IMG/VR virus record: IMGVR_UViG_3300017912_003267
Source of the DNA: an uncultured virus (IMG/VR IMGVR_UViG_3300017912_003267)
Lineage: Duplodnaviria; Heunggongvirae; Uroviricota; Caudoviricetes
Direction: 5' to 3' (one strand)
Length of the DNA: 64,000 bases
The translations under genes and the position numbers were made by a program. The number at the start of each line of letters is the position of its first letter. Within the stretch, counting starts at the first letter, position 1. Positions 1 through 64,000 of this stretch are shown here, one piece after another. A model generated the notes under the pieces. It searched no databases. It saw nothing but the letters and a program-made list of their open reading frames with translations, and was not told where the DNA came from.

Positions 1-15
1 AGGTTTTAAATAAAA

Positions 16-1074
16 ATGGTAGCATCAACATTAACACAACAATCACAACGGGGGTGGTTCGATGTCCTGGACGACTGGCTTAAACGAGATCGCTTTGTCT
101 TTGTGGGTTGGTCTGGACTCCTTCTTTTTCCCACTGCTTATCTGGCCATTGGTGGCTGGCTTACTGGGACGACGTTTGCTACAAGCTGGTACACCCACGG
201 GTTGGCGTCTAGCTACCTTGAAGGTGCTAATTTCCTCACGGCTGCTGTGTCAACGCCTGCTGACGCTATGGGTCATTCTCTTCTTCTACTTTGGGGTCCT
301 GAGTCTCAGGGAGATTTCATCCGCTGGGTCCAACTTGGGGGACTCTGGGCTTTTGTGGCGCTCCACGGGGCTTTCGCTCTAATTGGTTTCATGCTTCGTC
401 AGTTTGAACTGGCACGTCTTATTGGTATCCGTCCTTACAATGCTATTGCGTTCTCTGGTCCTATTGCTGTCTTTGTCAGTGTTTTCCTTATCTACCCACT
501 GGGTCAGTCCTCATGGTTCTTTGCTCCATCCTTCGGGGTGGCAGCAATCTTTAGATTCCTTCTTTTCCTCCAAGGATTTCACAACTGGACACTGAATCCC
601 TTCCACATGATGGGAGTTGCTGGTATACTGGGAGGAGCACTCCTGTCAGCAATCCATGGAGTGACTGTAGAAAACACACTTTATCAAGATGGTGAACAAG
701 CAAACACTTTCAAAGCATTTGACTCGACTCAAGAAGAAGAAAGTTACTCAATGGTCACGGCTAACCGATTCTGGTCTCAGATTTTTGGGATCGCTTTCTC
801 CAATAAGCGTTGGCTTCATTTTTTCATGTTGTTTGTTCCTGTTATGGGTCTTTGGACAAGTTCCATTGGTATTATTGGTCTCGCACTCAATCTACGTGCT
901 TACGATTTTGTTTCTCAGGAGATTAGAGCAGCGGAGGATCCAGAATTTGAAACGTTCTATACGAAAAACATCCTCCTCAATGAAGGACTCCGTTCCTGGT
1001 TGGCTCCAGTAGATCAACCACATGAAAACTTTGTGTTCCCAGAAGAGGTGTTGCCAAGGGGCAACGCTCTGTGA
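16..1074 (+). CDS. psbD: Photosystem II D2 protein
   Basis: 352 aa; [23 protein letters not shown]-terminus and [13 protein letters not shown]-terminus typical of D2. Confidence 0.99.
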
Positions 1075-1080
1075 TATAAT
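1051..1080 (+). promoter_or_regulatory. sigma70-type promoter at the psbD 3' end
   Basis: TTGCCA-N18-TATAAT with extended -10 TG. Confidence 0.55.
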
Positions 1081-1082
1081 AC

Positions 1083-1107
1083 GGGGGTCAAACGACCCTC
1101 TTTTTTT
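1083..1107 (+). terminator. Intrinsic terminator after psbD
   Basis: GGGGGTC-AAAC-GACCCTC stem followed by T7. Confidence 0.85.
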
Positions 1108-1362
1108 ATGGACATTAAAGTTTACTCCATGCAAGGTTGTCGCTGGTGTTTAAAACTTAAAGAAGTTTTTAAACGTGCCAATCTTCCATATACAGAGTAT
1201 ATTTTGGATATTAATATCACTCCACAAGAGTATTTTGAAAGTGGTAATCATCCTGCTATCCCCAATTTTCCACAGTGTGTTATTGACGGAGAAGTTCTAG
1301 GTGGTGTCACTCCTGTGGTAGAATATCTTGTGAAGAAAAATCTTCTTAAAAGTAAAAAATGA
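1108..1362 (+). CDS. Glutaredoxin (NrdC/NrdH-like)
   Basis: 84 aa; YSMQGCRWC (CxxC) and FPQCVIDGEVLGG glutaredoxin motifs. Confidence 0.9.
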   Translation: MDIKVYSMQGCRWCLKLKEVFKRANLPYTEYILDINITPQEYFESGNHPAIPNFPQCVIDGEVLGGVTPVVEYLVKKNLLKSKK

Positions 1363-1529
1363 ATAGTGATTTAAAGATAAATAAAGGTGTTGAGCTAATG
1401 CTCAGGAGGGAAAATACAGAGCAGGTAAATGATGTACCTGAACCGAGAGGGTTCAAATTCAGTCAACAATTATCCTTCCTGAGAAAAACTTTTCACATTA
1501 AGTTTGAATTTACTTGGGAAGGCGAGTAA
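1359..1529 (+). CDS. Small hypothetical protein (56 aa, MNSDLKINKGVELMLRR...)
   Basis: Translated by hand; ATGA overlap with glutaredoxin stop; fills the gap to the next gene. Confidence 0.7.
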   Translation: MNSDLKINKGVELMLRRENTEQVNDVPEPRGFKFSQQLSFLRKTFHIKFEFTWEGE

Positions 1530-1546
1530 CATATAGGAGGCTTGCC

Positions 1547-1780
1547 ATGTCAACATCAGTAATTCTGTTTTTTTCTACAATGATTACTGGACTTTTCTTT
1601 GTAGTAGGTGTTACAATAGGGTGGACAGCAAACGATTTCTTGTATAACATGTTAGCAAGAGATGAAACACAATTACATCCTGAAATGTATGACAATGATG
1701 GTATTGTAATTAACGAAGAACTTCTTTCAGTTCGTTTTATTGACGAAGCAGAAGAAGAAGATGAGTATTATGACGGTTAA
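1547..1780 (+). CDS. Hypothetical membrane protein
   Basis: AGGAGG SD at 1535-1540 before ATG 1547; N-terminal hydrophobic segment, acidic tail. Confidence 0.8.
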   Translation: MSTSVILFFSTMITGLFFVVGVTIGWTANDFLYNMLARDETQLHPEMYDNDGIVINEELLSVRFIDEAEEEDEYYDG

Positions 1781-1786
1781 TAAATA
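1779..1786 (+). promoter_or_regulatory. T4-type late promoter
   Basis: AATAAATA upstream of ORF 1824. Confidence 0.5.
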
Positions 1787-1823
1787 CAAATAGTAATCGT
1801 CTTTGTAACTTGTATTATTTAAA

Positions 1824-2258
1824 ATGAAACTACTAATTTCTGAAGTGCTCCAAAAAGTGAGTAATGCTAAGACAAAAGCAGAAAAGATTAAACTGTTACG
1901 GCAGTATAACACCCCAGCATTACGATCAATTCTAATCGTAAACTTTGATGAAAGCGTAGTTTCTATGCTACCAGGAGGAGAAGTTCCTTTCCAAGCGAAT
2001 GATGCTCCTCCTGGTACTGAACACACTAAATTGGAGCATGAATATCGTAAGTTGTATCTCTTTTTCAAGGGTGGCAGTAGTTCACTGAAGCAATCCAAAA
2101 GAGAATCTTTGTTTATTCAAATGCTAGAAGGATTAGAACAGTCCGAAGCGAGGGTTCTTGTTATGGCAAAGGACAAGACTCTAGGTAAACGCTACAAGAT
2201 CACTAGAGCATGTGTAGAAGAGGCTTTCCCCCAGATTCAGTGGGGAGGGCGTTCTTGA
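1824..2258 (+). CDS. Conserved T4-like phage hypothetical protein
   Basis: 144-aa ORF in operon context (KRESLFIQMLEGL motif). Confidence 0.8.
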   Translation: MKLLISEVLQKVSNAKTKAEKIKLLRQYNTPALRSILIVNFDESVVSMLPGGEVPFQANDAPPGTEHTKLEHEYRKLYLFFKGGSSSLKQSKRESLFIQMLEGLEQSEARVLVMAKDKTLGKRYKITRACVEEAFPQIQWGGRS

Positions 2259-2510
2259 ATGGCAAAATCTGTGACTATAATTCATCAAGACTGTGACCCA
2301 TCTCTTTCTGAAGACAAATCTTTACCATACACTGCTTATATGATTGAATACATCCAAGGTGAAACATCTCATTTTGATATTGCTACTTGCTCAAAACAAG
2401 TAGATTTATTTGACTTCTATTACGATAAATACAAACGAGATCTCGTCGGGTTTGTTCAGACAGAAGGGCGAGTTAATCCAAAAATGTGGAACCCCCCTAA
2501 GAAAAAATGA
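2259..2510 (+). CDS. Conserved cyanophage hypothetical protein
   Basis: 83 aa, abuts previous stop. Confidence 0.75.
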   Translation: MAKSVTIIHQDCDPSLSEDKSLPYTAYMIEYIQGETSHFDIATCSKQVDLFDFYYDKYKRDLVGFVQTEGRVNPKMWNPPKKK

Positions 2511-2758
2511 CAAGAGATCCGTATCAAAATACATTTTGTATTCAATATTGGGTTATGGGCAAACCAATAAACCCTAAGGTACTGAAAGAATTTAATGAAG
2601 AAGGATCTCCAGAGTCTACACAAATGTGGGACGAGGTTAAGTTCTTTGATTCCTTACAAGATGCTATGCCTGTCTGTAAAGATATGCTTAGTAAAGGGTG
2701 GGATGTTAAAGTTAGAAAATGTTGTGAAGGAAGAGACGGTTACTTTTGGTTGATGTAA
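2507..2758 (+). CDS. Hypothetical protein
   Basis: 83 aa, ATGA overlap with previous gene. Confidence 0.7.
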   Translation: MTRDPYQNTFCIQYWVMGKPINPKVLKEFNEEGSPESTQMWDEVKFFDSLQDAMPVCKDMLSKGWDVKVRKCCEGRDGYFWLM

Positions 2759-2759
2759 A

Positions 2760-3134
2760 ATGAACACAAACATTATGGGTAAACATGTTCTGATGGATAT
2801 CGAACAAGCAGACCCAGCACTATTAAATGATCCTCAGTACCTTACTGATCTTATGGAGTCGGCAGCTGCCTTTATTGGTGTGACTGTATTACATACACAT
2901 TCACATCAGTTTTCTCCTCAGGGTGTAACAGCGTTCGTTATGCTAGCAGAATCTCATATGTCGATTCACACTTGGCCAGAGTCTGGTGATGCTGCTCTTG
3001 ATGTATTTACTTGTGGTGAAGCAGACCCTAGAGAAGCAGCAGACTTTATTATGACTGGTCTTGGTGGGTGGTCTCATGAAACAAATACCATCATGAGATA
3101 CAAATTAGACGACCCTAGCGTAAGAGATCTCTAA
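2760..3134 (+). CDS. speD: S-adenosylmethionine decarboxylase proenzyme (pyruvoyl-dependent)
   Basis: GKH...FSPQGVT...LAESHMSIHTWPE...ALDVFTCG; E-S self-cleavage site. Confidence 0.93.
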   Translation: MNTNIMGKHVLMDIEQADPALLNDPQYLTDLMESAAAFIGVTVLHTHSHQFSPQGVTAFVMLAESHMSIHTWPESGDAALDVFTCGEADPREAADFIMTGLGGWSHETNTIMRYKLDDPSVRDL

Positions 3135-3136
3135 AG

Positions 3137-3182
3137 TGTATCAACTGATACAGTTGTCAAAGCATACATAGTATGGTATAAT
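3137..3182 (+). promoter_or_regulatory. NtcA-type box plus sigma70 promoter
   Basis: Palindrome TGTATCA-AC-TGATACA (GTA-N8-TAC, 3137-3152) next to TTGTCA-N17-TATAAT (3154-3182). Confidence 0.75.
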
Positions 3183-3189
3183 AACCATA

Positions 3190-3415
3190 CGTTCATCCCA
3201 CTCTCGGGTGGGACGCAAGTAAGTCGCGGAACGGAGCGTTCATCCCATGATTGATCTTTTACTTTATGCTTCTATCAATTGTCAAGATGCTGCTGATATG
3301 ATCAGCCGTGTCAAGACGAATGAAAGCATGAGTAAAATTGCCAGAACAGAGGTTGTTGAAACCTTAAAGGAAGCAACACCTCAGTGTGATTGGGACGAAA
3401 ACGACTGAAGGAACG
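3190..3415 (+). ncRNA. Glutamine riboswitch-like RNA (glnA/Downstream-peptide family), double aptamer
   Basis: Two CGTTCA...GAACG P1 units, TCCCA/TGGGA P2 stems, AGTA-AGTCG / CGACT-GAA loop-E P3; upstream of a DUF4278-type gene. Confidence 0.75.
3247..3408 (+). CDS. Small ORF (53 aa, MIDLLLYASINCQDA...CDWDEND) nested in the riboswitch
   Basis: Translated by hand; GGAG SD at 3233-3236; open for 53 codons. Confidence 0.65.
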   Translation: MIDLLLYASINCQDAADMISRVKTNESMSKIARTEVVETLKEATPQCDWDEND

Positions 3416-3476
3416 GGGAAACGGATCCACCGAAAGGTGAGAAGGTTAACTTTCCATTCTATTCAGGTAACGACAA

Positions 3477-3644
3477 ATGAACACACTCAATCTCATTCGT
3501 AAGCAGATCAAGAAAGCTGCTGCTCTTCACGACGCTCAAATCTCTCACACCTCTTATCGTGGTGTTGAGTATGATACACGTTGTGTAGAAGTTAAAGAAT
3601 CCCACGGCACATTTTGCTATCGTGGTAAAACTTATACTAAGTGA
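3477..3644 (+). CDS. DUF4278-type peptide (55 aa)
   Basis: Two YRG motifs (SYRGVEY, CYRGKTY), the family found downstream of glutamine riboswitches in marine cyanobacteria. Confidence 0.8.
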   Translation: MNTLNLIRKQIKKAAALHDAQISHTSYRGVEYDTRCVEVKESHGTFCYRGKTYTK

Positions 3645-3662
3645 TATTGTTTTAAAGAATAT

Positions 3663-3693
3663 AAAGAGAGGTCTTGACGACCTCTCTTTTTTT
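3663..3693 (+). terminator. Intrinsic terminator
   Basis: AAAGAGAGGTC-TTGAC-GACCTCTCTTT plus T-run. Confidence 0.9.
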
Positions 3694-3702
3694 GTGTATA
3701 AT
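3674..3702 (+). promoter_or_regulatory. sigma70-type promoter overlapping the terminator
   Basis: TTGACG-N17-TATAAT. Confidence 0.75.
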
Positions 3703-3722
3703 TATCAAAACTGTACACATAT

Positions 3723-3899
3723 ATGGACAGACAAAAACTAAAGTTAATCGTCAAAAACCTGGAGCTATTGGTTGACAGTTTAAAGTCGGAAGTTTATTCA
3801 GATACAGAAGCTTACCGACCTAAATTAGAATTACAACAGGACTCTAGTAAATTTGGATTTAAATATGATGAAGGAGACGACGATGGATACCCAGACTAA
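3723..3899 (+). CDS. Conserved cyanophage hypothetical protein (58 aa, MDRQKLKLIVKNLELLVDSLKSEVYSD...)
   Basis: Translated by hand; directly downstream of the promoter. Confidence 0.75.
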   Translation: MDRQKLKLIVKNLELLVDSLKSEVYSDTEAYRPKLELQQDSSKFGFKYDEGDDDGYPD

Positions 3900-4194
3900 G
3901 CAACCCCAATCAATCAAACAATACATTAAGTGGTTGACTCAAGCAGTAGAGAACGGTCACTTGTATGATGATGAAGAGTATGCTAAAATTAAGAGAGAGT
4001 TGTATCAGGCAAAACAACTTCGTAAACTAGTACATGCCAGAGAACGTTCACTTTATGGATTCGGATATATCGATGACAGATTCACCAGTAAGACTGATCT
4101 CAGTGACTCCCGAAGCGGAGAAGACAATGGGGTACGTAGCGAGAGTATCGAACCCGAACAACCAGGAGAATCCGAAGGTAGCGGGACTCCTTAG
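3883..4194 (+). CDS. Hypothetical protein overlapping the thyX 5' end
   Basis: AAGGAG SD at 3871 before ATG 3883. Confidence 0.65.
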   Translation: MDTQTKQPQSIKQYIKWLTQAVENGHLYDDEEYAKIKRELYQAKQLRKLVHARERSLYGFGYIDDRFTSKTDLSDSRSGEDNGVRSESIEPEQPGESEGSGTP

Positions 4195-4714
4195 TTATTG
4201 TATCAAGCACAACCACTGGTCTGTCTTTGAGCAAGCATTCATGACCCTGGAGATCTCTACCACCAGGGCGATAGCAGCTCAAATTTTGCGTCACCGTTCG
4301 TTTACATTTCAAGAGTTTTCCCAACGGTATGCTGACAGTTCTCTGCTAGCAGAGAAACTGCCTTTGTTTGATCTTCGTCGTCAAGATACAAAGAATCGTC
4401 AGAATAGTATCGATGACATTGATGCTTTCACCAAGCAAGAACTTGAGATTACTATTCAAAGACACTTTGATTCTGCTATGAGTATCTACAGGCAGATGCT
4501 TGACTTGGGGATTGCTAAGGAGTGTGCCCGCATGGTGCTTCCCCTCGCCACGCCCACAAAAATCTACATGTCGGGTTCAGTTCGCAGTTGGGTCCACTAT
4601 ATAGATCTACGGAGTGCTCATGGCACCCAGAAAGAACACATGATCATTGCCGAGGCATGTCGTGATATCTTTAAAGAACAGTTCCCTATCGTTGCTGAAG
4701 CACTGGAGTGGTAA
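4073..4714 (+). CDS. thyX: Flavin-dependent thymidylate synthase
   Basis: RHRSFTFQEFSQRY ThyX signature, HWSVFEQ; start placed at ATG 4073 (MTDSPVRL). Confidence 0.97.
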   Translation: MTDSPVRLISVTPEAEKTMGYVARVSNPNNQENPKVAGLLSYCIKHNHWSVFEQAFMTLEISTTRAIAAQILRHRSFTFQEFSQRYADSSLLAEKLPLFDLRRQDTKNRQNSIDDIDAFTKQELEITIQRHFDSAMSIYRQMLDLGIAKECARMVLPLATPTKIYMSGSVRSWVHYIDLRSAHGTQKEHMIIAEACRDIFKEQFPIVAEALEW

Positions 4715-4956
4715 TGCCTACATATCCTGTTAAACACAAAGAGACTGGTGAAGTCAAAGATGTTAGAATGAGTATCACCGAGTGGGACCAGTGGAAGGAA
4801 AACAATCCTGACTGGGAACGCTACTTCACTCCAGAGAATTCTCCTGGATTTGGTGAAGTTGGTGACTGGAGAAACAAAATGAATAAGACTCACCCTGGAT
4901 GGGGTGAGCACATGAAAAAAATGGCAAACATGCCTGGTTCAAAAGTAGAGTGGTAA
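4714..4956 (+). CDS. Conserved cyanophage hypothetical protein (FmdB-like MPTY N-terminus)
   Basis: TAATG coupling with thyX; MPTYPVKHKETGE. Confidence 0.75.
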   Translation: MPTYPVKHKETGEVKDVRMSITEWDQWKENNPDWERYFTPENSPGFGEVGDWRNKMNKTHPGWGEHMKKMANMPGSKVEW

Positions 4957-4962
4957 ACATTT

Positions 4963-5718
4963 ATGCCTAGAGGAAGAAAGAAAACAACATCGCCTGGAGC
5001 AGGGATGTCTGCTAAGCAGAAGAAGCGTAGGAAGCCTATCAATTCTGATTACCTCCTGCCTATCGAACCGATGACAGACAACCAGTCGAGGTTGTTTGAA
5101 GCATACGGTGAAGGAAAGAATCTCTTTGCTTATGGGTGTGCTGGTACGGGTAAAACATTTGCTGCCCTGTACTTGGCACTCAAAGATGTATTAGATGAGT
5201 ATAGTCCTTATGAAAAAGTGTATGTTGTCCGTTCACTTGTAGCAACTAGAGAGATTGGTTTTCTCCCTGGTACACATGAAGACAAGGCAGATATCTACCA
5301 GATTCCTTATAAGAATATGGTAAAATATATGTTCGAGATGCCAGACGATGCTTCATTTGAGATGTTGTATGACAATCTCAAGGCACAAGAAACTATTTCT
5401 TTCTGGTCAACATCATTTCTTCGTGGCACCACACTTGATAACTCTATTGTTATCATTGATGAATGTCAGAACCTAAACTTTCATGAACTTGATAGTATCA
5501 TCACCCGCTGTGGTCAAGATACTAAGATTCTTTTCTGTGGTGATGCTAGACAGACTGATCTACAAAAGACAAGTGAAAAGACTGGTATCATTGACTTCAT
5601 GAAGATCATTCAAAGTATGGAAGAAGACTTTGCTATGGTTGAGTTCGGTATTGAAGACATCGTTCGTTCTGGTCTCGTTAAAAACTATCTAATTGCTAAA
5701 CTAAATCTAGGATTCTAA
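4963..5718 (+). CDS. phoH: PhoH family ATPase
   Basis: GCAGTGKT Walker A, IGFLPG, FLRGTT, IIDECQN, GDARQTD, IVRSGLV. Confidence 0.96.
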   Translation: MPRGRKKTTSPGAGMSAKQKKRRKPINSDYLLPIEPMTDNQSRLFEAYGEGKNLFAYGCAGTGKTFAALYLALKDVLDEYSPYEKVYVVRSLVATREIGFLPGTHEDKADIYQIPYKNMVKYMFEMPDDASFEMLYDNLKAQETISFWSTSFLRGTTLDNSIVIIDECQNLNFHELDSIITRCGQDTKILFCGDARQTDLQKTSEKTGIIDFMKIIQSMEEDFAMVEFGIEDIVRSGLVKNYLIAKLNLGF

Positions 5719-6404
5719 TGATCTTTAATCATGTGGGGATTGATCCCATTGAAATGACTACTGTCGAGATCGATGGGAAAAGATATTACCTTACACCAAG
5801 TGGTAATCACTATCCGTCAATCACCACAGTGATTAGTAACAACTCTAAGAAGCAAAAGCAACTTGCTAAATGGAGAGCGAGAGTTGGTAAAGACAAAGCA
5901 CAACTCACATCTACGAGAGCAGCAGGACGTGGTACTCGATACCACAAACTAGTTGAAGATTACCTTAATAATGAGTTAGATAAGGGGAAGTACAAAGACA
6001 TGCCACTACCATGGTTTATGTTCAATACTTCCCAACGTATTTTAGATCGTATAAATAATATATACCTCCAAGAAGCAGCGTTATATTCTGACATCCTTGA
6101 GATTGCTGGTAGAGTAGACTGTATCGCTGAGTTCGATGGGGAGCTGAGCATTATTGACTTCAAGACTTCTGCTAAGAAGAAGAAAGAAGAATATCTATAT
6201 GACTATTACGTACAAGAATGTGGATATGCTTGTATGCTTCAGGAGGTGTATGATCTAACTGTCAAGCAGTTGGTGACCATTGTAGCTACCGAAGAGGGAG
6301 AGACACAAATTTCTGTAGTATCCCCTAAAAAAGAATATCTAACCACGCTACAAGAGTACATCGAAGAATACAAAGAAAAACATGGCAGAAAATCTGGAGG
6401 ATAA
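5718..6404 (+). CDS. PD-(D/E)XK exonuclease (cyanophage exonuclease A-like)
   Basis: YPSITTV, RGTRYH, GRVDCIAEFDGELSIIDFKTS, Q..GY motifs. Confidence 0.9.
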   Translation: MIFNHVGIDPIEMTTVEIDGKRYYLTPSGNHYPSITTVISNNSKKQKQLAKWRARVGKDKAQLTSTRAAGRGTRYHKLVEDYLNNELDKGKYKDMPLPWFMFNTSQRILDRINNIYLQEAALYSDILEIAGRVDCIAEFDGELSIIDFKTSAKKKKEEYLYDYYVQECGYACMLQEVYDLTVKQLVTIVATEEGETQISVVSPKKEYLTTLQEYIEEYKEKHGRKSGG

Positions 6405-6627
6405 ATTTATGACAACTGCGAAGTTCTCGCAGGAAGTGGAAAAGGTAGCATTTGATAACGAAATGAATTATATTGATGCTATTATTTTTTATTGTGAGAA
6501 AAATGAAATAGAAATTGAATCAGTTCCTAAGTTGATCAGCAAACCACTTAAAGAAAAACTTAAGTATGATGCTCAGAAACTAAACTACATGAAAAAAACC
6601 AGTCGAGCTAAGCTAATGCTACTATGA
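6382..6627 (+). CDS. gp33: Late transcription coactivator
   Basis: NYIDAIIFYCEKNEIEIESVPKLISKPLKEKLKYDAQKLN; synteny after the exonuclease. Confidence 0.9.
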   Translation: MAENLEDKFMTTAKFSQEVEKVAFDNEMNYIDAIIFYCEKNEIEIESVPKLISKPLKEKLKYDAQKLNYMKKTSRAKLMLL

Positions 6628-6968
6628 GTAACTTTTTCCAATCAGAAATGGTACGGGGCGACATCCAAGAAATGATGGAACTCCAAAAGTATTGCTTCCA
6701 ATCAGCACATGCTTTTCCTGTTCTTTCATATGAAAAAAGAATGGAATACTTCAATGTTCTTGAAGAATTATTAGAGAAGCAAAAGATTTTCTCCACAAGA
6801 ATGCAACTTAGTGATGATCCAGAAGCAAAAGAAATGGTAGAAAGTATGAAAATGGCTGCCGTTATGCTCGGTGGTGACGCTAACAAAACTGTCAATGAAA
6901 TCTTCGATGATCTTGGAGAGAGAATCAAAGACATGAAAGCCAAATTAGAAAGTGGCACACTAGACTAA
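6624..6968 (+). CDS. DUF1825-like hypothetical protein
   Basis: FFQSEMV...KQKIFSTRMQLSDDPEAK. Confidence 0.75.
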   Translation: MSNFFQSEMVRGDIQEMMELQKYCFQSAHAFPVLSYEKRMEYFNVLEELLEKQKIFSTRMQLSDDPEAKEMVESMKMAAVMLGGDANKTVNEIFDDLGERIKDMKAKLESGTLD

Positions 6969-6993
6969 CTTCTGCCCAAGTCTCTGCTATTAT
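6939..6993 (+). promoter_or_regulatory. Putative early promoter with palindromic upstream motif (gp32)
   Basis: GCCA-N10-TGGCAC then TGcTATTAT; same geometry at 59257 and 63508. Confidence 0.55.
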
Positions 6994-7081
6994 AACTTCG
7001 TTGGGCAGATGAGTCGGGGAGACCCGCCTGTACGTAAGACCCAACACATCCAAACACATCCGAAATATCCGAGGTAATCTA

Positions 7082-8014
7082 ATGTCCTTTTCCGATCTAA
7101 AGCGCAAGTCCCAGAACAACTTCCAATTCCTTCAGAAGGAACTGGAGAAGTCCAGCACCGAAAAATCAGGTGCCGACGAACGACTCTGGAAGCCCGAACT
7201 TGATGCTGGTGGTAACGGTTATGCCGTTATTCGCTTCCTGCCTGCTCCCGATGGAGAGTCTGTGCCATGGGCAAAATTGTACTCCCACGGGTTCCAAGGT
7301 CCTGGTGGTTGGTTCATCGAGAACTGCCCCACGACTCACGGTGACAAGTGTCCTGTCTGTGCTCACAACAACGGACTGTGGAACAGTGGTGTGGAGTCTG
7401 ATAAAGAGATTGCTCGTAAGCAGAAACGTAAACTGTCTTACTACAGCAACATCTATGTGGTGAAGGATCCCAAGCACCCCGAGAATGAGGGTAAGGTGTT
7501 CCTGTATCGTTATGGTAAGAAGATCTTTGATAAGATCATGGGTGCTATGCAACCTGAGTTTCAGGACGAGACTCCTGTGAACCCCTTTGACATGTGGGAA
7601 GGTGCTAACTTCAAGCTCAAAATCAAGACTGTTGCTGGTTACTGGAACTATGACTCCAGCGAGTTTGATCGTACTGCTGCTCTGTCTGCTGACGATGATG
7701 AACTTGAGACCATCTGGAAGCAGGGTTACTCACTGGAAGCATTCACTGCTCCTGCTGAGTTCAAGTCCTACGATGATCTGGAAGCACGTATGAACGCTGT
7801 GTTCAATGTTGCTCCCCGTGTCTCTGCTGCCCAGCAGGAAGAAGAGTTTGATCCCATTCCTACTGGTGGTGGTTTCAATGACCCTGAGATCATGGCAGCG
7901 TCAACACCAATTCCTCAGTCAATGAAGAAAGAGTTGGATAATCTGACTCCTGCTTCATCTGTAACTGATGATGATGACGCTCTGTCGTACTTTGCTAAAC
8001 TTGCTGAGGAGTGA
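7082..8014 (+). CDS. gp32: Single-stranded DNA-binding protein
   Basis: DERLWK, GNGYAVIRFLP, ENCPTT...CPVC, acidic C-terminus DDDDALSYFAKLAEE. Confidence 0.98.
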   Translation: MSFSDLKRKSQNNFQFLQKELEKSSTEKSGADERLWKPELDAGGNGYAVIRFLPAPDGESVPWAKLYSHGFQGPGGWFIENCPTTHGDKCPVCAHNNGLWNSGVESDKEIARKQKRKLSYYSNIYVVKDPKHPENEGKVFLYRYGKKIFDKIMGAMQPEFQDETPVNPFDMWEGANFKLKIKTVAGYWNYDSSEFDRTAALSADDDELETIWKQGYSLEAFTAPAEFKSYDDLEARMNAVFNVAPRVSAAQQEEEFDPIPTGGGFNDPEIMAASTPIPQSMKKELDNLTPASSVTDDDDALSYFAKLAEE

Positions 8015-9385
8015 TTACACTCCAGACTTCTTGAGTTTGGAAGTAATATAATCTGAAGACTTCTTGTAGAGAGATGCTTTTCTAAAATCATCCACAAACC
8101 TTTCGAGGTAGTCTGATTTTAGTATAAAGATCTCTCTTTTCTTTTCGTTTTCATTTTGCTCATACTCAAACTCGGTGATTGGACGAGAGATTTGATTGCC
8201 ATTTACCTCAATTGGCGATCCATTGACATAAAATAGGTGACCTTTTGAAGTTTGTTTGTACCAAACATTATTTTCTCTCGTCCATTTTTCACCATCAATT
8301 ACAAAGTTGTTCTCGTCAATTTGTACAACAGAATATCCGAGTGGTCTAGTAACTTCAATACTTCCATTTAGTGTGTAACCAGCTATAGCAAATTCATCTC
8401 TTACACCAGTTCCATCTGGTTCATATGTAAATTTTATATATGCCTCGGGCACTTTAAATGTATCTGGTACAGTAAAATCGAGTTGAATGGCTGTTCCACC
8501 ATCAGTAATATCTGTAGATAAAATAGAACCTAGTCGTGTGGATAAATCGAAAAATCCATATGGTTGTATTAAGTCTACGTGGAGAACATCTCCAGGGGCG
8601 GGGGATAATTCAACAGCAAAGTAAACTGAAATAGTATTCACAAATGTAAAATCTTTTACAGGACCACTGAAGTATCCAATGTCATTTGAATCAACATTTT
8701 GATTGAACTTAATTACTTCTGGTAACACTGCTGGATTGCTATACTCTGGAGACTCTCTTACATCTTCAAACTGAGCAAAATTGTAGATAATTTTTTGAAC
8801 AGCATTTACAAAGTCAATAGAATTTGCTGGAGATAAGTCAACAATATCTCCATTAGTCAAAGAATCGGTATCAAATATTATTGTTTGTGGATAAGGAATT
8901 AGTTCAGTGCTAGCAACCGTTTGTGGTAAAACATTTGCTGTCAATGTTTGTTTCCGATTGTAAAAAGATTCATCTACGTTTAAATTTCCTTTGATTAAAA
9001 CTTTACCAAACAATTCTTCTTGCTTGTCTTCGGAAATAGTTTCGTAGTGATGAATATCATAGTATGGGTTATCATATCTAGACTCTACATGGTTTCTGAG
9101 TTCTGATTCTGTCATGGGCAGATCATATAGAGGGTTCATCATGTTATTCGTTAAGGCAATCACCCAATCATATTCGGCATTCCCATAGACAGATTCTGCT
9201 ATCTGATCTAACCTTTGCCCATCTTGAACAGCAACTTTGTTATAGTATACACTACTATCAAAAACAGTTTCTCCAATCTTGTATCTCTTGAAAAAGTTTT
9301 TCGCTACGACGTAATCAGATTCTGAGAATGGATACTTGACAGGTTTAGTATCATATTTTATTGATGGTAGAAAGTCAAAATACAT
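8015..9385 (-). CDS. gp53: Baseplate wedge subunit with internal insertion
   Basis: MYFDFLPSIKY, GQRLDQIAESVYG...WVIALTNN, IHHYET, FEYEQNENEKKREI. Confidence 0.88.
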   Translation of the reverse strand: MYFDFLPSIKYDTKPVKYPFSESDYVVAKNFFKRYKIGETVFDSSVYYNKVAVQDGQRLDQIAESVYGNAEYDWVIALTNNMMNPLYDLPMTESELRNHVESRYDNPYYDIHHYETISEDKQEELFGKVLIKGNLNVDESFYNRKQTLTANVLPQTVASTELIPYPQTIIFDTDSLTNGDIVDLSPANSIDFVNAVQKIIYNFAQFEDVRESPEYSNPAVLPEVIKFNQNVDSNDIGYFSGPVKDFTFVNTISVYFAVELSPAPGDVLHVDLIQPYGFFDLSTRLGSILSTDITDGGTAIQLDFTVPDTFKVPEAYIKFTYEPDGTGVRDEFAIAGYTLNGSIEVTRPLGYSVVQIDENNFVIDGEKWTRENNVWYKQTSKGHLFYVNGSPIEVNGNQISRPITEFEYEQNENEKKREIFILKSDYLERFVDDFRKASLYKKSSDYITSKLKKSGV

Positions 9386-10392
9386 TAGTATGATGCTCCT
9401 TGTGTATTGATGTCCTGAGAGTAGACAAGCTTGATCTCAGCGAATGTTAACGATAATTCAGTTGCTACGGGAGAACCTTGTCCTTGATATGTAGTGTACA
9501 CACCATCGGGAGTGTAGTTTACTTCCACTCCAGTGATAGCACATAATTTATACTGTGGTAAGAATTCGTGGAGTCCTGTACCATTCATAAACTTTACTTG
9601 ACATAGACCAGGAACGCCAATGAAGTTAGCGTTGGATGCTTTTCCTTTAGCATCTGCTGGTTTGTCTCCTTCAAATAGTCCTTGAAAGTTTCCAGCAAAA
9701 TCTAAAGCACCGCCAGGTCTAGGACCAAACGTTGGCAAAGCAACTCTTTTGAATTGTCCTACAATTTCTCTAATGTCTCTCGCTTCCTTATCATTACGTG
9801 GTGCTAGCTTAAACTTTAGTGTAAATTCTCTAAGCTTAAAACCAGAGAACATTAACTCAGTGTTGGGATTTAAAATAACACCAAGAGATCCTTGTAATAG
9901 ATCACCAGTAGTAGCGTTAGCACCAATGGCATTGAGAGCGGTTGTTATTGCTTCCGCCGCTAGTGTTGGTGTAGCCCCAGCAGTGTTTTGGATAAGTTTT
10001 CCAACAGCAGAGGCAGAACCACCAGCATCGCCACCAAGTAATGCTCCGCCTGCCTTCAATGCTGCTGTTGTTACGTTAGAGAAACCTTTACCACCCCAGT
10101 CAGTACTATATCCCGTGGAGATATCTTCTGGCATGTATAATAAAATGTTTTTAGAATCTGGGTATACTTGATACTCAGCGCCAGCTTGATTGTATTCTGT
10201 AAAGTCGTTACTGAATCCATCAACGTCAATACCAGACCCATTCCTGTTGGCAGAGAATGGTCCTTTATATTTGTAGAAAGAAAACTTTACGTAATCTGTA
10301 TTGTCCGAAAAAAGATTACTAGGGAACATAAGTTTACTTGATGCTCCCGTTGAACCTCTTAAATTTTGTATGAGATTCAGTTGATCGGCCAT
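9385..10392 (-). CDS. gp48: Baseplate tail tube cap
   Basis: LYMPEDI, NPNTELMFSGFKLREFT, VEVNYTPDG; synteny. Confidence 0.88.
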   Translation of the reverse strand: MADQLNLIQNLRGSTGASSKLMFPSNLFSDNTDYVKFSFYKYKGPFSANRNGSGIDVDGFSNDFTEYNQAGAEYQVYPDSKNILLYMPEDISTGYSTDWGGKGFSNVTTAALKAGGALLGGDAGGSASAVGKLIQNTAGATPTLAAEAITTALNAIGANATTGDLLQGSLGVILNPNTELMFSGFKLREFTLKFKLAPRNDKEARDIREIVGQFKRVALPTFGPRPGGALDFAGNFQGLFEGDKPADAKGKASNANFIGVPGLCQVKFMNGTGLHEFLPQYKLCAITGVEVNYTPDGVYTTYQGQGSPVATELSLTFAEIKLVYSQDINTQGASY

Positions 10393-11079
10393 TTATTTTA
10401 CCATCTCCTTATCTGATGCTTTACCGTAACCTTCAATTACTCTACGACCTTTGATGTTGTCATAATAATTTTCATTAGTCTCTTCCCAAACAAGTTCCTT
10501 ATCATAAGGAAAGAAGTGACCGTTAATAGTTCTCACAAAATCCTCAGTTGGTAGAAGAATGGCAGTGTCCCATTCAACCGCAGCGAGATCAAGATATAGA
10601 CCGTCAACATGGTTTGTTAAGTATTTATGGAAGCATTTTTTAGGAATGTCAATACGACCTTCGAGTAACTTTTTGATTGATAATATTCTTCTTTTTGGTG
10701 ACATGTAATGTAGGTTTGCTCCAAAAAATTCATTACGACCTGATTTAATTACATACACTAAAGGAAACCTATCGTAATAAGGTAACCATTTCATCTTAGC
10801 TTTGTATTCAAACATGTAGATGTGACCAGTAACTGTATATGTTCTTAACATGTTCTGATCATTTTCACTTGCTGAACCAGCACTATCTCTACGTTCAGAA
10901 GCAACATATTTTCTCATGTCTTTTTGGTATGATGATGCTTCTGCTCTCACAGCAGCACGATACCAACTAAGAGATTTCTTTTCTCCGTTTGTTTTCTTAG
11001 TAATTCTCTCAAAGAGAGTTTCGTAACCTGGGTCTTTCTTGACTCGGTTACGTTGAATGGTCTTGAATCCCGTTGCCAT
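10393..11079 (-). CDS. gp2: DNA end protector protein
   Basis: YMFEYKAK..LPYYDRFPLV, GANLHY, CFHKYL. Confidence 0.85.
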   Translation of the reverse strand: MATGFKTIQRNRVKKDPGYETLFERITKKTNGEKKSLSWYRAAVRAEASSYQKDMRKYVASERRDSAGSASENDQNMLRTYTVTGHIYMFEYKAKMKWLPYYDRFPLVYVIKSGRNEFFGANLHYMSPKRRILSIKKLLEGRIDIPKKCFHKYLTNHVDGLYLDLAAVEWDTAILLPTEDFVRTINGHFFPYDKELVWEETNENYYDNIKGRRVIEGYGKASDKEMVK

Positions 11080-11080
11080 T

Positions 11081-11515
11081 TTAGACTCCTAAGTGATCTT
11101 CGGTAAGGATTAAAAATTTCATCTGCCTATCCTCACAGAAGTCCTGAGCAGCGTCCCATTTGGCACGGTTCTTGGCGAACGTCAGAACAGCTTTCTTATA
11201 GGCAGCAGTTCTTTTATTTTTTTCATTCGGTGGTGTTGTTTGTTTCTTGGGTTTAACTTCAATCAGATACTTGTTAATTAAACCAGACTTTGACTTCACT
11301 TTAATATAGAAGTCTGGATAATAACGATGTACCCTGCCATCAGTGGGACAACGATAAGGAATAATTACTTCCTCACTGCCCCATTGGATGATGCTATCAT
11401 TCTTATCACAGAAATACATAAATTTTCTTTCCCACAAAGAACGAAAGATAATCTTAGTCGGATCACCTTTATATTTTCGTGGGTTAGTTGGTTTAAAAAT
11501 TCCAGAATATGCCAT
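11081..11515 (-). CDS. gp4: Head completion nuclease
   Basis: PTNPRKYKGDPT, RSLWE, WGSEE, HRYYPDF, IEVKP, NRAKW. Confidence 0.95.
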   Translation of the reverse strand: MAYSGIFKPTNPRKYKGDPTKIIFRSLWERKFMYFCDKNDSIIQWGSEEVIIPYRCPTDGRVHRYYPDFYIKVKSKSGLINKYLIEVKPKKQTTPPNEKNKRTAAYKKAVLTFAKNRAKWDAAQDFCEDRQMKFLILTEDHLGV

Positions 11516-11550
11516 GATAAATATAGTCGGACCAACTATTCCTATTTAGT
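11516..11550. promoter_or_regulatory. Face-to-face late promoters
   Basis: GATAAATA (+, 11516-11523) and ACTAAATA (-, 11543-11550) in the 35-bp gap between divergent genes. Confidence 0.65.
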
Positions 11551-12336
11551 GTGGCATCAACGAAGAGTCTAGCAAAGTTTATGGAAATTATGGCATCCCA
11601 AGGTGGGATGTCGATGAGTAATAATTTTGACGTGGAGTTTGAGTTTACATCAAAGAATGGAGACTTAGTTACACGAATGAATGACTTAGGAATTGGGTTT
11701 AGAAACAATGGAAATCTTATTTCTGATGACTCTTTATTAGACACCAGTGCTGGTTCAGTTTTGAAGATTTTTTGTGAAGAAGCACAACTACCTAATGTAC
11801 AAGCAGCGACTGGTCAGTACACTGGTAGACGATTGGGCGAAGGGTCTGTTAACTATGCCCACACTAAACTGTATACAGACTTTCAACTCGGGTGGATGTG
11901 TGATGCTAACATGACACCACTTAAGTTTTTAAATGCCTGGTATTCATTTATCTTTGGTGAATTTGATTCTGCCAACAACGAAATTTTGGGGGAGACTGGT
12001 CCAACTACAAACACTTATGCTAGGACTGGTGCTAAACTAGAAGAATTGAAAAGAGGTCTTGGATCTTCTGGTCTTAGAAGTTCTCCAGATAAATCAATTC
12101 GTCTGAGATATCCAGACGAGTATCAATGTAATGTTACTATTATTAAATCAGAAAAGAGTGCTAACGCTCCTAATGGTAGACCATCGATGCTGTATACTAT
12201 GATAGATTGTTTTCCTTATGCCATTGATGCTGTCCCATTATCATATGGAGCATCACAGATCACTAAGGTGACAGCAAACTTTTATTACTCTAAGTATTCT
12301 GTTGTCTATAATGATGTCAGGAAAATGAGAGGTTGA
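11551..12336 (+). CDS. Tail tube-like / tail tube initiator (gp19/gp54 family)
   Basis: FCEEAQLP, YPDEY, DCFPYAIDAVPLSYG; position between gp4 and gp26. Confidence 0.75.
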   Translation: MASTKSLAKFMEIMASQGGMSMSNNFDVEFEFTSKNGDLVTRMNDLGIGFRNNGNLISDDSLLDTSAGSVLKIFCEEAQLPNVQAATGQYTGRRLGEGSVNYAHTKLYTDFQLGWMCDANMTPLKFLNAWYSFIFGEFDSANNEILGETGPTTNTYARTGAKLEELKRGLGSSGLRSSPDKSIRLRYPDEYQCNVTIIKSEKSANAPNGRPSMLYTMIDCFPYAIDAVPLSYGASQITKVTANFYYSKYSVVYNDVRKMRG

Positions 12337-12343
12337 TTACCTA

Positions 12344-12389
12344 AATCTCGAAAAATTTTTCCCGCCAAAAATTGAGTGAAAAAGTCGAT
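12344..12389 (+). repeat. 46-bp A/T-tract element, copy 1
   Basis: Aligns without gaps to 24829-24874 (AAAAA..YCCGC-N13-AAAAAGTYGAT). Confidence 0.6.
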
Positions 12390-12392
12390 CTA

Positions 12393-12400
12393 AATAAATA
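12393..12400 (+). promoter_or_regulatory. Late promoter for gp26
   Basis: AATAAATA 20 nt upstream of ATG. Confidence 0.7.
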
Positions 12401-12420
12401 TACGATTTGAATTTATATTC

Positions 12421-13140
12421 ATGCCATTACCATCTTTATCAATCCCAACGTATGAGACGGAGTTGCCTTCGACTGGCAAGAAGATTAAGTATCGTCCGTT
12501 TTTAGTCAAGGAAGAAAAACTTCTTCTTCTTGCTATGGATTCTGAAGAAGAAAAAACTATAGAAGATGCTGTCAAAGACATACTCAAGGCATGTATTCAA
12601 ACTAGAGGTATTAAAATTGAGAACCTCGCCACATTTGACTTAGAGTTTTTATTTCTCAAGATCAGATCAGTATCTGCTGGAGAAGAAGTAAAAATGAAAG
12701 TCACTTGTCAGGATGATAATGAAACTCAAGTAACTGTTGCTATCAATATTGATGAAGTTACTGTTGATAAACCAGAAAATCACAGTAACAAGATCATGCT
12801 ACAAGAAGACGTTGGTATGATTATGAAGTACCCTGGGATTAATCAGTTTGTTAATATCACACTTCTCAATAAAGATTTAGCAACAACCGAAGAAGTGTTT
12901 ACTTTAGTTGCCAAATGTGTTGATCAAATCTTCCAGGGCGATGAAGTGTGGGAGACATCTGACATGAAACTGGAAGAAGTTGTTACTTTCTTGGAAGGTA
13001 TGACTCAGCAACAGTTTGAAAAAGTACAGGAGTTTTGTGAAACTATGCCACTCCTCCGCCACCAGTTTGAGGTAACCAACCCTAATACTGGAAAGGTATC
13101 TGTCTTTACGTTGGAGGGCTTACAAAGTTTTTTCGGATAA
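12421..13140 (+). CDS. gp26: Baseplate hub subunit/assembly protein
   Basis: LPSTGKKIKYRPFLVKEEKLLL, FDLEFLFLKIRSVSAGE, LEGLQSFF. Confidence 0.92.
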   Translation: MPLPSLSIPTYETELPSTGKKIKYRPFLVKEEKLLLLAMDSEEEKTIEDAVKDILKACIQTRGIKIENLATFDLEFLFLKIRSVSAGEEVKMKVTCQDDNETQVTVAINIDEVTVDKPENHSNKIMLQEDVGMIMKYPGINQFVNITLLNKDLATTEEVFTLVAKCVDQIFQGDEVWETSDMKLEEVVTFLEGMTQQQFEKVQEFCETMPLLRHQFEVTNPNTGKVSVFTLEGLQSFFG

Positions 13141-13142
13141 GC

Positions 13143-13319
13143 ATGTTCTATAATACTTTAGAAAATTATTATAGAACAAACTTTGCTCTTATGCAGCACC
13201 ATAAATATTCATTGACAGAGCTAGAGAATATGATGCCTTGGGAACGTACTGTCTATGTTGCCTTATTGAATGCTTGGATTAAAGAACAAGAAGAAGCAAG
13301 GAAAGCAGCACAGCGATGA
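13143..13319 (+). CDS. gp51: Baseplate hub assembly catalyst (58 aa)
   Basis: Translated by hand: YYRTNFALMQHHKYSLTELENMMPWER. Confidence 0.85.
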   Translation: MFYNTLENYYRTNFALMQHHKYSLTELENMMPWERTVYVALLNAWIKEQEEARKAAQR

Positions 13320-16300
13320 GTCTTCCCACTCCACCATCAGGAATACTAGACAAGGATCGTCCGTGGTGGCGCGGTAAGGTCAGTGATGCTCAGTGGGATA
13401 GACTCAAAGCAAAACTAACTGGCGGCACTGATGCTGGTGGTACATCGTACTCTAAATTTATTGATTGCTCTGCTGCTGAAGCAGACAAAATTATTTCTAA
13501 TCTGAAGAAGGATCCTAGAGGGTATCCTCAGATGTACATGCCTGGTGGTGGTGAAGCATACCAGATCATGATTGATTACTTTCAGTGGTTGAAAGATAGT
13601 TACCTAACAGAAGAACCAAAAGAAGAAGACATTCCTGTTGAGGTAGAAGTAGTAGAGGTAGAGCAGAAGCAACCAGACGAACCAATCGTTGTTAAGATTG
13701 AGGCTCCCTTTGAACCTACTCCAACACAACCATTATCAGCACCAAAAACATTAAGATTACCACGTAGAAGTGGTGTCATTCGTCCATCAAAAGCGAAGAA
13801 GAAGTCTGCTGCTGAGAGAATGGCAGAGGCATTTGACGAGAGACTAGATGATGTATTGGATTCTATCAAGAATCCACCAGAAGCACCCGAACCAAAGCAA
13901 AGGAAGCAGAAAGAAAAACTAGTAAAGATTAAGCGAGCAGTTAAGCCCAAGTCTTACTTCAAAGAACAGCAGGGACCGAAACCTTTAGAAAATCTAAGTG
14001 CTTTCTTAGGTGGTAAAGTAAAGAGTGCCTTTGGTCGTGCTGCTGATGCCAGAAGAATGGCAAATGAGGCTGGAATGCCTAAGCAGAAGAAAGGATTCTA
14101 TGTTACTAGAGCATTAGGTCTTGAGTTTGGTGGTGATAAAATTGCTAGAACCAGGGGAACATTTTCGAGATCACCTGACGCTACTTTAGATCCATCTCTC
14201 ACTAAACAGCAGAGATATATGGAGGGGATGTTTGGATCTAGAACCATACGTCCAGGAAAAACAGTTGATAACAATGTAGAAAAATTAGAAGATGCTCTTA
14301 GTAAATTAGAAAATACTTTAAGAGAGACTGTAAAGACGAAAGAAAATACTCCAGAGTCTGAAGTTTCTTCATTAGAAAAGACTGTTAATGAGTTACGTGA
14401 TGCTCTTATCAAAAACAATAAGGCACAGAAAGATATTGTAAGAGTAAAAACAGAACAGTTAGAATTAGATTATGAAGTTGCCAATCATAAAGAAATGGCA
14501 GCGAAAGAATCTGAGATGGAAAAGGGTGAAGATCTTAGTGACTTTGTTGATGGAGTGCCTGAGAAAAAAGAAGAGAAGGAAGAAGAAGGTGGTGGTGGAC
14601 TTGACATTGGCGACATGTTCGACAAGTTCAGGAAAAGTAAGTGGTTGAAGAGACTGAAAAATCCTAAACGTCTTGCCAGAACACTCTTTAGATATGGTAG
14701 ACGATTTATATTCAAACCACTCAAGGCAGCAGCAACTAAAGTTGCTGGCGTGGTTTCTGGCGCTGCTGCTACCACTGCTGCCATTGTTGGTGGCGTAGGT
14801 CTTGCTGCCTCTGGTCTGGGTGAAGGATTCTTTCAACTCACTAAGAAGGGTGGTGCTGGAGAAAAGACAAGAGATGCTCTAAAGAAAAAGGGAGAAGAGA
14901 TTGGTGGTCCATTAGGTTCTCTTATTGGAGGAGTTGGAAACCTAGCAGGATTCTCTACCGAAGCAACCAAGGTAACAGGTAATGCTCTTGATGCTATCGG
15001 TGCTCCATTTAGATATGCTATTGAAGGCATTCGTTATCCATTCCTGAATGAAGAGGACAGAGAAAAGCAAGCGGATAATCTCGCCAAGTTTGACGCTAGA
15101 ATCCGAGAGTACAGTCGTGGGTGGATGAATCGTATTGATTTCATGAACGTCGTTCCTGATGAGAAGGGTGGGTTCGGCAACATTTATGGAAATGATGATG
15201 CTCAAAAAGAGATGATGGAAAAGATGTCTGAGGGTGGAACTATTCCTGAGCCAAAGTTCCAGGGTATCAGTGGTGCTAGATTGACGGGTGATCTCGGACA
15301 GGGTGTTAAGGCAATGGTTGGCGAAGCAGGACCAGAAATGGTGATGAGAGCGGGCATGAATCCACTACAATCTCTTGCTCCCATGATCAGTGCTGTGAGA
15401 GAAATCACGAAGAGAGTAGGACCCTGGGGTGATCCTATCGAGACGTATGTACAGCAAGTGACTGGTCCTTTAGCAAAACAATTAAAGTTACCAGTCATTC
15501 CTACTAATGTTGACATTGGTGAAGGAGATATTACACCGAAAGATACTGGTGATAGAAAAATCTTGGGTAAAAAACAAAACATTTTTCAAAAAATGTTAGG
15601 TTCTTTATTTGGTGGAGCAGCACAAGCAAAAGGCATGGGTCTTGGTATGAATATCACTCCTAATATGGGTGGCGGTGATGGTAAAACTACTGCTGGTGCT
15701 GTTTATGATTACCTATTATCAAAAGGCATGAGTGAAAATCATGCTAAAGGTATCACTGCTAACATCAGTAGAGAGTCTGGTTTTAAATTAGGAGCACATA
15801 ATCCTAATGATCCAGGCGCTGGTTCGTTTGGATTATTCCAATGGAATGGTGGTAGAGCACAGAATATGATGGCAGCAGTTCCTGACTGGCAGACAAATTG
15901 GAAGGGACAGATTGACTATGCTCTCGGTGAAGATCATGGTCCTAGATATCTCTCTAGTACATTCCCAACGGCAGGAGCAGCAGCATATGATTGGATGAAG
16001 TATTGGGAAAGACCCGCTGAATATGTTCAAGCAAAGTATACCCCCGCCGCTTATGAAGGTATGATTCAAAAGATGAATTTAACTAGGGGTATGAGTCAGC
16101 AACAAACTCCCGATGCTCCAGTCGTAGAAGCACCCGAGACTACACTACCCACGCCACAACATCAGGGTCCAGTCATCCCAGCACCACAAAGACCAGAGGC
16201 ACCAGCGACTCCAGCACCCGCTCCTCCGCCTCCAATGGCACCAGCATCCAGTCCCATCCTTACCTTACCCATTACTCCCCCGCCTGTCCCACAGCAGCAG

Positions 16301-16384
16301 CAGGAGCAATCTCTGTTTATGCCACAGTCTAAAACCGAAGATCCATTTGAACGATGGAGAAAACTTCGTCTAGCTACGAACTAA
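13316..16384 (+). CDS. Hub/tape-measure-like protein with C-terminal phage tail lysozyme domain
   Basis: Helical/low-complexity body; AKGITANISRESGF...GLFQWNGGR...QIDYALGE...YWERP lysozyme-family motifs. Confidence 0.8.
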   Translation: MSLPTPPSGILDKDRPWWRGKVSDAQWDRLKAKLTGGTDAGGTSYSKFIDCSAAEADKIISNLKKDPRGYPQMYMPGGGEAYQIMIDYFQWLKDSYLTEEPKEEDIPVEVEVVEVEQKQPDEPIVVKIEAPFEPTPTQPLSAPKTLRLPRRSGVIRPSKAKKKSAAERMAEAFDERLDDVLDSIKNPPEAPEPKQRKQKEKLVKIKRAVKPKSYFKEQQGPKPLENLSAFLGGKVKSAFGRAADARRMANEAGMPKQKKGFYVTRALGLEFGGDKIARTRGTFSRSPDATLDPSLTKQQRYMEGMFGSRTIRPGKTVDNNVEKLEDALSKLENTLRETVKTKENTPESEVSSLEKTVNELRDALIKNNKAQKDIVRVKTEQLELDYEVANHKEMAAKESEMEKGEDLSDFVDGVPEKKEEKEEEGGGGLDIGDMFDKFRKSKWLKRLKNPKRLARTLFRYGRRFIFKPLKAAATKVAGVVSGAAATTAAIVGGVGLAASGLGEGFFQLTKKGGAGEKTRDALKKKGEEIGGPLGSLIGGVGNLAGFSTEATKVTGNALDAIGAPFRYAIEGIRYPFLNEEDREKQADNLAKFDARIREYSRGWMNRIDFMNVVPDEKGGFGNIYGNDDAQKEMMEKMSEGGTIPEPKFQGISGARLTGDLGQGVKAMVGEAGPEMVMRAGMNPLQSLAPMISAVREITKRVGPWGDPIETYVQQVTGPLAKQLKLPVIPTNVDIGEGDITPKDTGDRKILGKKQNIFQKMLGSLFGGAAQAKGMGLGMNITPNMGGGDGKTTAGAVYDYLLSKGMSENHAKGITANISRESGFKLGAHNPNDPGAGSFGLFQWNGGRAQNMMAAVPDWQTNWKGQIDYALGEDHGPRYLSSTFPTAGAAAYDWMKYWERPAEYVQAKYTPAAYEGMIQKMNLTRGMSQQQTPDAPVVEAPETTLPTPQHQGPVIPAPQRPEAPATPAPAPPPPMAPASSPILTLPITPPPVPQQQQEQSLFMPQSKTEDPFERWRKLRLATN

Positions 16385-16407
16385 ATACAATTAAGTAGGT
16401 ATCTTGT

Positions 16408-18588
16408 ATGGCACACGGATTTAATTCGTATCAACAACCAACTTATGGCAATCTTTCTTCTTATATTGGGGGGAAGGTTAAAGATTCTTTTGCCATGGCG
16501 GCAGACGAAAGACGTGCTAGAGATGAAGAAGTCAAGACTCTCCAAGCAAAAGAAGAAAGGACAGAAGAAGAAACGGAGAGACTAAATTTTTTAACCAAAC
16601 AACAGGGGAGAAAGAAAGGATCTTTCTTCGGTAAAGCTTTATCTGCTCAGTTTGGTGGAGATAAATTACGTAGAACACAAGGATATTTTAAAAAAAATCC
16701 TGACGATACACAAGATCCATCACTCACAAAAGAACAAAGATTTTCTGCTTTATTAAATAGAGCAGAAATACCAGACGCTCCACTACCACCACCACCCGAT
16801 GATCTTGACCCCATGGATTATGGGGATGGTAATGCTCAAGCGCCTGTACCTCAGCAATCATTGTTAGATAAGTTACTGTCTCACATTAAATCTTCTTACG
16901 AAAGAATTGGCGCTAAAGTATCAGCATTACAGTCAGCAGAATCAAAAACATCTGCTGTAAAAGAGAAAGATAATACAACACTTGCTAAGATTACATCCAC
17001 ACTTGATAGCATCAAACAATACTTCAATAAAGATAATCAACTTAAAATTGAAGAAAATAATATCGAGAAACAAAAACTTTCTATAGAAAGGGATGGTCTT
17101 GATGATGCCAAGGCAGCTAGAGCAGAAGCAAACTTAGAGAAGGGGGAGGACTTAAGTACATTTGGAGATGTAGAACCAGCTAAAGAGGGTAAAAGTATAT
17201 TCAAGACTCTAACAGATGGGGTTGGAAACCTTTTTAAAATGTTTGGCAAGAAGAAATCCAAAGGTGTTATGCCACAGTCTAAGGCATATAGTAATCCCAT
17301 TGGACCACAACCAATGAATTCTTCTACACCATGGGCAGCAAAAGGTGCTGGTGATCGTGGTGGTATGTTTGGTAATATGGGTTTCACTCCCAGACTACCT
17401 GCCACAAAATTATCCGAGGGTGGTATTGTTGACAACCCCACGATAACTAAGTTAAATCCAGGTGATTCAGTCATTCCCTTGAATAGAAACAATGCTCTTG
17501 CCCAATCTTTTAAGGCAGCAGGACCAGTGGTAGGTGCTGATATAGCACAACCAATGGCAGAGATTATTCAATTACCAACCAAGGTTGGTGGTGGGTTATT
17601 AGTTGGATTGATGTCTAAAGTGACAGAAAAACTTGGCGGATTATCTACGATATTAAAACCTGCTATTGAACGTGTTGCCCAACCTATAGTAAAAATGTTT
17701 GGGTTACCAGCAACTGTTGTCTCTGCTATGTTTGGTGGAGCACCAGCAGCAGCGGCTACTATGGATCTAGATTTTGATCTATCAAAGTTCTTTGATCCCA
17801 AGTCAGAATCAACACAACCAACACAACCGTCTGGTGGTCCTGGTGGTCCAGCAGCAGCACCTAATTTATCAGGAACTAGTGTTGTTAATGAAGTAACAGG
17901 AGACGGATTGTTATTATCTGCTGCTCAAGGTGGTCATGCTGAAGTTGGTGTTACTAGTGGATTTGGACCTCGTAGTTCTCCTGGTGGTGTTGGTTCAACT
18001 AACCATCAGGGTGTAGACATTGGAACCAGTGGACAGAAAGGATATAAGGTTGCTTTCAAACGTGGAGGAACTGTTACTCATGCTGGCACTGCTGGAGGAT
18101 TTGGCAACCTAGTTATCATTAAAGATGAAGATGGTACTGAGTATTACTTTGGACACCTCGCTAATATTAACCCAGACATCAGGGTTGGTGCTGAGTACAC
18201 TGGTCAAACTATTGGCGAGATTGGTAACACTGGCACAGGAACTGGAGAACATTTACACTTCGAGAAGCATCCCAATGGTGGTGCTGCTGTTAATCCTATC
18301 AATGACATCGGTCTGCTATCTATTGGTAAGGAAACACGAAGTCTACCTGCCAATGATGCTCCACAAATTGATCTTGCTGGTCTCAATAAACCAGACTCTC
18401 CCGACACTACAGTTAATATAGATACTTCACAGTTACAACAAACATCTCCTGCTCTTGCTCAAATTGTACAGATGAATCAGCAGATGGCACAGAAACAAGA
18501 GAGACCTGTTTTATCTACTCCTGGGTTATCTGGGTTGACTGTTAGGGATCCTTCTGACATCGATTTCTCTTATGCTTTCCAATTCTAA
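16408..18588 (+). CDS. Paralogous hub/tape-measure-like protein with C-terminal M23 peptidase
   Basis: TSGFGPR, HQGVD (HxxxD), YYFGHL, HLHFE (HxH); CTAAATA at 16381. Confidence 0.85.
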   Translation: MAHGFNSYQQPTYGNLSSYIGGKVKDSFAMAADERRARDEEVKTLQAKEERTEEETERLNFLTKQQGRKKGSFFGKALSAQFGGDKLRRTQGYFKKNPDDTQDPSLTKEQRFSALLNRAEIPDAPLPPPPDDLDPMDYGDGNAQAPVPQQSLLDKLLSHIKSSYERIGAKVSALQSAESKTSAVKEKDNTTLAKITSTLDSIKQYFNKDNQLKIEENNIEKQKLSIERDGLDDAKAARAEANLEKGEDLSTFGDVEPAKEGKSIFKTLTDGVGNLFKMFGKKKSKGVMPQSKAYSNPIGPQPMNSSTPWAAKGAGDRGGMFGNMGFTPRLPATKLSEGGIVDNPTITKLNPGDSVIPLNRNNALAQSFKAAGPVVGADIAQPMAEIIQLPTKVGGGLLVGLMSKVTEKLGGLSTILKPAIERVAQPIVKMFGLPATVVSAMFGGAPAAAATMDLDFDLSKFFDPKSESTQPTQPSGGPGGPAAAPNLSGTSVVNEVTGDGLLLSAAQGGHAEVGVTSGFGPRSSPGGVGSTNHQGVDIGTSGQKGYKVAFKRGGTVTHAGTAGGFGNLVIIKDEDGTEYYFGHLANINPDIRVGAEYTGQTIGEIGNTGTGTGEHLHFEKHPNGGAAVNPINDIGLLSIGKETRSLPANDAPQIDLAGLNKPDSPDTTVNIDTSQLQQTSPALAQIVQMNQQMAQKQERPVLSTPGLSGLTVRDPSDIDFSYAFQF

Positions 18589-19982
18589 TGGCAAATACAA
18601 ACGTAAATTCTATTGAAATTAAAGAAGTATTTTTTTATGACGTGAGAGGTGGTAAGCATGATCTCACATCAGCTGCTACTGGATTTTTTTATTATGAAAG
18701 TATATTTAAACCTTTTGTGTCTGGTGTTATAAACATTGCTGACTCTGGTAGTAACTTCATCGGAACATTGCCAATTCAAGGTGGGGAAAGAGTCACTATC
18801 AAGATCAAAGATGTGTTTGATGATGAGTATGAGTTTGATCTACATGTATGGAAAATATACAACAGAACGTTCACTAAAAATTTACAAACATATAATTTGG
18901 CATTGATATCTAAAGAAGCGTTGTTTAATGAGGGTGTTAGATTAACTGAGATCTTAAAGGGGACGCCTGATGCTATCGTAAAGAAAATTTTAACAAATTA
19001 TTTGAACACCGAGAAAGAAGTTAACGTAGAAAACTGTAAGTATCAAGTTAACTTCTTCCCCAATGGCAAGAAGGCACACAGTATCATACAAAGTTTGGCA
19101 CAGAAATCTGTACCGAACTCATCATCTTCAACAAAAGGTAACGCCGATAAAACTACAGCAGCAGCGAAGACAGGACTCTCTGGTGACACAAAGAAAGCAT
19201 CGGGGACAGCTGGATACTTATTCTTTGAAAACAGGGATGGATTTAACTTCAGATCTATTGACTATTACTACAGTACAGGTGCTGATAAATTTGGCGGCAC
19301 AGAAGAAGTAGCAACGTATGAAGTCAAACCAAACCAAGACAATCCCGATCGTTATACTATAGAAAATTATGGATTTACTAATGAAATTGACATCATCGAA
19401 CAGATGAGAAATGGAACTTACTCCAGTCATTTAGTATCCTATAATTACTCGACAGGTTTCTATGAAGAGTACAGATATAATTTACAAGAAAATTACGATA
19501 GCATGGCACACCTAGGTAGTCAAGCACAACTAGGTAAAATGCAGAAGGAGTTGTCAATCAATCCTAGTAGAGTCATGACAGTTTTAATTGATCATGAGAC
19601 ATGGCATGATGAAGAGACGCCAGGATCAACGGAGCAGAGAGATAATCCTGATGGCAACGGATCAAATTATCCAGACTATCAGAAACATTGGCTCGCCCAG
19701 AGTATTGCTAGAAGATATTTCATGGAGAATCAGAAACTGGAGATAGAAATTCCTGGAAACATGGAGTTATCAGTTGGCGATAAGATTGAAGTCAAACTAC
19801 CAAATATGGCAGCAGAAACTGTCAGACAAACAGAAAGATATGACTTGGAAAATAGCGGTACGTACTTGATTGCTTCTCTATCACATAACAATGTCTTCCT
19901 AAATAGTAGCATGTGTACTACTAGACTTGAATTGATAAGGGATATTTACGGCATGAAAGATTACTCAAGCAATGTAAAGTGA
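18588..19982 (+). CDS. Baseplate hub-like tail protein (gp27-like position)
   Basis: YYESIF, GYLFFENRDGFNFRSID, IPGN..LSVGD, SGTYLI; directly upstream of gp5. Confidence 0.65.
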   Translation: MANTNVNSIEIKEVFFYDVRGGKHDLTSAATGFFYYESIFKPFVSGVINIADSGSNFIGTLPIQGGERVTIKIKDVFDDEYEFDLHVWKIYNRTFTKNLQTYNLALISKEALFNEGVRLTEILKGTPDAIVKKILTNYLNTEKEVNVENCKYQVNFFPNGKKAHSIIQSLAQKSVPNSSSSTKGNADKTTAAAKTGLSGDTKKASGTAGYLFFENRDGFNFRSIDYYYSTGADKFGGTEEVATYEVKPNQDNPDRYTIENYGFTNEIDIIEQMRNGTYSSHLVSYNYSTGFYEEYRYNLQENYDSMAHLGSQAQLGKMQKELSINPSRVMTVLIDHETWHDEETPGSTEQRDNPDGNGSNYPDYQKHWLAQSIARRYFMENQKLEIEIPGNMELSVGDKIEVKLPNMAAETVRQTERYDLENSGTYLIASLSHNNVFLNSSMCTTRLELIRDIYGMKDYSSNVK

Positions 19983-19983
19983 T

Positions 19984-22900
19984 ATGGATCCAGCAGTATC
20001 TTCACTCTTTCCCATACATCAGATTGGTGCTGACGGATTCTCTTGGTGGGTCGGTCAGATTGAAACTGAAAAGCATGGCGATCCAAAAAAGTCTGGTAGA
20101 TATCGTGTACGTATTGTAGGTCAGCATCTAAAAGACTGTGATGCTACTACCACGGAACAGTTGCCGTGGGCAAATGTAATGATGCCTGTTACCACACCTT
20201 TCAGTGATGGTGGTGCTACTGGAGCTACAGTAGACCTAAGACAGGGTAATTGGGTTGTAGGATTCTACTTAGACAATGACAAACAAAAACCTATCATCAT
20301 GGGATCCATCGGTCATACAGCTGGTGCTACCCAACGATCCAATGTTCAATCCGATCCTAATCCTGGGGAGACATGTAAATCTTTTAGTACGTTTTTACAG
20401 GAGTCAAATCCATCTCTCCATAAACCACTGGGATCGAAAGAGAAGAGGAATGGTGACCAACCAGCAAGTAGCACCACCGCCGAGGACACTGGAGTTACTT
20501 CTGTGGGGGAAGCAGGGCAGATAGCAGCTGCTGTTCCTGGTCAAATGCCACCAGCATTCTATGGATTGTTTGCTGAAGCATCTACCACAAATCCGACAGG
20601 AAATAAAGTATGTGTAGAAATTGCTAACCCCAACTGTGGATCTGAAAATGATTTAAAGGGTGGACTCACCACAATCATTGGCGAGATGCTCAAGGCGACA
20701 CAACAATCTGGTGGAAACTTGGGGTCGTTTTACGTTAGTAAAATCAATGGAGAACTAAACAACTACATTGATCATGGCATGGAATATGTCAACAAAGCAG
20801 TTAGATTAGTAAAAAGTTTTATTGCTAGAGTTAAAGGCGAGATTGTAAAATTAATTCGGGAAGGTGTTGACCAGTTAGTACAACTCATTCTGTATGAAGA
20901 AGTAGCAGCAGAAACTGTTGAGAAAGCAGTTGCCAAAGCAAAAACGTCGGAGATTGATAATGTTTCAGAAGCAGAAGAACCTGCCACTAAAACACAGTCT
21001 AGACTCAAACCAATTCTAGATGCCATCAATGATGTACTAGATGATCTTGGATGTTCTATGGCAGACCTGACTGATCGTCTTGCCAGGTGGTTGACTGATC
21101 TTCTTTTAGGTTATTTGATGGATGCTTTCTCCAATGCTGCTTGCTTAGTTGATAGCGTTGTCAATGGTATCCTCAATCAAATCTTAGCGTTTATTGAAAG
21201 TTTGATCGGTAATGTTCTTGGTCCATTACAACAACTCTTACAACTATTAGCATCACCATTAGATATTATTGGTAACGCTATTAACAAAGTATTAAATCTG
21301 CTTGGAATTTCTTGTGATGGTCCAGCAGCAAAGTGTGAGGAGTTTTTGAAAGAGTGTACTGATTGTGGAGTTGGTGAAACTGAAGATTGGTTGGACAAGT
21401 TGATTGATGATATTGAAAGTGGAAATCTCGATAACACAACATATGTTTGTGATGAGGCAAAGAATACCAGTGCCAAAGATTCTTTACCTCCAACCAACAT
21501 TATTTTTATTGGTGGAACATTCCCACCTGGAGATCCAACGGATGATGGTATACCAACAGACATTTTTGTCTCTTATTCCTTCAATGATATTGAAGTTACT
21601 GAGGGAGAGCAAGCAGTATTTACAATCACTAGAGGTGGTAACGTATCGAGTGCTTCCAGTATTACATTCACTATCCTCGGCGGAACTGCTGAAGAAGGTG
21701 TAGATTATGATAAAATTTACTCTGGAAGTTCTGTAGGTTTTGCTCCTGGGTCAACCGAAAGAACTATTGAGTTTGAGACATACAAAGATACACAAACCGA
21801 AGGACCAGAAACATTCTTCATTAAGATTGAAGAAAATGTTACACCTGAAGGACTAATTGCTACTTTTCCTGGTGGCAATGTTAAGAAGTGTACGATCGAC
21901 GATTTTTCCAGCGAAGATCTATCACCACCACCTAATTTACCACCAGACAGTCCATATGTTCCACCAGTATTAGTCACTGTAACACCTGTACAAACTACTC
22001 CTATTCTTGGAACTACATTTGTTCCAGAAGATGTACAAACTATCTCTATCACTACAGATAAAACATTCTATAGTGAGGGGGAGACTATTAGATATACTGT
22101 AGATTCTTCGGGTTATCCACCTGGCACAGTGTTTACATATACTATTGAAGGTGATGTGAATGAAGATGATATTGAAGGTGGTCTGACAGGATCATTTACT
22201 ATTGGATCTACTGGAGCATCAGCATTTTCTAGAGAGATTTTAGTGAATGAAGATGTTGAGGATGATGTAGATCCTTTAGAATCTATTACATTATTTGTTG
22301 ATGGCACTCAAGCATATGCCAACGCTTTCATTCTTGCTGGAGATGATGCTGACAATACACAAATTCGTTGGTCTGTGTCAAGTGACGTAAGTTATATTCG
22401 TGAAGGAGAAACAGCAACATTTACTGTTACTACATTAAATGTACCTGACGGCACGAACTTTACTTATGTTTTAGAGGGAACGATTACAGAGACTGATATT
22501 GTTGGTTACAGATTAGAATCTAGCGTTGACATTGATGCTAGACCACTACAAATTATTGACAATCAGTGTATTATTCCTATTCAAGCTACACAAGACGGTG
22601 AAGTTGAGGAAACAGAATATTTTGACTTTAGAATCAAATCATATGTTGATAGTAATGGAGACACACAAGTTGTTGAGAATGTAAGTACACAAGTTGTTAT
22701 TTTGGCGGCAGAAGAAGTTGATGATGACACCATCCCATTATATTCTGTCACCACAGATAAACTAGAGTATAACGAGGGAGAAACAATCGTTTATACTATC
22801 AACACACAAAATGTTCCCAATGGTACTCTCCTACAGTATACACTGTACGGCGATGGTATCAAGAAGACAGATGTTATTCCCGAATCTTTATTTGGTACAT

Positions 22901-23607
22901 TCACTGTGATAAACAGTGAAGCAACCGTTTACATTGGCATTGCTGAAGATAATGATATAGAAGAATCTGAAGTTATGACTTTTGTTATTAATGGTACAGG
23001 TGCTACGGCTGATGTTGTTATTATTAATACATCAGACGACGAGGACAAACCAGAACCACCTCCACAAAAACCATGCCTAGACAAACCCGTTGCTGGTAAA
23101 CCGATCACAGATGCCAATGGAAGCATCATTAGTATTCCGATTATTGATAAAGGTTGTCCTTATATCTTCCCACCGAAAGTTATTATTACTGGACCAGGAT
23201 ATGGAGCTTCTGCTGTCGCCTTAACAGATCCTAGCGGCAAAGTTAGTGAGGTTCGTGTTACTAGAACTGGTACAGGATACAATCTCAATGAACCAGGAGA
23301 ACTACGTTGTGTAATCGACTCTTATACAATCATTAGTCCTGGACAAGGATATACAGAAGCACCTGATGTGTATATTGATGGCATTGCTGGTCGTGCTACA
23401 GCGATCATAGATGAGCGAGGATATGTAATTAGTATCCAACCAACAGATAGAACATCTACATGGAACGAGATACCGATTGTTAGAATTGTGGGTGGCGGAG
23501 GATCTGGTGCCCGTGTTGTTCCTTCTGTTGTCTGCCTAGATACTAAGGAGTATGAAGATCAGGGTTATGCCAAGATTGGCACTGGTCGTTATGTTGATTG
23601 CCCATAA
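19984..23607 (+). CDS. gp5: Baseplate hub gp5 N-terminal OB-fold protein with Calx-beta-like repeats
   Basis: FSWWVGQIE, GRYRVRIVGQH, LPWA, VVGFYLD..KQKPIIMG; EGE-repeat Ig-like domains. Confidence 0.85.
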   Translation: MDPAVSSLFPIHQIGADGFSWWVGQIETEKHGDPKKSGRYRVRIVGQHLKDCDATTTEQLPWANVMMPVTTPFSDGGATGATVDLRQGNWVVGFYLDNDKQKPIIMGSIGHTAGATQRSNVQSDPNPGETCKSFSTFLQESNPSLHKPLGSKEKRNGDQPASSTTAEDTGVTSVGEAGQIAAAVPGQMPPAFYGLFAEASTTNPTGNKVCVEIANPNCGSENDLKGGLTTIIGEMLKATQQSGGNLGSFYVSKINGELNNYIDHGMEYVNKAVRLVKSFIARVKGEIVKLIREGVDQLVQLILYEEVAAETVEKAVAKAKTSEIDNVSEAEEPATKTQSRLKPILDAINDVLDDLGCSMADLTDRLARWLTDLLLGYLMDAFSNAACLVDSVVNGILNQILAFIESLIGNVLGPLQQLLQLLASPLDIIGNAINKVLNLLGISCDGPAAKCEEFLKECTDCGVGETEDWLDKLIDDIESGNLDNTTYVCDEAKNTSAKDSLPPTNIIFIGGTFPPGDPTDDGIPTDIFVSYSFNDIEVTEGEQAVFTITRGGNVSSASSITFTILGGTAEEGVDYDKIYSGSSVGFAPGSTERTIEFETYKDTQTEGPETFFIKIEENVTPEGLIATFPGGNVKKCTIDDFSSEDLSPPPNLPPDSPYVPPVLVTVTPVQTTPILGTTFVPEDVQTISITTDKTFYSEGETIRYTVDSSGYPPGTVFTYTIEGDVNEDDIEGGLTGSFTIGSTGASAFSREILVNEDVEDDVDPLESITLFVDGTQAYANAFILAGDDADNTQIRWSVSSDVSYIREGETATFTVTTLNVPDGTNFTYVLEGTITETDIVGYRLESSVDIDARPLQIIDNQCIIPIQATQDGEVEETEYFDFRIKSYVDSNGDTQVVENVSTQVVILAAEEVDDDTIPLYSVTTDKLEYNEGETIVYTINTQNVPNGTLLQYTLYGDGIKKTDVIPESLFGTFTVINSEATVYIGIAEDNDIEESEVMTFVINGTGATADVVIINTSDDEDKPEPPPQKPCLDKPVAGKPITDANGSIISIPIIDKGCPYIFPPKVIITGPGYGASAVALTDPSGKVSEVRVTRTGTGYNLNEPGELRCVIDSYTIISPGQGYTEAPDVYIDGIAGRATAIIDERGYVISIQPTDRTSTWNEIPIVRIVGGGGSGARVVPSVVCLDTKEYEDQGYAKIGTGRYVDCP

Positions 23608-23613
23608 AGAATT

Positions 23614-24813
23614 ATGCCAGACTCAGTAAACCAACCACCATCAGAAGAAACCCAAAGTAAAGTTGCTGGGGGATTTAATTATGACCCAGCTTTAGCTGAA
23701 AACTATTGGGCAGAAGGTCCCACCCCAGATTTTTCACAAGTCATCGGTGGATTTAATTTAACATCGTATAGTTTCTCGGATGGTAGTCAAGGTCTAGCAC
23801 TTTACAATGGTAAAGTTGCTTTACACTTTGATAACAATAATAATATCACATTAGCTGCTGGACCACCAGGACAGTCTGGTTGTGGTGGAAAAATGATTAC
23901 CAATGTTCAACAACAATTAACAAAGGCAAAGTCAGTTGTTGTTGAAGTAACTGGACGAGATGATGGTGGTGTTGTTGATAAGAAAGCAGATGAAAATGGT
24001 AATGTAGACGAGTCATCTCTTCCATCATATTCATTAAAAGTTTATGGTCCTGTAACGATTGAGGCATTGGGTGGAGATGTTGCTATTAAAGGTGATAACG
24101 TAACCATCAATTCTGGTAGCACATTAAACTTACGATCGAATAAAGACATCAACATTTCGGCAGGAGAAAATGGAGGAAAGATAAACCTTACAGGATCTTC
24201 TGTCAATATGGAAGCCGCCTTTTTTAACAAAAATTTAAGTGGTGGTGATTATACTAGTGGCGCTGGTGAAGTGAAAGTTGATCAAAATAAACCAGGATCA
24301 ACTGTTAGCGTTAACACGCCAGGTAGTGTGAGATATGTTGTTAATGGTTCATATAGTTTAGGTGTAAAGGGAGAATTCAAGACAGATGTTACTGGCAATT
24401 ATATCTTAAATGTTGATAGAGATTATGGTGCTAAAATTTTGGGTGACTATGCCAATGTAGTACAAGGAAAGGGACTTACAAAAATCAATGGCATTGGTTC
24501 AAGATCATCTCAGATGCAGAATTATCTTATCGATGTTCTTCCCAATAGTAAAAAACAGATCCCTGGGTTTGAAATAAATTCGAGCAGTCTATTGAAATTC
24601 ACAAATAGAGAGGGTGGATTTAAATTTGAAGTTGGTAAGAATCTTGCTTCAATGGCTCTCGAACAATCTAAATTTAGTGTCGAGACGGGTCCTAAATTGG
24701 GTGCTATAAATATCGACAGCAAATCAGCAACATTAGAGTTTGGCAAGTCTTCTAAGGTAAGTGTAACTCCATCGGAAGTTTCTGTTGTTGCTCCTATGAT
24801 TTACCTAAATTGA
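23614..24813 (+). CDS. Probable gp5 C-terminal beta-helix/spike-like protein
   Basis: V.G.Y repeats, Gly/Val/Ile-rich, ends IYLN; follows gp5. Confidence 0.55.
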   Translation: MPDSVNQPPSEETQSKVAGGFNYDPALAENYWAEGPTPDFSQVIGGFNLTSYSFSDGSQGLALYNGKVALHFDNNNNITLAAGPPGQSGCGGKMITNVQQQLTKAKSVVVEVTGRDDGGVVDKKADENGNVDESSLPSYSLKVYGPVTIEALGGDVAIKGDNVTINSGSTLNLRSNKDINISAGENGGKINLTGSSVNMEAAFFNKNLSGGDYTSGAGEVKVDQNKPGSTVSVNTPGSVRYVVNGSYSLGVKGEFKTDVTGNYILNVDRDYGAKILGDYANVVQGKGLTKINGIGSRSSQMQNYLIDVLPNSKKQIPGFEINSSSLLKFTNREGGFKFEVGKNLASMALEQSKFSVETGPKLGAINIDSKSATLEFGKSSKVSVTPSEVSVVAPMIYLN

Positions 24814-24828
24814 AATTTCAATTCCATG

Positions 24829-24874
24829 AATTTGGAAAAAAATTCTCCGCTATTTTTTTGCTAAAAAAGTTGAT
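24829..24874 (+). repeat. 46-bp A/T-tract element, copy 2
   Basis: Gapless match to 12344-12389. Confidence 0.6.
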
Positions 24875-25480
24875 ATGATTTACGATAGACATAATATAAC
24901 AGAAATTAATAATTGTAATCCCGAAGGATTTCTTTATCCTTTTTTGAAATTTATTAAAACTCCCGAATTTATGTGGCAGTGGGGATACATACTTCCAGAA
25001 GAGGGAAAATTCAAAACGGATTTACAAGAATCTTGGAATAGACATATGTGTCGATTGCTTTATTTCAAGAAAAATCCTCTATATGGTAAAGAAGTGATTG
25101 AAAATTATATTGGTAATAGTACCCTATGTATTAATACACAAGCATTAAAACTATTGAGACCTCTTTTTAAAGAACTAGGAATTAAAAAAGGAGAGTTAGA
25201 AAAAGTCAAAATTAATTTGACACCATGTAAACCTGAAAACGCTTTTTCTGGATGGCATAACGACCCAGAAGAAAAATATTCGGGAAAAGGAATGACTGCT
25301 ATTTACTATTTTAACACATGTAATGGAAAAACATTATTTAAAGAACCTTACAGAGAAGTGCCTAGCGAAAGGGGAAAAATGGTTGTATTTCCCAATGAAA
25401 TGTTACATGGAGGAACATTTCAAACCGACGCCCCAGAAAGAATGGTTTTGAATATCAATTGGATACTTGACAGATCCTGA
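24875..25480 (+). CDS. 2OG-Fe(II) oxygenase
   Basis: WHND (HxD), AIYYFNTCNGKTLF, distal H (MLHG), RMVLNIN. Confidence 0.85.
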   Translation: MIYDRHNITEINNCNPEGFLYPFLKFIKTPEFMWQWGYILPEEGKFKTDLQESWNRHMCRLLYFKKNPLYGKEVIENYIGNSTLCINTQALKLLRPLFKELGIKKGELEKVKINLTPCKPENAFSGWHNDPEEKYSGKGMTAIYYFNTCNGKTLFKEPYREVPSERGKMVVFPNEMLHGGTFQTDAPERMVLNINWILDRS

Positions 25481-25495
25481 GAAACCCAGTACAAT
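25467..25495 (+). promoter_or_regulatory. sigma70 promoter for tRNA
   Basis: TTGACA-N17-TACAAT. Confidence 0.8.
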
Positions 25496-25521
25496 AACTC
25501 TGTCAGGGTTCAAAAGGACAA

Positions 25522-25594
25522 GCTCCTTTAGCAATCTGGTGAATGCAGCGAACTCATAATTCGCCTAAGGTGGGTTCGATCCCCTCAAGGAGCA
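25522..25594 (+). tRNA. tRNA with CAT anticodon (likely Ile2, otherwise elongator Met)
   Basis: GCTCCTT/AAGGAGC acceptor, GCGAA-CTCATAA-TTCGC anticodon arm, TTCGATC T-loop. Confidence 0.9.
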
Positions 25595-25623
25595 TTGACA
25601 GAAACAAAGCGTTCTGCTATAAT
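25595..25623 (+). promoter_or_regulatory. sigma70 promoter for tRNA-Leu
   Basis: TTGACA-N17-TATAAT with extended -10 TG. Confidence 0.85.
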
Positions 25624-25636
25624 TCTGTCATATCAA

Positions 25637-25720
25637 GGGACGGTGGTGGAATCGGTAGACACACCAGACTTAAAATCTGTCGGGCATATGCCTGTGAGGG
25701 TTCAAGTCCCTCTCGTCCTA
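25637..25720 (+). tRNA. tRNA-Leu(TAA)
   Basis: CAGA-CTTAAAA-TCTG anticodon arm, long variable arm, GAGGG-TTCAAGT-CCCTC. Confidence 0.93.
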
Positions 25721-25725
25721 TTCAC

Positions 25726-25733
25726 CATAAATA
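25726..25733 (+). promoter_or_regulatory. Late promoter upstream of the cpeT operon
   Basis: CATAAATA 20 nt before ATG 25753. Confidence 0.6.
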
Positions 25734-25752
25734 GTTATGTGTGGAAAACAAC

Positions 25753-26019
25753 ATGAAGTATACTCTTTCTCAGTCTTATTCCTTTTATCTTGGTAAAGTT
25801 GTTAGAATGTACTTCATTAATGGGATGCCTTATACATTCGACGAATTACCTTTGTTAGTTCAAGATCATCCTGACGTACAGTCCGAGGCATTGGAAGGTA
25901 GAGATTGGGATGACGAAGAAATGTTTAGGATATCCAATTACTTGATGATGGAAGAATGCCATCCTTTAATGTATGATATTGAAGTAGATAATCCTGCTCT
26001 ATTACCACAAGATGATTGA
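25753..26019 (+). CDS. Conserved cyanophage hypothetical protein
   Basis: VVRMYFINGMPYTFDEL; overlaps the cpeT start (GTG 25741 is an alternative start). Confidence 0.75.
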   Translation: MKYTLSQSYSFYLGKVVRMYFINGMPYTFDELPLLVQDHPDVQSEALEGRDWDDEEMFRISNYLMMEECHPLMYDIEVDNPALLPQDD

Positions 26020-26536
26020 AACCTTAAATAAATGGTTAGAAGGAAAGTTTGAAAATAAAATTCAAGCATTCTCATGGCCTTCAAAGTATGCTTACATAAG
26101 AGTCACTCATATTCCTGTGTTTGATGGATTTTTTTATGGCGAGCAAGCATACAATTATCAAGTAAAAAAACCCTATAGGCAATTTGTTCTCAAACCAACA
26201 GTAACTGATTCTGGTATTACTATTCTTAATTATGAAATTGTTGGTAAAGAACAATTTGCTGGGGTAAAAAATCTTGACAGATTAAGTCTAGACATGTTAC
26301 GATTGAAAAATGGTTGTGATGTCAATCTCACATTTGATGGATCTGCTTTTGTTGGTGGGTTGACAGGATGTGATTGTTATGTAAAATGGAGTGGTAAAGA
26401 CACTTATCTACAAAATGAAATCAAACTAACCGAAACACATTATTATGTGAAAGACTTAGGATTTGATCAAAAACTAGGACATCAAATCTGGGGATCTAGA
26501 TACGGTCCTTTTGAATTTAAAAAAATGCCCCTGTAG
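26012..26536 (+). CDS. cpeT: CpcT/CpeT (T-type) phycobiliprotein lyase
   Basis: G.F.N..QA...P, YGEQAY...PYRQF, GCD, D.GFD...QIWGS..GPFEF. Confidence 0.92.
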   Translation: MIETLNKWLEGKFENKIQAFSWPSKYAYIRVTHIPVFDGFFYGEQAYNYQVKKPYRQFVLKPTVTDSGITILNYEIVGKEQFAGVKNLDRLSLDMLRLKNGCDVNLTFDGSAFVGGLTGCDCYVKWSGKDTYLQNEIKLTETHYYVKDLGFDQKLGHQIWGSRYGPFEFKKMPL

Positions 26537-26601
26537 CTCAATGGTAGAGCAACGCTTTTGTAAAGCGTAGGTTGTCCGTTCAAATCGGATCGGGGGCTCC
26601 A
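26527..26601 (+). tRNA. tRNA-Thr(TGT) with encoded CCA
   Basis: GCCCCTG/CGGGGGC acceptor, ACGCT-TTTGTAA-AGCGT anticodon arm. Confidence 0.93.
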
Positions 26602-26684
26602 GTCGGTATGGCGGAATTGGTAGACGCGCTGGGTTTAGGTTCCAGTGTCTTTATGACGTGGAGGTTCAAGTCCTCTTACCGACA
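26602..26684 (+). tRNA. tRNA-Leu(TAG)
   Basis: GTCGGTA/TACCGAC acceptor, CTGG-GTTTAGGTT-CCAG arm, long variable arm. Confidence 0.92.
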
Positions 26685-26701
26685 TATATAAAACGAAAAA
26701 A

Positions 26702-27391
26702 ATGATATCAGTAATTGACAATTCTGTACCATTTGATATAGTTAATATAATTGGTGAAATGGTATTTGACCCAAAATTTACTTGGCAAATGCCTACAGGT
26801 GGGTTTTCCACGGTGTCATTAGATTATGACAAAGAAAAATCATTCAAAAATCAAAGAGTCATTGATTCTGCTCAATTAGTACACTCTTTGATAATTAGAG
26901 ATGAAATACGGTGCCCATTATTTCACCTTTTTTCAATTTTAATTAATTATTCCCTAAAATATGAATTTGGGAAAATAAATGACGATTTTCATATTCATAG
27001 GTCAAAATTAAACTTGATGACTAGAGATCTGTTGCCAGATCCTAATAAAGACTATCATAATCCACCACATGTAGATCCAACTTTTGCTGATGACACGGAT
27101 CGACATGATATATCAATGTTATATTATGTCAATAGTTCTGATGGTGATACTTGGTTTTTCAATGATGAACTGGGTTTTGATGTAGTAAAAAAAGTTTCTC
27201 CAAAGCAAGGTAGGGTTGTTATATTTGATGCTCACCATTTTCATGCTAGTTCGCCACCAAAAAATTCTACTGCTAGGGTTGTCTTAAATGTCAATCTCAC
27301 TTGTCCTTACACCTTGACTGAGGTGTATAAATACAAAGAAGAAGAAGACAAACCTAGGTTCGGCGCTAATTATGGCTCTTACAAGACTTGA
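26702..27391 (+). CDS. 2OG-Fe(II) oxygenase
   Basis: PHVD (HxD), LYYVNSSDGDTWFF, FHASSPP, RVVLNVN. Confidence 0.87.
   Translation: MISVIDNSVPFDIVNIIGEMVFDPKFTWQMPTGGFSTVSLDYDKEKSFKNQRVIDSAQLVHSLIIRDEIRCPLFHLFSILINYSLKYEFGKINDDFHIHRSKLNLMTRDLLPDPNKDYHNPPHVDPTFADDTDRHDISMLYYVNSSDGDTWFFNDELGFDVVKKVSPKQGRVVIFDAHHFHASSPPKNSTARVVLNVNLTCPYTLTEVYKYKEEEDKPRFGANYGSYKT
27326..27333 (+). promoter_or_regulatory. Late promoter for the giant structural gene
   Basis: Perfect TATAAATA 38 nt upstream of ATG 27372. Confidence 0.85.
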
Positions 27392-30300
27392 TAATCTGTA
27401 CTCAAGTAAGACTGGAAAATACTTATATGTATCTCCAGACGACTTTAATGCTACTGATGAACTAGACAATAGGGGCAATAGTCCTTTACGTCCATTTAAA
27501 ACTATCCAGAGAGCCTTTATTGAAGTAGCGAGATATTCATTCCTACCCGCCGAAAACGGTAGATCTACACCAGATAGATTTGATCAATTTAGCATCATGT
27601 TGATGCCTGGTGATCACTATATTGATAATCGTCCTGGACTAAGAACTCTTACTTCTGCTGGTAATGATAAGCAACGCTATTATAATGCAAAAGAATTAAT
27701 TACAGCGAACCGTCAGGAAATTATTGACCGTGCTTTTGGTCAAATTGTCATTGATTATGATGAATCTGCCTGGGGTACAGATTGGGTAGTTCCTGGTGAT
27801 GAGGTTCTTCCTAATGGATCTCCTGACCCTCTACGTAGGGGTCAGTCTGCGTATCGTTTGATCCAGAAAAACAAAGAATTTATTCAGGCAAGAGCAGTTG
27901 GTCAACTTACTATTGACTATACTGAAGGTCAAACAAACGGTCTTTTTGCTAATGATTGGGTTATTCCTGGTGACACTGCTTTAGGAATTGATACTTTTAA
28001 TAGAAGAGCATCTGCTTATCGTTTGATTCTTAAGAATAAGACAGATATTGTCAATTCTTCCTGGGAATTTATGAATTCTCAGTATCCAGAATTTACTTCC
28101 GTACAAACTAAGTGTAAGCGTGATATTGGATACTGGGTAGAGCATTTTGCTTTAGATGTTCTTTTTGGTGGCAATAAGTTCACTGATATTTTCACCAGAA
28201 CTTATTTTAATGAAGAAGGAACAGCAATTCTTCAGAATGCTATTGATTTAACTAATGCCAATGAAAAGACAGCAACATTATTGGCAATGGTTCATGCCAG
28301 TAATCTTTCTGCTGGTGTTATTACTAACAGAGCTCACCCATCGGCAAGTCAAAATGTTAACGTAAGCTTACAACCCGTTGCTAATCTCTCCAATGTTGTT
28401 GATGTCAGTGGTTGGTACTATGATCCTAATATAACAGCAGATCCAACTAAGTCTAACAATTATACTGTGGATAGTTGTTCTACGATTAGAACTACTATTG
28501 ATAATTTGTTCACTATTTTATATGACGCTATTGTCGCTGAAAACACTTCAACTCTGGATAGTTTACCAGAGAGCAGTTATGATGTTGGTATTGGTACATC
28601 TAAGTGCTATCGTGATGTTGGTTTCTATATCGACGGTATTTCTTTAGACATTGTACAAGGTGGTGGCAATCGTTATACTAGAAAGTATATTCAAAACTAC
28701 TTCAATGCTGAGGGAAGCGGATGGGTAGATGATGGTTTACAAGGTGAAGAACTTCAATCTAAAATTGTTTTTGATCAAGCAGTTTCTTTGATGAAAGAAG
28801 CCGTATCCAATCAACTTGGATATAAAGACTTTACTCTAACTCATGATCCTGCTGGAACTGGATCTGGTACTGATTACGATCCAAATTCTTGTTCTGGTGT
28901 CAAAAATACTATTGATACCTTATCAGCACTTATTGAAACATATTTTCTTCAGGGAACACTTGATGGATTCCCCGAAGAAACTACTTCTGATGTGGGTCCT
29001 GGAGAATCTAAGTGTAAGCGTGACCTTGGATATTTACTTGATGCTATTGCTGCTGACCTCCCCAATGGTGGTAATGGCAGTGTAATTAATTTTGTTAAAG
29101 CGTATTTTGATAAGAATGGTCTTCAAATTACTGATGGTCTCTTAGGAGAAGAAGCACAGTCGGTAATCGCTTTCAATGCCGCTGGCAAGTATATAAAGCA
29201 AGCGATCACGAACCAACTATATTCTAAAGACCTTACTATCCTTCCTGGTCCTGCTAGATATTCTGGATACGAAACTAACGAACCAACTGTCCCGAATTTA
29301 CCATCTGGTAACTCAGCTACATGTGTCGATGTACAAGATGCTGTTGATAGTTTAATTGGTATTGTAACCACAGTATTTACTGAAGGAAATCTAGATTCTC
29401 TATCTCAAATTCAGGTAACTGGTGACATTCCTGTATTTAATTTCAATAGAGCAATCGATGAGTGGCAAGACAACAGTATTTTAGATCTTTCTAACCCAGA
29501 CAATGTTCTCTACAAATTCAATGCTCCTGATGGCGGCGCTATTGTCCCTAGAGGTTGTTCTCTTATTGGTTATGACCTTCGTCGTACCATCGTTCGTCCT
29601 CTATATGTTCCTGATCCCATTGACGGAACCCAAGAAAGAACATCAATCTTCAATCTAACTGGTGGTTGTTATCTATGGCAGTTTACCATCAAAGATGGTG
29701 ATCTATCTTCTAATTCTCCTCTATTTGACAACACTGCTGGTGTTGGTAAAGTATATTATCAGAAAGGTAATAATACTGCTCTAGCAATTCCCGAGTATTC
29801 TCACCATAAGATCACTATCATGACTTATGCTGATACTACGGATCTACAAATCTATTATGATAAGGTCGCTAGAGCATTCTCCCTTTTCCAACCTACTATT
29901 GATGATGGTGATTTTGAACAATTACCTCAGGAAAATAGAATTGTTGGACCTTTGTCTGACACTAGAAGTATCACTAATTTAAGGTTAACTGGTCAAACTG
30001 CTAGTGGTCAAACTATCATTAGGGCTACTACAAAAACAGCACATGGTTATTTTACAGATCAATATGTTGCTGTTATTGATAATGGTTTAGATAGTAGATT
30101 AAACGGAACATTCAAAGTTACTAATGTATTTGAATTGGATCCCAAACAATTTGAATATATTGTTGATGTAACGCCACAACAATTAGGACTGGATATCAAT
30201 GATACTGGATATTCTATCCCCGATTTGAATGTAAGTGCTAGAGTACAGGCAGAAATTGACTCTGTTGAGTCTGCCTCTCCATATGTCTTTAACTGCTCCA

Positions 30301-33300
30301 TCAGATCCACCTGGGGTCAGTGTGGTATGTGGGCAGATGGATCTAAGGCAACTGGATTCAAGTCGATGGTTGTGGCTCAATATACTGGAGTTTCTCTTCA
30401 GAAAGATGACCGTGCCTTCATCCGCTATGATGAGTTTAGCAATACCTGGAACCAGGCATCTTTACAGGATGCTTTTGGTACTACAGCGTATCATACAAAG
30501 GGTGATGCTTATTGGAAGGATGACTGGAGAAACTTCCACATCCGTGCTTCTGATGACTCTTTCATCCAGTGTGTTTCGGTCTTCGCTGTTGGTTTCTTCG
30601 ATCACTTCTTAATGGAGTCTGGTGGTGACATGTCCATCACCAACTCAAACTCCAACTTTGGTAATACATCACTTCACTCTATTGGTTATAAAGGATTTGC
30701 TTTTAACCAGGACAAAGGTGGTTATATTACATCCATGGTTCCTGTTAAGGCTGTTGATGATACTGATTTTAATAAAGTTTCTCTTAAATATTATCCTCTA
30801 TCAAATCAGGCGACTAAAGACCAAGGTGCTTCTCAAGATAAACTATATTACTCTGGAGATGATGTATATTCTCCATTTACCAAACCAGCTACATCTATTG
30901 AAGGTTACCGATTAGGTTCTAAGACAGATGATTTTATTTCCCTAAAACTACCTAAATCGGGTGGTGGAACAGATATCTATACAGAAACACTTTATCCAAC
31001 AGGTTTCAAGAGATATACTGCTGCTTTAGAAACACTCAATCCAGATAGCGTAAATATCAACAATAATGCTCAAGACGCTGCTAATTTAATTGAAGCAAAC
31101 AAAGCATTTATTCAAAGTGAAGCATACAAATATATTATTACTCGCTATCCTGAAATTCAAAGTAAGGAAAGCATTACAATTGAAAAATGTGAGCGAGATA
31201 TTGGTTATGTTGTTGATGCTGTTATCCGAGATTTAAGAGTCGGTGGTAACATTAACACTATTAAAGCAGCTGAAGGTTACTTTGTTGGTGGAACACTTTC
31301 TTATATTGATGGAGAATTTAACGAGTCTATTGAAGCATACGAGTATGTAAGAAATCTCGTTATTGCTGCTATGAGAAACTTTGATATTCTCATCAGGAAT
31401 CCAGTAGTAGACCAAAATTCATCAATTATTAATGTTGGTGATACGTCTGGACTATTAGTTGGTATGACTGTTAAGCAGTATGAATATACTGATACTGCTA
31501 ATGGAGATCCAGCGGCAACTGCTAACTTTACTAATGGCAGATTGAGATATGAAGGTATTGGTGATTGGGTGTTCCCTGTTGACACTGGCGCGGTAATTGC
31601 TGGTGATGTCTATATTAGGAGAATTGTTGACTCGGAAAGAATTGAGATTGGTAATAGTGCTCCAGTTTTATCTACTAATAATGGTATTTTAGAAGCAACA
31701 TATGGATCAGCAATTTTACCAATTGGTTCTACTAGTAGTGGGGCATATTTCCATTTCACATTCCCATTCACTTCTTCACAAACTGATGATCCCGATACTT
31801 TAGTTGGTGGATTTACTGATATTAACCCAGTAAGAGATAGTGAAGTTTTACAAGACACTACAGCATGGTTAGGTTCTGATCCTGATGTGTATCCAGAGTG
31901 TGCTGGTATTGCCACACAAATTACACAGAACTATTTTGATCAGTTCTTCCTAATTCTTAATAATGGATTGACTCCTTTGGGAGGTACTGAGGTTGATGCT
32001 TACAACTTATTAACTGGCAATAAGAACTTTATCTCAGAAGAAGCATATGCTAGAATGCTTGCTGATCCTGGCATCAATGCTGCTTTTGTTCCTACTTTAG
32101 GTGCTAGTAACTGGAAAGCAAGAATTGTCTCCATGGTTGAGGCAATGGCTTATAATATTAAGTATGGTGGAACTAATCGAGTATATGATGAAATTATTGG
32201 ATATGTAACTAATCCTGGGCAAATTACAGGGGAAAGAACCGAATTAGTTCAACTTTATGTTGAAGCTAGAGATATTGCTATCAAAGTAATGAGAAACTTT
32301 GATATTGCTGGTGCTGGCGAACTAGAAGGATCTCATGGTTTAACACAATTTATTGACAATAGAATCCTTGGTGATGCTTCTGGTCAACCTGGGGTGTATG
32401 ATTATAGCAATGATTGTGCTGACATTGCTTCTCAAATTACAGTTTTCACTGCTTATGCCACACAATCTATTGGAACTAATGCTGACACTGGAGATGTAAA
32501 TGGTATTCCTGATACAGAACCAGCGTTTACAGTTGCCAGCCGTATTGAACCCCAGATAGATACTGTTAATCTTGCTGCTAGAGCAACTCTATTCAATATT
32601 GACACTGGTGCTGCTACATCTAATCCACATTATTTTGAAACTGGAACTCCTGTAAGACTTGTTCCTAGAATTAGATCGGGAGTTGATCCTAATTCTGTTG
32701 ATAAGCGTGTTATTAGACTTCCAAAAGGATTTGACACTAATACTATCTACTATGTTATTGCTCCTGGTAGAACTACACAACCAGAAGATTATTCTGATGG
32801 TGTAACGTATCCAAATACATTTACTTCTCAGCAAACAACTAAGTTGATGCTGGCAACTACGAAGGAAAATGCTGCTGCTGGTATTTACATGTATTCTCCA
32901 GAGACTGAATCTGTAGACTACAATGTACAAATTGATCTTTATCAGTATGTGCTTGATGAGTCATATAGACTACATCAATATCTCTGTAATTTTGAGTCTG
33001 GTCAGTCTAATGTTATTAGAACTGATGTTCCACACATCTTTGACATTCCTGGTACAGCTGATCATGTCCAAGAAATTTTCTTTAGAACATTTGGGGATAA
33101 TTCTACTTTACCAGAACTTCCTAATGGAGACACGGTAAATCCAAACACCATTTACTACGCTCGTTACGTTAATGAGAAGTCATTTAGTGTACATGCTACT
33201 GCTGCCGATGCTGTTGCTGGAACACCTACGATCACTTTTAATACAGGAACAGAATCCGTTCCTATTGGACAAAACTTCTATGTATTTGCTAATAAGAGAG

Positions 33301-36300
33301 AATCTCCTGTAAAATTTGATCCTACTAGAAATGATTCTGGTAAACTACCTGATTTACAAGAAACACTAACTGGTCAGTGGTATATTCAAGTTAAGAGAGA
33401 TTATAACCAAGGCAATACTGTTCCTGGGGATCCAACTAAAAACATCATTGCCAGGATGCAAGAAATTGGAGATTCTCTCAAGGACTCCAGATCTAAGAAT
33501 ACTTTCTACGAAAGACTTGAAGATGATAGATCAGCACTTGATAGAATCTATCGTCTTCGTTATGTTATTCCAAAACATGCTACTGGTGTTCGTGATCCGC
33601 TTAACGGATTCGTACTTAAGCAAAGAACTGACTCTACTAGAAGATTAGTACCACAAAGGATTGTTCTTAAACCTATTTCTGGAGAATCTCCAAATCGTGC
33701 TTTCTTCCAAGTTCCATATACTACTGCTTCTGGATCTGGTCAGCAAGCACAATTAGGTTTAACTACATCTGAATTAGCAGCTGCTGGAGTAGAACTATCT
33801 TCGTTTACTTATGATCCATATAAGTCCGATTCTGTCAAAATAGTTACTTCGGATAGAACTGATTCTAAAGTTGCCTTTAGCATTCAGTCTGCTAGAACTT
33901 TATCTGATAGTGGTTATCTAGAACTAACAGTATTTGATCATACAATTACTGATGATGCTGTTAGAAATGAGCAGTTTATTACTGTTAAGATTTCTGCTCC
34001 ACAAGGTGGATCTTTTAGGTTCAATACTTCAGAAAACAATGACCTCAACAAAATTCTTTGGAATGGATTTGCTAGTGGTTCTGGATATGTTCAGGGTTAC
34101 TTTAGTCCAGATGGAACTGATGAACACTATTTAATTCTAAAAGAACTCGAAGAAAATAATGAAGAAAGGGAGACGGTTGAATACAATCCTATTGTATCGA
34201 CAACTCTATTCCAATCTGTACTTGATGCTGATAATGACCCAGTATATGATGCCAATGGCAATCAAGAGTTAATTTTCGCTACGTTACTTGCCAAGCAAGA
34301 CAGCATCGGATCTCCTAATTTATCTCTTGCTAAATCTCTCAAGGAAGACTATCTCTATAGTGATAAAGAGACTAACGTCTTCACCATGACTCCTGGTGAT
34401 GTAATTAGAGACGACGCTACCAATGAATATGAAATTATTAGTGTTGAAGATGTTGGTGAACTTGAAGATACTTTCTATATCTTCGATGTTGAAGAAATTA
34501 AACGTCGTATTCCTAATCAGCAAGAAGGTGTCTATTATCTAACTTGTATTAAGGGTAATATTTCTCCTTATCCTACTGGAACTGGAGTTGGTGATAACTT
34601 CAAAAACTTTAAGTTCTCACAACCTATTTCACAACTGTATCCTATCAACTACAAGAATGATCCTCTTTGGTTCCAGGTACGTGCTCTATATGATGCCACT
34701 CCAAATGATACTAGTTATGATAATCAAATTTTAGATCCTCCAGCAACTGTTTGTGCTGCTGATAACTTTATTCATGGTCTTGTAACAACTAACGATTACA
34801 AGTACAATACTACTAAAGAGGTTATGCTTGATCTTGTCAAGAACCCCGCTTTAAGTAGATATGAATATACTACCAATTCTATTAAAGCACAGACAGGTAA
34901 CGCTGCTTCTGGTTCTGAAGATCGTCAGATTCCTATTGCTGGTGATTCTGAATACCCAACAGAGCAAAGACTATATCTAGAACTACGTCGTCCTTCGATT
35001 GCTAGATCTGGTAACCATACGTTTGAATATCTTGGTTTCGGTCCTGGTAACTACTCTACTGGTTTCCCACTTCGCCAAGAAGTTGTTCTTGAAGACATTC
35101 AAGACTTCTATGCTCAGGCAAAGCGTGAAGACGGCGGTATTGTCTTCTATACGGGTTTAAACTCTAATGGTGATCTTTATATCGGTAACAAGAAGATCAA
35201 CGCTATTACAGGTGAAGAGACGTTCCTTGAACAAGCTGTTTTAAATGAATCTGATGACGAGGATGATGATGTCGGTGGTCTCGTCACCACATTTGAACTT
35301 CCTGTAGTATTTGAACAGGAAATTACTGTAGATGGTGATGCTCTATTCAATAATCCAGTTACGATTAACGTTGATTCTGATGAGGATAATGCCTTAACAG
35401 TTATTTCTAATGTTGATACTGCAACTGGTGGTGACATCACTTTAGATTCACAGAATTTTACAACCAGCACAATTCCTTCTCAAGGTAATATCGTTTTACA
35501 TAAGAACGAAATCTATGCTGGTGTTTATAGATTCAACCCAAGAGGTTCTACCACATTAACAGGTCAGAACTATAGTGTTAGAACACATGTTAATTCTCAA
35601 ACTACACCTACAAATGCTACACCAAATCAAGATGGTGTTTTAGGCATTCAAGTTTCCTTTGGAAGTTTCCAGGGTCAAGCAATTGATCCTCTGTCTGGTG
35701 ACATCCTACTTAAGGGTGCTAAAGTTGGCAGAAGAGGTTCATTGGGTTGGATATTTGCTAATGATTATGAAAATAAAAATAGCAATATTGAAGAACTTGA
35801 AGCTGCTACTGATGTTGGATTAAATGCCGTTCGCTTCTTCATGGCAACTGGATCTGATACAGTCAGTGAAGGTTTAGTAGCTGGTAAAATTGTTAGAATC
35901 AGTGGATTTGGATCTCCATTTGCTAATCTTAACGGTATTCGTGAAATTGTTTCTAATACAGGAAGCTCTTTCATCGTCAATTCTCCATTTGTTGTTAATG
36001 CTCCTGCTACTAAATTCTCCCTAGAATCTGTTAATGGTACTAACGAGACAGCGACAGTAGAACTTTCTAATAGTAAGTGGAGAGAGTTTGGTGTATTGGG
36101 TGCCGAAACATTAAGAACAGATACCACGACCATTGGTAATTATGCTCTAGGCATCAACACTCTTGCTAGAACAAATCATGCTGATTATCAAGAAGGATTT
36201 ACTTCTGATCTAGCACAACCAAGAGCGACATTGGATGTTGTTGGTATTGCTTGGATTAGTGGTAGAGAACTTGATCTAGATGATTACAGTTCTGATACTC

Positions 36301-39287
36301 TTGCTGCTAATAGAACATATAGAGATAGAGCTAATGCTTTCTTAGTCGGCGGTGATTCTGGAAATCCAAATGATGAAGCTACATTCCGTGTTGCTACAAC
36401 TGCTGGATTCCAGGGACCACATCAAAATCAGACACAAGGTGCTGTAAGGGCATATGATACGGGTCGTGTTGGTATTAATGTTACTGAAGGTCTGATGAAC
36501 CACACCTTAACGGTGAATGGTGACATGAGATTATCTGGAGATGCTTTATTCGAGGAAAACTTACAACTTGATGGTGGTGCTCTTTCTAGTACAGCAGGAT
36601 CATTCGCTTTACTATCTGCTAATGTTAATACAATTGACTTCATTGATCAAGCGACTACAATTAATATTGCCAACTCTTTAACTAGCAGTTCTTCACAGGT
36701 AATTAATATTGCCAATAACGTTGGATCACAAGTAGTTAAACTCGGACAGTTTACTTCAAGTGGTGAACTAAAAGTTCATACAAATCCTTCTGCTACTTCT
36801 TCTAAAATACAAATTGGTACATTAGGATCTCCAAGCAGCAATGATAATGTTTCTGTCGTTAGAATCGGTGGAGCATTCTCTACCCAATCCAACAGTTTGA
36901 ATACTGGTTCAATTTACAAAATCTATAATAGATTCTTGGAGGTTGATGGTGAATTAGCATTTGGTATGAACAGTTCTCTGGGTACTGCTGTTTTACGTAC
37001 TCAGGCATCAACAGCAGAAATTTGTACTCTAGGAACCTCTACGATTTATTTTGGTTCTTCTGCTTCGAGAATGTTTATTGGTGCTGAAGGTGGATTTACT
37101 ACTATCAATAATAGTTTAGTCGTCAAGTCTTCTACTACTCTAGGTGGCGATGTAACATTATCTGGTGGTTTAAACTCTGGTCGTTTTGAAGTTACTAGAG
37201 GATCTTTCAGTACCGACACTCCTGCTCATGCTGTCGGTAATATTGATAATGCTAACATTGACCTATTCTCTAAGGTTAATATTAGTAAATTTATTGATAC
37301 TAGTGGTTCTGGATATTGGGGAGATACTAGTAGTGGAGACACTGTTAATATCGTTGACCCCAATGATCCAGAAAGATACTATCTAACTTTTACCACACCA
37401 ACAACAACAGCAATCTTTGCCGAAGGTGCTTATCTATTACTAGATCGTTCTAGATTAGCTCTGTTCGACCCAACTTCGTTTACTGCTACGATTCAAGCAG
37501 CAAGTGCTAATATTAATGCTAGCAGTGTTGCTTGGGTTAATACTGATAATGTAGGTTTGAATTATGTTCGTATTGAAACTCCTGGTCTAACTTTTGCTGA
37601 CGGTACAAATTATGCTCAAGTTATATCAATTGTTGGAAATGTACTTACTCTTGATAGAAATATTATTGGTAACACTTCTCTAACCTCTGCTTCTTTCAGT
37701 GGTGGTGAATCGACTCAAGATGTTACTACTTCTCCTGTTGGTGAAGAATACAGTGAACTTGTTAAAATTGTTGAATTAACTAACCTCAATACAGTTGGAT
37801 CTCAACCTTTGAGAGTTATGGTTGAGAGAGCGCACAACCAAAGAGACGGTAGCGGTGCTATGATCACTGGTGCTTCTCCAACTGCTCCTGGTCAAACTGG
37901 TTATGTTCAGTCTGGATATAAGTTCTTAAGAACTGATCACCCACAAGGTACTCTAATTACTAGATATGACTTGGCGGAAAATGTGAGCTTTATTGATGAT
38001 AGTTCCTTACCTATCGTGTCTGGGGTTACACCTGGAATTTTGGTTGATACTGGTGATTTCTCTGGTTCTGTTGGTGTAGGAGACATTTTAAGATTCACTG
38101 ATGTTGAAATGGCATTGATCACTGATGTCAATGCTACTTCACCACAGAGATTTGTAGTTACTGATGGTAATGATGAATCTCCTGTAGAGTTCTTTACTGT
38201 TGATTCTACTACTGGCGCTACTAATATTCAGGGCACGTTGGACATTACCAACACATTTACTCTAAATGGTTCTTTAACTGAAGGATCACAGACATTAACT
38301 ATTAACAACGGAGGTGGTACAAACACCTTCGTAGTTGATTCTGCTAATGGCAATCTTTGTATGAATGGCGACCTAATGACAGGTGGTCCTGACTGTGATA
38401 GGTTGAGAGTTCTTGCTGCTTCTGGAGATACCACAATTAGGGGTGGTGATCTTGAGATTCAAACTGATGATCCTAATAATACGAAATTATTATTCCAAAA
38501 TACAACAGGAAATCTAACACTTGGTGGCATATTAAATGTTCAGGGTGTAAATAGAAGTGTATTTGACGGTCAACTATCAGTTAACGGTGGCAACTTTAAA
38601 GTTGGCACTCAAGATCTAGCACCAAGATGGGAACCAAATACTCCTTATAACTTAAATGATCAAGTATATTATGGAACATATATCTATGAAGCCAATCAAG
38701 ATGGTATTTCTGGTGATACTCCTCCAACACATGTTGGTATTATTAATGGGGGCGACAACTTTGTCGTAAATGGTTCTAATGGATTTGGATTTACCTGGGT
38801 TGGAGAACGTACAGTAACTGATCGTTTTGAGATTACATCTGGCGGAGCGATGAATTTCGCTGGTCAAACGCCATTCTTTACACCATCAGGTGCTAGAAGA
38901 TGGGAGTTTATTCCCGATGGTACTGTTACTCAAGAAGTTGAACCCAATATCAATTATTTTGTTAACCCAAGTTCTGATCTAACTCTCTTGCTTCCACCAG
39001 CATCTGAGTCTACAACTGGTGATATGATCAGAATTGTCGATGTTGGTGGTGTATTAACTTATAATATTTCTCTAAGAATGAGAGCCAGAACTGGCGAATT
39101 TGTACAAGGTGATAATACCAACGCCAACATTCCTAACTTACAAAGTGAGCAATATAATGGTGGCGAATTGGTTGTTCAAACCCCACACGCCTCTTTTGGT
39201 CTTGTTTATCTCGGACCAAACAATTCCGATGGTTCGCCAAACTCAGCAGGTCCAACCGTTCAAGGTTGGTGGTTAATGGAGATCTAA
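27372..39287 (+). CDS. Giant virion structural/fibre protein (3971 aa) with phycobiliprotein-like repeats
   Basis: N-terminal beta-helix-type region (RPFKTIQRA, IVPRGCSLIGYDLRR), KCxRD repeats, beta-rich fibre C-terminus, late promoter. Confidence 0.88.
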   Translation: MALTRLDNLYSSKTGKYLYVSPDDFNATDELDNRGNSPLRPFKTIQRAFIEVARYSFLPAENGRSTPDRFDQFSIMLMPGDHYIDNRPGLRTLTSAGNDKQRYYNAKELITANRQEIIDRAFGQIVIDYDESAWGTDWVVPGDEVLPNGSPDPLRRGQSAYRLIQKNKEFIQARAVGQLTIDYTEGQTNGLFANDWVIPGDTALGIDTFNRRASAYRLILKNKTDIVNSSWEFMNSQYPEFTSVQTKCKRDIGYWVEHFALDVLFGGNKFTDIFTRTYFNEEGTAILQNAIDLTNANEKTATLLAMVHASNLSAGVITNRAHPSASQNVNVSLQPVANLSNVVDVSGWYYDPNITADPTKSNNYTVDSCSTIRTTIDNLFTILYDAIVAENTSTLDSLPESSYDVGIGTSKCYRDVGFYIDGISLDIVQGGGNRYTRKYIQNYFNAEGSGWVDDGLQGEELQSKIVFDQAVSLMKEAVSNQLGYKDFTLTHDPAGTGSGTDYDPNSCSGVKNTIDTLSALIETYFLQGTLDGFPEETTSDVGPGESKCKRDLGYLLDAIAADLPNGGNGSVINFVKAYFDKNGLQITDGLLGEEAQSVIAFNAAGKYIKQAITNQLYSKDLTILPGPARYSGYETNEPTVPNLPSGNSATCVDVQDAVDSLIGIVTTVFTEGNLDSLSQIQVTGDIPVFNFNRAIDEWQDNSILDLSNPDNVLYKFNAPDGGAIVPRGCSLIGYDLRRTIVRPLYVPDPIDGTQERTSIFNLTGGCYLWQFTIKDGDLSSNSPLFDNTAGVGKVYYQKGNNTALAIPEYSHHKITIMTYADTTDLQIYYDKVARAFSLFQPTIDDGDFEQLPQENRIVGPLSDTRSITNLRLTGQTASGQTIIRATTKTAHGYFTDQYVAVIDNGLDSRLNGTFKVTNVFELDPKQFEYIVDVTPQQLGLDINDTGYSIPDLNVSARVQAEIDSVESASPYVFNCSIRSTWGQCGMWADGSKATGFKSMVVAQYTGVSLQKDDRAFIRYDEFSNTWNQASLQDAFGTTAYHTKGDAYWKDDWRNFHIRASDDSFIQCVSVFAVGFFDHFLMESGGDMSITNSNSNFGNTSLHSIGYKGFAFNQDKGGYITSMVPVKAVDDTDFNKVSLKYYPLSNQATKDQGASQDKLYYSGDDVYSPFTKPATSIEGYRLGSKTDDFISLKLPKSGGGTDIYTETLYPTGFKRYTAALETLNPDSVNINNNAQDAANLIEANKAFIQSEAYKYIITRYPEIQSKESITIEKCERDIGYVVDAVIRDLRVGGNINTIKAAEGYFVGGTLSYIDGEFNESIEAYEYVRNLVIAAMRNFDILIRNPVVDQNSSIINVGDTSGLLVGMTVKQYEYTDTANGDPAATANFTNGRLRYEGIGDWVFPVDTGAVIAGDVYIRRIVDSERIEIGNSAPVLSTNNGILEATYGSAILPIGSTSSGAYFHFTFPFTSSQTDDPDTLVGGFTDINPVRDSEVLQDTTAWLGSDPDVYPECAGIATQITQNYFDQFFLILNNGLTPLGGTEVDAYNLLTGNKNFISEEAYARMLADPGINAAFVPTLGASNWKARIVSMVEAMAYNIKYGGTNRVYDEIIGYVTNPGQITGERTELVQLYVEARDIAIKVMRNFDIAGAGELEGSHGLTQFIDNRILGDASGQPGVYDYSNDCADIASQITVFTAYATQSIGTNADTGDVNGIPDTEPAFTVASRIEPQIDTVNLAARATLFNIDTGAATSNPHYFETGTPVRLVPRIRSGVDPNSVDKRVIRLPKGFDTNTIYYVIAPGRTTQPEDYSDGVTYPNTFTSQQTTKLMLATTKENAAAGIYMYSPETESVDYNVQIDLYQYVLDESYRLHQYLCNFESGQSNVIRTDVPHIFDIPGTADHVQEIFFRTFGDNSTLPELPNGDTVNPNTIYYARYVNEKSFSVHATAADAVAGTPTITFNTGTESVPIGQNFYVFANKRESPVKFDPTRNDSGKLPDLQETLTGQWYIQVKRDYNQGNTVPGDPTKNIIARMQEIGDSLKDSRSKNTFYERLEDDRSALDRIYRLRYVIPKHATGVRDPLNGFVLKQRTDSTRRLVPQRIVLKPISGESPNRAFFQVPYTTASGSGQQAQLGLTTSELAAAGVELSSFTYDPYKSDSVKIVTSDRTDSKVAFSIQSARTLSDSGYLELTVFDHTITDDAVRNEQFITVKISAPQGGSFRFNTSENNDLNKILWNGFASGSGYVQGYFSPDGTDEHYLILKELEENNEERETVEYNPIVSTTLFQSVLDADNDPVYDANGNQELIFATLLAKQDSIGSPNLSLAKSLKEDYLYSDKETNVFTMTPGDVIRDDATNEYEIISVEDVGELEDTFYIFDVEEIKRRIPNQQEGVYYLTCIKGNISPYPTGTGVGDNFKNFKFSQPISQLYPINYKNDPLWFQVRALYDATPNDTSYDNQILDPPATVCAADNFIHGLVTTNDYKYNTTKEVMLDLVKNPALSRYEYTTNSIKAQTGNAASGSEDRQIPIAGDSEYPTEQRLYLELRRPSIARSGNHTFEYLGFGPGNYSTGFPLRQEVVLEDIQDFYAQAKREDGGIVFYTGLNSNGDLYIGNKKINAITGEETFLEQAVLNESDDEDDDVGGLVTTFELPVVFEQEITVDGDALFNNPVTINVDSDEDNALTVISNVDTATGGDITLDSQNFTTSTIPSQGNIVLHKNEIYAGVYRFNPRGSTTLTGQNYSVRTHVNSQTTPTNATPNQDGVLGIQVSFGSFQGQAIDPLSGDILLKGAKVGRRGSLGWIFANDYENKNSNIEELEAATDVGLNAVRFFMATGSDTVSEGLVAGKIVRISGFGSPFANLNGIREIVSNTGSSFIVNSPFVVNAPATKFSLESVNGTNETATVELSNSKWREFGVLGAETLRTDTTTIGNYALGINTLARTNHADYQEGFTSDLAQPRATLDVVGIAWISGRELDLDDYSSDTLAANRTYRDRANAFLVGGDSGNPNDEATFRVATTAGFQGPHQNQTQGAVRAYDTGRVGINVTEGLMNHTLTVNGDMRLSGDALFEENLQLDGGALSSTAGSFALLSANVNTIDFIDQATTINIANSLTSSSSQVINIANNVGSQVVKLGQFTSSGELKVHTNPSATSSKIQIGTLGSPSSNDNVSVVRIGGAFSTQSNSLNTGSIYKIYNRFLEVDGELAFGMNSSLGTAVLRTQASTAEICTLGTSTIYFGSSASRMFIGAEGGFTTINNSLVVKSSTTLGGDVTLSGGLNSGRFEVTRGSFSTDTPAHAVGNIDNANIDLFSKVNISKFIDTSGSGYWGDTSSGDTVNIVDPNDPERYYLTFTTPTTTAIFAEGAYLLLDRSRLALFDPTSFTATIQAASANINASSVAWVNTDNVGLNYVRIETPGLTFADGTNYAQVISIVGNVLTLDRNIIGNTSLTSASFSGGESTQDVTTSPVGEEYSELVKIVELTNLNTVGSQPLRVMVERAHNQRDGSGAMITGASPTAPGQTGYVQSGYKFLRTDHPQGTLITRYDLAENVSFIDDSSLPIVSGVTPGILVDTGDFSGSVGVGDILRFTDVEMALITDVNATSPQRFVVTDGNDESPVEFFTVDSTTGATNIQGTLDITNTFTLNGSLTEGSQTLTINNGGGTNTFVVDSANGNLCMNGDLMTGGPDCDRLRVLAASGDTTIRGGDLEIQTDDPNNTKLLFQNTTGNLTLGGILNVQGVNRSVFDGQLSVNGGNFKVGTQDLAPRWEPNTPYNLNDQVYYGTYIYEANQDGISGDTPPTHVGIINGGDNFVVNGSNGFGFTWVGERTVTDRFEITSGGAMNFAGQTPFFTPSGARRWEFIPDGTVTQEVEPNINYFVNPSSDLTLLLPPASESTTGDMIRIVDVGGVLTYNISLRMRARTGEFVQGDNTNANIPNLQSEQYNGGELVVQTPHASFGLVYLGPNNSDGSPNSAGPTVQGWWLMEI

Positions 39288-39290
39288 TAA

Positions 39291-41207
39291 ATGCCAGGTT
39301 ATAACGAAATAAAAACACAAAAAGCACTCCCCATTGGCTCAGTACAACCATACGGGGGCAATATAACCGAAATCCCATCTGGATGGTTATTATGTAATGC
39401 TGATGAATTAGTTGCTGCTGACTATCCTTTATTGGCACGTGCCTTAAGGGATAGCTATGGTGGCAGTAATTTTGGTGGTGTATTTCCTAATTATACTGGC
39501 ACTTTTAGGTTGCCCCCTACAAATGATAAAGGATTAGCAGATATATCAGTTTCTTATTTTGGAGTTTCTGAATCTGCTCAATATTCGGCTTGGCAAGCGA
39601 ATAAAGAATATGGTGCTGGTGATGTAGTTCTTGCTGGTGGTGAATATTATTCTATTTCTATTAATGGAAATACTCCATCTGCCAATGGTGGTAATACTAT
39701 CCCATTTGGTGAGACATATAATACTGATGGTGGTGCTATTACATATACTAGACAAGATCCTTCGCCAAATGTCCCAAATTCTATAGATAATATTGAAGCT
39801 GGTTTAGTTGTTAGAGAGTATATTGGAGATTTTTCTCCTGGATTTGAACCTGGAGATCTTGGACCACCAAATGCTCAAGATGCTAGAACAGATATTTTAT
39901 TTGAATATGAACAAGAACCAGATGGTACAGTTCAAAATATTTTTGTCACTCCTGGGGGTATTCCTGTTGTTAGTGAAATTAAAATTTATGAAGTTGGTGC
40001 CAATCAAGTTCAAGCAGGTACAAATTTAATTACTGGCAATCCAGTACAAGGTGATGGTGTTTCTTTCACTGTTGTGTGGAGTCCTGGTGCTGCTGGACTA
40101 GCACCAACTTTAGATGTTATACGTAGAGAAAAGGGAGCTCTTTATAATGCCAATGATCAGGTAATCATTCCAGGATCAATTTTTAATGATATTGGCGGCA
40201 CCACACCAGAAAATGACATTACAGTATTAATTACTTCTGTTGGATCTGCTTTATTTGATGCTCAAATTACAGGACATAGTTTAATTCCTGGTTTTTCTAT
40301 CAAAGAACTTTTTATTGTTCCTAGAAAACTTGGTAGGTTGCATATGCCTAGTCATTATCATCCAGGTGTTTATGATACTATTAATTTCAATGATAATGAT
40401 ATTTCTCCTGGAATAGGTCCTACTATATTTTCTAACCCAACAGTATCAGCATCTGATTTTTTACAAAGAGATGACCCATGTTGGAATTTCGGTCCTTTAG
40501 AATTCTGTAGTCAGGAGGAAGGTTACTTACAATGTACCAATAGCAAGGTCACTGGATGGTATATTGGAAACAAGAATAAACCAAATAATAGCTTACAAAG
40601 TTCTCCATTCAGTCAGGGTGTTGGTCGTCATGCTCTTGGAATAGTTCAGGGTGGATTTTTGATTAAAGGTAACATTCCATATAAAACAGCCGCTGGTGCT
40701 CATGGAATTGCTGTTACATCTTTTGTTGGTACTGCTAGTTATGAAAATTTGAGAGATGGATCGGGAAGAGTTAGTAGTGGATCTCCTGCTAGTCCATATA
40801 CTGGTTCTATAGAAAGAAGATTACAACAGTTAAGAGATGATGGAAAAATTTATCCAGGTCATAGTATACCATTTAGTGATGTAATTGAAACTGTTACAAC
40901 TCCAAACGTTGACAATGCTAGTAGTGAGGATACTAATACCATGGGTCCAACAACAACATTATTTGATCACGCTGGTGTTGATTTTAGTGTTGATGAACTT
41001 GGACAAGATAAAACCGTTATTGATTTTCACGATCATGAGGAGTCTCTCCCACTTCAATATAACGGGGACGATATGTCAGTCTTGCAAACATTACAGGTAA
41101 AAGCTAGACCAAATATTACACCAGATAATTTAGAAGAAGCATTACAGATTAGATTTATTACTAGAGTACCTTCTTTAACCATTGCCAACCTAATTCGAGC
41201 ATACTAA
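39291..41207 (+). CDS. Tail collar domain fibre protein
   Basis: PIGSVQPYGG..IPSGWLLCN...YPLLA...FRLP; HxH motifs. Confidence 0.8.
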   Translation: MPGYNEIKTQKALPIGSVQPYGGNITEIPSGWLLCNADELVAADYPLLARALRDSYGGSNFGGVFPNYTGTFRLPPTNDKGLADISVSYFGVSESAQYSAWQANKEYGAGDVVLAGGEYYSISINGNTPSANGGNTIPFGETYNTDGGAITYTRQDPSPNVPNSIDNIEAGLVVREYIGDFSPGFEPGDLGPPNAQDARTDILFEYEQEPDGTVQNIFVTPGGIPVVSEIKIYEVGANQVQAGTNLITGNPVQGDGVSFTVVWSPGAAGLAPTLDVIRREKGALYNANDQVIIPGSIFNDIGGTTPENDITVLITSVGSALFDAQITGHSLIPGFSIKELFIVPRKLGRLHMPSHYHPGVYDTINFNDNDISPGIGPTIFSNPTVSASDFLQRDDPCWNFGPLEFCSQEEGYLQCTNSKVTGWYIGNKNKPNNSLQSSPFSQGVGRHALGIVQGGFLIKGNIPYKTAAGAHGIAVTSFVGTASYENLRDGSGRVSSGSPASPYTGSIERRLQQLRDDGKIYPGHSIPFSDVIETVTTPNVDNASSEDTNTMGPTTTLFDHAGVDFSVDELGQDKTVIDFHDHEESLPLQYNGDDMSVLQTLQVKARPNITPDNLEEALQIRFITRVPSLTIANLIRAY

Positions 41208-42142
41208 TGGCGTTTTATTCAACACTAAAGTCACATTTTGGTGGAGTCTCTGGCACCATCATACCTTTTACAGTTAAATTAGCAGCAGGAAATATACCGA
41301 ACCAAGGTAATTTTAGAACTCTTTTGCCTGGAGGATTTTTACGTTGTGATGGTAGTGTATTGAATGCAGAACAATATCCTGTTCTTGCTCAAATTTTAGG
41401 TCTTGGTGATGATTCTAAATTCTTGAGACCTGGGGAAGTAATTGGTGCTAATGAATTTAAATTACCAGATTTGGGGTCTAAGTATATTGTTGGTGGAAGA
41501 TCTTCTGGTGGATATTTGAATGAAACAGTGACAAATCCAGAAGTTCCAGCGGGAACATATCGTGTTGGTGCTGAAGTAGAAGTTGATAGTTTGGTCGGAT
41601 CTTCTGAAACAATTACATATGATGGATATTTTGAAATTGTTGATGAAGGTGGATTTGAATTTATTGGAGACCCAACATTTAATACATTGACTTCTGATGG
41701 AAGAACATTACCTTCATTTCTTCCCAACACTTCTTTCCAATCTCATGGTCATGAAGGGAATGTTGGATATTTTAGATACTTAGGTAGTTGGTTAAACAGT
41801 CAATTTGTAAATAATGAAGGATCACCATCGGGTGTTAATGGTGCTGGTGGTACAAATACAGCACAAGATGAGGGAAGTAATAATCTAGTTCAGATCAGTT
41901 TTCCTCCTGATGCTACTTTTGCTCCAAGTCATTCTCACCGTGTAGAGTTTCCTGGAGGTATTACCAATATTAGATCAAAAAATTTGTTGAAATATAATTT
42001 TGAACCAGAAGCTGGTCAAACTAATGTACAAATTGATGCTTTGGGTCTTGAAACTACAGTAACTATCACCACTTCTAACATATATAAATTGGATGAAGTT
42101 ACCCCTCCATTTATCTTAGTAGAATATCTTATCAAGATCTAA
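41207..42142 (+). CDS. Tail collar domain protein (short fibre-like)
   Basis: GTIIPF...GFLRCDGS...YPVLA...FKLPDL; HxH motifs; ends EYLIKI. Confidence 0.82.
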   Translation: MAFYSTLKSHFGGVSGTIIPFTVKLAAGNIPNQGNFRTLLPGGFLRCDGSVLNAEQYPVLAQILGLGDDSKFLRPGEVIGANEFKLPDLGSKYIVGGRSSGGYLNETVTNPEVPAGTYRVGAEVEVDSLVGSSETITYDGYFEIVDEGGFEFIGDPTFNTLTSDGRTLPSFLPNTSFQSHGHEGNVGYFRYLGSWLNSQFVNNEGSPSGVNGAGGTNTAQDEGSNNLVQISFPPDATFAPSHSHRVEFPGGITNIRSKNLLKYNFEPEAGQTNVQIDALGLETTVTITTSNIYKLDEVTPPFILVEYLIKI

Positions 42143-42143
42143 T

Positions 42144-43730
42144 ATGGCTACTTTTGGTGGTATTGTAGAAAAAACTTCTAATAATGGAAACAGTGGGAAT
42201 TGGCCAATTCCCACTGGAACTACTTCTATTAGGGGTGTTGCTATTGGTGGTGGTGGATCTGGTCACCAAGACGATACTGGAGATGATAAAGGAGGCGGCG
42301 GCGGAGGCGGCGGCAAAGCTGGTGGGTTTAAAAATGTTGGGCAGAGTACTGTCATAACATGGCAACAAGCAAATAGGGCAAAGACAAAAGCGGGTGGAAG
42401 TGAAACGCCTGGTTCTGGATCTACTGATGGAGGAGAGTCTTATGTATATGGAAACTCAGGAAGAAGTTGGGCATATGCTTCAGGTGGAGAGGGGGGAACT
42501 GATGATAATGGTGGAGCTGGTGGTGGATCTGGTAACGGAAATGAATTTAATGTGGACGGAAATCGAGGACAAGATGATGATGATGGTGGATATGGTGGTG
42601 GATGTGCTGGGTGTCCGAATGGTCAAGACCGTGGAGGGGGAACTGGTTGTACTGTAAATTGGAATAATAATGCTGGAACAGTAAATACTGGTTGTGGACC
42701 AACACCCAGTGGAAAAACAAATAAAACTGGACAAGCTTTTGGTGGAGCAGGAGCTGGATCGTGGGAAGACTCGAATCCAGAAACAGAATATCCTGCTGGC
42801 AGGGGAGGAAAGGGATATGCTGGATGGGCTTATTTTTTTGCTGATCCTTCTATCGATTCGTCGAGTGTTAATCATCAATACAATACTAATTTAGCATTGG
42901 GTGAAGAACCTAGTGACGAAGTAACAATTAGTTGGACTGCTAGTAATGTACAAAGGGTAGAAATAAAAAAGAATGGTATTGTATATGCTACTGAAACTCA
43001 AAATCCCACAAATTCAAGTGCTACTATTAGTACAGGACTGAATTCAAATGCTGTGAATAATTCTCCAGCAACAAAAACGTATAATATTGTCGCTTATGGT
43101 TATGGAGGAAACACTGTAAAAAAAGAAGTAACAGTGAAAGTAAAAAATGACGATAATCCAAGTAAAAGTGATTTGACCACCGACGTTGAGAATTTAGATC
43201 CAGCAACACAGGTAACTATAAATATTGGATCTTTGGATGAAGTTGATATGCCAGTTTGGATTACTACTGATGATGAGGGAGTAGCAATTAATAATCAACT
43301 TGGACAAAAAAAAGTAGGTCCAGGCAATGATATTAAGCTAAAATTTAATACTCTTCCATATGAAGTTGATATTACTGGCAGAACTGACGAAGAGACTGGT
43401 AAGAGAGCATTTAAAACCATTACTTTACAAATGGGCCCACATAAAACTCACGAAATAACTTTCAAAACAAAGAGACCAATTATTAAAGAAACATTTGATT
43501 CTTTTGGAGAAAAGAACGCTTTGCCGTACCCAAAAATCAATATTGGTGATGATGACCCGAAGCAATATTTGAGTGCTTCAAGTGTTGATGTCAATGATAT
43601 TGAATTTACCAAACCAGACATTATTGCACGACTCGAAGACGGTGAAATTAGCACAGAAGTTAAAGTTAGTGATGAAAACCTACAAATTAAAAGGAATAGT
43701 AATTCCTGGAAGACACCTAGGGGGATATAA
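42144..43730 (+). CDS. Glycine-rich virion structural protein
   Basis: 528 aa; Gly-rich N-terminus, C-terminal module shared with neighbours. Confidence 0.75.
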   Translation: MATFGGIVEKTSNNGNSGNWPIPTGTTSIRGVAIGGGGSGHQDDTGDDKGGGGGGGGKAGGFKNVGQSTVITWQQANRAKTKAGGSETPGSGSTDGGESYVYGNSGRSWAYASGGEGGTDDNGGAGGGSGNGNEFNVDGNRGQDDDDGGYGGGCAGCPNGQDRGGGTGCTVNWNNNAGTVNTGCGPTPSGKTNKTGQAFGGAGAGSWEDSNPETEYPAGRGGKGYAGWAYFFADPSIDSSSVNHQYNTNLALGEEPSDEVTISWTASNVQRVEIKKNGIVYATETQNPTNSSATISTGLNSNAVNNSPATKTYNIVAYGYGGNTVKKEVTVKVKNDDNPSKSDLTTDVENLDPATQVTINIGSLDEVDMPVWITTDDEGVAINNQLGQKKVGPGNDIKLKFNTLPYEVDITGRTDEETGKRAFKTITLQMGPHKTHEITFKTKRPIIKETFDSFGEKNALPYPKINIGDDDPKQYLSASSVDVNDIEFTKPDIIARLEDGEISTEVKVSDENLQIKRNSNSWKTPRGI

Positions 43731-43733
43731 GAA

Positions 43734-46700
43734 ATGTCTGGCACTTTTGGATCCATAAAAGGTATCGATTCTTATTACAGAGCACAATGGCCTAGTGGTT
43801 GGATTAATTGGCACAATCATCTTCATAGCAACTCGACTAATCAAGAAGGTGGTAACTTAAACAGTCCAACATGGATTCGCTACGAAACAAATAAATGGTA
43901 CATGTTTAGTAGCACAAATGCTCAAGGAACTAATGGCGAGCAAATGAACTCATTGTATCGTCATTTCAACCCTACATCGGAAAATCATATTATCACTGGT
44001 AGTTCTTCTCCGCCAGGTGGTTATGTTGCTAATGGATTACTAGGAATTGTTTATAAGAACAATGGAGTTAATAGAGTACCTATATACAGATTTCGTAAAG
44101 AATATTTTACTACTACATCATATGGAGCCGCTCAAAAAAACAATACTGTAACAACCTCGGGGGTTGTCAAAAGAATTAAATTGAGAGCAACTAACAGTAC
44201 TAATCTTCAGGGTGGTACAATATGGTGTCCATACAACGTTTCTGGAGTGTATTGTGCCGTAATAAACGGTGCTGATACTAATACATCTTCTAATTCATCA
44301 GGTTGTATTGACCCCACCACTGGTTCTGGATATAGAAACTTTTCGTGGTCAAATATAAGTGGTGGAAGTGGATCTGGATTACTTACTCATATGAGGATAT
44401 TACCAGAACTTGGTAGCAGTGGTAACCCTAATAACTTGAGAGTCCAATATCCAGGAACTTGGTATAATTCTGGCGGTGGAGATTTTGGTGAAGGTGGTGT
44501 ATATTTCTCTGGTGGTTCTGGATACGCAGTTGGAGATGTTTTAAGACCAATTACTACTTGTGGTAGCTTTGATACTAACGCAAGCAACTTGTTTGAAGTT
44601 ACTGAGGTTGGGAGTTACAATACCACAACAACGGAGCAAATTAATCGAATAGACCATCGAACTTCTACGGATAGAATAGATACGTTGAATGATGGGTGGA
44701 TATATGAGGGAATTCAGGGATATGCTCCTCTAAGAAGAGGGGGTTGTACAGATTCGTCTGCTAACAATTATGATGCTTATGCCACAGAAGATAATGGGAC
44801 ATGTAGTTATACTGTTTATGGATGTACAGATTCTAACGCCGATAATTATGACTCAAATGCTGACGAAGATGATGGATCGTGTACATATACACCAGAATTT
44901 GAGTGGGGATTTCGTATAGCAAGCACTGCTCCAAGTGGAGGATTTTCTAATAATGTTATTGCTGATGAAGGAATGACATTTCAAATAAGACTTAAGTGGA
45001 GTAAAGCTAATGATATTAAAAACACTGGTTTTAGAGTAGGGTATGATTTTGATGAAAATGATCTTATTTCTACAGCATCTCTTAGTGATTTTAATGGTGG
45101 CACTAGTAATGAATATGCTATAACTACTAACAGTGGTTCAAAGCTTTACAATGTAACAGCATCTGAAGATATTTCTGTTGGTGAAGGCAATGAAGTAATG
45201 AGGGTGGACTTCTTTACTAAAACTTCAGCTAATTCTGCTAAATGGTTTCGAGCAGGAAGAACAATTACAATTAATGATAGTTCTTTTCAAATTCTTGGGT
45301 GTACAGATTCTACTGCCTTTAACTATAATTCTAGTGCTAATACTGATGATGGTAGTTGTGTGCCTTTTATCTATGGATGTACAGATCCAGAAGGTTATAA
45401 TTATAACAGTGATGCCAATACCGATGATGGTAGCTGTTTCTACGCTCCCGTACTCCAATCTGCTGAATTAGATCCAACAAATATTATATTACAGGGTGGA
45501 TCGACATCTGATGCTAGTGTAAGTTCCACCCTGAAAGTGAGATGGTTGGGTAATAGGAATAATTATACCACTGGAGATAATGGAACAAGCGATTTTATCA
45601 AAATTTATAGACAAACTACCCAAGGATATGGTTTTGAAGGGCATACTTTCGTAAGAGATTCATCTAGTTCAGAAATTACTTATATTGGTCCTGGTCCTGC
45701 TCCAGGTTATCAAGGTTTGTATGAATTTAGTGGGACTGTTACGTTAGAAAGAGACTATCGATCGGATACCGATGTCGTAACAAAAGTTCCACATGAATTT
45801 TCAATAACCACACATTTTTACAATGATGATACAAGTTCTTTTGAAGAGGGCGATAGAGATTTTGTTTTTCCTGGAACTGGTACATATTTTTGGCACAAAC
45901 CAGATGGAGTGACCTATACAGACCCTCAAATTGGTTATGATTATCAACAGATAGCTAGTTTTAAAGATAGGGAGACAAGGACACTAGTTTTCAAATATGT
46001 TGGATTTAATACTTTTAACACTATAAATGTGTATTGGGATATTGTAGGAGTTGGTGGACTTGTTACGGCAGCACAAGCTTTTGAAACAACATCGGGAGTG
46101 GTTTCAACTAGTCTTGATAACGATTCATATAATTATCAAGTTGGAACACTCAGTATTCCGTTAACTGCTTTAGCACCAGCAACTACTTCACCAACTAGTT
46201 ATCAACTTACACTTAGATTAAATAATTCTAATGGTGTTATTGCGTGGCAACAAACTTTTCAGTTAACTGAACCATCACCTGTAATGCTCACACCAAGTTT
46301 TACTAATTCAAATGGTGATGTCATAACTACTGTTCCTTTAAAAAATCAATATGTTGCTGATCATCCTTTCTATCATGTTATTGCTAATTGGTCGTATGAT
46401 ACTATTAGTGGTGGATTGCCATCAAGTCAGCAGTATCAAATTGTAAAAGTATCTGGTTGGAGTGGTACAAGTGGCACTATTCCTGTTGATGATCGTGTAT
46501 TTACATTCGACGATAATGCTTCTGGATCTGGTTTATTAAGAGAAACTTACACATCTCCAGCTCTAACACTTCCTGGCGATACCATTAGATTTATAGTTAG
46601 AGGTATTAATGATGGTGGATCATCAGGAACATTTGGAGATTTAGTGGCATATGATCCAGTAGTCATTAATAGTTATGGATATAGTCAAACAACAATTAAT

Positions 46701-49700
46701 AATGCTGTGGCGTACACAAGTACTGGAACACCTACGCTAAGAGCAGCTGTCGGGCAAGTTATTACTCTCGAATTTAATGTTCAATATCTATCTCAGTATG
46801 TGATCCAAAGAAAATTTGAAAATGATGTAGTAGATTTAACTACGGTTGGCGATCGTACTGCTAATGATTTTAGTAGTCCATCTTCGTTTTCTGGCACTCT
46901 TGATATCACTCAAGAATCTTTGCCAATTGGTGCTAGTGAACTTATTTTAAAAATCTATGGTCATGCTAATGATGTTAGAACCGAAAAAGTTATTGTTGAA
47001 TCTTATATACCTGTAACGTTAACAACAACTGTTACTGATAGTAATATTTCTGTTGGTGATTCTACTACTATAAATCTTCAATTTGGTGGTAGCACTGATG
47101 GTGATATTATAATGATGCCAGGAAACATTAGTATTCCAATACCAGAAACTGGCAATACTATACCTGTAGTAGTTACACCAGATATTACAACGAATTACAA
47201 ATTTACGTTGAATGGACTTGGTGGTGATACAACTGTTGCTTATAGAACTATTAATACATCATTACCACCACAAATTGATTATTTTGCTCCAACACAAAAT
47301 CCTATTCAAAAAGGAGATTCTTATGGAATATACTGGGGAGTTTCTGGAAACTATCAATCGATTGAGATTAATGGTGTATCAATGACAGGAAACTCTGGTA
47401 CTTATACACAGGCTGCTCCTAATGTAGATGATGATATAACACATGTAATAACAGTTGTTGGAATTCTTGGACAAACAATACAAGAATCTTTTACTGTAAC
47501 TATTAAAGACATTTTTTATGGTAGTGATACCGAAGGTGCTGAAAACATTTTGTTTAATGAAATTGTTAGAGGTGGAGACTTAGATCCAGCAACCACTCCC
47601 CAGACAATAGTTATTCCATTTAATAATCTTAATACAGTAATTAGTGTTTGTAGTGCTGCTGGTGGCGATGGAGCTCCATCTGGAAGTTCTCCCACAACAA
47701 CTGGAGGTGCGGGAGGAAAGGGTTTTGGAGCAACATTTGATTGGCCAGATTTTAATTCATCTTCATTACAAGTAAACCCTGGACAAAAGGGTCAGACGAG
47801 AACTACATCTTGTACATCTTGTTCTAGTAATGGTGGTCTTGGATTATATGGTGGAGCTCCGTCTGGAACTGTAGCATCAGGTGGTAGCGGTGGTGGTGGC
47901 GGAGCAGCCACTGGTGTTTATGAAGGCGATAATCAAACTGTTATTATTGAAGCTGGTGGCGGCGGTGGAGGCGGTGGAGCTTCTTTGGGTGGATACAGTG
48001 GATTAAGTGGTCAACGATCTATCGGATGGAATGCAACAACAGGAAATATAGGGCATTCTGTTGGTGCTATTGGTGGTAATGCCAATCCAAGTGGAGGCGG
48101 ATCTGGTGGAGGTGACGGCGGAGGGGGAACTTCGTCAACTAACACACCATCATTAACTTCATCTTCTGGTGGTTATGATAATAACACAGCTGCTGAAGGC
48201 GGTGAGGGTGGACTGAGCATATATCGTAATGATCTTGTCACACTTCGAGCTAATATTCCTGGATTCCCTACAACCAATTTATCTCCTTTATCTACTTATG
48301 GTGATGGTTGGGTATGGGTACAATATGTTACTGGTGTTCCAAAAATTGTTTCATTTACTGTAACACCAGTAGATAATGTTGGGTCAAATATCTTTGATAT
48401 AAGTTGGGAAACTGAAGGGATGCTTAATGTTGTAGTTAGACAAGACGGAGCAAATATTACTCTTGATGATCAAAGTCTTTCAGGAGAATACATCGGATGG
48501 TCATCTAATTTAGTTTCTATCGCTGGTGTTGTATCTCCAGCAACAGATTCCTTCACGATCACTGCTAATGGATATGATTCTAACGTATATACCCAAACAA
48601 TTAATGTAACCGTAGTTAATGATTCTACTCCAGATACAGATAACTGGCAAACGACAAATGAGACAAACCCAAGTATACAAATTGAACAGAACTTAGGAAA
48701 TCTTATTTCGGAATTGCCTGTTACCTTATACAATCAACCACTGTCTGGTGTATCACTCGGACCATCAAATAATGGTCCGTGGAGTAATGAATATACCTTC
48801 CAACCAGGACAAGTTGTTTGGATTAGATATTTCTCTCTGCCGTTTAATACTGATGTTACTGATCAAACAACAGGAGAACTTCTAACTGGTTTGTATGGAA
48901 ATACAAATGATAAACCAATTGAAATATATGCTGGAGGTAGATGGTTCCCAGAATTAGAAGGAACATCTATTGTTGTTAGTGGCGCTGGTCCATATGGTGA
49001 AGCAGGTAAAGGAGAATTGGGTGGATTTGTCGCTCCAGGTGAAACGAGGGGTATATTATTGATGGGTTCTTATGGTGATACAGAACACACTCCTGTTAGA
49101 ACTGCTACATGGTCTAAAAATACAACCAATGTTAATGAAATCCGTATTAATCATATTTCTGGTAATGGTAGTAATGGTGGAGAAAGTCCTAATGACGAAA
49201 ACGAAGTTTTAGAATTAGTTATTGATCCCAACGATGGTACAACACCTAGAGTTGTTGAGATTGTGCCCAAAAGATCTAGTGTAACAAAACCAGCTACAAG
49301 TAGATACTTTATTTCTGGTAATGTTCCCCAATATTATCCATGTGCTGGTCGTCCAGGTGCTACACTTACTGCTATTTCATATAATAGTGACAGGTCAGTC
49401 GTATTTTGTTGGTACAGCGAAACTTACCAAGTTAATGATTATGATCAACAATATGGAAACTGGAAGCAGACGGGAGTTCCTTTGCTATCCAATGAAAAAG
49501 TCTCGAATTGTACTTTTACATTAAGATCTTATGGAAGTAATCCAGAATTTAGTAATGCTATTCCGTCAAGTATAGCAGCGAATAATAAGAATGCTGGAGA
49601 TCTTTTTGCCATTAATCAAATTATATATGTGGAATCAAATGGAAATACATCTAGCGATCAACCAGGAACATTCCGAGTTGATTTTTTAGCTAAAACAAGA

Positions 49701-49937
49701 CCACCTGTTATACATGAAGACTTTGATTATGTAGGAACAGTTAATGTTGACGCATTTCCTGATATTGATTTTAATGATCAAAATTCCGTAGAATATATGT
49801 TAAGTAATTCTATTCAAGTTGATGATATTGAACTTTTTAGAAGTGATCAAGCATTAGAAATCAGATCAGATGATCCAAATGTTCAAGTAAAAATAAATAG
49901 TTTACCTTGGCAAAATGTTAGAGAAATTGAAGAATAA
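43734..49937 (+). CDS. Large virion structural protein (2067 aa)
   Basis: GCTD..A.NY...A..DDGSC repeats, Ig-like and Gly-rich segments. Confidence 0.8.
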   Translation: MSGTFGSIKGIDSYYRAQWPSGWINWHNHLHSNSTNQEGGNLNSPTWIRYETNKWYMFSSTNAQGTNGEQMNSLYRHFNPTSENHIITGSSSPPGGYVANGLLGIVYKNNGVNRVPIYRFRKEYFTTTSYGAAQKNNTVTTSGVVKRIKLRATNSTNLQGGTIWCPYNVSGVYCAVINGADTNTSSNSSGCIDPTTGSGYRNFSWSNISGGSGSGLLTHMRILPELGSSGNPNNLRVQYPGTWYNSGGGDFGEGGVYFSGGSGYAVGDVLRPITTCGSFDTNASNLFEVTEVGSYNTTTTEQINRIDHRTSTDRIDTLNDGWIYEGIQGYAPLRRGGCTDSSANNYDAYATEDNGTCSYTVYGCTDSNADNYDSNADEDDGSCTYTPEFEWGFRIASTAPSGGFSNNVIADEGMTFQIRLKWSKANDIKNTGFRVGYDFDENDLISTASLSDFNGGTSNEYAITTNSGSKLYNVTASEDISVGEGNEVMRVDFFTKTSANSAKWFRAGRTITINDSSFQILGCTDSTAFNYNSSANTDDGSCVPFIYGCTDPEGYNYNSDANTDDGSCFYAPVLQSAELDPTNIILQGGSTSDASVSSTLKVRWLGNRNNYTTGDNGTSDFIKIYRQTTQGYGFEGHTFVRDSSSSEITYIGPGPAPGYQGLYEFSGTVTLERDYRSDTDVVTKVPHEFSITTHFYNDDTSSFEEGDRDFVFPGTGTYFWHKPDGVTYTDPQIGYDYQQIASFKDRETRTLVFKYVGFNTFNTINVYWDIVGVGGLVTAAQAFETTSGVVSTSLDNDSYNYQVGTLSIPLTALAPATTSPTSYQLTLRLNNSNGVIAWQQTFQLTEPSPVMLTPSFTNSNGDVITTVPLKNQYVADHPFYHVIANWSYDTISGGLPSSQQYQIVKVSGWSGTSGTIPVDDRVFTFDDNASGSGLLRETYTSPALTLPGDTIRFIVRGINDGGSSGTFGDLVAYDPVVINSYGYSQTTINNAVAYTSTGTPTLRAAVGQVITLEFNVQYLSQYVIQRKFENDVVDLTTVGDRTANDFSSPSSFSGTLDITQESLPIGASELILKIYGHANDVRTEKVIVESYIPVTLTTTVTDSNISVGDSTTINLQFGGSTDGDIIMMPGNISIPIPETGNTIPVVVTPDITTNYKFTLNGLGGDTTVAYRTINTSLPPQIDYFAPTQNPIQKGDSYGIYWGVSGNYQSIEINGVSMTGNSGTYTQAAPNVDDDITHVITVVGILGQTIQESFTVTIKDIFYGSDTEGAENILFNEIVRGGDLDPATTPQTIVIPFNNLNTVISVCSAAGGDGAPSGSSPTTTGGAGGKGFGATFDWPDFNSSSLQVNPGQKGQTRTTSCTSCSSNGGLGLYGGAPSGTVASGGSGGGGGAATGVYEGDNQTVIIEAGGGGGGGGASLGGYSGLSGQRSIGWNATTGNIGHSVGAIGGNANPSGGGSGGGDGGGGTSSTNTPSLTSSSGGYDNNTAAEGGEGGLSIYRNDLVTLRANIPGFPTTNLSPLSTYGDGWVWVQYVTGVPKIVSFTVTPVDNVGSNIFDISWETEGMLNVVVRQDGANITLDDQSLSGEYIGWSSNLVSIAGVVSPATDSFTITANGYDSNVYTQTINVTVVNDSTPDTDNWQTTNETNPSIQIEQNLGNLISELPVTLYNQPLSGVSLGPSNNGPWSNEYTFQPGQVVWIRYFSLPFNTDVTDQTTGELLTGLYGNTNDKPIEIYAGGRWFPELEGTSIVVSGAGPYGEAGKGELGGFVAPGETRGILLMGSYGDTEHTPVRTATWSKNTTNVNEIRINHISGNGSNGGESPNDENEVLELVIDPNDGTTPRVVEIVPKRSSVTKPATSRYFISGNVPQYYPCAGRPGATLTAISYNSDRSVVFCWYSETYQVNDYDQQYGNWKQTGVPLLSNEKVSNCTFTLRSYGSNPEFSNAIPSSIAANNKNAGDLFAINQIIYVESNGNTSSDQPGTFRVDFLAKTRPPVIHEDFDYVGTVNVDAFPDIDFNDQNSVEYMLSNSIQVDDIELFRSDQALEIRSDDPNVQVKINSLPWQNVREIEE

Positions 49938-51523
49938 TGTCTACTGAAGCAAAAAATTACAATTCAAGCAATTCAAACGGTGGTTCTGCTACTGTAAATA
50001 TAGGTACTCGGGCTAGGGATATCACATTTTATGTGAGGGGTGGTAGAGGTGGTATAGGTGGTGCTGACGCAAGCGATGGTGGCGGCAATCCTGGATCTGG
50101 TCAATATTCATATTTCACTGTAAAATCGGCATATTGGTATACAAATTTCTCTAACTGTACTGTCTACATGGGTGGTAGAGGTGGTAATGGTACTAATAAT
50201 CAAGGTGGCGCTCCTGGTGGCGGTGGTGGTCCTGCTGGAATTAGTAGTGGAGGTCCAGGTGGCAATGCTCGCCCAGCACCCTATTCTGGTGGTGGCGGAG
50301 GTGGAGGTGGCGCTTCTGGCGTAACCTCTCCTGGAGGAACTCTTATTGTTGTTGGTGGATCTGGTGGTGGTGGTGGCGCATCGCTTAATCGCCCTGGTGG
50401 AGGTGGAGGCGCTGCTGGTGGTCCATCAGGTGTTGGTGGTTACGTCACCAGCAATTCTAATGGTGGTCAAGGTGGCAGTGCAGGAGGTGGTGACGGTGGC
50501 GGCGGAGGTGGCGGCGGTGCTGGTGCTAGCGGCGGACCTGGCGGTGGCGTTGGCGAAGACCGAGGGGCAACCGCTGGCGGTGGTACTGGCGGAGGATCTC
50601 AATATAATTCTACAATTTTAGACAAAGGGGCGAGTGGTTCCACTAATGAAAATTATGGACAGGTTGTTGTTTCGTGGACCGTAGTTACTCCTGAATTAAG
50701 ACAATTTTACGCTACACCAAATCCTGCTGTTGGCACTAATACAACAACATTAAGTTGGGACGTTGCTGATAGTACATTTACGACGTTGACTCTTCCCACT
50801 GGTCAAACCGTTGATGTTACTGGATCCACATCATATACTTACAATAGTCTGCCAAGTTCAAATGTTGAATCTGGTAATAGTCCAGCATCTGCTTCGTTTA
50901 CATTGAGAACTGGTATATCATCTTATGTTTTAGCATCTACTCTAAATGTTGATTCGAGAACCGATGGTGCTATTTCTGGTACTGGTACTTGGAATACATC
51001 TTGGAGTGGATTAGAACCAAATACAGCATATGATAGAGAAGTTGGAGAAATTAGCGGTATTGATATCAATATTACAGTGACATCACCAAATAATGTTTTC
51101 TTTAGTAAAAACGGTTTAGCATGGTCTGCTTCACTGACCGTATCAAATGGCGATACTTTATATGTTAGGTTTACATCACCGCCATTTAATACTTCATTAG
51201 ATGATATATCTCCCTCAGCTACTTTTGGAAATACTAATTCAGAAACGTTTCAAGTTAACATTGGTAGCAATTATACTGCCAATTGGACTATGACTACGAG
51301 AGCGCCAAGAATTAAGCAAAGCTTTGATTTCATTGGAGGCACAAGTAATTTGTATCCAAATCCTGATATTGATTTTGATCCTGGTGATCCATCTACTCAT
51401 CTGCTGTCAAATAGTATCACATTTGATGATATTGAAATTGATGTTCCGATTAAATCTAATAATGAAAATATTCAAGTAAAAATAAATAGTCAAGATTGGC
51501 AAGATGTACAGGAGATCACATGA
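49937..51523 (+). CDS. Glycine-rich virion structural protein
   Basis: 528 aa; same architecture as 42144-43730. Confidence 0.78.
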   Translation: MSTEAKNYNSSNSNGGSATVNIGTRARDITFYVRGGRGGIGGADASDGGGNPGSGQYSYFTVKSAYWYTNFSNCTVYMGGRGGNGTNNQGGAPGGGGGPAGISSGGPGGNARPAPYSGGGGGGGGASGVTSPGGTLIVVGGSGGGGGASLNRPGGGGGAAGGPSGVGGYVTSNSNGGQGGSAGGGDGGGGGGGGAGASGGPGGGVGEDRGATAGGGTGGGSQYNSTILDKGASGSTNENYGQVVVSWTVVTPELRQFYATPNPAVGTNTTTLSWDVADSTFTTLTLPTGQTVDVTGSTSYTYNSLPSSNVESGNSPASASFTLRTGISSYVLASTLNVDSRTDGAISGTGTWNTSWSGLEPNTAYDREVGEISGIDINITVTSPNNVFFSKNGLAWSASLTVSNGDTLYVRFTSPPFNTSLDDISPSATFGNTNSETFQVNIGSNYTANWTMTTRAPRIKQSFDFIGGTSNLYPNPDIDFDPGDPSTHLLSNSITFDDIEIDVPIKSNNENIQVKINSQDWQDVQEIT

Positions 51524-51735
51524 GCTTTGAAAGAAGACAGACTTTAAATACTATTAAATTAATACCACATGCTAAACAAGTCGCTATAGATATTGCGCAA
51601 GAAATATTAGTTGATGGTGAAGTAACCCAAACATATTCGATTCAACGTTTTTATGTAAAGGGAGAATCTATTACAGACGAAGAACCATTAGTACAAACTA
51701 TTGTCAATCATTTTTGGAGTCAGTTTGATGAGTAA
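51520..51735 (+). CDS. Hypothetical protein
   Basis: GGAGA SD and ATGA overlap at 51520. Confidence 0.65.
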   Translation: MSFERRQTLNTIKLIPHAKQVAIDIAQEILVDGEVTQTYSIQRFYVKGESITDEEPLVQTIVNHFWSQFDE

Positions 51736-51916
51736 GAGAAAATTTCCTGCTTTATATAATTTACAACCAAACGATTATTATAAGTCTAATCGTTTTACGG
51801 TTGATGGCGACATGAAAGAGATTACATCCGATAAACCTATTCAAGTTAGGATTAACAATGGTCCATGGATTAATGTTAGACCTAGTGACCTAAATAAAAT
51901 GAAGGATAATAAGTGA
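51728..51916 (+). CDS. Small protein resembling the shared C-terminal module
   Basis: ITSDKPIQVRINNGPWINVR matches the C-termini of the three upstream genes. Confidence 0.6.
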   Translation: MSKRKFPALYNLQPNDYYKSNRFTVDGDMKEITSDKPIQVRINNGPWINVRPSDLNKMKDNK

Positions 51917-51925
51917 AGATAGTCC

Positions 51926-54900
51926 ATGCCTTTTAGTACCGATCCAGTATACGTAGGAAATGGCGATACCATCCAAATCAGATATCCAACTCCATCGACA
52001 TGGAATACGTCCGTTACTGTTGATATTCAAATTGGTACTGGTTTTGACGAGGAAGGTGGAGATGGGGATGGTGTAACATTTTCCACTAAAATTCCTAATG
52101 TAAATGTTACTCAGTTTAGTTTTAATGACCAGCAAGGTTATGCTGAGCAAGCTACTATTAGTAATGGAAATGTATCCGTTGGCAGTACACTAACAACATT
52201 TCTTCCAAGCACTAGATATTATTCCAATGTTGTTGAACTTGATGGATTTGAAATTCCTTTAGATGCTGCTGTTTCGGCAACATCTAACGGACCACTTGGA
52301 AATAATGCCAATACTACGGCAAGATTTAGAATTCTTAGAGATGGATCTTTTGGAAATTGGAAAACTTCTATTAGTGCCGATTTGGATGATCTTTCTACAG
52401 GCGTACAACCTGGAGATAAGATTCAGTTGAGAGTTGATGTACCAGCATCTTATGTCACAACCCAAGCTGTTACTTTCACAGTTAGTGATACAAATATTCC
52501 TGGTAAAACTTGGCCAGATGATACGGAAGTTACTGATACTTGGCATTTTACTAGTAGGGCACAAGATCAACAACCATCAGCATTTTCTTTTCAGGATAGA
52601 GTAGATGAAGTTCCATATAATGTAGCTACAGAAAATAGAAGCACTGGAATACAATATTATTACAAATATGTAGATATTGAAACAAGACCAATTGCTAGTT
52701 CTGATACAACTGGTATTGACTATGATGCTGTTCTCAGGTGTAGAACTACTAATAATTTACAAGTATATCTAGATCAAGGTTCAACGGTTGAGCAGGCGGA
52801 TCTGCCTAGTAGTGGGTGGACAACTAATACTGGCAATACAGTTGTTGCTGGCGATAGATTGTGGTTTAGGTTACCAGTTGGAACTGGATTTACAAATAAG
52901 AGAACTGGTAGTGTAACACTTGATTCGGTTGGTGGTGCTACTTATAGTAGAGGAGGAAATAATTACGAAAATGTTAGTGCTGGCACTTTTGGTACGGGCG
53001 ATTATGCTGTCACACAATCATTAGGAACTTTTACTAATGATTGGCAGATTTGGACAGAGGTTGATAGATATCCAAATGCTATTGACACAGCTACTAACGC
53101 CTCTCAAGTTTACACTTATGGTGTGAAATTTGATATCTCTAGTGCTGGTACGGGATATGTTCTAAATCAAGAATATACAACAACTACTTTAACTGGATCT
53201 GGATCTGGGTTAAAGTTGAAACTGGTTGCTGGTGGGCAGGTTAATGATGCTCCATCTTTTATTCAAGGTTCTACTATTAAAGATAATATTCAAGTTACTG
53301 ATCCTGGATATGGATACAGTGTAGGTGACCAAATTAGAGTAAATGGTGGTAGTGTTAATGTTACTTTGACATTTGCTGAATATCAAAAAGTATATGTAAC
53401 ATCCGATGGTTCTTTTAGTGCTACTACAGAACCTGGATTTATGTACTTCACTGATTTTAATGTCAATGGTCTTGGTACAGAATATCCTTCTGGTACATAT
53501 AGTGACTTAACTAATGGTGCTAATGGATTAATTACTACTGTCGCTCAAGCCCAAGCATATGCTAATGCCTTAAATGGAGACACTGTTAGATTAGAAGCCC
53601 AATGTGTCGGGGGGAATGGATTAATCAGAAAAAATAACACTGGTGATTGGGTTAATGTTGTTTCAGTTGAAAATGGAGATGTCATTAATTTTAAGATGCC
53701 ATCTGATAATAATTATAATGGTGTTAATACAGCAACAGTTGAGCTATTAGGTCCACCACAACCGCCACCAGACCAAAATTTACCTACTGGTGGACCCTCA
53801 CCATCCTATGACAATAAAGATGTAACAATTACTCTTACCACTAGAGGTGTTAGACAACTTCCATTCCCTTTTCATGCTACTCCTGTATTTTTGTCCAATC
53901 CTCTTCAACAACATACGGCCGAAGTAAAAATTACTGGTATTGATATTGGACAGCAAGTTACTGTAAGAAGAATTGGAACTACCGTAGGTGGAGTTTCAAC
54001 ATCACCTAGCGGACCATTTTTGGCATCAACAACATTTGCTTTAAATCAAATTTATGATGAATCAATTTTATATGTAAGAACTGAAGCATCTGAAGTTAGT
54101 GGAGGTGTAACAGAATTTCAGTATCAGTTCGTAGCTGATGATGGATCTGTAATGAATGATGTTTTTAGAGTATATACTAGAGAGTTTTCAGAAGAGCAAG
54201 GAAATGCTCCCAATTATTCTGTTTCTGGTGGTTCAGTTGGATATTCTAACGTGTTTATACCAAGTTATGCTCAAAGTGGATTTTATGTGACATTAGTTGG
54301 AGCTGGTGGTGGTAATGGTGGTTGTGATGCCCCCGTATCTGTTGGTGGTGGTGGTCAATCTGGAGAACTTATTAAAGTAAGATTATCATTGACAGATGAT
54401 GACTGGGTAACTACTTCTGGTTCTGGTGCTGTAAATAGAATTATTCGTGTATATGCTGGTTCCAAAGGAGAAGATGGTGTTGATTTTACAAGTGGTGGTG
54501 CTGGAGGAGCTGGTGGCACTGGATTCTTAGAAGGAGGTGATGGCGGTCAAGCGGGTCCTGGCACTGCCGCTGAGCCAGGTGATAGATCTGGTGGAGGTGG
54601 CGGTGGCGGTGGTGCCACTGGCGTTACATTAGAAGATGGCACGGTCCTCGCTTGGGCTGGTGGAGGCGGCGGTGGAGCTGGCGCTGGTAATGATACTTTG
54701 CCACCCGAAGATGATGAACATGGCAATGGAACTGGATCATTAATTCAGTCTGGAGTACAATCAAATTTCAGTTTCAATGGAGAAAATGGCGCTAATAATA
54801 CCACTGTTGGTGGTGGAGGTGGTGGCGCTGGTGGTGGTTTTATTGGCGGTGGCGGTGGTCTTAAAACCACTCCAGATCAATTCGGCAACACAGATATGGA

Positions 54901-57900
54901 TGGTCTTGGTGGTCGTGCTGGTGGAGCTTATGTTAACACAGCTTATGGACAATTAATTGGTTCCAACATTTTAGCACAACGTGGTTCTGGTCCAGGTGAA
55001 CATGGTGCTGCTTATATTGAATATGATCTTCAAGACGTTGATCCTATTCTTATTGGTGACTATAGTCCAGTAGATGCTGATATTAATTCAACTGTCGAAT
55101 CAGTTGATTTTGTACAAGTTACTGATATTACAGGAACGATCAATGTAACCACTGTTGCTGGTGGTTGGTCAGTTAGGGTTTCTGTTGGAGAGTCTGCTGA
55201 TGGTGTTAACTTCCAGTGGCAACCATTTGCTAATAGTGCTAGTGTTACCAATAATCAATATGTGAGGTTGGAGGGAACCACTGGTTCTGATTATAATTAC
55301 CCATATACTGCCACTATTTTATTTAATACTACTGAAAAAACTTGGACAGTTAATACAGGAGCAGTGCCAGATGACACACCAAATGCGTTCTCTTTTGCCC
55401 CACTCTTCAATCAAGAAAAGAGTACGTTAGTTTTTAGTGAATTGACAGATCCCATTAGTGGTCTTTCAGTTCCTGCTGCGGTACAATTAGGATCTAATAC
55501 AGAATTAAATATTAATGGAACTAGTACATGGTATAGCTCTACTGATACTATCCCAGGAATTGTAAATGGCGATGTACTACAATTAAGACTAACCACGTCT
55601 GATCAATATAACACTGCTGTTTTTGGTACAATTACAGTTGGTAGTGGCGATGAAGTTACATGGACAGTTACTACGAGGAAAGAGGGATTAAATTTCCCAG
55701 AAGGATTTATTTTTCTACCCGCTACTGATATTGACTTAGAAACTCCAGTTACAAGTAATGTAGTCCAGATTGATAAAATTGATGAACCAATTGATTTTAT
55801 TGTAGAAGCACACCCAACAGATGATGAACCAGAAAATCCAGCTACTGCTGAGTTGCCGAGGATTTATTTGAATAGTGTATTACAACCCGAAGGTGTGACT
55901 CAAGTAACAGTCGAGGATGGTGATTTCATTGCTCTATACTATGTCACCAGTGATGTTATTGGTGAACCCCGTGTATTTAAAACTAAGACTGGTCTTTCTG
56001 ATTCTACTTTGGGATACTATGAAACCAATTGGCAAGTAACAAATGCTGGAACATTTGGTACTACACCTGATGAGTTTACATTTAATAATGTTGTGGTAGA
56101 TCCTGGAACATTTGGAGTTGCTTCTGAAGTTCCTACAATTTCTGGATTAAGTCCAAATTCTACTGTAGTTAATATATTTACGACTAACGGATTACAAGTT
56201 AGGAAAGGAACTAATGGTCAGCAACCATCAGGAAGTTTTGTTGAAGTACCTTTTGGTGGTACAACTGTGCTTTCGGTGAGAAATGGTGACAGAATTGAGG
56301 TAAGATTACAAGCGTCTATTATTCCTGGTTTGCCTAGAACTGGAGCAATTAGTGTTGGTGGTTATACTACAACATTTACTGTCTTAGCATCGGCAGAAGT
56401 TCAAGATCCTATTTTAGGTCAGTGGTATAGTTCTGTACAATCGATCATTTATCAAGAAATTTCTGGCAATCAAGAACAAATTAGATTTAATCATAAGTTT
56501 GATGGTTTACCAATCGGTTCAATGATACCAGTTTTCCAAGATGCTACCGAAGATGATGGGTGGGGAATTTTAAATGGAAATATTAACTCCAGATTCCATG
56601 GTTGGTTATATTGTGATGGCGATACCTATAATCCAGAAGAATATCCACAACTATTTTCTGCTATTGGTTACACATATGGTGCCGTAGAGGTTCTTCCTGG
56701 TGTACAATATTTCAAAATTCCTGATATGAGGAATAGATATGTGAAGGGAGTTGGTCCTGTAGATGGTACACAGTTGTCATCTCCTTCTTTATCACCTACT
56801 TTTGGACCAAATAAAGCACCTGGAAATGTAGGTAATGATACTCCTGGAGCATCAGGTGGTTCGTGGTTCGTTGATACGATTGCTGACCCTGGAACAGCTG
56901 AATTAGAACAAATTGAAACACCACCTATAGGATTAGAACCAACAGAATCTCAATTTTTCGGTATTGCTCAAATTCAGACAAATGGATACACTAATGTTTC
57001 TGGTATTGTTGAATTCTCAACTGAAGGACAGTGTGGAGTTACTGTTAGATTAGACGACGAACCATTATATGAAGTTCCTTCTCACACTCATAATGTTATT
57101 ATGGGTCAAGCAGACCCAGGTAACTTCAAAGGTGCTATTTATTGGGGACAAGAAGGTGGTCGTCGTTCTTCTATTAATACTGACGCTTTAATTGGTGAAC
57201 AACAAAATGGTCCATATGAAGCATCTGCTTCAGCAATTGTAAACATGTGGGGATATCCAACAGGAGATACTGTCGATGTCTCAGATGATAATCTTCCCGA
57301 TTCTGTTAAATGCCCAGGTGATAGTGTTTGGTGGGATGGAAGTGTAACTGATTGGACGAATTCTTCTGGATGGATAGGAGTCAATAATATTGGTAGCCAT
57401 GGCCAGCAAACCTTTACTTTTGGACAACTTGCTGGTGGTCCTCTTAATGAAATCCGTCAGTTTATAAATGTAGATGGTGTCATGGGAAATAACGATCAAG
57501 GTGATGTAGGCAACAATAATGCTTGGAGGCAACTCGCCGCCATTGATATTCCACGAAAACAAACTTTCTTTAGGCAGTATACTCCTACTACTAGGATGGA
57601 TCATACACATTATCTTTCTAATGTTCAAATTGAGCAAAATACGAATTTGGGTCCTATATATGCTTTTGGTAATGTTGTTGGTGGTGGTACTAAGAACCAA
57701 TCTCTTCTAACATTTGAACAGCTTCTTCCTGATGATGTTAATTTAGATACTAATGTTGACCTAACTTACTCTGCTTCTGAGATAGGTATTACTGTGCTTC
57801 CAGGAACTTTCACATTACAGGCAACTAAACAGATTATTCCCACACCTTCATTACAAGCGAGAGATAAGGTCGCTGTTATGTCACCTTATACGTGGGTTAA

Positions 57901-57922
57901 ATGGGTAATCAAAGCTTTCTAA
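51926..57922 (+). CDS. Large fibre protein (1998 aa) with C-terminal tail collar domain
   Basis: V.NGD beta repeats, Gly-rich block, LPIGSMIP...GWLYCDG...YPQLFSAIGYTYG...FKIPDMR; ends WVIKAF. Confidence 0.82.
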   Translation: MPFSTDPVYVGNGDTIQIRYPTPSTWNTSVTVDIQIGTGFDEEGGDGDGVTFSTKIPNVNVTQFSFNDQQGYAEQATISNGNVSVGSTLTTFLPSTRYYSNVVELDGFEIPLDAAVSATSNGPLGNNANTTARFRILRDGSFGNWKTSISADLDDLSTGVQPGDKIQLRVDVPASYVTTQAVTFTVSDTNIPGKTWPDDTEVTDTWHFTSRAQDQQPSAFSFQDRVDEVPYNVATENRSTGIQYYYKYVDIETRPIASSDTTGIDYDAVLRCRTTNNLQVYLDQGSTVEQADLPSSGWTTNTGNTVVAGDRLWFRLPVGTGFTNKRTGSVTLDSVGGATYSRGGNNYENVSAGTFGTGDYAVTQSLGTFTNDWQIWTEVDRYPNAIDTATNASQVYTYGVKFDISSAGTGYVLNQEYTTTTLTGSGSGLKLKLVAGGQVNDAPSFIQGSTIKDNIQVTDPGYGYSVGDQIRVNGGSVNVTLTFAEYQKVYVTSDGSFSATTEPGFMYFTDFNVNGLGTEYPSGTYSDLTNGANGLITTVAQAQAYANALNGDTVRLEAQCVGGNGLIRKNNTGDWVNVVSVENGDVINFKMPSDNNYNGVNTATVELLGPPQPPPDQNLPTGGPSPSYDNKDVTITLTTRGVRQLPFPFHATPVFLSNPLQQHTAEVKITGIDIGQQVTVRRIGTTVGGVSTSPSGPFLASTTFALNQIYDESILYVRTEASEVSGGVTEFQYQFVADDGSVMNDVFRVYTREFSEEQGNAPNYSVSGGSVGYSNVFIPSYAQSGFYVTLVGAGGGNGGCDAPVSVGGGGQSGELIKVRLSLTDDDWVTTSGSGAVNRIIRVYAGSKGEDGVDFTSGGAGGAGGTGFLEGGDGGQAGPGTAAEPGDRSGGGGGGGGATGVTLEDGTVLAWAGGGGGGAGAGNDTLPPEDDEHGNGTGSLIQSGVQSNFSFNGENGANNTTVGGGGGGAGGGFIGGGGGLKTTPDQFGNTDMDGLGGRAGGAYVNTAYGQLIGSNILAQRGSGPGEHGAAYIEYDLQDVDPILIGDYSPVDADINSTVESVDFVQVTDITGTINVTTVAGGWSVRVSVGESADGVNFQWQPFANSASVTNNQYVRLEGTTGSDYNYPYTATILFNTTEKTWTVNTGAVPDDTPNAFSFAPLFNQEKSTLVFSELTDPISGLSVPAAVQLGSNTELNINGTSTWYSSTDTIPGIVNGDVLQLRLTTSDQYNTAVFGTITVGSGDEVTWTVTTRKEGLNFPEGFIFLPATDIDLETPVTSNVVQIDKIDEPIDFIVEAHPTDDEPENPATAELPRIYLNSVLQPEGVTQVTVEDGDFIALYYVTSDVIGEPRVFKTKTGLSDSTLGYYETNWQVTNAGTFGTTPDEFTFNNVVVDPGTFGVASEVPTISGLSPNSTVVNIFTTNGLQVRKGTNGQQPSGSFVEVPFGGTTVLSVRNGDRIEVRLQASIIPGLPRTGAISVGGYTTTFTVLASAEVQDPILGQWYSSVQSIIYQEISGNQEQIRFNHKFDGLPIGSMIPVFQDATEDDGWGILNGNINSRFHGWLYCDGDTYNPEEYPQLFSAIGYTYGAVEVLPGVQYFKIPDMRNRYVKGVGPVDGTQLSSPSLSPTFGPNKAPGNVGNDTPGASGGSWFVDTIADPGTAELEQIETPPIGLEPTESQFFGIAQIQTNGYTNVSGIVEFSTEGQCGVTVRLDDEPLYEVPSHTHNVIMGQADPGNFKGAIYWGQEGGRRSSINTDALIGEQQNGPYEASASAIVNMWGYPTGDTVDVSDDNLPDSVKCPGDSVWWDGSVTDWTNSSGWIGVNNIGSHGQQTFTFGQLAGGPLNEIRQFINVDGVMGNNDQGDVGNNNAWRQLAAIDIPRKQTFFRQYTPTTRMDHTHYLSNVQIEQNTNLGPIYAFGNVVGGGTKNQSLLTFEQLLPDDVNLDTNVDLTYSASEIGITVLPGTFTLQATKQIIPTPSLQARDKVAVMSPYTWVKWVIKAF

Positions 57923-57948
57923 ATAATATATAAACAGGCGATGTAGAG

Positions 57949-58881
57949 ATGGCATTCAATCCAGACAATTTTCAATTTGAGAGAATTCTACCACCAGAGC
58001 TTAATAAACCAATTTTGGAGTGGGACGCTCTACATAGATTCATTGTAGTTAGAGTGTTTGACGGGGATGAGTTTTCTTTTCACTCTACATTATTAAGTAG
58101 TCAAGTTAATAAAAATATTCATGATGGGATGCCAGATGAATGGTCTCATGAAAATGATAGAATTGTTAGTTTTTCGATTTACGAAGATGGTGATTATTTA
58201 CTAGAGAAAGAAAAAATTAAATTTGATTTTTCTACTAAAAAGACGAAAAGAGTAAGATACAAGTATACTGATTTAGAAGAAACACAGGCAATAGAAATCT
58301 TCAACGTACTAAAGGCAGCAATTCAAGTCGCCACTATTCAAGAAAAAATTGATAGATCAAAAGCTGTTATAGATCTAGCATCTAGACAATCATTTTTAAC
58401 ACAATTGGATAGTGAAAGACAAGATCAAATCAATACTTTGATGACATCATCTGACTGGACACAGTTAGCTGATGCTACAGAAAGTTTTACTGGTGAAATT
58501 GCTCTCTGGACATCATATAGAGCATATTTGAGAAATAATAATCAAACGGTGGATACATTTGATGATCCATTAGATTTCTTGCTATATGAAGAAGATTTTA
58601 AATGGCCTATTGATCCTATAGAATATCATCGTACAGATCCAAGTCACGACGTTGAATATCTATCAGTGCCAGAACATTTCACGAACTCTCCTCATTCAGC
58701 TGGTGTACGTTCTTCTGAACAATTAAATGGAGCATTGAATGAAGCGGCGATAACTGAGAAGATGATCGCTAGAAATGGTGGCATTCCTATTAGCACTGAG
58801 ATCTGGAATAAAGTACAACAGTACAATTTAAATAGAGACATCGCTAATGTAGATCTAGATCATTTAAACGTAGGAGGTTGA
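57949..58881 (+). CDS. Tail fibre assembly chaperone-like protein
   Basis: SSDWTQLAD...W.SYRAYLR...WP motif; CTAAATA at about 57919. Confidence 0.7.
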   Translation: MAFNPDNFQFERILPPELNKPILEWDALHRFIVVRVFDGDEFSFHSTLLSSQVNKNIHDGMPDEWSHENDRIVSFSIYEDGDYLLEKEKIKFDFSTKKTKRVRYKYTDLEETQAIEIFNVLKAAIQVATIQEKIDRSKAVIDLASRQSFLTQLDSERQDQINTLMTSSDWTQLADATESFTGEIALWTSYRAYLRNNNQTVDTFDDPLDFLLYEEDFKWPIDPIEYHRTDPSHDVEYLSVPEHFTNSPHSAGVRSSEQLNGALNEAAITEKMIARNGGIPISTEIWNKVQQYNLNRDIANVDLDHLNVGG

Positions 58882-58882
58882 C

Positions 58883-59269
58883 ATGTCATACATTGGATCT
58901 AAAAACTTTAAAGATTGGGCGAAAAGTTATACGGAGGCAGTTGATAATGCTCTAGTTCTATTGAGAACTGTAGGACCAGATAATGTAACTGATGATGTAA
59001 AAGCAAATAAGATTTACTCGGCATATTATTTGAATATGCAAACAGAGCACCCAGGTATTTTTGATAAACTATTATATAATGAATTCACATTTGTAGAGTT
59101 TGATACAGAACAAGAAGCATTGGACTTTGTTATTGATAATTTTCCTAACACTGTAACAGATGATTTGGATTATTTTGTACAGTATGTGGTATTTTGTGGT
59201 GGAGCAGTAATCAGAACCAATAATGGTCTCACTGGTCTTGCTGAACCAGCTCCAGAACCACTTGAATAA
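58883..59269 (+). CDS. Hypothetical protein
   Basis: AGGAGG SD; 128 aa. Confidence 0.8.
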   Translation: MSYIGSKNFKDWAKSYTEAVDNALVLLRTVGPDNVTDDVKANKIYSAYYLNMQTEHPGIFDKLLYNEFTFVEFDTEQEALDFVIDNFPNTVTDDLDYFVQYVVFCGGAVIRTNNGLTGLAEPAPEPLE

Positions 59270-59310
59270 CTGGCACAGACCGCCCACCACGGGCGGTTTT
59301 CTGCTATAAT
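59257..59310 (+). promoter_or_regulatory. Putative early promoter
   Basis: ACCA-N10-TGGCAC then TGcTATAAT (59305-59310). Confidence 0.7.
59279..59300 (+). terminator. Hairpin terminator ending the late structural block
   Basis: ACCGCCC-ACCAC-GGGCGGT plus short T-run. Confidence 0.65.
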
Positions 59311-59335
59311 TACAGGGTAGTCAGCAAGGCAATCG

Positions 59336-60583
59336 ATGCTCACCCTTCGTCCTCACCAGCAGCGTGCTCTCACTGCTCTTGAGAACAACACTCACGGTCA
59401 AGTCATTGTTCCCACTGGTGGTGGCAAGACTATTATCATGATCAAGGATGCTCAGCGTCGTCTGACTGCTGCCACCACGCCACAGACTATTGTAGTGGTC
59501 GCCCCACGTATTCTGCTGGCAAACCAACTCTGTGATGAGTTCTGGTCTGCTTTCAATGGTGATGTCAATGCTGAGTTCTTCCATGTTCACAGTGGTGAGA
59601 CTTCTTTCGGTAGTAGCACTAAGGTTCAGAAGATTCAATGTCACGATGCTGTCTGTAAGACTGCTGGTATTCACCAAGTTATCTTCACCACCTACAATTC
59701 GCTCCGTCGTGTTGTAGAAGCAGGCATTGATATTGACTGTATCTATTACGATGAGGCACACAACTCTGTTCGTCGTGACTTCTTTGAATCTGTTCTTGAA
59801 GTTGATGCCAAGTCCTACTATTTCTTCACTGCTACTCCTAAGCACACTCGTTCTGCTTATGGTCGTGGCATGAACAACAGCATGGTTTACGGTCCTATTC
59901 TTGAGACTGTTCCTGCTCCCGAACTTGTCAACAACGGCAGCATTCTTGCTCCTGAGGTTGTCTCTTACGAGGTTGACTTCGAGCGAGTCAAGGGTAAGTT
60001 CTCTTACGAGTCTGACAAGGACACTCTCACCAATCTCATCAATGACATTGATGCTGATGGTAACAAGATCCTGGTTGCTGCTCCTAGCAGTAAGATCATG
60101 TTCAACCTGCTGTCTAAGACTAATATCCTTCAATACTTTCATGACAAAGGTTATGATGTGCTTCACATCACCAGCAAGTATGGTGCTTATGTGAACAAGA
60201 CTAAGGTCAACCGTGAGCAGTTCTTCGACACTTTCAATGCTTGGGGCAAAGATCCTAACCGTAAGTTTGTGATCTTCCACTACAGCATCCTGTCTGAAGG
60301 CATCAACGTCCACGGTCTAACACACTGTGTATTCCTTCGTCAACTGGATGTCATCCAAATGGCACAGACTGTCGGTCGTGTCATTCGTCTTAACAAAGAC
60401 GACGCTGCTGACATTGCTTGTGGTAAGATTATCCCAGGTAAGTTTGACATGTACCGTAAGTCTACTGGCAAGGTCATTGTTCCTGTCTTCAAGAACTACG
60501 GCACTCCCACTATCAAACGCCTTCAAAACCTTGTCGATACTATCTTCGTCAAGGGTCTCCCTGCTGTTTCTGTCACTGTCTGA
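59336..60583 (+). CDS. SF2 DEAH helicase/ATPase (restriction Res-subunit-like)
   Basis: LRPHQ, PTGGGKT, YDEAH, TATP, LSEGIN, QTVGRVIR. Confidence 0.92.
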   Translation: MLTLRPHQQRALTALENNTHGQVIVPTGGGKTIIMIKDAQRRLTAATTPQTIVVVAPRILLANQLCDEFWSAFNGDVNAEFFHVHSGETSFGSSTKVQKIQCHDAVCKTAGIHQVIFTTYNSLRRVVEAGIDIDCIYYDEAHNSVRRDFFESVLEVDAKSYYFFTATPKHTRSAYGRGMNNSMVYGPILETVPAPELVNNGSILAPEVVSYEVDFERVKGKFSYESDKDTLTNLINDIDADGNKILVAAPSSKIMFNLLSKTNILQYFHDKGYDVLHITSKYGAYVNKTKVNREQFFDTFNAWGKDPNRKFVIFHYSILSEGINVHGLTHCVFLRQLDVIQMAQTVGRVIRLNKDDAADIACGKIIPGKFDMYRKSTGKVIVPVFKNYGTPTIKRLQNLVDTIFVKGLPAVSVTV

Positions 60584-60585
60584 TT

Positions 60586-61554
60586 ATGAAATCCACTCGT
60601 ATCACTGGTCACCAAATTCTTACTTGGGAACAGGTACAGGGTCTCCTGGCAAATGAGGAGACCTTGCTAACTGGAGGTGCTGCTATTCGTGAGAAAGCAT
60701 ACACTGTGGACACTACTTGGGCAGCAGCAGAAGAGTATTATTACGCTCACAGCACTGCTGACCGTGCCCAAATTCGTAAGACTGGACAGCAGAATCAGAT
60801 CGGTTGGTGGGATCCTGCTACCCAGACTCACACAGACAATCCTACCCATGCCCGTGGCATCTTGGTCTGTCAAATGTACCTGAACCAGGATCGTAAGTGT
60901 GCTTACACTGGCACTGGTCCTTACAGCATTCTTGACTACCAAGTGGAGCACATTGAGCCCAATGGTGGTGATCATCCTGACAACATGCTGCTGGTAGTTT
61001 ACAACGTCAATGAAAACCGTAAGCAGTCCACCATGGATGGGTTCATTGCCCGCTGGCGCAAACGTGCTTCCAAAGGAATGGAAGAATACAACAAATGGTA
61101 CGATGATACCATGAAAGCATCTGCTAAGGGGCAGAAAGAGAAAGTTAAGATTCTCAGTATGGATGAGGAAGAACTTAAAACCTTTGCTCCCAACTGTGCC
61201 AAGAAGTACCACAAATATATGTGGAGAAACATTGGTATGTCATCTCTTCAACCTTTCCGTTTGACTAAGAAAGGTGTGGCACGTGCTGGTGGTAGTCAGG
61301 GCAACTACAAAGAGGTTCTGAACACTGTCCTACAAGAGTATTTGTATGGAGACAAGAATCTAGCAGCACAGATCTTCCACACTGTTCGCTCTGGTGCTGA
61401 CCGCTATGTTCGTGGATTCATTAACAACACGGATTATATTGAGATGATGTGTGTTGCCATTGAGTTGTCAAATCATGTGGCAGCAGAGTATAATAAGGAA
61501 AAGTTTACCGCTAAAGTCCTCCGTAACACCTATTCATGGCCCCATCTAAAGTAA
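60586..61554 (+). CDS. HNH endonuclease-domain protein
   Basis: YLNQDRKCAYTG...YQVEHIEP...DNMLLV...NENRK. Confidence 0.8.
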   Translation: MKSTRITGHQILTWEQVQGLLANEETLLTGGAAIREKAYTVDTTWAAAEEYYYAHSTADRAQIRKTGQQNQIGWWDPATQTHTDNPTHARGILVCQMYLNQDRKCAYTGTGPYSILDYQVEHIEPNGGDHPDNMLLVVYNVNENRKQSTMDGFIARWRKRASKGMEEYNKWYDDTMKASAKGQKEKVKILSMDEEELKTFAPNCAKKYHKYMWRNIGMSSLQPFRLTKKGVARAGGSQGNYKEVLNTVLQEYLYGDKNLAAQIFHTVRSGADRYVRGFINNTDYIEMMCVAIELSNHVAAEYNKEKFTAKVLRNTYSWPHLK

Positions 61555-62375
61555 CAAACCATTCTCTCTACCGATATGCTGGTGGGAAGAATCGTATGAA
61601 GAAGGATCTTATCAAGATTATTCGTGATGTCAACCCAGGCATCGAATATCTTGTGTCGCCCTTCTGGGGTGGTGGCAGCACTGAGATGCTGATCGCCAGT
61701 GAGGGAGTCAAGGTCCAAGGTTATGATGTCTTCCGCCCCCTGGCAGACTTCTGGGAGATTGTGTGTGGTGATGGTGGTGCTGCCATCCTTGCCGACATGG
61801 CGGAGCAGCACTATCCGCTAGTTGATAGTGATCACTACAAAACGTTCCTCCCAGGGTTAGATAGTGAGGATAAATGGGAGCGAGCACTGTCATTTTACAT
61901 TGCAATCAAGGGTTCGTACTCAGGTAAGATCGGATGTTCTACTGTTCGTAGTAGAGCAGAGTTCAGATTGGTGGGCATTGATAAACTTAGGAATTTTCAT
62001 GCTCCCAACGTGACGTTTTGCCATGGGTCGTGCTTCGATACGATCCCAGCACACGAAAATGACTTCTTATACCTGGACCCACCATATTATGAGACTGTGA
62101 GTCACTACTATGGCAAAGATGGTGCTCTCCACAAGTCATTTGATCATGAAAGGTTCTGTGAGACACTCAAACAGCACAAAGGTGGGTTTGTGATGTCCTA
62201 TGACAATAGTGATGCTGTCCGTGCTCTTTATGATGGGTGGACTGAGTTCAGGTATCTTACATTTCCATATCAAATGTCTGGTACTAAGCGATATGACAAG
62301 ACAGAACTAGTTATTGTTAAATATCCTGAAAAGGTAACACCTAGACAAAATATACTAGAGGCATTCATGGTATGA
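61536..62375 (+). CDS. DNA adenine methyltransferase (Dam/D12 class)
   Basis: RYAGGK, SPFWGGGS, YLDPPY, MSY, ELVI. Confidence 0.92.
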   Translation: MAPSKVTNHSLYRYAGGKNRMKKDLIKIIRDVNPGIEYLVSPFWGGGSTEMLIASEGVKVQGYDVFRPLADFWEIVCGDGGAAILADMAEQHYPLVDSDHYKTFLPGLDSEDKWERALSFYIAIKGSYSGKIGCSTVRSRAEFRLVGIDKLRNFHAPNVTFCHGSCFDTIPAHENDFLYLDPPYYETVSHYYGKDGALHKSFDHERFCETLKQHKGGFVMSYDNSDAVRALYDGWTEFRYLTFPYQMSGTKRYDKTELVIVKYPEKVTPRQNILEAFMV

Positions 62376-62611
62376 GCATATATTACTCTTTTCTTATCAC
62401 TATTTTTGGTGTTGTACTAGTGTTAATGTTGACTGATCCTAACATTGGTTATTGGATTGACTTACAGGCACAAAATGCTATAATACAACTGAAGCGACGA
62501 TACTATATCATCACATTAGGTGTAGTTGTCAAGTTTCAGACTTGGAGATTAAAACGAGAGATTGAAAAGATTAGAAGAGAGTACAATCTACCCGAGGATA
62601 ACAATGGATGA
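62372..62611 (+). CDS. Hypothetical membrane protein
   Basis: ATGA overlap; hydrophobic N-terminus. Confidence 0.7.
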   Translation: MSIYYSFLITIFGVVLVLMLTDPNIGYWIDLQAQNAIIQLKRRYYIITLGVVVKFQTWRLKREIEKIRREYNLPEDNNG

Positions 62612-62858
62612 ATATTCAAGACAACGTAAGGAAAGATTACAAGAAGCAATAGATGATTATCTCCTAGATGATGCTGTTCCTAGCAGACGAATCTATGAGG
62701 AGATGCTGTCTTGTATTGATGATACACTCTCATACTACGAGAAACAAGCAGATAGAATCAAGGATCTAAAAGATCTGATGATGGGTCACCGCTTGGTTGA
62801 CGATATGGAGGATCTAGCTGTAAAATGGCAGTATGATAAACTACCAGACCGATACTAA
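62604..62858 (+). CDS. Hypothetical protein
   Basis: GAGG SD before ATG 62604 (MDEYSRQRKERL). Confidence 0.7.
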   Translation: MDEYSRQRKERLQEAIDDYLLDDAVPSRRIYEEMLSCIDDTLSYYEKQADRIKDLKDLMMGHRLVDDMEDLAVKWQYDKLPDRY

Positions 62859-63022
62859 TGATACTTGAATTATCATCCAATCAAGTCAAGTTTCTTATGG
62901 ACTTAATGATGGGTTGTCCTCTTGGATTTACCAAAGATCATGCCATTGATAATAACATCTGTGATAGCTGTCTTTATAACTATTTGGAGCAACGTTATCG
63001 GGAGGAACTAGATGAGAGTTGA
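62858..63022 (+). CDS. Small hypothetical protein (54 aa)
   Basis: Translated by hand; TAATG coupling. Confidence 0.55.
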   Translation: MILELSSNQVKFLMDLMMGCPLGFTKDHAIDNNICDSCLYNYLEQRYREELDES

Positions 63023-63518
63023 ACGTAATGTGCTTGACATGGGACTATTCAATAAAGTGGTAGATCATGCTAAGCGGAACTTTGCTCAAAACAAACACAC
63101 ATATGAGGATAATCGTGATCTTTGGCAGGCAAACTTAGTACAAAACTTGTCGGGACCATGTTGGGTAACTGAAGTAGAAGAAACTTGGAGTGTTGTCCTT
63201 GAACAAAAACTCAGTAAGTATTTTCCTTCTTATAGCAAATTGAATATGATGTGGTATGTGTGGCAGAAGGGTTCTGGTATCAACTGGCACACCGATTTTC
63301 CTCACAAATTCACAGCTTCTTTATATCTTACCAGTAGTGTTCGTGAAGATGGGGGAACATTGATATGGCAAGATCATGATGATTATAGTATTCATGGATT
63401 CATGGCAAAGCAAAATTGTATGTCCATCAATGTGAAGAATGAGCATCACATGGTCACACCAGTGGGGCAATCTAAAGAGAAAGACCGATATACCATCCAG
63501 ATCTTTGGACAGTTCTAG
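63012..63518 (+). CDS. 2OG-Fe(II) oxygenase (prolyl hydroxylase-like)
   Basis: INWHTD, SLYL, GGTL, HMVTPV, RYTIQIF; GGAGG SD. Confidence 0.85.
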   Translation: MRVERNVLDMGLFNKVVDHAKRNFAQNKHTYEDNRDLWQANLVQNLSGPCWVTEVEETWSVVLEQKLSKYFPSYSKLNMMWYVWQKGSGINWHTDFPHKFTASLYLTSSVREDGGTLIWQDHDDYSIHGFMAKQNCMSINVKNEHHMVTPVGQSKEKDRYTIQIFGQF

Positions 63519-63562
63519 CAGTGTCCACTCTAGTGGCACAGGCACCCAGAACCATGTATATT
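63508..63562 (+). promoter_or_regulatory. Putative early promoter
   Basis: GACA-N10-TGTCCAC; TGGCAC-N17-TATATT. Confidence 0.65.
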
Positions 63563-63585
63563 AAAAGGGTCAAAGGAACACACCC

Positions 63586-63828
63586 ATGAGACTGCTCACT
63601 TCCGCCACACAAGTTGACTTCTATCCTGTTGCTGGTGGCAAGCGTTTCGTCAAGCGTGTCATCTGGCACCCCACTGAAGAGATCTCTCAGCAGATGACAT
63701 CTTTCACCACTCGTGTCAAGTCTGACGCTCTCTACGACATCCGTAACTACCTTGCCAACGGTGCTGAGGTTGTTGACTTCAACACTGAAGCATACACTGG
63801 TAAAGATTACTCTCCTGTCTACTGCTGA
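63586..63828 (+). CDS. Hypothetical early protein
   Basis: AAGGA SD, host-like codon use, downstream of an early promoter. Confidence 0.75.
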   Translation: MRLLTSATQVDFYPVAGGKRFVKRVIWHPTEEISQQMTSFTTRVKSDALYDIRNYLANGAEVVDFNTEAYTGKDYSPVYC

Positions 63829-63833
63829 TTATT

Positions 63834-64000
63834 ATGATCACTTCCAAGGCATACATGATTAACATCATGAAAAAATGTGAGTATGCAGATACTCTCACCC
63901 GAGAAGAAAAGTTTCAAGTCTTCTGTAGAGTATGTGACAACATGCTCAAAGAAGGTAGAATGACCAAAACAACACACAAACGATTCACGGAGATCTGGTA
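63834..64000 (+). CDS. Hypothetical protein (reaches the window edge)
   Basis: 55 open codons MITSKAYM...FTEIW followed by TA at the edge. Confidence 0.6.
   Translation, partial: MITSKAYMINIMKKCEYADTLTREEKFQVFCRVCDNMLKEGRMTKTTHKRFTEIW

Follow-up and report, generated by a model that had tools for sequence, protein, structure and literature searches.

The gene cpeT is carried by more than 60% of T4-like cyanophages, which have other photosynthesis genes as well (PMC10665884), and in Sullivan 2010 (PMC3037559) the role of the phage gene was called "unresolved". Here we analysed a stretch of 64,000 nt (the window) from a T4-like cyanomyovirus of 39% G+C, in which cpeT lies among baseplate and fibre genes. 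The question raised by this locus is whether the encoded lyase is directed at the pigments of the host or at a structural protein of the phage itself. An earlier note on the same DNA had proposed the latter, taking CpeT for an enzyme of virion maturation rather than a photosynthesis-support protein.

The window opens with a Photo_RC (psbA/psbD family) gene (16-1074) and runs through speD, thyX, phoH and gp32 into baseplate and tail genes, and from there into very large fibre genes. One baseplate/tail gene (18588-19982), the homologue of which precedes the short-form cpeT in other phages, is followed by the baseplate hub genes (19984-24813), upstream of the island that contains cpeT, and by a first 2OG-Fe(II) oxygenase gene (24875-25480). 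All of the remaining features are on the + strand. The genes for tRNA-Met and tRNA-Leu(taa), found with ARAGORN (25522..25720), lie 5' of the cpeT operon. They are followed by a T4-late-type promoter motif, CATAAATA (25726..25733), 20 nt before the ATG of a small ORF (25753..26019; alternative start GTG at 25741), which matches phrog_4134 (E 5e-41) and to which no function is assigned. Its stop overlaps the start of cpeT (26012..26536), so that the two genes are probably co-transcribed, and the same pair is present in Sf-FR1 and S-PM2. Downstream, ARAGORN places tRNA-Thr and tRNA-Leu(tag) at 26527..26684, the former overlapping the final 10 nt of cpeT in an arrangement shared with Sf-FR1. Next comes a second 2OG-Fe(II) oxygenase family gene (26702..27391; PF13640, 35.1 bits), and in S-PM2 a 2OG-Fe(II) oxygenase occupies the equivalent place. 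The 3' end of this gene contains a second late-type promoter motif, TATAAATA (27326..27333), 39 nt before the ATG of the giant gene, and overlaps the start of that gene (27372..39287). The product, of 3971 aa, is a virion fibre/tail protein matching phrog_4527, 'short tail fiber', over its full length; homologues in named phages bear the annotation tail protein or short tail fiber.

Thus the map drawn in the earlier note is accurate: cpeT does occupy 26012-26536 inside the structural module, some 0.8 kb 5' of the giant gene (836 nt from stop to ATG, with the tRNA-Thr, tRNA-Leu and oxygenase genes between); the Photo_RC gene is indeed far away, at about 25 kb; and the letters at 25726 and 27326 do read as CATAAATA and TATAAATA. 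Such a map also has a conventional explanation. cpeT could be an ordinary host-directed auxiliary gene, which supports or redirects phycoerythrin assembly or sequesters phycoerythrobilin; its adjacency to the fibre gene would then be due to an island of variable content, made up of tRNAs and small genes, between hub and fibre genes, and any co-distribution of the two would reflect shared descent. This explanation, which we hold to be possible though somewhat doubtful, draws on the four tRNAs and two 2OG-Fe(II) oxygenase genes that flank cpeT, as is typical of an island, and on the carriage of cpeT with other photosynthesis genes in most T4-like cyanophages. Infection by S-PM2 also raises host phycoerythrin, for which cpeT has been proposed as responsible (PMC2984593, PMC10452541). 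It has to contend, however, with the fact that phycoerythrin-bearing hosts already encode T-type lyases: marine Synechococcus has its own cpeT together with a cpcT/rpcT paralogue (PMC2246261).

The lyase itself is readily identified. The 174-aa product scores 133.4 bits against PF06206 (E 1e-38, cut-off 21), with residues 4-171 aligned to profile positions 1-181. A profile of ten phage CpeT sequences searched against solved structures matched CpcT (4o4o) at E 1.1e-38, positions 2-173 against 7-188, and gave a weaker match (E 1.8e-17) to 5hi8, a 136-aa chain deposited as 'Antenna protein'. From the near-full-length match to CpcT and the poorer one to 5hi8 it follows that the window CpeT is a long form, closer to the cellular lyases, and its similarity to the CpcT/CpeT lyases, represented by Nostoc CpcT (4o4o/4o4s), extends over the full length. 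Tyr55, Arg56, Cys102, Cys122 and Asp148 are invariant in the ten phage copies and align to CpcT; these are candidates for bilin-binding or catalytic residues. The short-form CpeT of cyanophages belongs to the same family but is much shorter and more diverged, and, unlike the window protein, matches the Pfam model in two weak pieces; in cyanomyoviruses its gene is found directly after baseplate/tail genes. We presume 5hi8 to be PhiCpeT of phage P-HM1, a short form. According to the earlier note, a phage CpeT binds phycoerythrobilin without chromophorylating the host beta subunit; this is reportedly the finding of Gasper et al. 2017 for P-HM1 CpeT and host CpeB, and so concerns the short form. 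A genome scan with the phage CpeT alignment, aimed at host cpeT and cpeB, returned nothing beyond one contig of 4.4 kb in a MAG labelled Lewinella and a weak match to Methylobacter. The specificity that the earlier note had ascribed to T-type lyases, namely beta-Cys153/155, agrees with published work: these enzymes are site-specific, with high specificity, for Cys-beta155 (PMC2327270), and the CpcT site is Cys153 of C-phycocyanin beta (PMC2246261), which is Cys-beta155 in the consensus numbering (PMC2327270). The window enzyme differs from its cellular counterparts in being phage-encoded without cpeESR partners, in the position of its gene among baseplate and fibre genes after a late-type motif, and in its proposed substrate, which would be a virion protein and not an antenna subunit.

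The candidate substrate lies within the giant fibre protein, in which motif reading, alignment and HMM revealed five repeat units. Repeat 1 (27993..28556; aa 208-395), which matches the HMM, is a complete beta-like unit with Cys248 (in KCKRD) and Cys369. Repeats 2 (28551..28970; Cys412 in KCYRD, Cys507) and 3 (28956..29402; Cys548 in KCKRD, Cys651) are without the first two helices. Repeat 4 (31056..31973; Cys1273 in KCERD, Cys1510) is interrupted ahead of its last helix by an insertion of some 150 aa, and repeat 5 (31977..32492) has lost the Cys84-like residue, reading NWKAR, while keeping Cys1682. The W-K-A-R of this fifth unit stands where most relatives have C-D-D. Thus a C-x-R-D motif is present in four of the five repeats (Cys248, 412, 548 and 1273), and a second Cys, each time just before the final helix, in all five (Cys369, 507, 651, 1510 and 1682).

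The relationship of these repeats to phycobiliproteins emerged from sequence profiles. With PF00502 the whole fibre protein gave a marginal 23.3 bits (cut-off 22.2), the match lying at aa 1229-1280 in repeat 4, and single units gave 13-15.6 bits, below the cut-off, although three relatives reached 27-29.7 bits. A single repeat searched against the PDB yielded only matches to phycocyanin alpha at E 0.3-0.7. Using a profile of 149 units built from the window and IMG/VR loci, with matches listed to E 10, we found that the best 60 of the 152 solved chains listed were all phycobiliproteins (best E 8.6e-6), and the Cys of KCxRD aligned to Cys84 of C-phycocyanin alpha. Among metagenomic relatives, a search for short proteins gave 15 matches, none a true phycobiliprotein, and ten clusters of such relatives were without an informative name.

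The predicted fold agrees with the profile. An AlphaFold (AF2) model of aa 205-400, spanning repeat 1, has a pLDDT of 94.7 and a pTM of 0.91. The best Foldseek rows for this model were all phycobiliproteins, nearly all of them beta subunits (best E 6e-3), and when the matches were run through VIA all 50 listed rows were beta subunits, the best being 7ap5_BBB, C-phycoerythrin beta (Z 16.5, rmsd 2.2 Å, 147 aligned residues). A fold search independent of Foldseek again placed a phycoerythrin beta chain first (Z 15.6) and ApcE second (Z 13.1), with ApcE and the allophycocyanins at Z 11-13; the phycobiliproteins as a whole covered Z 11.2-15.6, against at most 10.6 for other globin-like folds and sensors. 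As judged from the profile and the modelled fold, the fibre repeats are true relatives of phycobiliproteins and are beta-like. With CpeB and CpcB the units share the globin-like fold (Z up to 16.5), a Cys-x-Arg-Asp on the central helix and a second Cys directly before the last helix. Unlike these subunits, they stand in tandem inside a virion protein of 3971 aa, their last helix is preceded by a long loop or by one with an insertion, and the N-terminal X-Y helices, which build the alpha-beta monomer, are absent: the repeat 1 model aligns from chain residue 28-33 onward, and units 2 and 3 begin later still, at HMM positions 30-31, and are short of the two helices that follow as well. The bilin-binding domain of ApcE offers a precedent, being a phycobiliprotein-like domain that likewise forms part of a large protein with multiple domains; ApcE, however, has a single such domain, is part of the phycobilisome and not of a virion, and is not paired with a T-type lyase. 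Our literature search returned no paper on phycobiliprotein-like domains in cyanophage virions or fibres.

For a T-type lyase the second Cys is the position of interest. The repeat 1 model has it at residue 165, immediately ahead of the final helix (166-185). Beta chains of 184, 177 and 172 aa all end opposite model residue 184, so that Cys165 stands 19 residues short of the aligned end, just as Cys153 does in the 172-aa C-phycocyanin beta. From this end alignment, together with colinearity, Cys165 falls on residue 153 of C-phycocyanin beta. When the C-terminal half of the unit was searched against the PDB (E up to 10), the four matches obtained, at E 0.6-7.6, included no phycobiliprotein; the case for equivalence with beta-155 thus comes from the ranges of the fold alignment of one modelled repeat, in which the second Cys probably occupies a beta-153/155-like position. 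The statement of the earlier note that all five repeats keep a beta-155-like Cys, including the one that lost its Cys84-like residue (repeat 5, Cys1682), was borne out, with Cys1510, which follows the insertion of about 150 aa, placed by MAFFT only and not by the HMM. A complex prediction of repeat 1 with CpeT, run without controls, gave scores of 0.14, 0.46 and 0.01 against a mark of 0.32, and we count it neither way.

How general the two sites are was judged from a wider census. A search of 1.84 billion cluster representatives gave 470 proteins at E up to 0.001; the best 150 of these were mostly giant proteins with many matching stretches, and together with the window protein they yielded 1573 units in 151 proteins by local HMM. 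At the first site, covered by 1424 of the units, Cys is present in 97%, Arg in 95% and Asp in 99%. The last helix is covered by about 440 of the 1573 units, of which 57% carry the second Cys; this Cys is thus far less general than the first. Among orthologues of the window fibre gene (41-83% identity) both Cys are nearly invariant. Other phages have many units in which the motif is C-D-D or C-T-D, so that the Arg is missing.

These patterns bear on a simpler possibility, that the repeats are purely structural, their Cys serving for folding, metal binding or cross-links (for example, disulfides formed after lysis), with no pigment at all. Two conserved Cys in an extracellular domain are a common disulfide pattern, the helices through which phycobiliproteins pair are absent, the Arg is replaced in many units, and our literature search gave no report of coloured cyanophage particles. 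On the other hand, the Cys, Arg and Asp kept at 95-99% in the census are exactly the residues that contact the bilin. An obligate disulfide pair fits neither the majority of units, which carry the first Cys and not the second, nor repeat 5, where the reverse is true; judged by homology to beta subunits, the two sites would also be located in separate regions of the fold. Finally, all 355 phage records with the domain are from cyanophages or marine viruses. The earlier note had named, as an observation that would count against its proposal, the same repeats being common in phages of non-photosynthetic hosts; among these 355 records none had any other named host. Taking both sides together, a purely structural role seems quite improbable to us.

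The imbalance between the two sites, 97% of 1424 units against 57% of about 440, is in line with another alternative, in which the repeats bind bilin without the phage CpeT. The Cys84-like site would be filled autocatalytically or by a host S-type lyase, the second Cys by a host T-type lyase, and cpeT would do something else. S-type lyases act at Cys84. Cluster C T4-like cyanophages, in which psbA and hli are missing, carry the gene for such an enzyme, cpcV (PMC10665884). ApcE, the second-best fold match (Z 13.1), attaches its own bilin autocatalytically, without a lyase (PMC2327270), and the cpeT and cpcT/rpcT genes of marine Synechococcus, described above, could supply the host enzyme. Phages B3 (5 units), S-SKS1 (1 unit) and ACG-2014f (2 units) moreover keep both Cys with no cpeT over the Pfam cut-off, ACG-2014f having an 11-bit CpeT-like fragment. 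This alternative leaves unexplained the nested distribution and conserved adjacency of cpeT described below, and it sits poorly with P-HM1, whose host type, HL Prochlorococcus, is not known to have a target or a need for a T-type lyase; yet that phage keeps cpeT and units with the second Cys. We therefore consider it distinctly unlikely.

Adjacency of cpeT and the fibre repeats was examined in 80 IMG/VR loci, retrieved with an alignment of the closer orthologous units; in 56 of them the sequence reaches 3 kb or more beyond the first unit on its upstream side. Of these 56, 46 carry a cpeT gene in the same orientation, at a distance of 1.2-6.9 kb (median 2.0 kb) upstream of that unit; the remaining ten have no cpeT within 5-9.5 kb. 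For seven of the ten the whole contig was searched: two contain a short-form cpeT elsewhere, and the other five, fragments estimated to be 12-30% complete, contain no cpeT. Gene order in Sf-FR1, S-PM2 and S-RSM4 is as in the window. Short-form phages are organized differently: cpeT comes after the homologue of the window gene at 18588-19982, and the domain is tens of kb away, in a giant gp7-like structural protein. Both forms of the gene are thus located inside the baseplate/tail block, an observation that speaks against a purely host-directed role.

The same can be said of the promoter motif preceding the long form, with reservations. The earlier note had placed cpeT behind a late-type promoter. 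In the window we counted six copies of [TC]ATAAATA on the + strand and a single copy on the - strand, where base composition alone would give about 7.8 on each; the count is at or below expectation, with no enrichment. Its position, however, is conserved. A TATAAATA-type motif stands 39-49 nt before the giant ATG in all 41 distinct related loci (40 with TATAAATA, one with GATAAATA), and 27 of the 41 have NATAAATA, the late promoter of cyanomyoviruses (PMC2984593), 286-295 nt ahead of the start of cpeT, the other 14, also long-form loci, being without it. Among eight short-form cpeT genes checked, none has a late motif within 200 nt. The promoter claim is therefore upheld by a conserved position in 27 of 41 loci, and does not extend to enrichment or to the short forms. 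As to timing, our literature search returned no statement on cpeT transcripts; Thompson 2016 (PMC5082946) places the P-HM2 AMGs in a middle expression cluster, in a statement that does not name cpeT; this placement favours the host-directed explanation. Late transcription of cpeT may nevertheless be suggested for the long-form clade from the conserved motif.

We also compared the distribution of cpeT and the domain across 30 named cyanomyovirus genomes. The sample is a biased one: 22 genomes were taken from the list of domain matches, P-SSM2, P-SSM4 and P-RSM4 were chosen by accession, three more as kin of S-SSM7, and S-SM2 and S-SSM7 for their lack of cpeT in Sullivan Table 3 (PMC3037559). 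cpeT exceeds the Pfam cut-off in 23 of the 30, four of these calls passing only by summing two collinear weak pieces, and all 23 genomes carry the domain. Thus the distribution of cpeT is nested within that of the domain, and the absence of any genome with cpeT and no domain (0/23) is a further point against a host-directed gene. P-SSM2, S-SM2, S-SSM7 and Sf-FS3 have neither, with no candidate even at E 0.1. The co-occurrence that the earlier note had asked about accordingly holds for the 23 cpeT-bearing genomes and the four domain-less ones, but with four qualifications: the three exceptions already given (B3, S-SKS1 and ACG-2014f), P-SSM4, the bias of the sample, and phylogeny. P-SSM4 has cpeT and three units, none with either Cys, which counts in favour of the host-directed explanation. 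Fisher's test gave p = 0.0013 over the 30 genomes and p = 0.43 over the eight picked blind to domain status. A single-gene marker tree of 22 rows, from which six genomes without a match are absent, groups P-SSM2, S-SM2 and S-SSM7 in one well-supported clade with S-SCSM2R, a phage that carries cpeT as well as the domain. All domain-less, cpeT-less genomes on the tree lie in this one clade, as shared descent would predict; since they share it with S-SCSM2R, at least two coupled changes are needed. The distribution of pebS and ho1 does not follow that of the domain, since both genes occur in P-SSM2 and S-SSM7, which are domain-less (Table 3, PMC3037559).

The hosts of these phages provide a further line of evidence. 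The sole phycobiliprotein of MED4 has a single site, Cys82 (preprint 10.1101/2020.03.31.018853). MED4, the host of P-HM1 and P-HM2, is thus without a beta-155 site, which is difficult to reconcile with a T-type lyase directed at the host; P-HM1, isolated on MED4, carries cpeT and four units with the second Cys. The statement in the earlier note that several cyanophages adsorb in a light-dependent manner was confirmed from PMC6628666 and PMC2984593. Darkness abolishes adsorption in P-HM1 and P-HM2 and only lowers it in P-SSM2, and the light-dependent adsorption of S-PM2 is not reliant on photosynthesis (PMC6628666). P-SSM2, the dark-adsorbing phage, has neither cpeT nor the domain.

Our favoured explanation is that cpeT and the giant fibre gene are a functional pair, in which CpeT pigments the fibre repeats. 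The five domains would descend from phycobiliprotein beta subunits and would retain the Cys84-Arg86-Asp87 bilin site in four cases and the beta-153/155-like Cys in all five. In the long-form clade, the phage CpeT would be read from its late-type promoter alongside the structural genes, and, before the fibre is assembled or while it is, would load the second Cys with a bilin supplied by the host, probably phycoerythrobilin. The Cys84-like site would depend on a host S-type lyase or on autocatalysis of the kind seen in ApcE. We give this pairing a probability of roughly 0.4. The beta-like repeats, the T-type site and the conserved adjacency argue for the maturation role proposed in the earlier note; P-SSM4, the three genomes with both Cys and no cpeT, and the short forms without a motif weigh against it, and to that extent the proposal is sustained in part. 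What is new here is the link of the repeats to cpeT, the nested cpeT distribution and the promoter conservation.

A pigmented fibre could have a role in, for example, light-dependent adsorption. In its broadest version, which we consider unlikely, cyanomyovirus particles at large would be pigmented, with beta-like domains in giant fibre and baseplate proteins bearing covalently bound bilins. CpeT would load the Cys155-like site, the Cys84-like site would be loaded autocatalytically or through a host S-type lyase, and the chromophores would act as the light sensor for adsorption in phages such as S-PM2 and P-HM2. If the phage's own lyase did pigment the fibre domains, the virions would represent the first known case of a virus particle with a bilin photoreceptor built in, and cpeT would have to be reclassified, from a gene supporting photosynthesis to one of virion maturation. 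It would also answer why most cyanomyoviruses carry cpeT, including those whose host has no T-type site, so that two old puzzles would have one answer.

The repeat region of the giant fibre protein contains more than its five phycobiliprotein beta-like units. Upstream of repeat 1, at window positions 27834-27956 (aa 155-195), are partial unit copies that comprise the first helix pair only, matching HMM positions 6-37; two to four such copies are also present in several relatives. In addition, repeat 4 carries an insertion of ~150 aa (31470-31890, ~aa 1365-1505) separating its fifth helix from the last, Cys-capped one, in the same loop that contains a beta hairpin in the AlphaFold model of repeat 1 (aa 205-400). 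Among the closest structural matches listed was PDB chain 8u0f_C, deposited as 'Bacterial fluorescent protein', with a Z score of 15.8; among the matches listed for the profile built from 149 units and searched against the PDB, it was also one of only two chains aligned nearly end to end.

Both Cys residues have been lost from the three units of P-SSM4 (70463-75801), where the first-site residues are L-R, K-T-D and V-N-N instead of the Cys motif, and the second site has F and I. The short-form cpeT has been retained in this phage despite the Cys-less units.

In the window, the cpeT operon has tRNA genes on both sides, four in all (Met, Leu, Thr, Leu), and the final 10 nt of cpeT (26527-26536) constitute the beginning of the tRNA-Thr gene, an overlap also found in Sf-FR1. 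Two paralogous 2OG-Fe(II) oxygenase genes, at 24875-25480 and 26702-27391, lie on either side of the cpeT island. The PHROGs label for the family of both genes is 'DNA endonuclease V', in conflict with the Pfam result. In the S-PM2 record, AJ630128, at 168556-173383, 16 tRNA features are listed inside S-PM2p218, all of them tagged with that locus, which is a continuous open frame of 3792 aa; the record is apparently in error here, in its annotation or its coordinates.

Three database matches came from outside named cyanophages. The first is a partial protein of 340 aa that contains the domain (P0184, E 7e-49), encoded on a 1-kb contig labelled as a Candidatus Nanopelagicaceae MAG, and the second is a long-form cpeT on a contig of 4.4 kb in a MAG labelled as Lewinella (L091). 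Mis-binning of phage DNA probably accounts for both; the two contigs would be of consequence if the domain does in fact exist outside cyanophages. The third lies in the genome of the non-photosynthetic methanotroph Methylobacter luteus and resembles CpeT weakly (34% identity over residues 11-77, E 1e-4).

Cys84, the counterpart of the first site in the units, is served by S-type lyases. Cluster C T4-like cyanophages are described as being without psbA and hli, yet as encoding the S-type bilin lyase cpcV (PMC10665884). Phycobiliprotein-like units in these phages, if present, would be telling.
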